DNA of 64,000 nt, from assembly GCA_032718475.1 (NCBI GenBank), contig JAUCBJ010009161.1, forward strand, positions 1-64,000. Direction: 5' to 3'. Positions 1-64,000 of this stretch are shown here, one piece after another. The notes below the pieces were generated by a model. It saw only the letters and a list, made by a program, of their open reading frames with translations, did no database searches and was not told where the DNA came from. The DNA comes from Nemertoderma westbladi (taxonomy: Eukaryota; Animalia; Xenacoelomorpha). Made by a program: the position numbers and the translations under genes. Each line of letters starts with the position of its first letter. Positions within the stretch are counted from its first letter, which is position 1.

Positions 1-742
1 GGATGGACTGTCCGACGGCCCACGAGAGAGAACGAACAATCTTTGGAGAGGACAGACAGCGTGATCCAATGGCAGTTCTCACACCATTCGGATGGACGCT
101 TAGCGGCCCAATCAAAACCAAGATTCCATTTAGGATGTCGGAGACATCGGGGTGCATGTTCGCGGGGACCATGAGGGAGATGGAGGATGAAGGAGCAGAG
201 GAGCAGCTCAAGAGGCTGTTAAGACAGGACTTCGAAGGATTAAAGGAGGCCGGGGTCGGAACGTCGGTAGAGGATAAACAAGCAATGGAAAGTGTGAACG
301 AGTCGATGAAGTGCGACGAGGGACGGTACACCATAGGCATGGTATGGAAACAATCAAAATTACTGTTGCCTGACAATAAAAGGATGGTACTCACGAGGCT
401 TCGCAAACTGAAGCAAACACTCAAACGGAGCCCAGAGAAGAATGAGTACATCCATAAGACAATAAAGAAATACGTCTAGAAGGGATGGGCCGTGGAGTTA
501 CCGGTCGACGAACTGAACACGGACAGGACCTACTACCTGCCACTTCACGTGGCTTTAGACCCAAAGAAGGGTAAACTGCGGATGGTGGTTGATGCATCGG
601 CCAAAACGAATGACAAGAGCCTAAACGACTATATGCTGGAGGGCCCCAACATCTACAACTCGGGGATAGAGGTCTTGTTGAGATTTAGAAATGGGAGGCA
701 CACCTTCACGTGCGACATCGAAGGCATGTTCAACCAAGTCCG
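1..742 (+). pseudogene. Bel/Pao LTR retrotransposon pol fragment (family A, copy 1; post-protease region and RT N-terminus)
   Basis: ORFs 3-479 and 492-758 carry Bel/Pao motifs (TPFGW, YYLPLH, LRMVVDAS, GPN, LLRFR, DIEGMFNQ). DNA is near-identical to 4431-5170. In-frame stop at 477-479; truncated at ~742. Confidence 0.9.
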
Positions 743-1123
743 TATTGATTATAAATGATTTTATTAGTTTTTTATATTTGTTTTTTCAAATTATAGATAA
801 CTTGTCAATTTTCACTTTGTTCTTGTCACTCTATATCAATGGTTGAAGACACTAACCTTACCACTGTGCTGTAGGCAAGAAGTCTATGTCAAAAACCTTT
901 TAAGCAGACCACTTTTATCTGATAAAAACTTTTAAAAACAAGGCATATTGTTAATTCACGAATGAAATACTGATAAAATAAACCAAAATAAAGTATAACC
1001 TACTTTAAACTTCGTGTATTTAACGTGTTTAACGTGTGTTTAACATTAGTGTAATATAATATACTCTATTAGTCACCAAAGAAATTTATACAATAAGTTT
1101 CAACGTGTTTATAGTCTGGTAGC

Positions 1124-1259
1124 TTAAGGGGCTACAAATCGTACAGATGAAACTAAATTATCATTCAGAGCTCCAAGGGAAGAAGGATACTTGTATTCGT
1201 TTGGTTCATCCTCCACCGTCCATGTTAGTGTAACAGAGGCGCCCTGGTAGTCAGCCAAA
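1124..1259 (-). CDS. Duplicated terminal exon of the betagamma-crystallin-domain gene (alternative last exon or orphan)
   Basis: ttttccag acceptor, then LADYQGASVTLTWTVEDEPNEYKYPSSLGALNDNLVSSVRFVAP*. Two amino-acid differences from the 12144-12279 copy. Confidence 0.65.
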
Positions 1260-1979
1260 CTGGAAAATATTAAAAACAGGAAGTTAAGATTTACAATTAT
1301 TGCATACAAATTATATAAATGTAATTTTGTCAAATTTATATAAAAAATTCTAAAATTTATATAAAAATCCTGCACATTTATATAAAATTTGAGTTAGCAT
1401 CCATGTTCATATCAAATAAGTAAATTAAATATATTTCTTACTTATTTCAAATTTACTAATAATAATAATTTATTTATAAATATATATTTTATATGTTTAT
1501 TTAATGTTGCATAAAAATTCCTCCATGATGAATTTTAGATAATACATATTTATACTATTTGAAGGTCATAAGCTTTTTTATTAAGAGGAATTACAGAATC
1601 GGACTACGTACTTATGAGCACATACTTATGAGCACAGTTTACCCGAGATTATGGCAGTTGCTGTCAAGTCTGGCACATCTCAACTGAATGCTGCTACGAG
1701 TACGTATCACACTCCAATGGCTAAACGGGGCGGTGCCCCTGATAACAACGGTTTTGCATGGCACTGGGTCGGAGTGCCGGTCCCGGTACCAATAACAGGA
1801 AACCACAGATGCTCAACCACATTATGGGACAGGAACAAGTGGTGCACTGAAGGGAGTGCCCCAATTGAATAAATATTTTAACTCGAGTTAGTCCAGGTCA
1901 TTCGGCTGAAGATGTGAATAATTTCACGGAGGAATCATTTAACTTGAAGATGCTACCTGCATATCACTGAAAACAAGAA

Positions 1980-2050
1980 TGGAATCTTATTTATCGTTTC
2001 TTATCACCTGTTCATTGAACAGGTGATAAGAAACGATAAATAAGATTCCA
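1980..2050. repeat. Perfect 35-bp inverted repeat (1-nt loop)
   Basis: tggaatcttatttatcgtttcttatcacctgttca-t-tgaacaggtgataagaaacgataaataagattcca. The paralog at ~12998-13032 has only one arm. Confidence 0.95.
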
Positions 2051-2189
2051 CAGTGAACAGTGTTCAACCGAATCCTCTGCTGCCCTCCTCATTGAGGAGA
2101 ATACCTGACTGGGCCTCAGTCGGTGCAGTACGGCCGTGGCTGGGAAATCAGCAAGATGTGTGGAACACCGTTCGTCCAGTCATCTCTAA

Positions 2190-2700
2190 CTAAGTATGAT
2201 ATATTTTCCCCTTATATATACTAAAATTTATTTCTCGCTGGTCCAGTCCATCTAATGTGCTGGATACTGCTGGTGTGTCTAAAATTGATAAAATTCGAGT
2301 GGAAATAATTAAAATACTCAGGTGTATCACGTATGCAGAATACAGATCATCATCATTTCCAATATATAAGTCTCTAAGTCTCTACCAATCCAACACTAAC
2401 TTACATAAGTTACAACTAGCTACTTGTATGCACAGTATCCATTACCGCTATGACAAAACTGGCATGTTCGAAATGTTTGAAAAAATACATAGAAAACGTT
2501 AACATAATTCTCGAGCCAACTTATTTTTTAGACCTCGCAAAGAATTGGTCGTCGGGAAAATGTCACTACGATAGAAAGGTCCAGTGATATGGAATGCATT
2601 ACCTAATGAAATTCGCAATATACGAGATAGACATTGGTTTGCAAATAGACTAAAAGACTATCTATTTCAGTTAGATTGCCTATCAGCGCAGCAGTCACGT
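2190..2700 (+). mobile_element. Non-LTR retrotransposon (LINE) ORF2 C-terminal remnant
   Basis: Degenerate translation ...RCITYAEYRSSSFPIYKSL... then GPVIWNALPNEIRN...FANRLKDYL, resembling the C-terminus of CR1/L2-group LINE ORF2. Confidence 0.65.
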
Positions 2701-3135
2701 TTTTTATTTTATTTTTTACATTTGCCCTAATAATAATAAACTTTATAAATTACTACACGTGCACGGGGGGTCATGTAACAAAATATGTTTAATTGGTTTT
2801 TTTAAATAAATTAAATTGAAATTTATAAATATACAGGTACTTTCAACGGAGTTTCGGTAGTAACTAATCTAAATCAGTTATTTGCGTTCAAAATTACTAA
2901 TCTAAATCAGTCATAAATCAGTATCATCTCTAAATCAGTCATTTGTGTTCAAAATTTATTGTTGAAATTGATATTTGGTTATTTTTGTTGTAATTTGGTT
3001 TTTATCTTAAGTAATTTAAAATTAAACTATGATTCATAAATAATGTAAGTAAGTATATGTTCTTATTTTCTACTATATAATAATAATAATAATTACCTTT
3101 CAGTGTGATGCCTGTTCATCTATATTTAAGTTAGT

Positions 3136-3325
3136 GGGGGTGAGTGAACCCGACTGGAGCCTGCAAGGCCACGTAGTTAGGCAGGGAGTAGCTGGGGTGA
3201 GTCACCCCAATGGGAGCCTTCAAGGCCACGTAGTTAGGCAGGGAGTAGCGGGGGTGAGTCAACCCAATGGGAGCCTGCAAGGCCACGCAGTCGCACAGGG
3301 AGAGGCGGGGGTGAGTAGACCCAGC
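3136..3325 (+). repeat. ~57-bp tandem repeat (3+ units) within the Bel fragment
   Basis: ggggtgagtcaacccaatgggagcctgcaaggccacgtagttaggcagggagtagc repeated; translates as GVS.P..SLQGHVVRQGVA units. Confidence 0.85.
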
Positions 3326-6300
3326 CGCAGTAAAGACAATGCATCAACTAGAGAGGGGCGTAGAAGCGAAGTAGGAGGTAGCGAAGTAAGAGGTGGCGAA
3401 AGGGGGGGCTAGGGGCGCCCCACAACGACCCACAGGCGTCGGTGGATGGTGCGTGGTGCGAGTTAGGTGAACCACGGCACCCGACGACGGAGAATAGTAG
3501 GGGGATTACGAATATCCCCAGGAGCGTCCAACCGGGCAGAGAGAGGGAGGTTGGCGCCATGAGCGGGTGAGCAACAAGACGTCGAACCCAGTCAGAAGAT
3601 GGAAGAAGAACAGTGGAGTTTAACCGGGAGGTCGAAGAGAGTTCTCATGAGCCAGAGCGCCACACTGAGGCGAGAAGAAGTGAAGAGAATAGAAGAAGCG
3701 TTGCTACGAGCAACCGGAGAGCAAGGATGGACAGTGAACTGTCGGTAGTAGAGATGGAGTTAGAGAGTCAGTGGGGTCGAACTCCGGGAGATTGCCGTCG
3801 CCCCGGAGAGACGCCGCCTGGTGATATATACCATACGCCGGGAGAAGGGTACAGGATGTACCAGTACGAGGACGAGGACATGAGAGGGGATCGAAGAGAA
3901 ACTTCCCGAAGGGATATAGCTGCTGATCGAGAGTACGGTGGTCGCGGGGAGGACTTCTTGGAATATTCGAGAAGATTAAACTTCGGTCCGGAAGGACACA
4001 GGCAGACTGCAGGACATACTGTAGGACTTACTGCACATACTACAGGCCGTGTGGTACCGGTGAGGGTAATAGGAGAGAGTGGTCGATCAGTTACCGCGTT
4101 GATGCTGGTCGACAGCGGAGCAGCCTTCACATTGGTGGATAATTGGGTGGCCGAGAAGATAGGGTTACAGACGAGGCTGAGCAGGATGGCGGTAACTACT
4201 ATCTCCAGCAAGGATGAGGTCCTGGAAATGAGGATGGGAAGGTGCGAAATATCAGCAATAGCACCGGGATGTGACTATGGGGCGACCATTGACCCCATTC
4301 AGGTAATAGAATCGATCAACATAAATGCCAGTCGACCAACTAACATCGAGGTTGAGCAATACAGATTCCTGGACGAAATCGATTTCTCAATACCGGAAGT
4401 GGATGTCTGGAAGGTATCCATCATAGTGGGGATGGACTGTCCGACGGCCCACGAGAGAGTACGATCAATCTTCGGAGAGGACAGACAGCGTGATCCAATG
4501 GCAGTTCTCACACTGTTCGGATGGACGCTTAGCGGGCCAATCAAAACCAAGATTCCATTTAGGATGTCGGAGACATTGGGGTGCATGTTCGCGGGGACCA
4601 TGAGGGAGATGGAGGATGAAGGAGCAGAGGAGCAGCTCAAGAGGCTGTTAAGACAGGACTTTGAAGGATTAAAGGAGGCCGGGGTCGGAACCTCGGTAGA
4701 GGATAAACAAGCAATGGAAAGTGTGAAGGAGTCGATGAAGTGCGCCGAGGGACGGTACACCATAGGCATGGTATGGAAACAACCAAAATTACCGTTGCCT
4801 GACAATAAAACGAGTACTCACGAGGCCTCGCAAACTGAAGCAAACACTCAAACGGAGCCCTGAGAAGGATGAGTACATCCATAAGACAATAAAGAAGTAC
4901 GTCGAGAAGGGATGGGCCGTGGAGTTACCGGTCGACGAACCCAACACGGACAGGACCTACTACCTGCCACTTCACGTGGCTTTAGACCCAAAGAAGGGTA
5001 AACTGTGGATGGTGGTTGACACATCAGTCAAAACGAATGGCAAGAGCCTAAACCACTATCTGCTGGAGGGCCCCAACATCTACAACTCAGGGATAGAGGT
5101 CTTGTTGAGATTTAGAAATGGGAGGTACGCCTTCACGTGCGACATCGAAGGCATGTTCAACCAAGTCCGTGTGACGGAGGAGGACAGCGACAGCCAGCGC
5201 TTCCTATGGTACAACAGCGACAAAGAACCGTCTGCGATACCGATATACAAAACGGTGGTGCAAAACAAGGGGGTCAAGTCGTCCTCATTTACGACGACTA
5301 TGGCTGTAAGAGATACGGTAGAGGGGAAAGAGGGAGAGTATAGTGCCAAGGCGGTCGACATGATTCGACGCGATTTCAATGTAGACGATGGGATGGGATC
5401 TGGAAACACAGTTGAAGAAATACTGGAGATAGGGCGCGAGGTTCGCGACATCCTAAAGGGATCCGGATTCAACCTGACTAAGTTCCAGTCCAGCTCAGAG
5501 GAGTTCATGAAAGCCATAGAAGACAGGCGGCCAGAGTCGACCATGGACAACCCCACAACAGCGAAGGGACAGGACAGGACATGGCGAACAAGAGAATAGA
5601 GTCTCAGCAGAAGGCGCTGGGGATCGTGTGGAACCGGGAGACAGACGAGTTGGAGTATCAACTAAGCCAAGAGGGCGCAGAGATCCACACAAAGCGGGGC
5701 TATGTATCGTACATAGCAAGGATATACAATCCCTTAGGCCTAGCATCCCCATTGTTAGTCACGGGGAAGCAGATACTAAAGAAAGTATATAAGTTGAAGG
5801 ACGAGTGGGATATGGAGGTCCCGGAAGAAATAAGCAAACAGTGGAGTAAGTGGACGGGGAGTCTAGAACAGATGGGGACGTACAGCATGCCACGCGTGTA
5901 TTTCCCGGACGGAGATATGACGGACCTGGTACTACACATGTTCTCCGATGCATCTTTGGAAGCATATGGAGCGGCACTTTATCTGGTACAGTGAAAGGGG
6001 GCTCATAGGCCCAGACTTGCATTTAGTAAAGCGAAGTCAACGCCACCAGATTCAGCGTCAGTCCCGAAACTCGAGCTGACAGCTGCGAGGTTAGCAGTAA
6101 GGGCCACAGCCTACTTGATGGACACTATACCCAACATAGTGGAGACACACTACTAGACAGACTCCATGGTAGTGCTAGGGTGGCTGCATAACGAGAAGAC
6201 GAGATACCCCATATTCGTCGCGAATAGGGTAGATGAGATAAGGGCGACGACTGACTTAGAAAGGTGGCATTGCTGCCCTACCAACGACAACCCAGCAGAT

Positions 6301-6592
6301 TTGTTATCGAGGGGCGTGGCACGCCACACTTTCCCGAAGAAGGAAGTGTTGTGGCAGCACAGGCCACACTTCCTGAACGATAGATCAGCCTGGCCACCAA
6401 TGAGGAAGGTGGACCCGGGCTCAGAGGAAGTAGTTCCAGAAGAAGAGGAGGAAGACTCAGAAGGGGAAGAGATATACAGCCAGATGGTGAGGGAGATCAA
6501 GGAGGTGCCACCAAAATCAGAAGAACCATGCGACAACCCGACGGATAGGTTGCTCAGTTACAGCTCCAGCTGGTACAAGACCAAGAAGTTGG
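3136..6592 (+). mobile_element. Bel/Pao retrotransposon fragment (family A, copy 2): gag C-terminal region, protease, RT, RNase H; no integrase or LTR seen
   Basis: Protease MLVDSGA in 3613-4863. RT DIEGMF...FNVDD (catalytic Y replaced by N) in 4919-5599. RNase H FSDAS..AYGA and NPADLLSRG in 5581-6600. Several frameshifts and stops. Confidence 0.9.
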
Positions 6593-8079
6593 TAATATAA
6601 GTATGGATATTATGATGTGAAATACTAAGCTGAGTCTAAATATGTTGTCAGCATTCTTATAAGGTTCCCGTACTAACACTGATTAAAAATAAAAATCGAA
6701 ATTAAATCACCATAACAAGAAAGACCGCATAATAAAATCTTACATTGGGCGAAGGTGTGCCTCTATATAGATTATTGATTGTTAGGCAGAGCAATCAACA
6801 TTGGCAAACAATCAATATTCTTTAAAACGTTAAAACGGACATAGGAAAATAGATGAGGAAATTCCCAAGAAGCAAAAATTTCAGGTCGCTGGTGTACTGT
6901 ACTATGTTATTATTATCGTTTTTGACTGACAGAAATAATGACAGTGCCTCAATCATTCTTATAATTAACATCGGAAATGATAACCCGACCAGGAAAACCC
7001 AGATATAAATAATCTTAGTTAGGACTTACAATAAGGATACATAACACATCTACTGTAGGCCCCTCCTCCAATATTCATATCTTAGTTCTCTCATAACAGT
7101 AATACCTAATGCAGCACATACATTAGTTCATAATGCAGCCATTGTTGTGAAAATAAGAGGCAGCCAATAAGCCATTATTTATACAAGAATATCTATATAA
7201 TTCAGCAAAATATCTATAAAATTCACCAAAATGTATATATCGAGATAATAATTGACCCCAAAATTTAAATTGCAGCCACTGTAGTAACCAGGCTTTTTGC
7301 AGCCAAAAGAATGCGGATGTTTTAGAAAGACCATATGGCTACATTGCAGCCAAAATACAACCTGCCGCAGCCACGGTGTCACTCTGTATATATCATGATG
7401 CAACCAATAAGCCATTATTCATATAATCCATTGACACCACATGCTGCATTGTACATCTATATATATATATATATTAATATAATATATAATAAACATCCGC
7501 TTATGAATTAAAATTAAATTAAAATATTATTTCAATTACTTTGTCACTTTCAGTGGACTTTCATATTATTTCACTTACAATTACTTTAATAAACAATTGG
7601 TACAATTTCAAAGCATTTTATACTTGGGTTGTTTGGCGCGGACGTGGTGTGGTTGGTGTTCTAGAATATCGAAAAAAAATGAAGAGAGCTGCTGAGTTGA
7701 AGATTTAAGAAGACAGTTGAACCGAGCCCGAATTTCACGTCAGGCAAACGAGACTTACCGCTGCCCCGGTACTTCACTTTCCGTTCACTAGTACCCAAGG
7801 TATTGTCCGTGGTAATTTCCTGCACATTTAAGGCCCGGGTTCTTACCTTGAATCAATCCCCGGCCCTTCGCGATTTCAGGTACGGCCCGCACCCCCTACT
7901 CCACTCTGCTCGCTTCCTCTCCACTCTGATTTTCGCGTTTTTAGAATATTCGGTGACGGTTCTATTTAAACACTATTTTGTGAACAATGGAGATGTTTCT
8001 TTATTATATTTCAATATTTGACATTTTTTTATCAAATTTATTAAATTAAATTAACTAATTTAAGAGGTAAACAAAAATT

Positions 8080-8600
8080 TTGGACTGGACGCGAACTGGA
8101 CCGCCAAATGAAAGATAATCTAAAAACAACTGTCCATGCAGACAAGTAAAATATATATTGAAAATTATATGGTCATATCATACATCGTAAATTTAGTTGC
8201 GTGTAAAATATCGCTAAATTAAGATTACTTTCTTTTAACACTGCTGGTGGACTTATTTTACCAGTCTACCAGTCAGTCGCACGTCTGTGTATAGATTGCA
8301 GTATTTTGGGCACCGGTAAATACATACAAAATACTGCAAACTATAAACCCAGAAACCTGCTACAGGTAGGCCTACTGGTAAAAGCATTACAGCAGATTTT
8401 TATGTGAAGAATGTAATCTTAAATTTAAATTAAATTTTCGCACACTCAACAAATTCACAACTAAAACAAATTCACAAATTCGCAACTAAATTTAAAATGG
8501 TGAAATGAAATTCAACATTTATTTTCTCTTGTCTGCATTGCCGGTTCGGTCCAGTGCGCCACGCTTCCCATCCAGTTCATATCAGTTCAGTCCAGTACTA
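8080..8600. mobile_element. Foldback / MITE-like long imperfect palindrome centred at ~8315
   Basis: Nested inverted pairs: ttgcagtattttg/caaaatactgcaa, ttttaccagt/actggtaaaa, ttaagattac/gtaatcttaa, taaatttagttgcg/cgcaactaaattta, atgcagacaag/cttgtctgcat, actggaccg/cggtccagt. Confidence 0.7.
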
Positions 8601-8936
8601 TCCTATTCAACATCATTGTTGGCCTATCCCCAAATACCTGTATTATTCCTTGTAAAGGTGGGCTTACATATAAGCTTTCCATTAAACTGTCATAATAAGC
8701 GGCGTGTTATGTTATGGGAAGATAGGAAGTTTTGGAAATTTTGTAATATTTTATTGATTATAAATGATTTTATTAGTTTTTTATATTTGTTTTTTCAAAT
8801 TATAGATAACTTTTCACTTTGTTCTTGTCACTCTATATCAATAGTTGAAGACACTAACCTTACCACTGTACTGTAGGCAAGAATGTCAAAAACCTTTTAA
8901 GCAGACCACTTTTATCTGATAAAAACTTTTAAAAAC

Positions 8937-11900
8937 GAGAGAAAGCCGCCCCAATATTAGATTATAACAACAACATATCCATTGGGTAAGAAAGTGGAGG
9001 TGAGCCAGCCCGTCTCTTAATTTTTTACTTTATATTACGCGATCAATTTTCCCTCATCTCGTCATGAACCCAACATGTATGTAACCTTTTGTTAAATTTG
9101 TTGGCTATGCGTTTGCGGTTGTTTGGGCGGAGTGTGGTAGGCCTACACTTTTCACACTTAAATATTTTGGTTGTGAAATGTTACAGGGCATAGCGTTCTG
9201 AGATATTTCATTTATATTTTATTATGAGAGGAAGAAGAACATACAACGTTATTTACTATATATGTAACAAAATAATTGTTTTCGGGTTTGGAAGCCTCCC
9301 CAAATAGTTGATATACAATTATATTTAAAATAATTTCCATGGTCATGGTCATTCACCCGTCTTTAGTTAGAAATTTGTTTGCATGAAAGACAGTTTAGTT
9401 TAGTTTTTACTGATTTATTATCTCTTATCTGACTGGGGTAATAATAAAGGATAGGATAAATGGAAGCAAAGTGTGACAGTAACAAATATTTCCCCGTCAC
9501 CCTAGCATGTCTTAAGTATATGATATATCAAAGGGGGAAGTTTGGATTCACTGCATAAATGCAGTTCACCAAACTTCCCCCGAATGCACACTGTAACTTC
9601 CCCCTTCCCCTAAATATCCACTGTTGAATTAATTTGAAGCGATATAATAAGTACAAAATTGTGCGAGTTTTTAATTGTGTGGTCCAATTGTTATTTGATT
9701 TCTATTTATTATTTAAAGTGCATTTAATATCACACTCGCTTTTAAAATATTATACTATACAACCTTATGTTTTATTAATTTACCAAATCGAAGCCTCATA
9801 AGGGCCGGTTATTTGTACGCATATCCCCTAATGCGCTCAGTAAGGTTCAAACAACATATTAATATGAAAATAAAGTATCTGCAAAGAAAAGAACCCAATA
9901 CTATATAATTTGACCTTATTAAAAAATTTGCACTTTTGCACACTTATTTGTACAAGTGCACTTTAGCAGATCGTAATGGTGGCTCTTATTTAACAAACTT
10001 ATGTTTATCCTCTACCGATCTACGATGGTGTATGATCAAGTGTCAGTCGCTAAAAGTGTCAAAAATCCAATTTAATAAATCTGGATTTGCGATTTTGGAC
10101 CATATTCATGGACATTTTTAAGTCACTTTATAGACATAAAAAGTTAAACAAATGTTACGATTATAGTTAGAAATCATTCCAAACTACATTTTAATCCAAA
10201 AAATAACATTCTACGATGAATAGAACTGGAAATAACAGTGTTTGAATTATCGAAAAAATGTTCACTATTTAAGTGCATTTTGCACTAAGTGCACATGCGT
10301 CTTTTCCCAAGTTTTATCCTATTTCACACACTACAATCTATCCTCTATCCAATGAAAAAAGTTTCAGATTAAACGGCCCTGTAGAACCGAAGTTATTTAT
10401 GTTTAAAAATAGTCACTCGAAAATTTCAAATTCTCTTGGTCACACAGTCTAGTGGTTATCAATCACGTTAATGAAACCTAAGTTCGCGGGTTCGAAATCC
10501 AATATTGACCTGACCATTCTTAATTTTTTTGCAAAAAATATTATTTTTATTTTTTCACTAAAATCGCTCTAACTTCGGTTCTGGTGGTCCAAATTCAATA
10601 AAATTGGTATATTCTTTGCCGTAATTTTTTTCTTAATCTTTTGAGAAGGGGTTATTTTTGGCCCCAAAAAAATTAAAAAAAAGGGCCAAAATAACGCGAT
10701 ATTTTTCGACCCTTAAAATTCGTAATTTTAATTATATATGTTAAGATAAAAGATAGCGGAGTTAATTTGATACTTTTTACAGGTACTTTTGGCGCAATAC
10801 GCTAAATTATAATGGAATAGCGATTTGTTAAAAAAAAAAATTTTTCGTCCCTTTTTATAAATAATATATTTCACACGATCGCCTGCCGCTCCAGTTTTAT
10901 AATACCTCCGGCGCTGTGATTAACGCTGTTAGATAGATAATTGAACGCACTATAAGTCTGTGTAAACAAATCTCCCGTAAGTTAAGTAGTTTTCGAGCTA
11001 GACGATTTCCCGCGAAGCAAGTTTGAAGCGCGAAATTATAATTTTGGCCCTCATTTTTTTAATATCATCGTTGGAGCAAAACCGATAGCATATTTGAATT
11101 CCCCGTATGGATATTGACTGTATAGAATGTACCTTAACCAACTAAAGTTAAAAATAAAAAATTATTCGATAAATACTACTTTACAAATTCTGGCCCTTTT
11201 TGGCCCCTATTGCCGACATATTTTTTGTACCCCCATTCGATAGGAACGTAGCCCCAATGGTCTTCTACGAGTTTCATAAAAGAATTAGTGGATTCCTACC
11301 CGCGTTGTCTTATTAAACATTTCGGAAATAAGTTTTCCAAAAAAGACGGACAAAAACGTACAAATTTACAGCCCCTTTTTCCACCCGAAATTTTAATAAA
11401 TATCTTACCCCCATTCGATACGAAAGTAGTACCACTCTTCCCCTTTCCAACCGCGTTACTTTCGTCCCCGTACGATTAATATTAGCCGAGTTATAGCGGA
11501 TCCCGCAAAGTCATTTTGTCCGTTTTTTCAACTTTGACGGACATTTTCGGAAAAAAGGCGTGGTAATCTTTTTTGAAAAAAAAAACGAATTCACTAATTA
11601 ATCCCTTCTATCGTATCCCGGCGTCGGCTAAGCAATAACCTAGGGTTTTTTCGAGCCACTGTAGAGCGCCTTTCAAAAAAATTTTAAAATTGTCGAAAAA
11701 ATGACGGTTTTTTGTCCGCCGTGTCCGTCGAGGGGATAGATTTAATAATGTTAGAGTTGCTAATATCTTAGAATTCCGAGCCGCTCCCCTGGTGAGAAAA
11801 TAAAAAAATTTGGTCTGTTCCTTCATCGAAAAGTCCCCCAGAATCCCAAGTTAACCTATATAGTTAGCGATGGCCTGCGGCTTTAGGAGCGGCCGCGGTA

Positions 11901-11961
11901 TTCACCTCCCTCATAGCGGCCGCGGCGGTGTTGCGTCAAATGGAGGAATATTTATCCCACC
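8937..11961. other. 3.0-kb block present only in duplication copy 2 (probable repeat insertion, or deletion in copy 1)
   Basis: Copy 1 reads tttaaaaac|aaggcatattg with no gap. The block is non-coding, rich in A/T tracts, and contains a tRNA-like A/B box at ~10445-10500. No clear TSD or TIR. Confidence 0.7.
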
Positions 11962-12143
11962 AAGGCATATTGTTAATTCACGAATTAAATACTGATAAAA
12001 TAAACCAAAATAAAGTACAACCTACTTTAAACTTCGTGTATTTAACGTGTTTAACGTGTTTAACATTCGTGTAATATAATATACTCTATTAGTCACCAAA
12101 GAAATTTATACAATAAGTTTCAACGTGTTTATAGTCTGGTAGC

Positions 12144-12279
12144 TTAAGGGGCTACAAATCGTACAGATGAAACTAAATTATCATTGAGAGCTCCAAGGGT
12201 AGAAGGATACTTGTATTCGTTTGGTTCATCATCCACCGTCCATGTTAGTGTAACAGAGGCGCCCTGGTAGTCAGCCAAA
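12144..12279 (-). CDS. betagamma-crystallin-domain gene, exon 5 (terminal; Greek key 4)
   Basis: ttttccag acceptor; phase-2 join GA|T gives WILYDLADYQGASVTL...NDNLVSSVRFVAP*; TAA at 12144-12146. Confidence 0.85.
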
Positions 12280-13156
12280 CTGGAAAATATGAAAACACGA
12301 AGTCAAGATTTACAATTATTGCATACAAATTATATAAATGTAAATTTGTCAAATTTATATAAAAAATTCTAAAATTTATATAAAAATCCTGCACATTTAT
12401 ATAAAATTTGAGTTAGCATCCATGTTCATATCAAATAAGTAAATTAAATATATTTCTTACTTATTTCAAATTTACTAATAATAATAATTTATTTATAAAT
12501 ATATATTTTATATGTTTATTTAATGTTGCATAAAAATTCCTCCATGATGAATTTTAGATAATACATATTTATACTATTTGAAGGTCATAAGCTTTTTTAT
12601 TAAGAGGAATTACAGAATCGGACTACGTACTTATGAGCACATACTTATGAGCACAGTTTACCCGAGATTATGGCAGTTGCTGTCAAGTCTGGCACATCTC
12701 AACTGAATGCTGCTACGAGTACGTATCACCCTCAATGGCTAAACGGGGCGGTGCCCCTGATAACAACGGTTTTGCATGGTACTGGGTCGGAGTGCCGGTC
12801 CCGGTACCAATAACAGGAAACCACAGATGCTCAACCACATTATGGGACAGGAACAAGTGGTGCACTGAAGGGAGTGCCCCAATTGAATAAATATTTTAAC
12901 TCGAGTTAGTCCAGGTCATTCGGCTGAAGATGTGAATAATTTCACGGAGGAATCATTTAACTTGAAGATTCTACCTGCATATCACTGAAAACAAGAATGG
13001 AATCTTATTTATCGTTTCTTATCACCTGTTCAACCGAATCCTCTGCTGCCCTCCTTCTTTCGGAGAATACCTGACTGGGCCTCAGTCGGTGCTAGTACGG
13101 CCATGGCTGGGAAATCAGCAAGATGTGTGGAACACCGTTCGTCCAGTCATCTCTAA

Positions 13157-13667
13157 CTAAGTATGATATATTTTCCCCTTATATATACTAAAATTTATTT
13201 CTCGCTGGTCCAGTCCATCTAATGTGCTGGATACTGCTGGTGTGTCTAAAATTGATAAAATTCGAGTGGAAATAATTAAAATACTCAGGTGTATCACGTA
13301 TGCAGAATACAGATCATCATCATTTCCAATATATAAGTCTCTAAGTCTCTACCAATCCAACACTAACTTACATAAGTTACAACTAGCTACTTGTATGCAC
13401 AGTATCCATTACCGCTATGACAAAACTGGCATGTTCGAAATGTTTGAAAAAATACATAGAAAACGTTAACATAATTCTCGAGCCAACTTATTTTTTAGAC
13501 CTCGCAAAGAATTGGTCGTCGGGAAAATGTCACTACGATAGAAAGGTCCAGTGATATGGAATGCATTACCTAATGAAATTCGCAATATACGAGATAGACA
13601 TTGGTTTGCAAATAGACTAAAAGACTATCTATTTCAGTTAGATTGCCTATCAGCGCAGCAGTCACGT
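13157..13667 (+). mobile_element. LINE ORF2 C-terminal remnant (duplicate of 2190-2700)
   Basis: Identical to the copy at ~2.2-2.7 kb. Confidence 0.65.
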
Positions 13668-14545
13668 TTTTTATTTTATTTTTTACATTTGCCCTAATAA
13701 TAATAAACTTTATAAATTACTACACGTGCACGGGGGGTCATGTAACAAAATATGTTTAATTGGTTTTTTTAAATAAATTAAATTGAAATTTATAAATATA
13801 CAGGTACTTTCAACGGAGTTTCGGTAGTAACTAATCTAAATCAGTTATTTGCGTTCAAAATTACTAATCTAAATCAGTCATAAATCAGTATCATCTCTAA
13901 ATCAGTCATTTGTGTTCAAAATTTATTGTTGAAATTGATATTTGGTTATTTTTGTTGTAATTTGGTTTTTATCTTAAGTAATTTAAAATTAAACTATGAT
14001 TCATAAATAATGTAAGTAAGTATATGTTCTTATTTTCTACTATATAATAATAATAATAATTACCTTTCAGTGTGATGCCTGTTCATCTATATTTAAGTTA
14101 GTTAACCTCCCCCCACCGCCCCCCCCCCCCCCCCCCCCGACCACACATAATTCCAAATTCAAAATTTTAGTGGCTATACCATATAACACACAATTAGGCC
14201 ATCCTCTTCATGTCTCTTTATTCATCGTATTTGATATTTTTTATTACTAACCGCATAAATTAATTACCTGTATAATATTCTTATTTTCACCTTTCAGCTG
14301 GAGTTTCGTACAATCTCTTTTTTTTATTCAAATATGAGCATTGTAAATAACATTAATTCTCTGAGATTCATAATACTTCAATAAGTAATATATCTGTAAT
14401 TACAAACATTCATTTCTACTTATATACACTACTACTGAGCTATCTATTTTTTCATAGTTTGAGTCACGCACTAGTGGAACTATGTGCCTCAAGGTATGGA
14501 TTATTCAACGAGAGATCAGTTTATTTGTGCAGTTGTCTTACTTAA

Positions 14546-16757
14546 CCCTATTAAACCCCTAATTCGTCCCTTTCATTTTGAAACCACGTATATGCCATTT
14601 TTGCCGAAATGGAGATTGCTGCATTTCTTTATGTTAAAATGTATTCTGAATCCGATTAACACACTTAGAAGGCCATGCACCCACGTATAACTGAAATATT
14701 TATCGTTTCAAAACCACCTATATGCCAGTTTTGCATAGACCGCATGATAAAGAATTATTTTTTTAAAACAACCTATATAATACATTTTACTATTATAAAT
14801 AGGGTAAGCCCGGGAAACGTTGATATAAAATTGGCATCAACGAGTCAGGAGCTAGAATTGTTGTTTATTATGATAGGGGGAGACTTGTTTTATAATTTTA
14901 AAACTTAATAATCGAATTTGTCTTAAGGGTTTTAATGCTTTTTGAGTAATCATTGTAAAAAAATTTTAAAATTTTTTTTTAAAGAACCTATATACATTGT
15001 TTCCTACCTAATATGTTACATAATTCCAATACCAAAACTATTTTTGTTTAAAATCGTTACATTTAATGGATTTAAAAATAAATAAGACAAAAATCCTGGA
15101 ATATTACTTTCAAACAAAATTAGAATCGAAAATGCCGTTTTACAGGAAAAGTCAATTTTGTCATTTAGGTTGTTTGAAAATGAAAGGGACGAATTATTGA
15201 CCCCCCCCCCCCCCCACCCGTGGTTTTTTTGTTATAATTCTGAAACAAACGGCGTTGGAAATCTGAAATTTTATGGCTTTTACTAAAAATCTATTGTCTT
15301 CTTAGTAGAGAAAATCGTTTTCAAAAATATTGGGTAGTTTTCGAGGTATAGCACCATTTTTTAACCCTACTTTTGGCAGTTTTTTTGAGACGTTTTTTGA
15401 AAATTACATTTCATGAAATATGATTTGTAACATCTCTATTTTTAATTTACACCGGTTTTTTGGTGTTAGCAATTAAATGGAATTCATATAAATTAATTTA
15501 GAAATTTCAAACTTGTTTTTTTCGACGGGTGCCAAATTTTGGTGCAGGCACCAAATTTTGGACTATATCAATTTTGTAAATTAATTGTTTGAAACATGTT
15601 TTTTACGCAATTGGGGTGTTTTGGGGTTCTGGTTTCGATGGAATATATACGAGTTGCACCAAGGGTATCAAACTTGTATTTTTCGGTGCTGTGTGCAAAT
15701 TTTGGTGCTAGCACGAAATTTTGATAATCCATTCAATAGAAAGAATTGCTTGTGACAATTTATTTATTGCGTTTTAGAGGTTTATGGCTGTTCTGAATTC
15801 AATGGAATATATAATTATCGAACTAGACATCTCAAACTTGTATTTTTTGGAAAAACCATCAAATATATCAATTGATTGTGTCACAATATTGTTTGCGTTA
15901 TGCGAGTTTGTGAGGGTTCTGAATTCAATGGAAACTGTAAAAATTTCATAAGAGTTTTCAAACTTGTTTTTTTTAGCCGCTGGGTGATTTTTGAAAATTT
16001 GTGAAAATAAGCAAATTGATCAGTAGATAGTATCACATTGTTTCTAGCGTTATACGGGTTTATGAGGATCCTGAATCCGATGGAATCAATAAAAACAGCA
16101 CTGGACATCGCAAACTTGTACTTTTTGGTGATGGGTACGAAATTTGGTGCTAGCACCAAAATTTGCCAAATTACGCCGGAAAATACAAGTAGCAATGATC
16201 TGGCATATTAGAAATGTATTCCATTAGAATCAGCGCCCGAGAAAACCTGAAAATGTGAATTTATATACGCCGAAAAATAAAATGTAACAATGATCTTGCA
16301 TATTAGAAAGGTATTCCATTAGAATCAGCGCCCTAGAAACCTGAAAATGCGAATTTATAGCAATATATAAGTGAATTAAAAATTGTGTGTTCTAACTTAA
16401 AAGTGCTGGTTACTTGTTTTTTTCATTTTTTTCCTACGCAGAGAGAACTAAACAGCCATTTATAGTAATAATATCATTTTTAAATATTTTCCAATGTATT
16501 TTGCGCCCCAGAAAATATTGTATTGTATTGAAAAACAATTAGCCGAAAAATGTAACTTTCAAATTTTGTGAAAATTGTGCACTACCTGTACTTTTTTTCG
16601 AAATTTTTTTTTCCGGTTGGATCAAGACTAGTGATACCTACGTTCAAATAAAAAATCAGACGTTTCCGTAAAAATATGTAGATTTTAGATGGGGGGGGGG
16701 GGGGGGGGGGGGGGCGGAATTTGTACAACATTTTATAGCTAATAGGTAGTAATAGGG
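14546..16757. mobile_element. Putative non-autonomous DNA transposon with piggyBac-like ends
   Basis: TTAA|CCCTATTA ... TAATAGGG|TTAA. Internal inverted repeat aattcgtccctttcatttt (~14561) / aaaatgaaagggacgaatt (~15177). Poly-C at 15200 and poly-G at 16691. Internal direct repeats at 15500-16360. No transposase. Confidence 0.5.
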
Positions 16758-17084
16758 TTAATCTAATATTATACTAATTATACTTTAAAGGTAATGTCTG
16801 TTATGTAAAATTAATATGAATATGAATTTGAATATTTTTTATATATTGAAGGGGTACAGCACTAACTAGCAAATTTTGCTATCTATCTCGCTGACCAGCC
16901 ATTGAGTAGGACTGCCCACATTCTCTTTTTTATGTTGTTTTAGTATTGTTTGGGTTACTTAGTGGTGCAGGGTGTGTTTTATATAATTATTAAATAAACA
17001 AACAGGAAACTCATCCCTTAAAGTAAATGATAAATTGGCAGAATCCGTATTATCTGAGAAAATGCAGCAATTTTGGACAAAAGT

Positions 17085-17310
17085 AAAATAATAATAATAA
17101 TAATAATATTGGTTATTTATATAGCGCTTTTCTACGCTCAGCATACTCAAAGCGCTTTTATTATCATTACCCCAGCAAAGCCAGGTTCCCATTATACCGC
17201 TGGGTTGGCGTAGGCACTAATGTTTAAAGTGTCTTGCCCAGGGACACAACAGTGCGAAATTTCTACAGCCTTTAGTAGTCGGATTCGAACCTACGCTACC
17301 AAACACTAAA
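17085..17310 (-). mobile_element. tRNA-derived SINE with CORE-like domain
   Basis: Minus strand: B-box ggttcgaatccg, CORE-like gttgtgtccctgggcaagacacttta, then agcgctatataaat and a (tat)n tail. Confidence 0.7.
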
Positions 17311-17524
17311 AATCAAATAGTAATATATATTTACCATCTGCGAGTAGTATAGGTGAATTTACTGGATCCGGCAATATATGTGACATGTGGGGCACACATT
17401 TTAAGGAGATACATAATTATGTGCCCTCTGACCCGGTTTATGCAAATGATATCAAATCTGAATTTTCATCATTGGTATTTTGAAAGATATGCTGTGTTGT
17501 ATACACTGTACATTTGCCGAGGTC

Positions 17525-17795
17525 TTAACTGCTATTGAGGGCTTAAAGTCAAATAAGTCTCCACTCCAGGTCTAGATAATTTATCTGTAGAGCACATAAA
17601 ATCTGCACCATTAGTTATATTGAGCAATTTACTGGCATTATTATTCTCATCTTGTTTCATTTACGGATATTTTTCAACGTGTTTATTGTCTTCAGTGATA
17701 ACCCCTATTATCAAAGATAATAATGCCTCAGCCTCAGATAAAGGCAACTATCGACCCATTTCTATCTCAAAAGTTATTTCCAAGATATTAGAATG
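17525..17795 (+). mobile_element. LINE reverse-transcriptase N-terminal fragment
   Basis: AIEGLKSNKSP..GLDNLSVEHIK...VITPIIKD...DKGNYRPISISKVISKILE contains the canonical non-LTR NYRPIS motif. Confidence 0.85.
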
Positions 17796-18178
17796 AATGC
17801 AAAGCACAACCTTGTGCTTGGCAGCCTCATGCAAAAGTAATTTTGTATCTCAATAATTGCATCTCAATTTGCACCTGCAATGCCACAGGCCAATTATAGA
17901 AAGACTGCAAGCAAAGTGGTCTAGTTTTTGTCCGAACTGCTCTCTAGTGGACTAACTGATGATACAAATATTATGTATTAAATAAGCTAATCGTATTTGC
18001 GAAATACAGATATATATTTTTATTCTGACAATTGGTGATAATGTCCTTTGTCTGTCTTATGGGTAGGCCCTATTAGATGTATTACTGTATTGGTATTGGT
18101 TGGTTAGTTGTTCTCAGGCCTCAAACTTAATTAAACGTTCATGTGAATTATATTATTTATTGATAAATATATGAAAAT

Positions 18179-19167
18179 AATTTTAAATCATTGAATTTTA
18201 AATCATTGAATTTTAAATCATTGAATTTTAAATCATTGAATTTTAAATCATTGAATTTTAAATCATTGAATTTTAAATCATTGAATTTTAAATCATTGAA
18301 TTTTAAATCATTGAATTTTAAATCATTGAATTTTAAATCATTGAATTTTAAATCATTGAATTTTAAATCATTGAATTTTAAATCATTGAATTTTAAATCA
18401 TTGAATTTTAAATCATTGAATTTTAAATCATTGAATTTTAAATCATTGAATTTTAAATCATTGAATTTTAAATCATTGAATTTTAAATCATTGAATTTTA
18501 AATCATTGAATTTTAAATCATTGAATTTTAAATCATTGAATTTTAAATCATTGAATTTTAAATCATTGAATTTTAAATCATTGAATTTTAAATCATTGAA
18601 TTTTAAATCATTGAATTTTAAATCATTGAATTTTAAATCATTGAATTTTAAATCATTGAATTTTAAATCATTGAATTTTAAATCATTGAATTTTAAATCA
18701 TTGAATTTTAAATCATTGAATTTTAAATCATTGAATTTTAAATCATTGAATTTTAAATCATTGAATTTTAAATCATTAAATTTTAAATCATTAAATTTTA
18801 AATCATTGAATTTTAAATCATTGAATTTTAAATCATTGAATTTTAAATCATTGAATTTTAAATCATTGAATTTTAAATCATTGAATTTTAAATCATTGAA
18901 TTTTAAATCATTGAATTTTAAATCATTGAATTTTAAATCATTGAATTTTAAATCATTGAATTTTAAATCATTGAATTTTAAATCATTGAATTTTAAATCA
19001 TTGAATTTTAAATCATTGAATTTTAAATCATTGAATTTTAAATCATTGAATTTTAAATCATTGAATTTTAAATCATTGAATTTTAAATCATTGAATTTTA
19101 AATCATTGAATTTTAAATCATTGAATTTTAAATCATTGAATTTTAAATCATTGAATTTTAAATCATT
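18179..19167. repeat. 15-bp minisatellite (TTTTAAATCATTGAA)n, ~66 copies
   Basis: Near-perfect tandem array; only two adjacent units (~18770-18800) carry a g>a variant. Confidence 0.99.
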
Positions 19168-19328
19168 ATTATGGTGTAAAACTTATATTTTAAATTAAAT
19201 TTTTATGATGGCTATTTTACTATCAATTTAAGATTTGCGAGATGTGTTACAAGCTTGATAGTTTAGCTTCCGATGCAGCAGTGCCCAGCAAATCCGATCC
19301 GTTCTGTAGTATATTAGTATATACTTAC

Positions 19329-19502
19329 TCATAAAGTATCCAAGTTCCGCCGGTCACTATTGCTGATGAGACGACGTTGTTAAACCCAGCCTTAGCTAGA
19401 TCCGGATATGAATCATCAAGAACCAACATGGTTCCTTCAAAGAGCTGGAGGTCGAACAAAGCGATAGTTGGACTGTTTCCATCTCGTGTGATCGCACGGG
19501 CA
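19329..19502 (-). CDS. betagamma-crystallin-domain gene, exon 4 (Greek key 3)
   Basis: ctccccgtag acceptor and GTAAGT donor; encodes ARAITRDGNSPTIALFDLQLFEGTMLVLDDSYPDLAKAGFNNVVSSAIVTGGTWILY. Confidence 0.88.
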
Positions 19503-19971
19503 CTACGGGGAGAAATAGACATGTAGACTTGTATAGTGACTTGTTACCATTAAAACACAATTATTCTAAGGGTGTTTAAAATGTAACAGGTTAACACTAT
19601 CTAGCGAAACATGGTTGATTTACATTTCAGAAAAAGATACGACATAATTTAGCATATTGAATTTAGAGGGAATGCCTGCCACCCACCTGGCTCTTTCATG
19701 TTTGATTGAACAAGACAAGAAGTAGTTTTAGAAGAAAGCTACCACGTTTTCGAAACCATTGAGAGTATTTGGTTGATAAGATATAGATATATAGATATAG
19801 AGCATTGAACTTCACTTCACATGTTAAGAGACAATATTGACCACAGTGCACATATTATATAGAATAACAGTAGCATTAAACAATGCTACTTTAGTTTGAT
19901 AGGCGTTCACATAAGAAATAACAAGATATTTTTATTGACATATGACGCATAATCAATTGATATTATATTAC

Positions 19972-20091
19972 CTTGATATTGAGTTGTCAGGTAGTATAGC
20001 AGCTCCCCAACTATTCGCATTCGTAAAATTTTCTGGAGTAGATATCCTCAATTGGGCATTAGTGTAGGAATCACCATCATAGATTAACCAC
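19972..20091 (-). CDS. betagamma-crystallin-domain gene, exon 3 (Greek key 2)
   Basis: ctttaag acceptor and GTAAT donor; encodes WLIYDGDSYTNAQLRISTPENFTNANSWGAAILPDNSIS; phases match both neighbouring exons. Confidence 0.85.
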
Positions 20092-20701
20092 CTTAAAGTT
20101 AGGCAATATAATTTTATAAAAAAGTTAAACAATATAATCTTATTAGTTATCCTTAAACAATATAATTTTATCAAATTATGACATTTATTATCATATTACA
20201 TGCATGTATTAAATTTACTTACTATGTAATAAGTACAGTTTGAGTGTTGCGTGATATTCCATCTCCTAGAATCTGCAAATCTTAACGATATTGTGTGAAA
20301 TTTGGAACAGGTGTCTCTGTCGATATTGCACTATTCGCTCTGTTGTTATTCTTAGATCTTACAGTGGTTTGAGATTAAAAACATGTGAAAATGCTGTGAA
20401 AATCAGTAACATGCAGCTGTATGTGTAATGTGAGTAGTAGATATGTGAGTAGTAGTAGAAACTGTAGCCAGTTTATTTTAATATTACCAGTTGCATTGGA
20501 TTACACTATAACTAGAGTCTTATATATCTGTGTTGCACAAATCATAGCTTACTTGTGAACATCATAAATAGCTGGACGGACTATCTAAACATTATTCCAG
20601 CATCATCGATGCCATCTGATCCATAAAAAGGCCATACAACAACAGGTAGTCATGTTGTCGTTGCAGCTTTTGCTGCACAAAGGCCCTACTCGTGTACTTA
20701 C

Positions 20702-20865
20702 TGCCCACAAATGACTTTCATTGAGGATATATCATTTTGTTGAGCGTTGATAAGTAACTGACTTGATACGATACTCCCACTTGTCTTGTACATCTCTCCG
20801 CCGTAGTTCTCTTCAGTGTAGAATTCAATTAGCGGAGCAGAACATGATCCAGGTAGCCCGGGGAC
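20702..20865 (-). CDS. betagamma-crystallin-domain gene, exon 2 (Greek key 1)
   Basis: ttttatatttag acceptor and GTAAGT donor; encodes VPGLPGSCSAPLIEFYTEENYGGEMYKTSGSIVSSQLLINAQQNDISSMKVICG. Not in the ORF track. Confidence 0.85.
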
Positions 20866-21042
20866 CTAAATATAAAAGCAAAATTAAAAAAAAATTATGC
20901 ATAAATTGATTTTGTTAAATTATTCGTAATTTGTGATTTTGTTAAATTATTCGTAATTTAATGTTTATATCAATAAGATGTAAGGGCATAATTCCTTTTG
21001 AGAATTTGAATATTTTGTAAACTAAAACACCGATAAACTTAC

Positions 21043-21090
21043 ATCAGGAAGGCAACCTATTGATATATTTAATTGAACAAGGCTCATCAT
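21043..21090 (-). CDS. betagamma-crystallin-domain gene, candidate exon 1
   Basis: ATG-initiated MMSLVQLNISIGCLPD followed by a phase-0 GTAAGT donor, in frame with exon 2. It could instead be a 14-nt micro-exon using the internal caatag acceptor. Confidence 0.5.
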
Positions 21091-21526
21091 GTGTATAATT
21101 TAACTTTAGTATAAAATACTGACATAAAAGTCTTATATTAAAAACACTTGATGATATTTGTCTATAAGAGTTTGTAATTTTATGTAATGCATGTGCGGAA
21201 AACTACTGATATATCTTTGACAATCCTACAATGTACAATAAACTTAACTATGCATTGTATTTGTCTGGTGTTGTTTTTTGCTGCACACGCTAACTGCATA
21301 TCGAAATCTTATATTTTTATCAAAGAATCATTCAATTTCTGTGTGTATGTTATTTATGCCTAACTCATGTTGTATACCACCGTAAACCTTGTTTATATGT
21401 TGCCTAGCAGCAGTTTTGGTAGTGCTGAACTCTCATTGGTAACTACCGGTACAGGTATTCTTGCGTCCTATCGGCTGTTCTATTTTTGCAGTATTGTTTG
21501 TTTATATAGTCGATGTTCATCCCTCA

Positions 21527-21737
21527 ACATCATATTAAGCCTGTTATGAGTCATGTAACTTGCAGGACTCGTGATATTTCAACTTGCCGCATGCCTTGCT
21601 GTTTTATATCATTTACAATTATTGCTTTACTATTGCTGATGAATATACAAGACCAGAGATCAAACCAACTTGATTTCCACACGGTTAGAGCCGACTGCAC
21701 CCTGTCTGTAATAGAATCGGTTAATTTTAGTGCGAGT
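21527..21737 (+). repeat. Dispersed direct repeat (paralog at 25329-25496)
   Basis: aacatcatatta.gcctgtta.gagtcat.taacttgcaggactcgtgatatt ... gactgcaccctgtctgtaataga.tcggtt.attttagtgcgagt occurs at both positions. Confidence 0.8.
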
Positions 21738-22877
21738 TAACTATAATAATAAAATATAAATAATAAAATAACTTAAAAACTTAATAATTTAGTCAGTGTT
21801 TGTATGGTATGTTACGGACGCTATTATTAAAATTGTCCTACTCCTTCGGTTTTCTATTTACACTAACTACGTCATCTAAGTAGCCTGGTATTTTATTGTT
21901 TTACTGTACATATGCCCTACACTTACGTTTATTGTTTATTTTTATAAACTTGTGACCTAGTGTTACAACCCCCAAATATTGTAAGTACGTTCTATTATTT
22001 GCGTACAACAATAATTAATTATTACATCTTTCTTTAGGCCATTGAACTGCTTAACAGGCAGACACAGGCCCGATATTTGACATATATTAATCCTTGTATT
22101 TAGTTCAAGGGAACGGACATCCTATGCTAATTAGGACCATCCTGCACATTAATTAGGTGCTCGTGATTTATTGTAACTTGCAATTTAATTTCATCCCACA
22201 GCAATTTACATCTTGCCTCACAACGACTTTCCATTCCAGACAATTTGTCGCTGAGTGCTTCAACCCAGCCATTTACTTACTACAAATCACGAGACTAAAC
22301 TTTTTTGTTCGACCTACTCAGTCGCGACATACAAATTTCCCTGCCATTATTAGTGCTGTTTACTTCCATTGAGTGTTGAGACATAATACACCCCCACGGC
22401 CGACAACATACAATAGCGTGGCTTAACATTTCCCATACCTATTGGCTTTGTGTGGCCTAATTGCTTGTCCAGTTCGTGCAATTCAGAGTGACGGCTCCTT
22501 CCTATTGAATGGTAGTCCATAGCATCGTTCTTGAATAGCATCACTGAATCGAATTGACAGTAGTGGACGGCATTACTCGGATTACAGTAGACAGCAACTA
22601 CTAGCAGTGAAACAAGAATTGTAAAAGAACTTTAACGATACTTGTTACTCCCGTTCTCTTTGAAAGGTGCTTCTTAATTTATTTGAGATAAAGCCATCCA
22701 GCGGGAGCAAAGACTATTACTTTCTTAAAAATAGCCAAATTATTCATTTCTCTAGGTAATGAAAATAGAATAACTTCTTTGGTGATTAATTATTTATTTT
22801 GCAGAATAAATACTTGGTTAACAGACCTTTATAGTTACAACATACTATTTGTGCATAGATTACATTAACTTGACATC

Positions 22878-25328
22878 GTGTCTGAGTCAGATATTGACAC
22901 TGAACCATTTGTCCAACACCCACCGGTCACGGCTGCCCCTCATACTAACATTCCCCCTTCCGTCGACCAGGTCGCGCCACATGCCCCCAACAAGAAATCT
23001 TGGGACAGGTCCTGCATTAGAACTAGACAATTTACCAGAGGGATTGTAGATAACATAAATGTAAAACCACCCATAGCTAGCGTTGTACAAACTGGAGTGA
23101 GCTCACAATCACTACTAGTAATGAACACATCCCCTATTATGTTCACCCCTTCACCCCACAGCAATGAGGAATTGCACCCACCGATCGATAACACCCTTTC
23201 GCAGAACATTGCAGATGAAACAATTCCTGTTCACCCGCAAGCAAGACTAGCTTACTTGCTGGAGGAGATCGACAGTTACCGGGAAAGGGTTGCAACCGGA
23301 ACAGTAGCTTCTGAACAGGAGGTTAATGGGGAGGAATTACATCACATTATGCCCCACCCCAGAACTTCGTAACTTCTTCCAGTTCAATGATATGGCATGG
23401 GCAGACCTATACAAACTAAACTTTGGCCCCCTCCAGCCTTGAATCAGCAGCCGTCCTAGATGAGATAGACGCTGAGCGCGACCTGCGGGCACAGATAAAG
23501 GGACATAAGGCTGATAAGGAAATCTTGGAAATGGAGTTACAGTTAAGCGCAAACCAGCTAAGTAATAAAACCAGCCGCTGAAATAAAGTTAGAAATTGCC
23601 AAGGAAACATCTAAGCTGCAATTAGAAACTGCCAAGGTAACAGCTGAGCTGCAGTTAGACGCCGAGCAGCTGGAAAACGAACTCGCGGAGGCTTATCTAG
23701 TATTAAAGAATAAAATAATGCTAAAAAGGTTAAGTGAAAATCAGTGTAAGGAAAGAACAGGCTCAACCAGAGGACGAGACTGGCCGATTAGATGGACTTA
23801 AGCTTCGTCGGATGAAGGAAACTCCACCGACTCTAGTGAAAGTGGTAACCACTCATAAGGCAGGCAAAAGAGAGCTGTTAGAGTGGCATTGGCAGACCTG
23901 CCTCCATATAATATAATAGAGACAGGGCACCCCCAAAGCAGACTGATTTGGATCATCTGAGACCGTTGAATGCGCGGCCCCCCCTGGGTAGGTTACAGGA
24001 GGAAAATGAGCCAAACGATCCCGGGTTCGAGATCTATATAGATCTGCGGGAACAGGAACCACCTCAGTTGGTTGCGCCCCCCTTGTGCGGTATATCAGCT
24101 GAGCCGATCGACCCAGTAGTAGCTCCACACTTGACCATGAGAACAACCCCATGCCATAATAGAGATGTTGTACCACCAGCAGGTGCACCAATTGTAGCTA
24201 AAGAAATACACAGTGAAGCCACAATCTCAAACAATACCTCTCGTATAACTTGCCCAGAACCCCCCAAACTTAACTACCTGTCTAGTACCTTAGCCCGGAC
24301 TAAGGACGATAGAATGTTATTCGGCACTGGAATATCCCCAATCACCGGCTTGGCAGAAAATGATATTACATGCATTACCACATGGTAACGAAGGAGGAAA
24401 CAATAATAATTGGACATCGAGGGATGAACTAAATCGCCGCTCGACGTCAAAATCAACCGGATGACAGGCACCTGGCGCCCGGATCGGCCCACTTACCAGA
24501 AACGCCATTGTCATCCGACGGACGGATATCAGTCCCCACTAATGGGCAAAGGGAAGCCTACCCCAGAAGTGGAGTCAGGTTTTCCCCAGACATCCCAGGT
24601 GAAGTATTCCCCAAAGGGGCCCCTCCTTCACCCTCAGAGGCCTATGCACCCCCGTTAGATCCCAGCCTACATAATGTCCAACGTTATGTACAAAATATCG
24701 GGCAACCCAGACCCCCAGCAATGACGACTCTCGTGAAATCATTGATTCTTTATTACAAAGAAGTGATTCCTTATCACCAAATAACGATTCTATATTACTG
24801 TATCTATGATTCTGTATTACAAATGGCTTTGATACAAGACCATCTCACCTTGACCAATAAGAAAGTCGACTCCCAAGCAGTGTCGTCAAAAGGTGTAAAA
24901 ATTTTAAAATGTGCCTCTGATGTGAGTGGTATTCATGCCGAGAATACAGTACATCAGAACGACCGAAGCTTATATCTAACCGACCTTTTATTAAATTCAT
25001 CGGCAGTCCAAACCGACATCACCAGACATATGGCTAGGAATGACAAGAGACCTCAGGTCAAATTTTAAAGTTGGATGGTGATGAACTGAAATGGCTACCC
25101 TTTACAGTATTCTAGAATCGCCATTAAGTGAACGTGAGAAGCTTAGATATTTAATTAGTTGCCTGGAAGGACACCCTAACCAAATGGCTTCAAAATATGT
25201 GGGCCATGTAGACGGCATCAGTACTGTTTGGGATACTCTAAAGGAGCGGTATGGAAATGAAGAAAGCTTGGCACGCAACATGTATGGCAGATTAATCTCT
25301 AAAAATAGATCCACTCAAAACGGGATCT
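22878..25328 (+). pseudogene. Degenerate Bel/Pao gag relic
   Basis: 25091-25330 encodes LSEREKLRYLISCLEGHPNQMASKYVGHVDGISTVWDTLKERYGN, homologous to LSNGEKLRFLIKCLEGPP...VWDTLNIRYGN in the 51745 gag. Upstream ORFs are fragmented and Pro-rich or coiled-coil-like. Confidence 0.7.
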
Positions 25329-25496
25329 AACATCATATTATGCCTGTTACGAGTCATATAACTTGCAGGACTCGTGATATTGCTGTATGCCTTGGTGGAT
25401 TACATTATTTACTATTATCAAACCAACTCGATTTCGACACGGTTAGTGCTGACTGCACCCTGTCTGTAATAGATTCGGTTCATTTTAGTGCGAGTG
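25329..25496 (+). repeat. Dispersed direct repeat (paralog at 21527-21737)
   Basis: Shared sequence with 21527-21737; lies just upstream of the LINE endonuclease. Confidence 0.8.
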
Positions 25497-25581
25497 TGTG
25501 CGTCCATAGTACTGCAATATTATTCCCCAACTAGTAACTATCATCTATTTACACTATGTAAGCAGCACGAGTGAACTGCCA

Positions 25582-26305
25582 TTGGTGAATCTGAGACAAG
25601 TCACTAGACTAGCCTCAGTAAACATCCTAACACTCGGGTCCCCAATAAGACAAGGTAAGCTGACTGCCTTGGCATATAAGCTTTCTCTTAGTGCAGTGGG
25701 TGTTCAAGAGCACCGAATGCAGACTGGACAGACTGATGAGGTTCTGATTAAGGACATGAGGGGCGGTTGGCGACTCGCTCTCGCTTCAGCAGATGATAGT
25801 GGAAATGGTGGAATTGGTCTATTGATGAATCCAACTGCACATGCAGCATTGGACAAAGTAGACCAAATCTCTAACCGCATCATCCGTTGCTACTTCTCAT
25901 GTTCTGGAAGACTGGCTAAGAAGTTTCCTAAGGTGGTTCTGATTGTGTGCTACTCTCCAACGAGTGTTGCCCCTGTAGAGGAGGTGGAAAATTTCTACCA
26001 CAATCTACAAGCAGCTACTGATGGAGTGGATCAGCATGCATTCTTAACATTCCTGGGAGACTTTAATGCAAGTCTGCATCAATCACCTACATCGCCCTGG
26101 GTCTATAGCAATACTGCATCAATCACCTACATCGCCCTGGGTCTATAGCAATAGTGTTAACCGAAATTCCGTCCATCTTCAGGATTTTATCTCTGGAAAT
26201 GGATTGTTTTTGGCTGGAACCCAGTTCAAGAAGCTCATATTGGACCCAGTGCTCACAAGTCCCAGATAGACCATGCAGATAGGAAATACAGGAGCTCTAT
26301 ACAAG
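25582..26305 (+). mobile_element. LINE (RTE-like) AP-endonuclease fragment, interrupted by the LTR of element B
   Basis: APE motifs LASVNILTL, VGVQEHR, GGIGLL, ISNRII, VCYSPT, ENFY..LQ, LGDFNA. An internal ~40-bp tandem duplication (~26075-26153) shifts the frame. Confidence 0.85.
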
Positions 26306-27465
26306 TGTTCGCGCTTTTAGACCTTTAGCAGTTTAACCTGCCAATTTTAGTTGTTTTTTTTGTTTATAAATCGACTTTAGCCTAGACCAATTATTTAATG
26401 TACTGAAGTTACATCTGCCGAAGCCAGTCTGTGCGCGATCATTCACCCACAGTTAAGGGAGACTGGATTCGGGTGCTTTGAAGTTATTGCGGTGCAGACC
26501 TACTATATTATTCGATTGATCGTTACTATATAATCTCTGACAAATATATTTACTTTCGGGGAAATATTAACAGTTCCTTTAGGACGTGGCGCTTTAAGTA
26601 TAAAAACAGAGTTATGACTTATACTAATCACAACTAGATGGCTAATGAGTTTTGTAAATAGCGCATTCTTTAGGAGATGCTTTATTATCTGTCACACTAC
26701 TTCACACGACTTCACACTACTTCACACTATTGCACACTGATCTGCCGACCGTCACTGAATTTGATCATATATAAGGAAGATCGCAACTGACACTTGTAGG
26801 GATTATGAAATAGCATTTAATTCACACAAAAACCACAATAATGTAAGTCGCAGTTGCTACCGGTAACCTGTTACTCTAACCTTCAGTAATCAAGAAGATT
26901 GGGGGTTTTATGATTATTCATCAGGATTCTCCAAATATATCAGCAATATACATCAACAAATAACAACAATTAATAACAGAAGTAAAATAATGCGGTGAAC
27001 AATCAGCATGTGTTACGTAAGTCAGTATGTATCAATGTGTTATGAGTTATGGTATGACCAGGTGAGTGATCGAATGTTGAGTCAGTAGGTTCATCAGATA
27101 ATAGATTTACGTTCTTGTAATCAAAGCCATCAGATGTTTAGGCCAAAGTCTGAAACTTCCACAACAGAAGTACAGAAGAATTCTAAGCCGGTTTTCTGGC
27201 TCAGAAAGGTAAACAAAGACCGTAATGCATTGCGCGGTTTTCCGTAGGCCCTTGTTCAACATAAAGTAAAAATCGCTCTGATTGGCTGAGCAGAACAAAG
27301 AGGTTCCACGTTTACAGGAAACCAGCTGACAGATTTCGTCATCTGAGCTCCAGTCCTTTAGAGATTATGCGCATTGCGGCAAAAATGACTTGTTATGTCC
27401 GCTAAAGCACCTACACTGTGCATTGCGGGGAAAAATGACTTGTTATGTCCGCAAAAGCTTTTACA
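26306..27465 (-). repeat. 3' LTR of Bel/Pao element B (1160 bp)
   Basis: Minus strand TGTAAAAGC...GCGAACA, preceded by the same ttctgggagcgg tract as C's 3' LTR. Blocks of homology to the 48272 and 62302 LTRs. Confidence 0.88.
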
Positions 27466-27543
27466 CCGCTCCCAGAAAATGGGATTTGAGTCTATAAAAT
27501 ATAAAAAATCACAGTTTCTAAAATATAAAAATACTCTAAACAA

Positions 27544-29584
27544 TTAGTCCTTCTTACGTGAATGGCATTTACGAAGTTTTTTGAGGCTAGCAAGAGTCAT
27601 TTTCTCTTTGGGGCGAGCCACTTTACTAGGAGGGCTATAACTCCTGGGTGAGGGGTGCAATACAATTGCATCGGAAGGTTTAGGGTTATGGTCGGTGTAT
27701 CCGCCGGTCGAGGTACCCGGTTGATCGATATCAACCTCAGTGGAACAAGGTCGAACAACCTTTAGAGCGCGTTTCAAGACAGCAGCTCTTACTGGTCCCT
27801 GACGGGTCGTTTGCACGAGAGTGGTAGGTTGACCGTGAGTAGTGAGAAATTTCCTCGGTTTGATGGTTATTTCCAACTCGCGTTCTCTGGCTTTATATTC
27901 ATATGGTTGTCTATGAACTTCTTGTAACTCTGGATGCGAGTTTATGAACAAGTCACCGCGTGATTTATCAATGTTAGAAACTTTAAACTGTATGTAAGAT
28001 CTTCCGGTTTCACCATATAATATTGAGTTAAATTGACATAATAAGGGTGGTCTTTGATCCCATAAAATGAGTTCGGTAAAGGTCTAGCGCGTAGGTTGAC
28101 CTCGTGTACCATATGACGGACAAGATCCGCTCTATTGTCCGGAGGTTTAACGAGTATACCGTCGACACGAGTGGCCTCGATTGGCGGACGTTGTAACATA
28201 GGAGCGTCAGCGATAAGATCTCTAGATCTTAGGTTGATATCAACCGGATGGGGCTGTACCATGGCGAAGAGTTTGTCTCCGAAATGGGGAACCATGTAAG
28301 GATGAAAAATGGTTTTGGAATAGAGATCGGTCATAAGGATTTCAGCTTCTGGCTGGGCTAAAGCTGCTTCTTCTCTCTCGTCCATTTCGATATGCTTCTC
28401 CTCAAGCTGATTTTCCTCCGCTGGTCGTGGGAAGCGTTCGTCCAAAAACTCTTGCAGAGAGTAGATTCGTCCAAGTTCGATGTCTTCCTCGAGATTCTGG
28501 ATTTCCCGATCAAACTGGGGTAAAGCTAATTCTTTTACCGCTTGGACTTGCCGCTGCAATTTACATTTATCTAAACAATCGTAAGTTCCTTTTCCAATCT
28601 TTTGTCGAATAGCGTCTACCGCGTTTCGTACAACGCTCTCCTCCACCTCGGTGACAGGTTGTATCGGGGTTAGACAGGGACGATTATACGGGTTGAACGG
28701 CGATATGAGGTGTCCGCGTCCCAATCCGGCTAGGTAAGATGGGCGAATATCTAGGGAGCCCACAACCGGAGTGCCACCGACTAATTGTTCGGGTAACACT
28801 AGATCTTTGAACAGTGAGTACAGTTCGGGAGGATCCGTGATACTATTAGGATCAAGAGTCTGAGGTCTCACCAGGGAATGAGGAGGTCTGACCGAGTATT
28901 CCGGAACTCTGATCATCGGTTTATTTAAGGATCGTTTGAGTCGAGCGAGCGTAGGTGATACGTCGAACAAGTTTCGCTCGAAACACCCGTAAGAATAGCG
29001 AGTAAAACTGTGTTTAGCGCAACGTCTCCGCGTATGTTTATGTCTTTCTGTTTGTTGGTTGGGTCTAGGGCATTCATCGTAATAATACCATAGACGCATG
29101 TCTTGTAGAGGAAACGCGGGTGATCTTTCTCCAGTTTTACAATGTTTCTCTCAAGAATTCCAAATATACGTTGAAGTCACTGCGTTTATCCGGTTCTTCA
29201 ACATCTTCTCTTTCGAGTCGATTTCGAATAGAATTTTTCGTGTTCGATTCTCAGTTTATCGTTCCGACTCTGCTGGGTATGATATTTAAATAGGATCATT
29301 TCCCTTTCGGTGTCTACATCGTCCGTATCATGTAAATCGATAGGATGACCAGTAGTTAAGAAGTCCATATACGTACCATTACGATGCGTATAGCGAGCGG
29401 TGAATTTTCTATAGTCCAATTCACGCTTGAGTTGTTCCTTTGACATTGGCGGTTCGATATAACGGCCATCGTCCTCCGTAGTGGGTTGACTAGCGTCGCC
29501 GTGTATTAAACTATCAACAAACGCTTGCAAGGGTAGGGTATATCGCTCCCTGATACCAAGATTATCCTCTATCAACTCAGTCAT
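27544..29584 (-). pseudogene. ORF3 of element B (internally deleted homolog of 57970-62223)
   Basis: ORFs 29198-29584, 27942-29099 and 27544-27951 align with aa ~1-145, ~203-597 and ~1280-1417 of the 1417-aa ORF. The exonuclease and zinc-finger part is missing. Confidence 0.92.
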
Positions 29585-31305
29585 AGCTGCTATATGAGTT
29601 TATCGATATTATAATTAATCATAATTTAGGCTAGCGGTCGTCGCTGCCTCCCCCTCAATGCCCCCGGACAGCGCAAGCTCCTCAGCGCTAATGTACTGTC
29701 GCCGCTGTGTCTCTCGCCAACGTAGTAGCTATACAACGACAACAATAACCAGCACGAGTCATTCCACTGTCCGTCCCAAGGGCTCAGAATTACTTCAGGT
29801 TCTTGCTACAGAGGCAGGGTAACTTTCACAACTGCGACTCGCTACTGTAAACACACTTTAGTAGTAACATTCACCTATAAATGCACAAATTCCACACAAC
29901 TGTCACAAATTGTACACATTCGGGCCATTTGTCCGTTAGTCAAGTGCCTTCCAGAATGCCTCGTTATTATTATGTATCCCTGGATACTAGCAGTGTGCTA
30001 TTTATTCCGTATGCTATTCAATGGGGCAAGCTTTCTATTGTTCTTTTAACTCGCTTCTAATTCTAGGTGGTTGTTGCTATGGTGACATTATGGAAAGCTA
30101 GCAGTAGAATTAGGGTAATTCTCATGCATACAGATCTGGGATGCTATTTAATAGTAATTCTTTAATTGTCAATATTCCCCTTTATACATGATTTTATGAA
30201 TTTTATCGGCTATTGACTATATATTGGAGATTCTCTCACACTAATATACTTAATAGGGTGAATCTCCGCTCCCATGATCTATTAATTAATGGAATTTTGG
30301 GAATGTTATAAATTGTATAAAATAACAATTTATCAAATTCATGAGAGGATATGAATTTAAATTTATTCCCATAAATTTTATTATTTAATATTAAAATAGA
30401 CACAATTTTATTCCAGAACATGTCTGGGGACTAGGATCCTTAATTCTAGGAAATTTGTCCTTTTAAGAGTGTCGGTACGTGCTACGATATCTTAATCGAC
30501 TAGAATTTTAAAGGATCTGAATTTGGATTTATAGATTTTCTTGGTTTACAAACTCCTTAGAGTTTATTTGTCTGCATTTACTCTATTATAACATTTGTTT
30601 TAATAGATTTTTGTAAATATTAAATAGTTAATATTTAAGATGGGCACCGATTTATTCCAGAACTTGTCTGGGGACGTTAACCACTGATTCTAGAATTTTG
30701 TCTTTCAAGTATATCGGTGGGTGCCGCGATATCTTAATCGACTAGAATTACAGATGGTCAAAGGGTTTAACAGATTTATTTTGCGTTTTACGCTACTGTT
30801 AAAGGGACATCACGCTACTATATGTATTATTTAATATACGGTACGAGAGCAATATTGCAAGAAGCAATGTCAGTGAGAAGAGGCAAGTCGTTTCCAAGGT
30901 CTACCTAGAGCTTGGTTTAGCCGAGACACGAGGATCTGAACTTTGCATTCCTAATACTCTACTTACCAATAATACTTGAGTATAGTAGGAGCTTTATTGT
31001 ACTTTAATAAGTACGGACATTTCATCTTACTGTAGTCACGTATTTATAATATGATACGGACAGTAAGGAAAGAGAAAAAGAATTATTTTCTCGCCGTTGC
31101 ACTAAATATATAATGTTAAGTAATTAAGTAATAAACACGAATATATATATTGCACTAATCTACTAAATAATCGCTAAAATAACATTCTACTAAATAAAAT
31201 TAAAGAAAACGATTATAATAAAATTACATAATAATACATACATAAATATAAAAATAATAAAAACCAATATAAAATAATATAGTCACACACCCACTCCAGA
31301 CGCGG

Positions 31306-34300
31306 TTACGTTGGGGAGTCCCTAGATGTTTGTTGGTTTAGGGAGGTGGTCGTGGGAAGAGTATCTTGCCTTCCATAGTTTCCGGATAGCTCTCTGTCTC
31401 TTTCCAGTAAACATAAACGACCAATTGGGCGATTGAGTTGCTGTGTTTCGAATACAATTCCAGGTTTCTTAAAGTTACGTCGCATGACGACGAGTTCTAC
31501 CGATCGCACTAAACCATCATCGGATATATGAGTCTCGATGATACGACCTGTCTGCCACCGCTTACGTGGAAGATCTGATTCCACAATAAGGACCATGTCT
31601 CCGGCACTGACGTTTTCTTGCTGAGCAAACCACTTGATTCGAAGTTGTAGCGTAGGCAGATAATGTTTTTCGAAATGGTCAGTGAAACGACTGGATAATA
31701 ACTGCATGAGTTGCCAAGTTTGTTGGCAGTATTCGTCTCCATCTGTGATTTCCGATTGTGGGAGCATGGCTACAGGTTTCTTCAGTAAGAAATGCGCGGG
31801 TGTTAGCGCTTCTAGGGAGTCGGGACTCGATGAGACTAGCATAAGCGGTCTCTCGTTAAGATAGGCGGCGATTTCTTCCATTAACGTCCGCAAAAGTTCG
31901 TCGGTGAGATACACGCGGCAAGGCACTATAAAGTGAAATGCGGTCTTCACGCTCCTTATTAATCTCTCCCAACTTCCTCCCCACCAAGGGGCGTCGGCGG
32001 CGTTGAAGGTCCAGCTAGATGCTGTTACCCTTAGCTGATCGTCCACCTGTCTTTGGTTCCAATCTTTAACGTAAGCTTTGATCTCATTATTGGCGCCAAT
32101 GAAGTTCGTTCCCTTATCAGATCTCATCGTGTTGCTAGTTCCAAATCGGGCGATCTGCCGGCGTAAACTCAGTATGAAGCTGTTGGTAGATAGATCGTTC
32201 ACCATATCTAGATGGATCACTCTACAAGTCATACAGACAAAGATGACACACCATCGCTTGACTATAGTCCTAGCACGATATACTTCAATAGGGCCAAATA
32301 AATCCACACCGGTATTAGTAAAGGGTGGTTCATAGAAGCTTACTCGTTCCCTAGGTAATTCTGCCTCTCGCTGTGTTAAAGGCCTACAGGGTATACAGTT
32401 CCTAAGAACTTGGTTCAGAGCTCTACAGGGTTTATGGAAATAATAGTGAGTTCGAATTTCGCTCAGAACTCGTTCTCTACCAGCATGGTAAAGCCTACTG
32501 TGAACATCTACAATCATCTTGATTTGTATTTCAAGATTTCTAATGAGTATGGGAAATTTAGTGTCAAAGGACAATGGAGCATTAGTTAGTCTCCCTCCAA
32601 CACGTATTAACCCATCTATCATTGTGCTAGAGAAACGATCCCTTAAGCGCATCTGTGGATTTCTCAACAACAGGAAATACTTATCGGAATCTTCATAGCA
32701 TTGCAGGAGTCTCAGTATCTGTTTATTGGTTTCTTCATGCTCCTGGTAACTGATCTTCTCCGTCAGAAACCTATCCGACACTTTGTATTTGGGAAGATCT
32801 TTAATAGCATGGACCTACTCGGATGTCGGTGGAGCGGTATCACTAGCGATCTTCGTCCTGGAGTAGTGATGATGGAAGCATCGCTTCAAATACATGACGG
32901 CCTTACAAAGCCGGTTCCAGGAGCTATAGTGATTTATCGCTCTCTGCAGGAGAGGTGAGAGTCCCTGCGAGACGTCTGGTGTTCCAGATTTCCAGTCTCT
33001 ATCTCTGATTTCTACAACAGATTTGTTTGTGGTGGAGGAGTTTAGATCCACAGCGTCGTCCCCGGAGATATGTAAGACAGACAGATCTATCACAGGTTTA
33101 AATAACTTTAATTTACTTGTCCAGGTTTTGGGTTTGACTTTCCCCGCTCCCTTGGCTTGTCTAATCTCAGCCATAGTGAGATGAGGAGGCCATTCATCCT
33201 CTTCTTTACTTAGGAAGTCGGGTCCACCTAACCAGTCTGGAGTATCTATCAGTTCTTGAGGAGTTGCTCCTCTGGAGGCGATGTCGGCTGGATTAATCAT
33301 CCCAGGGCAATGTCTCCATTGATCTACATTATTGCGACTAAGTATAATGGCTACTCTGTTGGTAACAAAGACGCTGAACTGACAGACTTCATTGGTTATA
33401 TACTCCAAAACGAGTAAAGCATCAGTCCAATAGACAGTTTTCTCCAGTGGATAGTCGATCTGTTCTGTTACATTCCGGCCAATGGCTGTAGCATATAGAG
33501 CCGCCTTTAACTCCGCTCGAGGAACTCGTAGTTTGTTGTTTATCAAGGCCTTAGAGGTGACCAAGGCAACTTTAATTCCGTCCGGAGTTTCAACCCTCAG
33601 GTAAGCTACTATACCTATTCCCATATCGCTGGCGTCTCCAAACACATGGAGTTGATAGGAATACGTGGGGAGAACGTCACCAAAATATGAACGGGAAATC
33701 GTAAAGTTCTCGATGGATGGTAGAGAATCTTCCCATTTCATCCACTTCTTTAGTAGTTCGCCCTTAAGTGGATCATCCCACGAGTGGTTTTCAAGCCACA
33801 TTTGTTGCACTAAGCTCCGAGCAACCAATATAACTGGGGTAATAAATCCCAATGGATCGAAATAAGTGCTTAGGATACTTAGACAAATCCGTTTGGTTCG
33901 AACTGGATTATCTTGCTGTTTTAGCTGGAAAAACAATATATCTCTCTCTGTGTCCCATTTTAAACCAAGCGTCTTGGTTTCCGGAAGATCGTCCTTGATA
34001 AGGTCCAGATCTTTAACACCTCAGTCTTCTACCGGGATCGATTCCAGAAACTCACGGGAGTTACTAGTGAATTTGGTTAGTCGAAATCCACTGCGTTTCA
34101 AGCACTCTACCGTTCCTTTGGCAACATCAATGGCTTCTTCCGCCGATGGGAGGGACTTTAAATTGTCGTCCATGTATATATCCCGTTTGATGTTGTCGAT
34201 AACTGCTTTAGAGAAGGCGTCTCGGTTGTCATCAGCAGTGGTACGCACTACTGAACAAGCGTTCGAGGGGCTCGAGATGATCCCGAAAGCCTGGATGGTC

Positions 34301-35827
34301 ACCCAGTACTCCACCGGTTTTTGGTTGAGGTCTCCTTCAGGCCACCACAGAAATCGTAGGCTGTCTCGATCCCTATACAGGACCTATCCTTGACTTGTAA
34401 GAACATGCCTTCTATATCCGAAGCGAAAGCGATAGAATATTGCCGTAATCTTAATAGTATTCCCAACAAGGATTGGAGTAAGTTGGGTCCCAGCAACAAT
34501 TCGGAGTTCAGGGATTGGCCCATGTAAAGGGCGGAGCCGTCGAACACTATCCGGACTTCGTTGGGTTTACCGGGTTTGGGAACGTAATGATGTGTTAGAT
34601 AATACGTTCTCTCTGTGATGGGTGTTTCTTCCAGTACTCGCTCCGCGTATCCCTTATCGATAAATTTCTTCAGCTGGGTCTTATACATCTCTTTAGCTGA
34701 AGCATTGGCCGTAAGACGCCGATGTAGTTGCGCGATTCTCTTCTCCGCTAAGGGTCGGTTATTTATAAAGTTGGGTTCTCGCCGTCGGAATGGAAGACCA
34801 ATCTCATAGCGACCGTGATCTTTAAGAAAACGGGTAGTCATTTCCTGAATCTGTTTGGCTCTCTCCTCCTCGACAGACAAGGCCTTGTCGTAGGAGGAAT
34901 TGGGCTCTACGGCTTCTTGAGTAAAGAATCGTACAGCGTGTTCATCGCAAATCTTATTGCTATATCGATCTATCACCTCGTTTAATTTATCGTTGTAGTC
35001 GAATTGTCCGCCATGGTTGATGAGATGGCACAGGTTTACTTGGTTTCGCCAAGTTTCATTTTCGGCGAGGAGGTCGATTGTATTTTCCTCGTCGAATAAT
35101 TGGTTAATATCGTCATTATCTGAGGAGTATGGGGTTCCCTCAGTTGTGGTTTCTCCTTCACTAATACTTCTTCCCATTCACTCACTTGATGTATCTTTTC
35201 TGGAGGAAGTCTTTCTATCAGTGTTCTACGGGAAGGTCCAGTGAAATACCAACCTACTCTCGTTCTTCCCGCATATGTTTATAATGGTTGCGGTCGAGCA
35301 GGCCGTTTTTCTAATGTCTCTAGCACCTCGTGCGCATTTTGGCCGATCAGTATCTGTACCCCTGGGTAGTCGGTGTTGAATCTAGGGATATCATGCTGCT
35401 GGGTAAAATGGTCTTCATCCCAGTTGTAAGGTTCCACTTGGATGGTAGCAAAGTTCTTTATCGCCACCATTTTTACTGACCTTATGCTATATTCTCCTAG
35501 TTCATCCTGGGGAGTGGACAACGCGCCTACATAATAATCTGTAGCTACTGTGGATTTCCAAACCTGCATAATTCCTGAAAGGTTCAACTTAGTTCGGAAC
35601 TTGGGTTGTCCAGCAAAGATGTCTTCGGCTAGCTCTTTGTCGATGAATGTACCTGTGCTACCGGAGTCAAGGAGGGCGTTTACTATAAAACTCTTACCTG
35701 GCCCGTGGACTCTCAGCTGCACTACTGGGAATTCCCGAATTCCGACGTTGGAAGTTGGCGCTTTCCAAGATGGTTGCGGAATAGTCGGTTGCGCTTCGTT
35801 ATCGGTTTCAGTCTCATACGTAAGCGC
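31306..35827 (-). pseudogene. pol: Element B pol (protease LLDSGS, RT YMDD, RNase H FGDAS, integrase HHCC + DDE), disrupted
   Basis: ORFs 35279-35722, 34299-35177, 34021-34314, 32815-33936 and 31306-32781 (GVDLFGP, SDKGTNF, APWWGGSWERLIRSVK) are separated by stops and frameshifts. Confidence 0.93.
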
Positions 35828-38800
35828 TCAATACACTGCGGTGTTTATCATATAACAGGATTCGTTTTCATTGGAGAATTCGTCCGTGTAGAATCCTTCC
35901 ATCTCAGAGCTGTGGTCAGTGTCGTTCACATCACTGAATTGGACATGTAGTTCGGACTCACTTACCTGACTCGTGCGGGTTCTTTCAAATTCTGTGTGCA
36001 GCAAGATATGATGTTTCGCGCCGCACTTAGTGCACCTCGTGTCTGAGTAACAGGTCCGCCGTTGGTGTCCTTGTCTGAGACAATTATAACACAACCGCTT
36101 ATCCCACATGACATCACGTCTATCCTTTAGGGATTTCTTCAAGAATTCATCACATCCACTTAAACGATGGGGCCCGTCGCACAATGCACATTTGGGTTTG
36201 ATGTTACTTACTTTAACCTGTGTTGTGTTGTGCACACTTGTTCTTTCCTCGGGCTTTCTTCCATGAATTCTCTTAGGAGACATAGGAGGAGTTGTTGTTA
36301 CCTGTTCTCTCCTGTCACTGGTTCGAGGTTTAAATTTACTTACGTCTTTACATGTTTTGTTGACATAATAAGATCTTTCGGTGTCTTTCCCGCTGTTCTC
36401 CTCGTGGGAGGTTTGGCTTTCGCCGTCGTCTGTATAACACACTGGTGTTACTTTTCTCCTAGAAACAGGTTTTTCACTCACCGTATTCTCCGGCGTCTTG
36501 TCTCGGGACTGCTTTAGGAGCTGCAATCTTACCTCTCCATTTAAGAATGACATGAGATCAGCCATGGTAGGGTCTCTTTGTTGCTGGTCCATCATATAGA
36601 TAACTCTTTTGTCCCAACGCGTACCTACTCCACCCTTTGGCAAAGTAGATGCCACAGCTCCAACAACCATAGAACTCTGATATTCATGAGACTTACCTAG
36701 CCAATCTAACTGTCTACAGATCTCCTGGATCTCATCGGAAAATTCTATAATCCCGCTGCTAAGAAACTTTCGGGGCATTACTAATTTCGCATACAAATAT
36801 CTAGCTATGTTAGTCCTATTACCATACCTGATGTTTAGTGTATCCCAAACTTATCTTAATCCATCTGGATGTCCAATAAACTTTAACGCCATTAACTTGG
36901 GAGGTCCTTCCAAGCACTCGATGAGGAATCTAAGTTTCTCTCCGTGGGATAGTACGGAACTCTGTATGTTATCTTTATAATATTCATTAAAAGGTAACAA
37001 TTTCATCTCATCTCCATTGAACTTGATGATCTCTCCCACCTTTACCACTTGACGGGCTTCGGTTCTAGCCATTTGACGCGTAAAACTTTCTTGGGCTATT
37101 GTATTATTTAATATCGAGCTATCGGTATATAAATTTCTCGGATTAGGATCAGGTCTATATGGAATATCATTATCAACAGGTTTATAATTACCCTTAATAG
37201 GGTTCACTATAGGAGTTTCTACTTCACTAGCAGTATAGATGCGTGTAGGCTCCACACCTTGCGCATGAAATACTTCAGACTTAACAGGTTGACACATTGT
37301 TACTGGGGGTGGTGGTATACCCAATTGTATATTTACTAATTTATCGCGTTCTAACGCGATACTCTGCTGCACTTCTTGCCACTCTAACCTACTCTCTCTT
37401 ACTGTTCCCTTTAACTGCTGAACAGTCCCTTCCAACTCCCGGACCTGCTGGGAGGAACATATACGCTGTTCCCTCAGCTGCCCGAGCAGGAGACCCATCT
37501 CCCGCCGTCCCTCATCCACCCACTCTACCGCCGAAGCGGGAGCCGCCAACATAGTATCGGGTAGACGAGGGACGACGGGCGACAAATCGTTGATGTCTTG
37601 CTCGGTGTCCAGGACCGGGATTGATTCAGGGGCTATTCTACTGGGCACAGGTAGTTTAGTACTGTGCAAAGGGAATTTAGAGTTAGGTTCTGGAAGTACA
37701 GGGGTCTCTATCACAGAGGGGGTGGCTTCGAGGACAGGCCTAATTATTTCAGGCTCATCTACTATAGTAGGGAGTATTTCTACTCTAATAATTTGGTCTG
37801 TAGGCTCAGGATTACTTAAATCTACACTAGCTAGTTGCCTTCTCACAGATGGAGGCAAATTAGGCAATTTCTGCCGGTGCAGCGCCCTTCTACGTCCGCT
37901 GGAACGAGATTTATTTCCTCTACCTTCAGGATCTGTTGTATCGCCTTCATCAGAGGATGTAAATCCCTGTCTCTTGGGAGTAGATCGACTTAGCAGCTGC
38001 ATCTGAGTAGCTGTTCTCTGTTTATTTAAGTAATCTCGCTTCACTTGAAGATTTTCCAACTCTAGTTGGGCTGTCTCTTCAGATGCCTTCCGTTCTGCTT
38101 CTACCACTGCCTCTGCCGCTTTTCTTTCAGCTTCTACCGCTGCCGCTTTTCTTTCAGCTTCTGCCGCTGCCACTGCTGCTTTTCTTTCAGCTTCTGCCGC
38201 TTTTCTTTCAGCTTCTGCCGCTTTTCTTTCAGCTTCTGCTGCTTTTCTTTCAGCTTCTGCCGCTGCCGCTGCAGCTGCCGCATTTCTTTCAGCTTCTGCC
38301 GCTGCCGCTGCTGCTGCCTTTCTGTCTTCTATCTGTTTTTTCTTTAGTTGTTCTTCCTGTTCCATAGCGATGAGGATGCTTTCATCAAATTTAGCCTGCT
38401 CATCGGCTAATATTTCCGCATCTAACGAGTCCAACACAAATTTGGCTCCCTCACTATTAGGGTGAAGTCCAACTAGCCGTCTCCTTAACTCTTTGTCACC
38501 TATAAATCGTTGATAGTCCGACAGATAGATGTCAATAGCATCCTTCTTCTGAGGTTTCTCGGATATAGCTTCGCTTTCCACCTGAGAAAAGGTAGCGTCT
38601 GTTGACTCTCCGTGGGTCATGCGCTCGGTTAGCTGAGCTTTCCATTGTGTCGTTCCCTGGACTTTAAGACTCACCCGTTGGAACCAAGTCTTTACGGCCA
38701 CTTGCAAGGACGTGTCTTGGCTTCTCTTCGAAGCTTCCTCAAAGGCTGAAAGGATTAGTCTGATCCGTAAAATTCGGTCTCGCACTTGATAAAGCAGCTC

Positions 38801-38897
38801 TCCCTGCTCTTGAGGTCCTTGTCATTGTTGGAATAGGTGTTCTTCTAATCGCTCTAAAGAACTGAAGAATCCCTGGACATATCCTGCTGCCAACCTC
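35828..38897 (-). pseudogene. gag: Element B gag (3' part), with premature stops
   Basis: EAERKAA coiled-coil repeat, Bel gag core, and three zinc knuckles (CALCDGPH..C, CYNCLRQGH..C, CTKCGAKHH). Stop at 36851 where C has Gln. Confidence 0.92.
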
Positions 38898-40114
38898 TGT
38901 AAAAGCTTCTGTGGGATATAACTGGCCCCTTTTGCTTCGCAATCCAGTTTCCCCCCAGGCGCTGGAATACTCTAAAAGGGTTCTCTAACTGTATATATAT
39001 TCCCCTCGCCCGCAAGGTACCGTTACAGGTGTTTTAACGGACATAAAAGTCATTCTTCTATATACATGTTTTGGCGGACATGGTAAGGCAAAAAACCTGC
39101 AATGCACCAAATACCTTACACAGCTTAGCCTTGATGATTCATATTACGACATCTAACAGCTGGTTGCTGACATGGGAACAGCCATTGGACGCATGGTTCT
39201 TTGTTTGGCTTGAGCCAATCAGAGCGATTTTTTCTGTCGACGTGTAGATATTTGGTCGATCATACTAGGAGTGTTCTGTCTTACTGTTTTTTCTTGATAC
39301 TTTGTTGTTGCTATCTAGGCCAGGAACACCGGCTCTAGAGTCAATTCATTTTCATACTTTAGAAGAAACATTAGTAGGCTTAAGATTATAGAGCGTATAA
39401 CTGTTATCTTGTCACATCTTGTCATATCATATCTTAACCTACCATCTTAATGTTGTTTACTGTTGTGTTTTGGTTGAATATTATTTGGAGAACATATATA
39501 AAGAACCCAAATTTCCCAATTTTCTTGATACACTACAGGTTAGAGAGACGGGATATATATAGCGATTGCGACTTATATTATTGTGGTTTGTAGTGAATTT
39601 AATGCTATTTGATAAGCCCTACATGAGTCAATTGCTGCTCTCTTTATATATGATAAAATTCATTGACGGTCGGCAAATTAGTGAGAAGTATTGTGTGTTA
39701 CCGGTAGTGTGCCTGATTGTGACTGATAACTAAGCATTTCCTAAAGAATGCGCCTCATACGTGAATCATAAGCCTTACCGACTTACCGTTGTGATTAGTA
39801 TAAGTCATATCTCTGTTTACCTAGATAGAGCGCCACGTCCTAAAGGAACTGTTAATATTTACCGAAAGTAAATAATATTAGTCAGAAATTAATTATTAAC
39901 GATCAATCGAATAATACAATACAGTAAGCTTACACTACAATAATAATCTAAGCCCTCAGAATCCAGTCTCCCGGGTATATCCAGCGGGTGAATGGACGCG
40001 CACTAGGCTGGCTTCTGCTAATGTTGTGTTTATTGGTATTAAATATTTGTCATCTTCTAAAGTCTATTTATAAACCAAAAGACATATAAATTTTGGCAGG
40101 TTAAACTGCTAAAG
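38898..40114 (+). repeat. Duplicated copy of element C 5' LTR (lacks the last 19 bp)
   Basis: Preceded by acctc and near-identical to 48272-49488; part of the tandem duplication. Confidence 0.93.
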
Positions 40115-40371
40115 TATAGTAGGAGCTTTATTGTACTTTAATAAGTACGGACATTTCATCTTACTGTAGTCACGTATTTATAATATGATACGGACAGTAA
40201 GGAAAGAGAAAAAGAATTATTTTCTCGCCGTTGCACTAAATATATAATGTTAAGTAATTAAGTAATAAACACGAATATATATATTGCACTAATCTACTAA
40301 ATAATCGCTAAAATAACATTCTACTAAATAAAATTAAAGAAAACGATTATAATAAAATTACATAATAATAC

Positions 40372-40595
40372 CTGAATATATATTATGAATATCCATAGTA
40401 AATTTACATTGTAAACTGCACAAGTTGTTTATTAAATAGCCTAAATAATTAATCTATATTATTTAACCTATCTAAAGTCACAAACTAAGTGACTACGAGA
40501 TCGGTTAATACCGATCGGGTAGATCGGAGCCCCGCAACCCCGCACCGTCCCCAAAGCCCAGTGCCCGCCATGGGCGCCGCCCACCACGCAGGGGC
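40372..40595 (-). mobile_element. 224-bp insertion with 16-bp TSD (5'-truncated LINE/SINE-like)
   Basis: Flanked by aattacataataatac at 40356-40371 and 40596-40611; absent from unit 1 (~31235). The minus strand has a GC-rich 5' part, AATAAA and an AT-rich tail. Confidence 0.8.
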
Positions 40596-40679
40596 AATTA
40601 CATAATAATACATACATAAATATAAAAATAATAAAAACCAATATAAAATAATATAGTCACACACCCACTCCAGACGCGG

Positions 40680-43600
40680 TTACGTTGGGGAGTCCCTAGA
40701 TGTTTGTTGGTTTAGGGAGGTGGTCGTGGGAAGAGTATCTTGCCTTCCATAGTTTCCGGATAGCTCTCTGTCTCTTTCCAGTAAACATAAACGACCAATT
40801 GGGCGATTGAGTTGCTGTGTTTCGAATACAATTCCAGGTTTCTTAAAGTTACGTCGCATGACGACGAGTTCTACCGATCGCACTAAACCATCATCGGATA
40901 TATGAGTCTCGATGATACGACCTGTCTGCCACCGCTTACGTGGAAGATCTGATTCCACAATAAGGACCATGTCTCCGGCACTGACGTTTTCTTGCTGAGC
41001 AAACCACTTGATTCGAAGTTGTAGCGTAGGCAGATAATGTTTTTCGAAATGGTCAGTGAAACGACTGGATAATAACTGCATGAGTTGCCAAGTTTGTTGG
41101 CAGTATTCGTCTCCATCTGTGATTTCCGATTGTGGGAGCATGGCTACAGGTTTCTTCAGTAAGAAATGCGCGGGTGTTAGCGCTTCTAGGGAGTCGGGAC
41201 TCGATGAGACTAGCATAAGCGGTCTCTCGTTAAGATAGGCGGCGATTTCTTCCATTAACGTCCGCAAAAGTTCGTCGGTGAGATACACGCGGCAAGGCAC
41301 TATAAAGTGAAATGCGGTCTTCACGCTCCTTATTAATCTCTCCCAACTTCCTCCCCACCAAGGGGCGTCGGCGGCGTTGAAGGTCCAGCTAGATGCTGTT
41401 ACCCTTAGCTGATCGTCCACCTGTCTTTGGTTCCAATCTTTAACGTAAGCTTTGATCTCATTATTGGCGCCAATGAAGTTCGTTCCCTTATCAGATCTCA
41501 TCGTGTTGCTAGTTCCAAATCGGGCGATCTGCCGGCGTAAACTCAGTATGAAGCTGTTGGTAGATAGATCGTTCACCATATCTAGATGGATCACTCTACA
41601 AGTCATACAGACAAAGATGACACACCATCGCTTGACTATAGTCCTAGCACGATATACTTCAATAGGGCCAAATAAATCCACACCGGTATTAGTAAAGGGT
41701 GGTTCATAGAAGCTTACTCGTTCCCTAGGTAATTCTGCCTCTCGCTGTGTTAAAGGCCTACAGGGTATACAGTTCCTAAGAACTTGGTTCAGAGCTCTAC
41801 AGGGTTTATGGAAATAATAGTGAGTTCGAATTTCGCTCAGAACTCGTTCTCTACCAGCATGGTAAAGCCTACTGTGAACATCTACAATCATCTTGATTTG
41901 TATTTCAAGATTTCTAATGAGTATGGGAAATTTAGTGTCAAAGGACAATGGAGCATTAGTTAGTCTCCCTCCAACACGTATTAACCCATCTATCATTGTG
42001 CTAGAGAAACGATCCCTTAAGCGCATCTGTGGATTTCTCAACAACAGGAAATACTTATCGGAATCTTCATAGCATTGCAGGAGTCTCAGTATCTGTTTAT
42101 TGGTTTCTTCATGCTCCTGGTAACTGATCTTCTCCGTCAGAAACCTATCCGACACTTTGTATTTGGGAAGATCTTTAATAGCATGGACCTACTCGGATGT
42201 CGGTGGAGCGGTATCACTAGCGATCTTCGTCCTGGAGTAGTGATGATGGAAGCATCGCTTCAAATACATGACGGCCTTACAAAGCCGGTTCCAGGAGCTA
42301 TAGTGATTTATCGCTCTCTGCAGGAGAGGTGAGAGTCCCTGCGAGACGTCTGGTGTTCCAGATTTCCAGTCTCTATCTCTGATTTCTACAACAGATTTGT
42401 TTGTGGTGGAGGAGTTTAGATCCACAGCGTCGTCCCCGGAGATATGTAAGACAGACAGATCTATCACAGGTTTAAATAACTTTAATTTACTTGTCCAGGT
42501 TTTGGGTTTGACTTTCCCCGCTCCCTTGGCTTGTCTAATCTCAGCCATAGTGAGATGAGGAGGCCATTCATCCTCTTCTTTACTTAGGAAGTCGGGTCCA
42601 CCTAACCAGTCTGGAGTATCTATCAGTTCTTGAGGAGTTGCTCCTCTGGAGGCGATGTCGGCTGGATTAATCATCCCAGGGCAATGTCTCCATTGATCTA
42701 CATTATTGCGACTAAGTATAATGGCTACTCTGTTGGTAACAAAGACGCTGAACTGACAGACTTCATTGGTTATATACTCCAAAACGAGTAAAGCATCAGT
42801 CCAATAGACAGTTTTCTCCAGTGGATAGTCGATCTGTTCTGTTACATTCCGGCCAATGGCTGTAGCATATAGAGCCGCCTTTAACTCCGCTCGAGGAACT
42901 CGTAGTTTGTTGTTTATCAAGGCCTTAGAGGTGACCAAGGCAACTTTAATTCCGTCCGGAGTTTCAACCCTCAGGTAAGCTACTATACCTATTCCCATAT
43001 CGCTGGCGTCTCCAAACACATGGAGTTGATAGGAATACGTGGGGAGAACGTCACCAAAATATGAACGGGAAATCGTAAAGTTCTCGATGGATGGTAGAGA
43101 ATCTTCCCATTTCATCCACTTCTTTAGTAGTTCGCCCTTAAGTGGATCATCCCACGAGTGGTTTTCAAGCCACATTTGTTGCACTAAGCTCCGAGCAACC
43201 AATATAACTGGGGTAATAAATCCCAATGGATCGAAATAAGTGCTTAGGATACTTAGACAAATCCGTTTGGTTCGAACTGGATTATCTTGCTGTTTTAGCT
43301 GGAAAAACAATATATCTCTCTCTGTGTCCCATTTTAAACCAAGCGTCTTGGTTTCCGGAAGATCGTCCTTGATAAGGTCCAGATCTTTAACACCTCAGTC
43401 TTCTACCGGGATCGATTCCAGAAACTCACGGGAGTTACTAGTGAATTTGGTTAGTCGAAATCCACTGCGTTTCAAGCACTCTACCGTTCCTTTGGCAACA
43501 TCAATGGCTTCTTCCGCCGATGGGAGGGACTTTAAATTGTCGTCCATGTATATATCCCGTTTGATGTTGTCGATAACTGCTTTAGAGAAGGCGTCTCGGT

Positions 43601-45201
43601 TGTCATCAGCAGTGGTACGCACTACTGAACAAGCGTTCGAGGGGCTCGAGATGATCCCGAAAGCCTGGATGGTCACCCAGTACTCCACCGGTTTTTGGTT
43701 GAGGTCTCCTTCAGGCCACCACAGAAATCGTAGGCTGTCTCGATCCCTATACAGGACCTATCCTTGACTTGTAAGAACATGCCTTCTATATCCGAAGCGA
43801 AAGCGATAGAATATTGCCGTAATCTTAATAGTATTCCCAACAAGGATTGGAGTAAGTTGGGTCCCAGCAACAATTCGGAGTTCAGGGATTGGCCCATGTA
43901 AAGGGCGGAGCCGTCGAACACTATCCGGACTTCGTTGGGTTTACCGGGTTTGGGAACGTAATGATGTGTTAGATAATACGTTCTCTCTGTGATGGGTGTT
44001 TCTTCCAGTACTCGCTCCGCGTATCCCTTATCGATAAATTTCTTCAGCTGGGTCTTATACATCTCTTTAGCTGAAGCATTGGCCGTAAGACGCCGATGTA
44101 GTTGCGCGATTCTCTTCTCCGCTAAGGGTCGGTTATTTATAAAGTTGGGTTCTCGCCGTCGGAATGGAAGACCAATCTCATAGCGACCGTGATCTTTAAG
44201 AAAACGGGTAGTCATTTCCTGAATCTGTTTGGCTCTCTCCTCCTCGACAGACAAGGCCTTGTCGTAGGAGGAATTGGGCTCTACGGCTTCTTGAGTAAAG
44301 AATCGTACAGCGTGTTCATCGCAAATCTTATTGCTATATCGATCTATCACCTCGTTTAATTTATCGTTGTAGTCGAATTGTCCGCCATGGTTGATGAGAT
44401 GGCACAGGTTTACTTGGTTTCGCCAAGTTTCATTTTCGGCGAGGAGGTCGATTGTATTTTCCTCGTCGAATAATTGGTTAATATCGTCATTATCTGAGGA
44501 GTATGGGGTTCCCTCAGTTGTGGTTTCTCCTTCACTAATACTTCTTCCCATTCACTCACTTGATGTATCTTTTCTGGAGGAAGTCTTTCTATCAGTGTTC
44601 TACGGGAAGGTCCAGTGAAATACCAACCTACTCTCGTTCTTCCCGCATATGTTTATAATGGTTGCGGTCGAGCAGGCCGTTTTTCTAATGTCTCTAGCAC
44701 CTCGTGCGCATTTTGGCCGATCAGTATCTGTACCCCTGGGTAGTCGGTGTTGAATCTAGGGATATCATGCTGCTGGGTAAAATGGTCTTCATCCCAGTTG
44801 TAAGGTTCCACTTGGATGGTAGCAAAGTTCTTTATCGCCACCATTTTTACTGACCTTATGCTATATTCTCCTAGTTCATCCTGGGGAGTGGACAACGCGC
44901 CTACATAATAATCTGTAGCTACTGTGGATTTCCAAACCTGCATAATTCCTGAAAGGTTCAACTTAGTTCGGAACTTGGGTTGTCCAGCAAAGATGTCTTC
45001 GGCTAGCTCTTTGTCGATGAATGTACCTGTGCTACCGGAGTCAAGGAGGGCGTTTACTATAAAACTCTTACCTGGCCCGTGGACTCTCAGCTGCACTACT
45101 GGGAATTCCCGAATTCCGACGTTGGAAGTTGGCGCTTTCCAAGATGGTTGCGGAATAGTCGGTTGCGCTTCGTTATCGGTTTCAGTCTCATACGTAAGCG
45201 C
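40680..45201 (-). pseudogene. pol: Element B pol, duplicated copy
   Basis: ORF translations are identical to 31306-35827, including the same disruptions. Confidence 0.93.
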
Positions 45202-48200
45202 TCAATACACTGCGGTGTTTATCATATAACAGGATTCGTTTTCATTGGAGAATTCGTCCGTGTAGAATCCTTCCATCTCAGAGCTGTGGTCAGTGTCGTT
45301 CACATCACTGAATTGGACATGTAGTTCGGACTCACTTACCTGACTCGTGCGGGTTCTTTCAAATTCTGTGTGCAGCAAGATATGATGTTTCGCGCCGCAC
45401 TTAGTGCACCTCGTGTCTGAGTAACAGGTCCGCCGTTGGTGTCCTTGTCTGAGACAATTATAACACAACCGCTTATCCCACATGACATCACGTCTATCCT
45501 TTAGGGATTTCTTCAAGAATTCATCACATCCACTTAAACGATGGGGCCCGTCGCACAATGCACATTTGGGTTTGATGTTACTTACTTTAACCTGTGTTGT
45601 GTTGTGCACACTTGTTCTTTCCTCGGGCTTTCTTCCATGAATTCTCTTAGGAGACATAGGAGGAGTTGTTGTTACCTGTTCTCTCCTGTCACTGGTTCGA
45701 GGTTTAAATTTACTTACGTCTTTACATGTTTTGTTGACATAATAAGATCTTTCGGTGTCTTTCCCGCTGTTCTCCTCGTGGGAGGTTTGGCTTTCGCCGT
45801 CGTCTGTATAACACACTGGTGTTACTTTTCTCCTAGAAACAGGTTTTTCACTCACCGTATTCTCCGGCGTCTTGTCTCGGGACTGCTTTAGGAGCTGCAA
45901 TCTTACCTCTCCATTTAAGAATGACATGAGATCAGCCATGGTAGGGTCTCTTTGTTGCTGGTCCATCATATAGATAACTCTTTTGTCCCAACGCGTACCT
46001 ACTCCACCCTTTGGCAAAGTAGATGCCACAGCTCCAACAACCATAGAACTCTGATATTCATGAGACTTACCTAGCCAATCTAACTGTCTACAGATCTCCT
46101 GGATCTCATCGGAAAATTCTATAATCCCGCTGCTAAGAAACTTTCGGGGCATTACTAATTTCGCATACAAATATCTAGCTATGTTAGTCCTATTACCATA
46201 CCTGATGTTTAGTGTATCCCAAACTTATCTTAATCCATCTGGATGTCCAATAAACTTTAACGCCATTAACTTGGGAGGTCCTTCCAAGCACTCGATGAGG
46301 AATCTAAGTTTCTCTCCGTGGGATAGTACGGAACTCTGTATGTTATCTTTATAATATTCATTAAAAGGTAACAATTTCATCTCATCTCCATTGAACTTGA
46401 TGATCTCTCCCACCTTTACCACTTGACGGGCTTCGGTTCTAGCCATTTGACGCGTAAAACTTTCTTGGGCTATTGTATTATTTAATATCGAGCTATCGGT
46501 ATATAAATTTCTCGGATTAGGATCAGGTCTATATGGAATATCATTATCAACAGGTTTATAATTACCCTTAATAGGGTTCACTATAGGAGTTTCTACTTCA
46601 CTAGCAGTATAGATGCGTGTAGGCTCCACACCTTGCGCATGAAATACTTCAGACTTAACAGGTTGACACATTGTTACTGGGGGTGGTGGTATACCCAATT
46701 GTATATTTACTAATTTATCGCGTTCTAACGCGATACTCTGCTGCACTTCTTGCCACTCTAACCTACTCTCTCTTACTGTTCCCTTTAACTGCTGAACAGT
46801 CCCTTCCAACTCCCGGACCTGCTGGGAGGAACATATACGCTGTTCCCTCAGCTGCCCGAGCAGGAGACCCATCTCCCGCCGTCCCTCATCCACCCACTCT
46901 ACCGCCGAAGCGGGAGCCGCCAACATAGTATCGGGTAGACGAGGGACGACGGGCGACAAATCGTTGATGTCTTGCTCGGTGTCCAGGACCGGGATTGATT
47001 CAGGGGCTATTCTACTGGGCACAGGTAGTTTAGTACTGTGCAAAGGGAATTTAGAGTTAGGTTCTGGAAGTACAGGGGTCTCTATCACAGAGGGGGTGGC
47101 TTCGAGGACAGGCCTAATTATTTCAGGCTCATCTACTATAGTAGGGAGTATTTCTACTCTAATAATTTGGTCTGTAGGCTCAGGATTACTTAAATCTACA
47201 CTAGCTAGTTGCCTTCTCACAGATGGAGGCAAATTAGGCAATTTCTGCCGGTGCAGCGCCCTTCTACGTCCGCTGGAACGAGATTTATTTCCTCTACCTT
47301 CAGGATCTGTTGTATCGCCTTCATCAGAGGATGTAAATCCCTGTCTCTTGGGAGTAGATCGACTTAGCAGCTGCATCTGAGTAGCTGTTCTCTGTTTATT
47401 TAAGTAATCTCGCTTCACTTGAAGATTTTCCAACTCTAGTTGGGCTGTCTCTTCAGATGCCTTCCGTTCTGCTTCTACCACTGCCTCTGCCGCTTTTCTT
47501 TCAGCTTCTACCGCTGCCGCTTTTCTTTCAGCTTCTGCCGCTGCCACTGCTGCTTTTCTTTCAGCTTCTGCCGCTTTTCTTTCAGCTTCTGCCGCTTTTC
47601 TTTCAGCTTCTGCTGCTTTTCTTTCAGCTTCTGCCGCTGCCGCTGCAGCTGCCGCATTTCTTTCAGCTTCTGCCGCTGCCGCTGCTGCTGCCTTTCTGTC
47701 TTCTATCTGTTTTTTCTTTAGTTGTTCTTCCTGTTCCATAGCGATGAGGATGCTTTCATCAAATTTAGCCTGCTCATCGGCTAATATTTCCGCATCTAAC
47801 GAGTCCAACACAAATTTGGCTCCCTCACTATTAGGGTGAAGTCCAACTAGCCGTCTCCTTAACTCTTTGTCACCTATAAATCGTTGATAGTCCGACAGAT
47901 AGATGTCAATAGCATCCTTCTTCTGAGGTTTCTCGGATATAGCTTCGCTTTCCACCTGAGAAAAGGTAGCGTCTGTTGACTCTCCGTGGGTCATGCGCTC
48001 GGTTAGCTGAGCTTTCCATTGTGTCGTTCCCTGGACTTTAAGACTCACCCGTTGGAACCAAGTCTTTACGGCCACTTGCAAGGACGTGTCTTGGCTTCTC
48101 TTCGAAGCTTCCTCAAAGGCTGAAAGGATTAGTCTGATCCGTAAAATTCGGTCTCGCACTTGATAAAGCAGCTCTCCCTGCTCTTGAGGTCCTTGTCATT

Positions 48201-48271
48201 GTTGGAATAGGTGTTCTTCTAATCGCTCTAAAGAACTGAAGAATCCCTGGACATATCCTGCTGCCAACCTC
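45202..48271 (-). pseudogene. gag: Element B gag (3' part), duplicated copy
   Basis: Identical to 35828-38897. Confidence 0.92.
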
Positions 48272-49507
48272 TGTAAAAGCTTCTGTGGGATATAACTGGC
48301 CCCTTTTGCTTCGCAATCCAGTTTCCCCCCAGGCGCTGGAATACTCTAAAAGGGTTCTCTAACTGTATATATATTCCCCTCGCCCGCAAGGTACCGTTAC
48401 AGGTGTTTTAACGGACATAAAAGTCATTCTTCTATATACATGTTTTGGCGGACATGGTAAGGCAAAAAACCTGCAATGCACCAAATACCTTACACAGCTT
48501 AGCCTTGATGATTCATATTACGACATCTAACAGCTGGTTGCTGACATGGGAACAGCCATTGGACGCATGGTTCTTTGTTTGGCTTGAGCCAATCAGAGCG
48601 ATTTTTTCTGTCGACGTGTAGATATTTGGTCGATCATACTAGGAGTGTTCTGTCTTACTGTTTTTTCTTGATACTTTGTTGTTGCTATCTAGGCCAGGAA
48701 CACCGGCTCTAGAGTCAATTCATTTTCATACTTTAGAAGAAACATTAGTAGGCTTAAGATTATAGAGCGTATAACTGTTATCTTGTCACATCTTGTCATA
48801 TCATATCTTAACCTACCGTCTTAATGTTGTTTACTGTTGTGTTTTGGTTGAATATTATTTGGAGAACATATATAAAGAACCCAAATTTCCCAATTTTCTT
48901 GATACACTACAGGTTAGAGAGACGGGATATATATAGCGATTGCGACTTATATTATTGTGGTTTGTAGTGAATTTAATGCTATTTGATAAGCCCTACATGA
49001 GTCAATTGCTGCTCTCTTTATATATGATAAAATTCATTGACGGTCGGCAAATTAGTGAGAAGTATTGTGTGTTACCGGTAGTGTGCCTGATTGTGACTGA
49101 TAACTAAGCATTTCCTAAAGAATGCGCCTCATACGTGAATCATAAGCCTTACCGACTTACCGTTGTGATTAGTATAAGTCATATCTCTGTTTACCTAGAT
49201 AGAGCGCCACGTCCTAAAGGAACTGTTAATATTTACCGAAAGTAAATAATATTAGTCAGAAATTAATTATTAACGATCAATCGAATAATACAATACAGTA
49301 AGCTTACACTACAATAATAATCTAAGCCCTCAGAATCCAGTCTCCCGGGTATATCCAGCGGGTGAATGGACGCGCACTAGGCTGGCTTCTGCTAATGTTG
49401 TGTTTATTGGTATTAAATATTTGTCATCTTCTAAAGTCTATTTATAAACCAAAAGACATATAAATTTTGGCAGGTTAAACTGCTAAAGGTCTTCAAAAGC
49501 GCATACA
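48272..49507 (+). repeat. 5' LTR of element C
   Basis: TGTAAAAGC...GCATACA; about 7 substitutions versus the 3' LTR by eye. Confidence 0.95.
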
Positions 49508-51744
49508 ATAACAGTTATTGACTTTATTGCAGTAAGCAATAAAGTTGAAAGTACCGGTCGACCGGTAAACCTGAACCGGTACTTCTGTAGGTCAGTAGGC
49601 CCAACTGCCAGAACCGGTACTGCCGTAGGTCCATAGGTCCAACTGCCAGAACCGGTACTTCTGTAGGTCTGTAGGCCCAACTGTCCTAACCGGTACTTCC
49701 AGTACAAGTACATTAGTATTATTCGATTTTGATTATTGTATACCGGTAGGTCTTAGTATTTAATCAGGGACTGCAGCCCTGGTTCTTTATTGAGATTTTA
49801 CTTATTTCTGTCGGTTTTATTTACATGTAAGTTAATATTGAGCTGAAGACGTGTAAGTCTGCTCAGATTGTTCAGATAATTGTAGGCCGGACTGTTGTTA
49901 GATTGTTGTTGAGATTGGAGAGATTACGGCATGTGTAGAGTTTGTCCGATAGAGTGCCAGTTAGTAAGTTGGGGCAGCCATAGCTGTAAGGTCAATCCCC
50001 TCTTAAAGAATAAGTCGTACTACCGTGTTAGAACGCATATTAACTAACCATTTTGGAATCTGCACATACTGTAGTTTATTTAGGCTTGACAGTATTCTGC
50101 CAGCGTTTTGGCCTGTGTTTGTTTGTGTGGTCTGTTCAGGTACCGTAATAGTTATTACTCAGATATTTTGTAGGCTGGATTGTTGTCTAGCTATTATTAG
50201 GTCTGAAGAGATTGCTGCGTGTGTAGAGTTTGTCCGATAGAGTGCCAGTTAGTAAGTTGGGGCAGCCATAGCTGTAAGGTCAATCCCCTCTTAAAGAATA
50301 AGTCGTACTACCGTGTTAGAACGCATACTAACTAACCATTTTGGAATCTACACATACTGTAGTTTATTTAGGCTTGGTGGTAGTCTGCCAGCGTTTGGTT
50401 TGTATTTTGTTTGAATATTCTGTACGGGTAGCGTAATATTTATTATTCAGAGTTTATGCGATTATTCGCAACATTCATGTCCCCAAGTTTATTCCTACAG
50501 TAATTGTGTTTGTTACACATACCGTTATAGTTAAATTAACCCTGGTACTACACGGGCTGCTTGGCGTAGGAAAAGACTGGTGACTTTGTGCTTCGGTCAC
50601 TCCAGCAGATGCCGTGGTTCTTTTAACTGTTCAAGTATATTTAACTACTGAATATTTGTTGTACCAGTACTTGTACCTAATTTAGGGTTTAGTGTACAGT
50701 GCTTTCCGAAGTAATTAGTGTGTAGGCAGTATATTTGTGTTGTAAAGTGGTTAATAGGCACGTTGGATCTGGTAGTCCGCGGTAATTAACTTCTAGGTAG
50801 GAACACTCCGTGATACATAACGTAGTACCTATAGCGATACGGTTATAGGTCGTCAGGCGGTGGTATTTTCCTATCTGGACAGTGCAATATATTTACTACT
50901 ACTTATTATTTTCAAATACCGTAGTATCCTGTCTGTTGTAATAACCAGAAGTTCTAACCCTTTGTTAGACTGGTTTGTAGACTTCCTGTAAAATTACCCT
51001 AAAAATTCGTACGTAATATTTTCGTTGTGTTTAATTAGAGATTTAATCTCACCCGTATCGTAAGTAATTTGTAGTATTAAGTAACTTAGGTAAATTAGAA
51101 TAATCTGTTTTAGTGTCCCATAAGTAGCACTCCACTGAGGGCGCACAGCTTCTGTGTAGTGACTCTCCCCAGAAATAATAACATTTATTTCAAATATTGA
51201 CAAAACCCCCTTTTAAACGGGTATATATCTATTATAAATCAACTCGAACGATTTATAAATAGTAGGCCTGCCATACAACAACTAGGTCTCAATATCAGTT
51301 GGACTACTGCTTAAATAACGGTAATAAAGTAAGTTAAAGTAATCAAGTAACCCTAAAATATTCAGAAATTCAATTATTCTAAAATAATTGACATACCGGT
51401 ATTTACCATAGGCTTATTATATTTATTTCTATAAATTTGAGCTAAAATCATACCGGTATTCTGTAATTAATTCTAGTTCATAATTATACTTATATATACT
51501 ATAAGTGTAAGCTGTATACCGGTATTCACGATAGGCCTATTATATATTTATATATATTTGTGCTAAATTTATATACCGGTACTCTGTGACAAACTAGTTT
51601 ACAATACTTATATATATTATAAGTGCATACCGGTATTCTAATATACTGCAATAAATTACTGGTACTAGGCCAACGGTCATACTGAATTACTAGACTTGCT
51701 TTAACTGTAACTATAGCAGTAAGCATTCAACTGTATAGCTAAAC
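49508..51744 (+). other. 2.2-kb 5' leader of element C with internal repeats
   Basis: ~36-bp tandem units at 49550-49700; ~170-bp direct repeat at ~49932-50105 / 50221-50395; recurrent ataccggta motif at 51390-51640. Confidence 0.8.
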
Positions 51745-54700
51745 ATGTCTGACACTCAGCAAAACCTGTCAGACAGTCTAATCGATACAACCATCTGTGA
51801 CACAGATAGGAGTGTGGAGCGATTAAGAAAGGAGTTCAGCTCACCTCCTACTGAAAGAAAAGTCATCCCTCCAGTAGTGGTATCGGACCCTAAGCTAATC
51901 CAACACCGTAGGTCTATCATCGGCACTCGGGCCCAAGTCAAACGGAACCAGGAAGCAGCTGTCCCACAGCAGCAACAGCCTAGTCAAGAAACTTATTCCC
52001 AGCGATCCGATAGCTCCAGTAGTTCGGATACTGTCGAGCTGACCCCCGAACGCGGATTGCGGATGGCGGCTAAAGCCTACTCGGACCCCCTTCTCACCCT
52101 TCCTGCCGCAGTGCTAACTACTATATTGATTGCGGTGGAGGAATATCAAGCCGATTGGGCGAGAAGTAAACGAGCGACCCAAGATAATTATGCGGGATAC
52201 GCCAGGGAAGAATTGATGTCGATTGTCGAGTCACAATGGAACTTTCCCAGACCCGGACTCCCGTTAGATTTGTCCGAAGCTACTTGGGAAGATATACACA
52301 GGATGGGAGTGACTAAAGATACAATGGATCCAGCTGTTTGGAAGAGGTCGGCAGCAGGATATGTGCAGGGATTCTTCGGCTCCTTGGAGCGATTAGAAGA
52401 ACAACTGTTTCGACAACCCCAAGGACCTCAAGAGCAGGAAGAACTGCTATATCAAGTACGCGAAAGAACCCTACGCATTCGACTAATCCTATCAGCCTTT
52501 GAGGAAACTTCCAAAAGAAGACAGGACACGTCGCTGCAAGTTGCTGTCGAAACTTGGTTCCAGCGGGTAGGTCGCAAAGTACAAGAAACGGACCAGTGGA
52601 AATCCCAGCTGTCTGAGAGACTAACCTATGAAGAACCAACCGATGCCACCCTTCCTCAAGTGGAAGGCGAAGAGACCGCAGAGAGACCACGAACGAGAGA
52701 CGCCATAGACATTTATCTGTCCGACTATCAGCGATTCCTAGGAGACGAAGAGTTGAGGAGACGGCTGTCTGGACTTTCCCCTAATAGTGAAGGAACCCAA
52801 CGTGTGTTAGACTCAATCGATGCTGAAATGTTAGCTGCTAACCAAGCAGAATTTGATGAAAAACTCCGCCTCCCTAGAGTCCAAGAAGAACAAGTAAAGA
52901 AAAGACGGATAGAGGAACAAAAGGCGGCGGCTATGGCAGAAGCAGAAGTAGAAAGAAAGGCAGCGGCGGCAGAAGCAGAAGCAGAAAGAAAGGCAGCGGC
53001 GGCAGAAGCAGAAGCAGAAAGAAAAGCAGCAAAGGCAGTGGCAGAAGCAGAACGGAGAGCCTCTGAGCAGACTACCCAACTGGAGTTGGAAAATCTGCAA
53101 GAGACGCAAGACAACATAAATAAACAGTTAACTGCTATTCAAATGCAGATGATGAGACGATCTACTCCCAAACGCCAGGGATACACATCATCGGAGGAAA
53201 GCGAAACCACCGATCCTGAAGGCGGAGGAAATAGATCTCGTCTAAGCAGGCGTAGAAAAACATCTCACCGTCACAAATTGCCTGATTTGCCCCCAGCTGT
53301 TAGAAGACAGCTAGCTAGCACAGACTTAGGTAGTACGGAACTCGCATACCAAACTATTCAGGTCAAAAGACTCCCTACAATAGTTGATGAGCCTGAAATA
53401 ATTAGGCCTGTCGTTCCCAAAGTCACTTCTGTGTTAGAGACCCCTGTACTTCCAGAGCTTAACTCTAAATTCCCTTTACACAGTACTACACTGCCTGTAC
53501 CCGGTAGAACAGTCCAAGAGAATATCCCTGTCCTGATAGCAGAGAGAGAAATCAAAGATTTGTCTCCTGTCGTCCCACGTCAGCCCGCTACAATGTTGGC
53601 GACTCCCGTTTCGGCGGTCGAGTGGGTAGAAGAGGGACAGCGGGGGATGAATCTCCTGCTCGGACAGATGCAGGAGACTGTCCACCAACTTAAGGGAACC
53701 GTAAGGGAAGGTAGGGCAGAATTGCAAGAAGTGCAGCAAAGTATCGCGCTAGAATGCGACAAATTAGTCAATATCCAAAAGGGGATACCAATACCCCCTG
53801 TAAAATTGTGTCAACCTGTTAGGTCTGAAGTATTACATGCGCAAGGTGTGGAGCCTACACGCATCTATACTGCTAGTGAAGTAGAAACTCCTATAGCAAA
53901 CCCTATTAAGGGTGATTATAGACCTGTTATTAACGATATCCCCTATAGACCTGACAATGACCCGAGAAATTTATATACTGATAATTCGATATTAAATAAC
54001 ACGATGGCCCAAGAAAGCTTTACGCGTCAGATGGCTAGAACAGAAGCCCGCCAAGCGGTCAAAGTGGGAGAGATCGTCAAATTCAATGGAGATGAGATGA
54101 AATGGTTACCTTTCAACGAATATTACAAAGATAGCATACAAAACTCTGTACTATCTAACGGAGAGAAACTTAGGTTCCTCATCAAGTGCTTGGAAGGACC
54201 TCCCAGGTTAATGGCGTTAAAGTTTGTTGGACATCCAGAAGGATTAAGACAGGTATGGGATACATTAAACATCAGGTATGGTAACAAGGATAACATAGCT
54301 AAGTATTTGTATGCAAAATTAGTAGCCCCCCGACACTTCCTTAGTAGCGGGATTATAGAGTTTTCCGATGAAATTCAGGAGATCTGTAGACAATTGGACT
54401 GGTTAGGTAAGTCTCATGAATATCAGAGTTCAATGGTTATTGGAGCCGTAGTCTCTACTTTACCAAAGGGTGGAGTATGTACACGCTGGGACAAGAAAGT
54501 GTTGTACATAAATGAACAACAACGACGAAGTCCTACCATGGCTGATCTCATGTCCTTCTTAGATGGTGAAGTAAAACTACAACTCATCAAGCAGTCCAGA
54601 GAGAAAACATCGGAAAATAAGGTAAGTGAGAAACCCGCTTCTAGGAGAAGAGTAACACCGGTGTGTTACACTGACGACGGCGAAAGCCAAGCTTCTCAAG

Positions 54701-55122
54701 AAGAGGACAGCGGGAAAGACACTGAGAGATCTTACTACGTTGAAAAAACCTCAAAAGATGTAAGTAAATACAAGGCTCGAAACAACGATATGAGAGAACA
54801 GGTTGCCAAGACCCCTCCTCAGTCTCCTAAGAGAATTCACGGAAGAAAGCCCGAAGAAAGAACGAGAGTGCATAACGTTACCCAAGGTAAGGTGAGTAAC
54901 ATCAAACCAAAATGTGCGCTGTGCGATGGGCCCCACCGTTTGAGTGCGTGTGCTGAATTTCTAAAGAAATCCCTTGTAGACAGACGTACAGTCCTGTGGA
55001 ATAAGCGGTTATGCTATAATTGCCTCAGATCAGGACACCAACGGCGAACCTGTTACTCCGACGTAAAGTGTGCAAAGTGTGGCGCGAAACATCACATCTT
55101 GTTACACAGTGAGTTCGAATGA
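51745..55122 (+). CDS. gag: Gag of element C (1125 aa, intact)
   Basis: Uninterrupted ORF with an EAEAERKAA coiled coil, Bel gag core and three C-terminal zinc knuckles. It ends at a TGA where B has AGA. Confidence 0.92.
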   Translation: MSDTQQNLSDSLIDTTICDTDRSVERLRKEFSSPPTERKVIPPVVVSDPKLIQHRRSIIGTRAQVKRNQEAAVPQQQQPSQETYSQRSDSSSSSDTVELTPERGLRMAAKAYSDPLLTLPAAVLTTILIAVEEYQADWARSKRATQDNYAGYAREELMSIVESQWNFPRPGLPLDLSEATWEDIHRMGVTKDTMDPAVWKRSAAGYVQGFFGSLERLEEQLFRQPQGPQEQEELLYQVRERTLRIRLILSAFEETSKRRQDTSLQVAVETWFQRVGRKVQETDQWKSQLSERLTYEEPTDATLPQVEGEETAERPRTRDAIDIYLSDYQRFLGDEELRRRLSGLSPNSEGTQRVLDSIDAEMLAANQAEFDEKLRLPRVQEEQVKKRRIEEQKAAAMAEAEVERKAAAAEAEAERKAAAAEAEAERKAAKAVAEAERRASEQTTQLELENLQETQDNINKQLTAIQMQMMRRSTPKRQGYTSSEESETTDPEGGGNRSRLSRRRKTSHRHKLPDLPPAVRRQLASTDLGSTELAYQTIQVKRLPTIVDEPEIIRPVVPKVTSVLETPVLPELNSKFPLHSTTLPVPGRTVQENIPVLIAEREIKDLSPVVPRQPATMLATPVSAVEWVEEGQRGMNLLLGQMQETVHQLKGTVREGRAELQEVQQSIALECDKLVNIQKGIPIPPVKLCQPVRSEVLHAQGVEPTRIYTASEVETPIANPIKGDYRPVINDIPYRPDNDPRNLYTDNSILNNTMAQESFTRQMARTEARQAVKVGEIVKFNGDEMKWLPFNEYYKDSIQNSVLSNGEKLRFLIKCLEGPPRLMALKFVGHPEGLRQVWDTLNIRYGNKDNIAKYLYAKLVAPRHFLSSGIIEFSDEIQEICRQLDWLGKSHEYQSSMVIGAVVSTLPKGGVCTRWDKKVLYINEQQRRSPTMADLMSFLDGEVKLQLIKQSREKTSENKVSEKPASRRRVTPVCYTDDGESQASQEEDSGKDTERSYYVEKTSKDVSKYKARNNDMREQVAKTPPQSPKRIHGRKPEERTRVHNVTQGKVSNIKPKCALCDGPHRLSACAEFLKKSLVDRRTVLWNKRLCYNCLRSGHQRRTCYSDVKCAKCGAKHHILLHSEFE

Positions 55123-56347
55123 AACAACCCGAGTCAGGTAAGTGAGCCCGAACTACATGTCCAATTCAGTGATGTAAATGACACTGATCAAGAATCTGAG
55201 ATGGAAGGATTCTATACTAACGAATTCTCCGACGCCAACGAATCCTGTTACTTAATAAATACCGCAGTGTATCGAGCACTTACGCATGAAAAGGACACCG
55301 ACAATGAGTTCCCCCCAACTACCTTTGACAGACAACCATCTTGGAAAGCTCCAACTTCCAACGTAGAAATCAGAGAATTTCCTGTAGTGCAGGTAAGAGT
55401 TCACGGTCCTAACAAAAGTTACATAGTGAACGCCCTCCTTGACTCCGGCAGCATAGGAACATTCATCGATCAAGAACTAGCCGAAGATATCTTTGCTGGA
55501 CAACCCAAATTCCGGACTAAATTGAACATGTCAGGAATTATGCAGGTTTGGAAATCTACCCTAACGGCAGATTACTATGTAGGTGTGTTGTCCACCCCCC
55601 AGGATAAATTAGGAGCACAAGGTATAAGGTCGGTAAAAATGGTGGCTATAAAGAACTTCGCTACTACTCAAGCAGACCTTTATAATTGGGACGAGGATGA
55701 GAGCATTCAACATCTTAAGATACCTCGATTCCAGACAGATTATCCTGGAGTGCAAATACTCATCGGCCAAAACGCGCATGAGGCGCTCGAGACATTGGAG
55801 AAACGGCCTGCTCAACCACAGCCACTACAAACCTATGCGGTAAGAACTAGAGTAGGTTGGTACTTCACTGGCCCTTCCCGTAGAACTCTCAAAGAGAGAT
55901 TACCTCAACAACAGGTATACCAAGTAAAGGAATGGGAAAATGGAGAGCAGTGAGGTGGACGAACTAGCTGAGGGAACACCATACTCCTCAGATAATGACG
56001 ATATTAACTCCAATGTAGATCAATGGAGACATTGCCTTGGGACGATTAATCCAGCCGACATCGCTTCCAGAGGAGCAACTCCTCAAGAACTGATAGATAC
56101 TCCAGGCTGGTTAGGTGGATCCGACTCCTTAAGTAAAGAAGAAGAAGAATGGCCTCCTCATCTTACCACGGCGGAGCGTAGACAGGCCAAGGGAGCGGAG
56201 AAAGTAACACAACAACTCAATCGCCCAACTAGTCGTTTATGTTTACTGGAACGAGACCGAAAACTGTCCGGAAACTACGGAAGGCAAGATACTCTTCCTA
56301 CGACCACTTCCCTAATCCGACAAATATCTAGGGACTCCATAACGTAA
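55123..56347 (+). pseudogene. pol: Element C pol remnant: protease plus short RNase H and integrase-tail pieces
   Basis: LLDSGS protease, then SSDNDDIN|SNVDQWRHC (RT and most of RNase H deleted, ~56008) and GAEKV|TQQLNRP (integrase deleted, ~56206) relative to B. Confidence 0.92.
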
Positions 56348-57969
56348 TAACATATGGAGTGGGCGTGTGACTATATCATTTTATATTTGTTTTTATTTTA
56401 TATTTATGTATGTATTATTATGTAATTTTATTATAATCGTTTTCTTTAATTTTATTTAGTAGAATGTCATTTTAGTGATTATTTAGTAGATTAGTGCAAT
56501 ATATTATTGTTTATTACGTACGTAATTACTTATAATATATTTAGTGTGACGGCGAGAAATAATTATTTTTCTCTTTCCTTACTGTCCGTATCATATTATA
56601 AATACGTGACTACAGTAAGATGAAATGTCCGTACTTCTTAAAGTACAATAAAGCCACTACTATATTCAAGTATTATTGGTAGGCAGAGTATTAGGAATGC
56701 AAAGTTCAGATCCTCGAGTCTCGGCTAAACCAAGCTCTGGGTAGACCTTGGAAACGACTTGCCTCTTCACACTGACATTGCTTCGTGCGATATTGCTCTT
56801 CTACCTTATATTAAATAATACATATAATAGTGTGATGTCCCTCTAACAGTAGCGTAAAACGCAAATAAATCTGTTAAACTTTTTGACCATCTGTAATTCT
56901 AGTCGATTAAGATATCGCGGCACCCACCGATATACTTGAAAGACAAATTCTAGAATCAGTGGTTAACGTCCCCAGACAAGTTCTGGAATAAATCGGTGCC
57001 CATCTTAAATATTAATTTAATATTTATTAAAATCTGTAAAATTCAGATCCGTTAACAATTCTAGTTGATTAAGATATCGTAGCACTTACCGATACTCTTA
57101 AAAGACAAATTTCATAGAATTAAGGATCCTATGTCCCCAGACCTGCTCTGGAATCAAATTGTGTCAATTTTAACATCAAATAATAAAATTCACGGGAATA
57201 AATTTAAATTCATATTTTAAATGAATTTCATAAATTGTCATTTTGTACAATTTATAACATTCCCAAAATTCCATTAATTAATAGATCATGGGAGCGGAGA
57301 TTCATCCTATTGAGTGTATTAGAGTGCGAGAATCTCCAACATATAGTCAATAGCCGATAAAATTAATAAAATCATGCATAAAGAGGATATTGACAATTAA
57401 AGAATTATTATTAAATAGCATCCCAGATCTGTATGCATGAGAATTAACCTAATTCTACCGCTAGCATTCCATAATGTCACCATAGCAACACCCACGCCAG
57501 AATTAGAAGCAAGTTAAAAGAACAATAGAAGGCTTGCCCCATTGCATAGCATAGAATATAGCACACTGCTAGTATCCAAGGATACACAGTAATAACGTGA
57601 CATTCTGGAAGGCACTGACTAACGGACAAATGGCCTGTATGTGTGCAGTTGGTGACAGTTGTGTGGAATTTGTGCGTTTATAGGTGAATGTTACTGCTAA
57701 AGTATGTTTACAGTAGCTAGTCGCAATTGTAAAGGTAGCCCAACTCTCCTATAGAAAGAACCTAAGTGGATCCAAGCCTTTGGGACAGACAGTGGAGTGA
57801 CTTGTGCCGGTTATCATTGTCGTGCTGTTGCTACATGTTGGCGTAAACACCGCGACGACGGTACATCGGCGCTGAGAATCCCACTGTCCGGGGGCAAAGA
57901 GAAGTAGGCAGTGACGCCCGCTCGCCTAAATATAAACTTATTTGATATTAATAAACTCAGATAGCAGAT
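56348..57969 (+). promoter_or_regulatory. Conserved non-coding spacer between pol and ORF3
   Basis: Colinear and highly similar to 29585-31305 (reverse complement). Contains an internal ~120-bp duplication (~56895-57005 / 57057-57165) and a GC-rich segment just before the ATG. Confidence 0.6.
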
Positions 57970-60900
57970 ATGACGGAGTTGATAGAAGATGATCTTGGTA
58001 TTAGGGAGCGATATACTCTACCTTTACAAGCATTTGTGGATAGCTTAATACGCGGTGAAGCCGATCCAACCATTACGGAGGACGATGGTCGTTATATCGA
58101 ACCGCTGATGTCCCAAGAGCAACTTGCGCATGAATTGGACTATCGAAAATTCACCACTCGCTATACGAATCGCAATGGTACATATATGGACTTCTTAACT
58201 ACCGGCCATTCTATCGATTTGCATGATACGGACGATGTAGATACAGAGAGGGAAATGGTTCTATTTAAATATCATACCCAGCGGAGTTGTAACGATAAAC
58301 CGAGAATAGATCACGAAAATTTTATTCGTAATCGACTGGAAAGAGAAAACGTTGAAGAACCGGATAAACGCATCGACTTCAACGAATACCTAGAATTTTT
58401 GAGAGAAACCTATCTCAACATCGCCAGTCAGCAGAACTTAGAGACTCGATATCCTCAAGGTATACATCACGACCCTGTGGTAGAACTTAAACGGCTCTAT
58501 TTCACTATGATATATCTTACCGCCGATCGTCCACTACCTGTTATCCCGGATAGTTTTGAACAAATGGAAGAATACTGCAAAACTGGAGAACGATCACCCG
58601 CGTTTCCTCTACAGGACGTACGTCTTTGGTATTATTGTGACGAATGCCCTAGACCTAACCAACAAACTGAAAGACATAAACATCCGCGGAGACGTTGCGC
58701 TAAACATAGTTTTACGCGTTACACTTACGGGAGTTTCGAGCGAAACCTGTTCGACATACCACCCATGATCGCTCGTCTTAAACGATCACTGAATAAACCC
58801 ATGATCAGAGTTCCGGAATACTCGGTCAGGCCTCCTCATTCCCTAGTGAGACCTCAAACTCTTGATCCTAACAGTATCACTGATCCTCCCGAACTATATT
58901 CCCTGTTCAAAGACTTAGTGTTACCCGAACAATTAGTCGGTGGTGCTCCGGTAGTGGGTTCGTTAGACATCCGCCCATCCTACTTAGCCGGATTGGGACG
59001 CGGGCAGCTAATATCGCCCTTTGATCCTTACAATCGTCCAGGATTAAACCCGATGCAACCCGCCACGGAAGTCGAGGAGAGCGTTATAAGAAACGCTTTA
59101 GACGCCATTCGACAGAAAATCGGAAAGGGAACACAAGATTGTTTAGAGAAACGTAAATTACAACAACAAGTCCAATCGGTGAAGGAGTTAGCCTTGCCAC
59201 AGTTCGATAGGGAAATCCAAAACCTCGAGGAAGACATAGAGCTTGGACGCACGTATTCTCTACAAGAATTTTTAGATGAACGCTTACAGAGACAAGCGGA
59301 AGAAATTCTACTCGAGGAGAAACACACGAAACTGGAAGAGAGAGAAGAAGCCGCTTTAGCCCAACCGGAAGCTCAAATCCTCATGACGGACCTCTACTCT
59401 AAAACCGTTCGTCATCCCTCGATGATTCCACATTTCGGGGACAAGCTCTTCGCGACGATACAACCTCAACCGGTTGATATCAGTACAGGATCGCAAAATC
59501 TTATCGCTGACGCCCCTATGTTACAGCGTCCGCCGATCGAGGCCGCTCGTGTTGACGGTATACTCGTTGAACCTCCGGATAATCGAGCGGATCTTGTCCG
59601 TCGTATGGTACACGATGTCAACATACGCGCTAGACCTTTACAGAACTCGTTTTATGGGATTAAAGACCACCCTTATTACGTTAATCTGACTCAATATTAT
59701 ATGATAAAACCTGAAGACCCGACACATAATTTAAAGTTTCTACCACTAATAAATCCTCTAGACATTGTCGAACTCGAACAATTGCAGAAACATCTGGATC
59801 AGTTAGTAAAGGTAAACTCATTTAGAAAACCATATAACATTTCTCGAATCGAGAAAGATATAGAACCTCCTTATAATCTCGATGGATTTATTAAAACTCG
59901 ATTAGTCCATTGGAATCTAGATGTATTATTTGAAGAAGAGAAAATACAAAGATATGGAAATGTGGAGACGTATACCACTCGGCACATGAAGTATAGTGAT
60001 CTCCCTGACGCTAACCAATGCGCCACCTTGTGGCATCCAGTAGGGATGACCCTAGAGAACGCCACCAAGGAGTGGAATGAAACTCTTAATGTTATTGAGA
60101 TGTATGGAGTTGTCACCTACGATAATGAAGGTAGCGTTCCGGTCGGAGAACTAGGAACTACGCGCATGATTCACATACGTGGATTAGCTGGTTCTACCCA
60201 CGTGTTTACTCGAGCGTGTTCCGACGTGATTGATTATTCCTTTGAAACTCTCACCGAAACACAAAAGAATCTCCGACATGGACAATTCGAACTCGCGCAG
60301 CGTTACGTCATTGACACCGAACGCAAACCGGCCATGGGCATCGATGGATCGATGTTACCCCAGCCCGTACTCGAGATGTTGTTCAACGAAAGAATCCTTA
60401 AAATCGGCTCAGCTGTTTATGGAGATCTCCAAAACGACTTTCGGAATATGGAGAACATTCCATACCCTTTCGTTGATACTCAGCTGATTGCTCCCTGGGC
60501 AGAAGGTCGAGGTTTCTTCCGCACTATGTATGCTAATACGCCTAGCAACATTACCAAGGTGCAACGAACTTCCATCGGACATCTTGCCTTTCAGGAATAC
60601 GGATGGAATTTCAAAGTCGGAAATCCCATTAACTATCAACAAGTATACGGAGACCATTATTCTCGATTATACTTTGATGGACCATTGACCGCACCTGGCG
60701 CCGTGTATAGCTTCATGAGTGTTCCACTCCGTCCCTCCTTAGCTATATACACGATCTATGAAAACACCGCACTTGCCGGTTGGCTAGCCGATGTGTGCAG
60801 TCGTACTATACGCGCCCATCCATTAATACTTGGGACCAAACTCGCTAAGCTAGATGAACATAATAAATTCATCCGTTTCGAATGTTTCCGGCGATTTTTA

Positions 60901-62223
60901 ACCCCGTTCCGCAACGTGGATAGCCAATTTAAAGACCGCGCTTTGACCAAGCTCAGCCTAAGAGACTCAGCTGCAGAGAAGTTGGATAGCGCTGGATTCG
61001 CCGTTTTCCAAGAGATTTGTATATCAAACTTACACTCCTCTGTTATACAAAGACCTCGAATCCCCACAGGTTATTCTGTCGTGGAAATTCAGACAATAGG
61101 TCCACCTGAAGAGACAGACGCGCCCACTTCAGCTATGCACTTGGAAGACGAACCAATATGTCTAGAATCTGAAGAGATTCAGCCTATCGCGCCCCGGACC
61201 AGCGACAACGATTACATCATAGAATGGTATCAAGGTCCACAGTGTCTCACTGCGTACGATTATCGACATGCCAACTATGTTTCTAGGCAACGTTGTCGGT
61301 TATGCGCATCGAGAGACCACGATACGCCCATGGACACCAACGTCCGCTGTTCCTATTTCCAAGAACAACCGACTATGGAAATTTATTGCGCATATTGCAG
61401 ACTCAATAACTTGCATATTTTTGCGGTTTGCCCTCAATTTATGACTCAATGTCACCATTGTCAACTAAAGGGACATGCCAGTTTCGATTGCCCTTTTAAT
61501 CACGATTTGGAAAGCGTAGATGAAATGATCACACTACGTTACATCAGAGCTTGGGAAGCGAACGCTGATTTACATTGTGATTCGCGCCATCGCTATTATC
61601 CCGGACGCGCTTACGAAGGAGTTTATGCGTTCCATCCTTATCTATTCGCTTCGGTTGAACAGAAATCACGCATATCAAGTTACGAGCTACTGAAGCGCGT
61701 TGGAGAATGTATTTCAACCAAATTCGTACGCAAATTTCTCAGGAGTGTTAATCCTAGCGACCTTCATTCCTATAACTTAATCAATTATATCCGTCAGGAT
61801 CCGGACTATGGAGACTTGTTTGTTAACTCACACCCCGAGTTACAGGAAGTATATCGACGGCCTTACGAATACCGAGCCCGCGAACGCGAGTTGGAAAGGA
61901 CCATTAAACCCCGGAGGTTTCTAATTGCTTATGGTCCACCCACGGCCCTCGTTCAGACCACTCGTAAAGGACCCGTAAGAGCGGCTGTCTTGAAACGAGC
62001 TCTCAAAGCCGTTAGACCCCTCTCCCCTGACGTTGATGTCAATCAACCCGGTACTTCGACTGGCGGATACACCGACCATAATCCTACACCCTCTGATGCA
62101 ATCATATTGCACCCTTCACCCAGGAGTTATAGCCCTCCTTGTAAAGTGGCTCGCCCCAAAGAGAAAAAGACTCTGGCTAGCTTTAAGAAACTGCGTAAAC
62201 GCCGTCCGCGCAAGAAAGACTAA
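57970..62223 (+). CDS. Retrotransposon-borne ORF3, 1417 aa: putative DEDDy 3'-5' exonuclease domain, CCHC zinc fingers and basic C-terminal tail
   Basis: Intact ORF with a homolog in element B. Motifs: VVTYDNEG (ExoI), LPQPVLEMLFNERILKIGSAVYGD (ExoII), FVDTQ, SIGHLA, PLRPSLAIYTIYE (ExoIII-like); C-x2-C-x4-H-x4-C knuckle CHHCQLKGHASFDC; KKLRKRRPRKKD tail. Confidence 0.85.
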   Translation: MTELIEDDLGIRERYTLPLQAFVDSLIRGEADPTITEDDGRYIEPLMSQEQLAHELDYRKFTTRYTNRNGTYMDFLTTGHSIDLHDTDDVDTEREMVLFKYHTQRSCNDKPRIDHENFIRNRLERENVEEPDKRIDFNEYLEFLRETYLNIASQQNLETRYPQGIHHDPVVELKRLYFTMIYLTADRPLPVIPDSFEQMEEYCKTGERSPAFPLQDVRLWYYCDECPRPNQQTERHKHPRRRCAKHSFTRYTYGSFERNLFDIPPMIARLKRSLNKPMIRVPEYSVRPPHSLVRPQTLDPNSITDPPELYSLFKDLVLPEQLVGGAPVVGSLDIRPSYLAGLGRGQLISPFDPYNRPGLNPMQPATEVEESVIRNALDAIRQKIGKGTQDCLEKRKLQQQVQSVKELALPQFDREIQNLEEDIELGRTYSLQEFLDERLQRQAEEILLEEKHTKLEEREEAALAQPEAQILMTDLYSKTVRHPSMIPHFGDKLFATIQPQPVDISTGSQNLIADAPMLQRPPIEAARVDGILVEPPDNRADLVRRMVHDVNIRARPLQNSFYGIKDHPYYVNLTQYYMIKPEDPTHNLKFLPLINPLDIVELEQLQKHLDQLVKVNSFRKPYNISRIEKDIEPPYNLDGFIKTRLVHWNLDVLFEEEKIQRYGNVETYTTRHMKYSDLPDANQCATLWHPVGMTLENATKEWNETLNVIEMYGVVTYDNEGSVPVGELGTTRMIHIRGLAGSTHVFTRACSDVIDYSFETLTETQKNLRHGQFELAQRYVIDTERKPAMGIDGSMLPQPVLEMLFNERILKIGSAVYGDLQNDFRNMENIPYPFVDTQLIAPWAEGRGFFRTMYANTPSNITKVQRTSIGHLAFQEYGWNFKVGNPINYQQVYGDHYSRLYFDGPLTAPGAVYSFMSVPLRPSLAIYTIYENTALAGWLADVCSRTIRAHPLILGTKLAKLDEHNKFIRFECFRRFLTPFRNVDSQFKDRALTKLSLRDSAAEKLDSAGFAVFQEICISNLHSSVIQRPRIPTGYSVVEIQTIGPPEETDAPTSAMHLEDEPICLESEEIQPIAPRTSDNDYIIEWYQGPQCLTAYDYRHANYVSRQRCRLCASRDHDTPMDTNVRCSYFQEQPTMEIYCAYCRLNNLHIFAVCPQFMTQCHHCQLKGHASFDCPFNHDLESVDEMITLRYIRAWEANADLHCDSRHRYYPGRAYEGVYAFHPYLFASVEQKSRISSYELLKRVGECISTKFVRKFLRSVNPSDLHSYNLINYIRQDPDYGDLFVNSHPELQEVYRRPYEYRARERELERTIKPRRFLIAYGPPTALVQTTRKGPVRAAVLKRALKAVRPLSPDVDVNQPGTSTGGYTDHNPTPSDAIILHPSPRSYSPPCKVARPKEKKTLASFKKLRKRRPRKKD

Positions 62224-62301
62224 CTGTTTAGAGTATTTACGTATATTAGAAACTGTGATTTTGTATATTTTATAGACTAAAATCCCATTTTCTGGGAGCG
62301 G

Positions 62302-63537
62302 TGTAAAAGCTTCTGTGGGATATAACTGGCCCCTTTTGCTTCGCAATCCAGTTTCCCCCCAGGCGCTGGAATACTCTAAAAGGGTTCTCTAACTGTATAT
62401 ATATTCCCCTCGCCCGCAAGGTACCGTTACAGGTGTTTTAACGGACATAAAAGTCATTCTTCTATATACGTGTTTTGGCGGACATGGTAAGGCAAAAAAC
62501 CTGCAATGCACCAAATACCTTACACAGCTTAGCCTTGATGATTCATATTACGACATCTAACAGCTGGTTGCTGACATGGGAACAGCCATTGGACGCATGG
62601 TTCTTTGTTTGGCTTGAGCCAATCAGAGCGATTTTTTCTGTCGACGTGTAGATATTTGGTCGATCATACTAGGAGTGTTCTGTCTTACTGTTTTTTCTTG
62701 ATACTTTGTTGTTGCTATCTAGGCCAGGAACACCGGCTCTAGAGTCAATTCATTTTCATACTTTTGAAGAAACATTAGTAGGCTTAAGATTATAGAGCGT
62801 ATAACTGTTATCTTGTCACATCTTGTCATATCATATCTTAACCTACCGTCTTAATGTTGTTTACTGTTGTGTTTTGGTTGAATATTATTTGGAGAACATA
62901 TATAAAGAACCCAAATTTCCCAATTTTCTTGATACACTACAGGTTAGAGAGACGGGATATATATAGCGATTGCGACTTATATTATTGTGGTTTGTAGTGA
63001 ATTTAATGCTATTTGATAAGCCCTACATGAGTCAATTGCTGCTCTCTTTATATATGATAAAATTCATTGATGGTCGGCAAATTAGTGAGAAGTATTGTGT
63101 GTTACCGGTAGTGTGCCTGATTGTGACTGATAACTAAGCATTTCCTAAAGAATGCGCCTCATACGTGAATCATAAGCCTTACCGACTTACCGTTGTGATT
63201 AGTATAAGTCATATCTCTGTTTACCTAGATAGAGCGCCACGTCCTAAAGGAACTGTTAATATTTACCGAAAGTAAATAATATTAGTCAGAAATTAATTAT
63301 TAACGATCAATCGAATAATACAATACAGTAAGCTTACACTGCAATAATAATCTAAGCCCTCAGAATCCAGTCTCCAGGGTATATCCAGCGGGTGAATGGA
63401 CGCGCACTAGGCTGGCTTCTGCTAATGTTGTGTTTATTGGTATTAAATATTTGTCATCTTCTAAAGTCTATTTATAAACCAAAAGACATATACATTTTGG
63501 CAGGTTAAACTGCTAAAGGTCTTCAAAAGCGCGTACA
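62302..63537 (+). repeat. 3' LTR of element C
   Basis: TGTAAAAGC...GCGTACA, preceded by the short purine-rich tract gggagcgg and followed by the ACCTC TSD. Confidence 0.95.
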
Positions 63538-64000
63538 ACCTCTTCCACACAGCTGGATCTCGAGTGTCTCTTACTACTCCCATCCTGTATAAGTCCTCCC
63601 AGGCAGCTTCCGATAAGTTAAACGGGAGTCCGGATCCAGGGAAGTTCCATTGCGTCTCGACAATAGACTTCAGTTCCTCCATCGTGTATCCCGCATAACT
63701 GTCTCTGGTCGATCGCTTACCTATCGCCCAATCGATTTGATGTTCTTCCACCGCGATCAATACTCTAGTGAGTACGGCTCCAGGAAGAATTAGAAGTGGA
63801 TCTGGATAAACCGCTTCTGTCATCTTTGCTCCGATCTTGGGTGTCAACTCTACAGTGTCTGAACTACTGGAGTTATCGGGCCGCTGAGAAATAAGTTCCC
63901 GGTTCGGGTGCTGCTGCTGTTTAACAACTGCCTCTTGGTCCCGCTTGACTTGAGCCCTAGTGCCTATGATAGACCTATAGTTCTTTACTAGCCTAGGGTC
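63538..64000 (-). pseudogene. gag: Element B gag 5' part
   Basis: YPDPLLILPGAVLTRVLIAVEEHQIDWA...RDPAVWKR aligns with aa ~50-200 of the C gag. Confidence 0.9.

Follow-up and report, generated by a model that had tools for sequence, protein, structure and literature searches.

Our study showed that a young Bel/Pao retrotransposon of the xenacoelomorph Nemertoderma westbladi (element A) carries, between pol and its 3' LTR, an intact third gene, ORF3, whose product very probably contains an RNase D/DEDDy domain at aa ~705-945, as judged from profiles and alignments. Our preferred though tentative reading is that ORF3 is a conserved accessory gene in the env slot, encoding a putative trans-acting RNase D-type exoribonuclease directed against small-RNA silencing. 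The window analysed is a stretch of 64,000 nucleotides (contig JAUCBJ010009161.1), in which ORF3 runs intact in the sense direction, as the initial annotation had it, without introns or internal stops, with these features:

57970..62223 (+), ORF3, 1417 aa, intact, without a membrane segment
60082..60804 (+), predicted 3'-5' exonuclease domain of the DEDDy/RNase D type, aa ~705-945, from profile and alignment evidence
60121-3, 60127-9, 60424-6, 60748-50 and 60760-2 (+), predicted catalytic codons D718, E720, D819, Y927 and E931
61294..61491 (+), three Cys/His motifs of the zinc-knuckle type at aa 1109-1174, of which the third is a canonical CX2CX4HX4C
62167..62220 (+), basic C-terminal tail that may be a nuclear localisation signal and is mostly retained in the related element B; the C-terminus of the distant homolog P0001 is basic too

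The five motifs behind the initial DEDDy call lie at the residues given for them, and D718, E720, D819, Y927 and E931 are correctly identified. Four tests on sequences or profiles support the call itself, as does P0001, which has equivalent catalytic residues and knuckles. An unguided NCBIfam scan of aa 691-950 against 18,950 models matched only two, both RNase D and both far below cut-off (TIGR01388, E=0.0027; PRK10829, E=0.02), and 25 of 30 ESM Atlas hits fell within the PF01612 set (score 0.92). A home-built profile of 51 PF01612 domains gave 11.3 bits for ORF3 and 17.1 bits for P0001, against 5.4 and 3.8 for the best of 500 shuffles each, and hhalign returned a probability of 93%, where 40 column shuffles reached at most 0.7%. 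D718 and E720 align with D28 and E30 of RNase D and so match the DxE of Exo I, the motif with which the first strand closes in this class, and D819 aligns with D85, the Exo II aspartate; the corresponding columns hold D in 50, E in 50 and D in 51 of the 51 references. The Exo III motif is a variant, YxxxE instead of YxxxD, in both ORF3 and P0001. In ORF3 this motif is unaligned with the references in the 53-row alignment and in the global hhalign alignment, and was placed via P0001, whose Y229 and E233 fall on RNase D Y151 and D155. Significant local matches are limited to some 45-65 residues around Exo II, and an insertion of ~30-40 residues in ORF3 shifts Exo I in automatic alignments. That the motifs match by chance and ORF3 has another fold would agree with these short matches, with a Pfam search of ORF3 that did not return the exonuclease domain and with AlphaFold2 pLDDT values of 31 and 34 in two predictions; we consider this very improbable, since the unguided scan returns RNase D alone, the shuffles are outscored and the predicted catalytic residues are those common to P0001. 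Searches of solved structures with the exonuclease region gave chance hits, and PHROGs gave nothing useful. Placing the domain in a subfamily by profiles was tried and rejected: ORF3 favours the long RNase D profile (13.5 bits, against 4.0 for its best shuffle; -0.3 for the WRN-like profile), P0001 reaching only 5.2 bits there and 3.1 bits with the WRN-like profile.

P0001 was the sole match to ORF3 among 1.84 billion representatives (E=1.8e-6; pairwise E 1e-13). It is distant, at 29% identity, and has the same layout of exonuclease plus three CCHC knuckles, with site residues D62, E64, D130, Y229 and E233 (D-E-D-Y-E, as in ORF3). Pfam detects the exonuclease in it at no better than E=0.2. Its best Atlas match, a Euglenozoa cluster, carries PF01612 and PF00098 (0.86), and the second is an EXD1-like cluster (0.77); both are taken as leads. 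The zinc fingers of the initial annotation correspond to the three predicted knuckles of ORF3, which align with those of P0001; zf-CCHC_3 matches the ORF3 knuckles below cut-off (E=0.0066), and the P0001 knuckles match HIV NC (E=1e-4) and Air2 (0.064). A profile search with ORF3 and P0001 returned P0001 alone, and word-based protein searches with aa 650-1250 and aa 691-1010 of ORF3 returned no homolog. Nothing was found in metagenome contigs with ORF3 or in viral contigs with ORF3 and P0001, the viral contigs held no relatives of the element B integrase, and the best phage tblastn match had E about 10. The one locus from a profile scan of metagenome contigs, L114, was rejected as a fungal-looking WRN/EXD-like ORF matched over 25 residues, and kept solely as a reference domain. 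Because P0001 comes without genomic context, the link between an exonuclease ORF3 and retroelements is drawn from one family.

The initial annotation had read Y927xxxE931 as a D-to-E replacement, and E931 indeed recurs in P0001 as E233; since it is shared, the last glutamate is not a private decay of this copy. It nevertheless bears on whether the domain cuts RNA or, as an alternative, binds it without cutting and acts within the piRNA pathway or the particle as decoy or scaffold, like EXD1 and Maelstrom. At 29% identity, ORF3 and P0001 both retain D, E, D and Y, with an acidic residue still in the fourth acid position, which argues for a nuclease. The D501E change in Klenow leaves much activity. 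Our proposal is weakened, and a binding role favoured, by the glutamate in both proteins, which inactive mouse EXD1 also has at the fourth acid (AELE; PMC4712191, in its accessible text), by insertions within the ORF3 domain and by the EXD1-like Atlas lead; the same text shows EXD1 to have lost several acids, however (SDLN, AELE). We regard a pseudo-nuclease as unlikely, and predict that the ORF3 exonuclease is probably catalytically active.

Element A is a young, recently inserted Bel/Pao retrotransposon, with 7 mismatches in 1233 compared LTR positions (99.4% identity). It lies in the gag of element B, in the opposite orientation:

48267..48271 (+), 5' target-site duplication ACCTC, by sequence inspection
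48272..49507 (+), 5' LTR, TG...CA, 1236 nt, by LTR comparison
49508..49518 (+), primer-binding-site position, 11 nt complementary to LTR 48771-48781, a lead only
51745..55122 (+), gag, 1125 aa, with DUF1759 (E=1.2e-12) and three C-terminal Cys/His knuckles
55123..55953 (+), protease region, with a stop between gag and protease and pol deleted beyond
56012..56350 (+), RNase H-region and integrase-end remnants, ~340 nt, 91% and 88% identical to pieces of B pol
57776..57895 (+), long predicted hairpin directly 5' of ORF3, kept in B, a candidate control element
62294..62301 (+), purine-rich tract 5' of the 3' LTR, identical in B
62302..63537 (+), 3' LTR, by LTR comparison
63538..63542 (+), 3' target-site duplication ACCTC, by sequence inspection
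31306..35827 (-), fragmented pol of element B, in the order protease - RT (YMDD) - RNase H - integrase
27544..29584 (-), ORF3 homolog in element B, disrupted, between pol and 3' LTR

The TG...CA LTRs and the 5-bp duplication bordering both ends are those of Bel/Pao elements, and the Pao-type order PR-RT-RH-IN is found via DUF1759 in A and Peptidase_A17 (E=1.5e-24), DUF5641 (E=2.7e-20) and YMDD in B; Asp_protease_2 matches the protease region of A below cut-off (E=0.075). ORF3 lies 3' of pol within an element bounded by target-site duplications, as first annotated; pol itself is mostly deleted in A, where the protease region and about 340 nt of RNase H/integrase remnants are left, and A is non-autonomous. 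It still measures 15.3 kb, against 4.2-10 kb given for Belpaoviridae in the available text of PMC8742986 and PMC13524379. An Rfam scan of 48000-64000 gave no matches. The hairpin 5' of ORF3 has a window z of -4.8, and its pairing shows three two-sided changes in 51 pairs counted, which 55 of 500 shuffles equal. Constraint on the pol-ORF3 spacer (91% identity between A and B) was considered and rejected: similarity is just as high in the adjoining pol remnants, whatever the codon position, and this suggests a recombined patch. In both elements the ORF3 ATG has a YAG 2 nt 5' of it, and strong donors lie in gag and protease; these are candidate splice sites.

As a further alternative, ORF3 could be a working exonuclease that serves the replication of the element itself, trimming the primer, the RNA 3' end or the cDNA ends; such 3'-end processing was proposed by Rodriguez et al. 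(PMC5408684) and in the Dada paper (PMC3706591), in their accessible text. In Bel/Pao elements the primer site spans 18 nt and is the complement of tRNA-Arg or tRNA-Gly sequence. This was not found in A, no TGG-type site occurs in the 193 nt 3' of the 5' LTR (49508-49700), and the window contains no tRNA genes. The missing site is a departure, not grounds for exclusion from Belpaoviridae, and a family seemingly without a tRNA primer may need an exonuclease. The 11 nt complementary to the LTR, reached by 16 of 5000 shuffled LTRs, recall the self-priming of Tf1/Tj1, and the knuckles resemble nucleocapsid; the 11-mer was, however, noticed post hoc, is nearly palindromic and is not conserved, differing at 3 of 11 positions in the B LTR, the B primer site itself lying beyond the window. 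Described Bel/Pao elements, moreover, have between one and three genes and hence can generally do without a third. In a bolder version, ORF3 would trim the primer of a Bel/Pao lineage that had swapped tRNA priming for self-priming. We hold a replication function to be unlikely overall, and an anti-silencing role to be the likely one of the two.

Element B, whose gag and protease share 77-80% identity with those of A, had been taken to make the third gene a family trait. B bears this out for ORF3 itself but not for the exonuclease: its broken ORF3 matches only aa 1-150, 200-595 and 1277-1417 of A, and aa 596-1276, with exonuclease and knuckles, are missing. ORF3 is under purifying selection, like gag and protease. 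Its dN/dS against B in three pieces is 0.095, 0.145 and 0.120 (gag 0.18-0.19, protease 0.12), with dS of 0.57-0.99 (0.64-1.05 for gag and protease), and these similar values fit co-inheritance of ORF3 with gag and protease since the A/B split. Support for the exonuclease in further copies comes from X1, a single run of short contigs, RNA only by guess, that may come either from this species or from a sister species. Among the 40 X1 variants listed for the exonuclease domain (of 103), 32 were synonymous against 23% expected (p=2e-14), there were no indels, and the four acidic codons were untouched among those 40; one contig alters Y930, which is not the predicted catalytic tyrosine. Two single X1 contigs lack the middle of ORF3. 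This loss, shared with B, is what a recently transduced host gene of no use to the element might show, but we find such a passenger very improbable, given the same position in two elements, synonymous divergence that is saturating, dN/dS near 0.1 as in gag and protease, no introns, and no close cellular homolog in the word-based searches or the 1.84-billion scan.

ORF3 shares its slot and orientation with the env-like third genes of Belpaoviridae, as the available text of PMC8742986 and PMC13524379 describes them, and differs in having no signal peptide, membrane anchor or fusogen homology, and no match to a glycoprotein or other envelope family. Its highest 19-residue Kyte-Doolittle mean is 1.19 and its N-terminus is acidic, giving no indication of a signal peptide or membrane segment, in keeping with the non-env reading of the initial annotation. 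The closest precedent is in the Juno/Vesta LTR retrotransposons and Athena/Terminons of bdelloid rotifers (Rodriguez, Kenefick, Arkhipova, 2017; PMC5408684). As far as its accessible text goes, Juno/Vesta carry a DEDDy, RNase D-like ORF3 that is not env, lies 3' of pol and 5' of the 3' LTR, lacks membrane segments, has E in place of one catalytic D and has been assigned the same two proposed roles, with activity unproven; their lineages are not Bel/Pao, their motif is DEED rather than DEDE, and three C-terminal knuckles and a length of 1417 aa are absent from their descriptions, compared by text only. The earlier claim of novelty therefore stands only for Bel/Pao, in which the literature covered (Repbase Reports, most subscription journals and supplements being outside its scope) held no exonuclease report; the word "exonuclease" does not occur in the accessible text of PMC3118150 and PMC13524379. 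The combination of exonuclease and CCHC knuckles is already known as the layout of TbRND, an RNase D of trypanosomes, in which, in the text available (PMC7797062), a DEDDy exonuclease is followed by a CCHC array that binds RNA and increases RNA binding and cleavage; TbRND is cellular, mitochondrial and shorter than 400 aa, has four knuckles and canonical acids and trims guide-RNA U tails, and the solved-structure searches gave no direct match to it, making this an analogy. EXD1, Mut-7, Nibbler, WRN and Dada domains are of the same exonuclease class, with ties to small-RNA pathways or transposons (PMC4712191, PMC3706591, accessible parts); the host proteins have no close sequence match to ORF3, and in Dada DNA transposons the DEDDy domain sits inside the DDE transposase with DEDD retained (PMC3706591, likewise). 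What is new is the Bel/Pao host, the size of ORF3, its knuckles and the DEDE site.

By analogy with TbRND and known families, the three knuckles of ORF3 might hold single-stranded RNA and pass its 3' end to a two-metal site formed by D718, E720, D819 and E931 with Y927. Guide RNAs or their precursors may be the substrate, and the long N-terminal half may bind a host or Gag partner, both by guess. The exonuclease would act in trans, blunting host small-RNA silencing of the element; action in trans is consistent with B having lost the domain. A broader joint reading, which we think quite unlikely, is that ORF3 and P0001 belong to an old retroelement-borne exonuclease-plus-knuckle family with a working DEDE site; its members would break down the piRNA/siRNA guides of the host and be, in a single chain, the equivalent of Rrp6 plus Air2 or of TbRND.

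Bel/Pao third genes are usually taken as envelopes, and our results indicate that this slot can instead hold a large, strongly selected, predicted nucleic-acid enzyme. Exonuclease capture, described in rotifer elements, thereby extends to a second LTR superfamily, and such recurrence suggests that the need arises repeatedly. The glutamate common to both proteins in the last motif prompts the question of whether a DEDE site can be active. With an intact natural gene and its defined, predicted active site, the question of a retrotransposon enzyme opposing piRNA silencing becomes testable. If our proposal is true, ORF3 would be a retrotransposon-encoded nuclease against animal small-RNA silencing.

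Two related Bel/Pao retrotransposons are present in the window, one of them carrying an intact third gene, ORF3.

Bel/Pao elements of the window
48272-63537, plus strand: element A, 15.3 kb, inserted in the gag of element B
Minus strand: element B, its gag interrupted by element A

The LTRs of element A (1236 nt) differ at 7 of the 1233 positions compared and ACCTC is found on both of its flanks, so that the insertion is young. Its gag contains DUF1759. The pol of element B is in pieces, which follow the order PR-RT-RH-IN and include Peptidase_A17, a YMDD motif and DUF5641. Most of the element A pol is lost, leaving the protease region and remnants of RNase H and integrase that total about 340 nt, and the element is thus non-autonomous; a 1.6-kb spacer and then ORF3 follow downstream. 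The remnants and spacer (56012-57800) are about 90% identical to element B (29750-33330, minus strand), the differences being distributed evenly among codon positions, whereas gag, ORF3 and the LTRs are far more diverged, a pattern that makes element A look recombinant. Two stretches of the spacer fold strongly: 57776-57895 (z -4.8), where the pair-preserving changes seen in B are not significant with two sequences only, and 56850-57000 (z -4.4), which sits within a short direct repeat. An 8893-nt direct duplication whose copies differ by one mismatch (31222-40114 and 40596-49488), containing B's pol, a portion of gag and the bulk of A's 5' LTR, arose either as an artefact of assembly or by a very recent tandem duplication. 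The window also holds retroelement remains with a protease and RT pair at 3727-5599 (Asp_protease_2 and a weak RVT_1), a gag fragment of a more distant Bel/Pao element (25056-25327) and a homogeneous tandem array of a 15-nt unit (~18000-19300).

ORF3 (57970-62223, plus strand; 1417 aa) is a real, selected, non-env accessory gene, whose stop lies 78 nt upstream of the 3' LTR. The motifs quoted in the initial annotation are all found in place and, as it had claimed, there is no membrane segment (maximum hydrophobicity 1.19). A homolog does occupy the same slot in element B, but only aa 1-150, 200-595 and 1277-1417 are matched; the exonuclease part is deleted in B, so the argument from B that the exonuclease is a family trait fails as written. 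In age within the family and in constraint, ORF3 equals the core genes: against B, dN/dS is 0.145, 0.095 and 0.120 for three pieces of ORF3 (dS 0.57-0.99), 0.18-0.19 for gag (dS 0.64-1.05) and 0.12 for the protease region (dS 0.94). The N-terminal 690 aa (57970-60050) match no family, yet have a dN/dS near 0.1; they include a Cys/His cluster at aa 223-247, of which the first Cys differs in B, as well as a helical, charged stretch around aa 425-460. For the exonuclease domain we used the one public sequencing run containing the family (share of words 0.23), which covers 30/30 bins of 48000-64000. Over 60060-60800 it yielded 12 contigs with 80-100% identity and no indels, whose short length cannot establish linkage to pol. 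Classed one by one, 32 of the 40 listed differences (of 103 in all) are synonymous, versus 23% expected (p=2e-14).

The predicted DEDDy-type exonuclease held up as a likeness to RNase D, although Pfam gave no exonuclease match. An unguided scan of aa 691-950 against 18,950 NCBIfam models returned two matches, each to an RNase D model (E=0.0027 and 0.02) and each far below its cut-off; 25 of 30 ESM Atlas matches fall in the PF01612 set (score 0.92). ORF3 scores 11.3 bits with a profile of 51 fetched PF01612 domains (best of 500 shuffles, 5.4) and 93% in hhalign (at most 0.7% over 40 column shuffles), and BLASTP places D819 on D85 of E. coli RNase D (E=0.003). These matches cluster around Exo II. 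When many sequences are aligned together, D718, E720 and D819 occupy the invariant columns for D, E and D; Exo III is unaligned with the references and was placed via a distant homolog, P0001. From these comparisons we infer an exonuclease fold.

P0001 (648 aa, from one 9.4-kb ENA contig) was the single relative in a scan of 1.84 billion representatives (E=1.8e-6). It is 29% identical to ORF3 over the exonuclease region (E=1e-13), and the knuckle region also matches (E=4e-4). Its site reads D62, E64, D130, Y229, E233, and since the last-motif Glu is common to two distant proteins, it is not decay of this ORF3 copy. The three CCHC-type knuckles of P0001 find a match in HIV nucleocapsid (E=1e-4) and a weak one in Air2; beyond them come a short conserved segment and a basic tail. 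ORF3 probably carries an RNase D-like domain followed by RNA-binding knuckles.

We consider it fairly likely that this domain is a working enzyme, since the Tyr and three of the acids are retained and an acidic residue still fills the fourth place, whereas inactive EXD1 has lost more. Klenow tolerates D-to-E at the corresponding position; a literature search found no paper on this tolerance. Inactive EXD1 sites read SDLN and AELE, and mouse EXD1, which is inactive, has the same final E as ORF3 (PMC4712191). TbRND has the same layout as ORF3, an RNase D-like domain and then CCHC knuckles; there, RNA is bound by the knuckles, which also increase cleavage, and mutation of Exo I abolishes activity (PMC7797062). 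ORF3 would, on this analogy, hold single-stranded RNA and trim it from its 3' end.

Our guess is that the target is host silencing RNAs rather than replication intermediates, because the third gene is optional in Bel/Pao elements (ICTV profile, PMC8742986) and the middle of ORF3 is lost in some copies, B included, as expected of a trans-acting helper. A less likely reading, action on the element's own replication intermediates, draws on one observation: no tRNA-type primer site follows A's 5' LTR, and 49508-49518 is complementary over 11 nt to LTR positions 48771-48781 (reached by 16 of 5000 shuffles), resembling the self-priming described for Tf1/Tj1 (PMC4600332). This complement, a post hoc observation that B's LTR does not share, suggests that self-priming of element A may be possible. 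Bel/Pao elements are not known to self-prime. The untranslated leader is 2.2 kb (49508-51744), long for a Bel/Pao element, and has internal repeats (49872-50163 versus 50159-50451, 87%).

The architecture is new only in part. DEDDy ORF3s are in print for the bdelloid LTR elements Juno and Vesta and for Terminons, with 3'-end processing or a silencing role proposed (Rodriguez, Kenefick and Arkhipova, PMC5408684); their motif is DEED, whereas ORF3 and P0001 have DEDE. Such domains are described as well known in a later paper (PMC6338049), and they also occur in some Dada DNA transposons (PMC3706591). A WRN/EXD-like exonuclease ORF adjoining a Cys-rich ORF on a fungal-looking metagenome contig (L114:7754-8866) may belong to a DNA transposon. 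In the ICTV profile of Bel/Pao, the third genes listed are env-like only and the size is 4.2-10 kb (PMC8742986), and we found no report of a Bel/Pao exonuclease in the literature searched (Repbase, subscription journals and supplements lay outside its reach). What is new is Bel/Pao as the host superfamily, the larger layout, and a DEDE site common with one distant protein.
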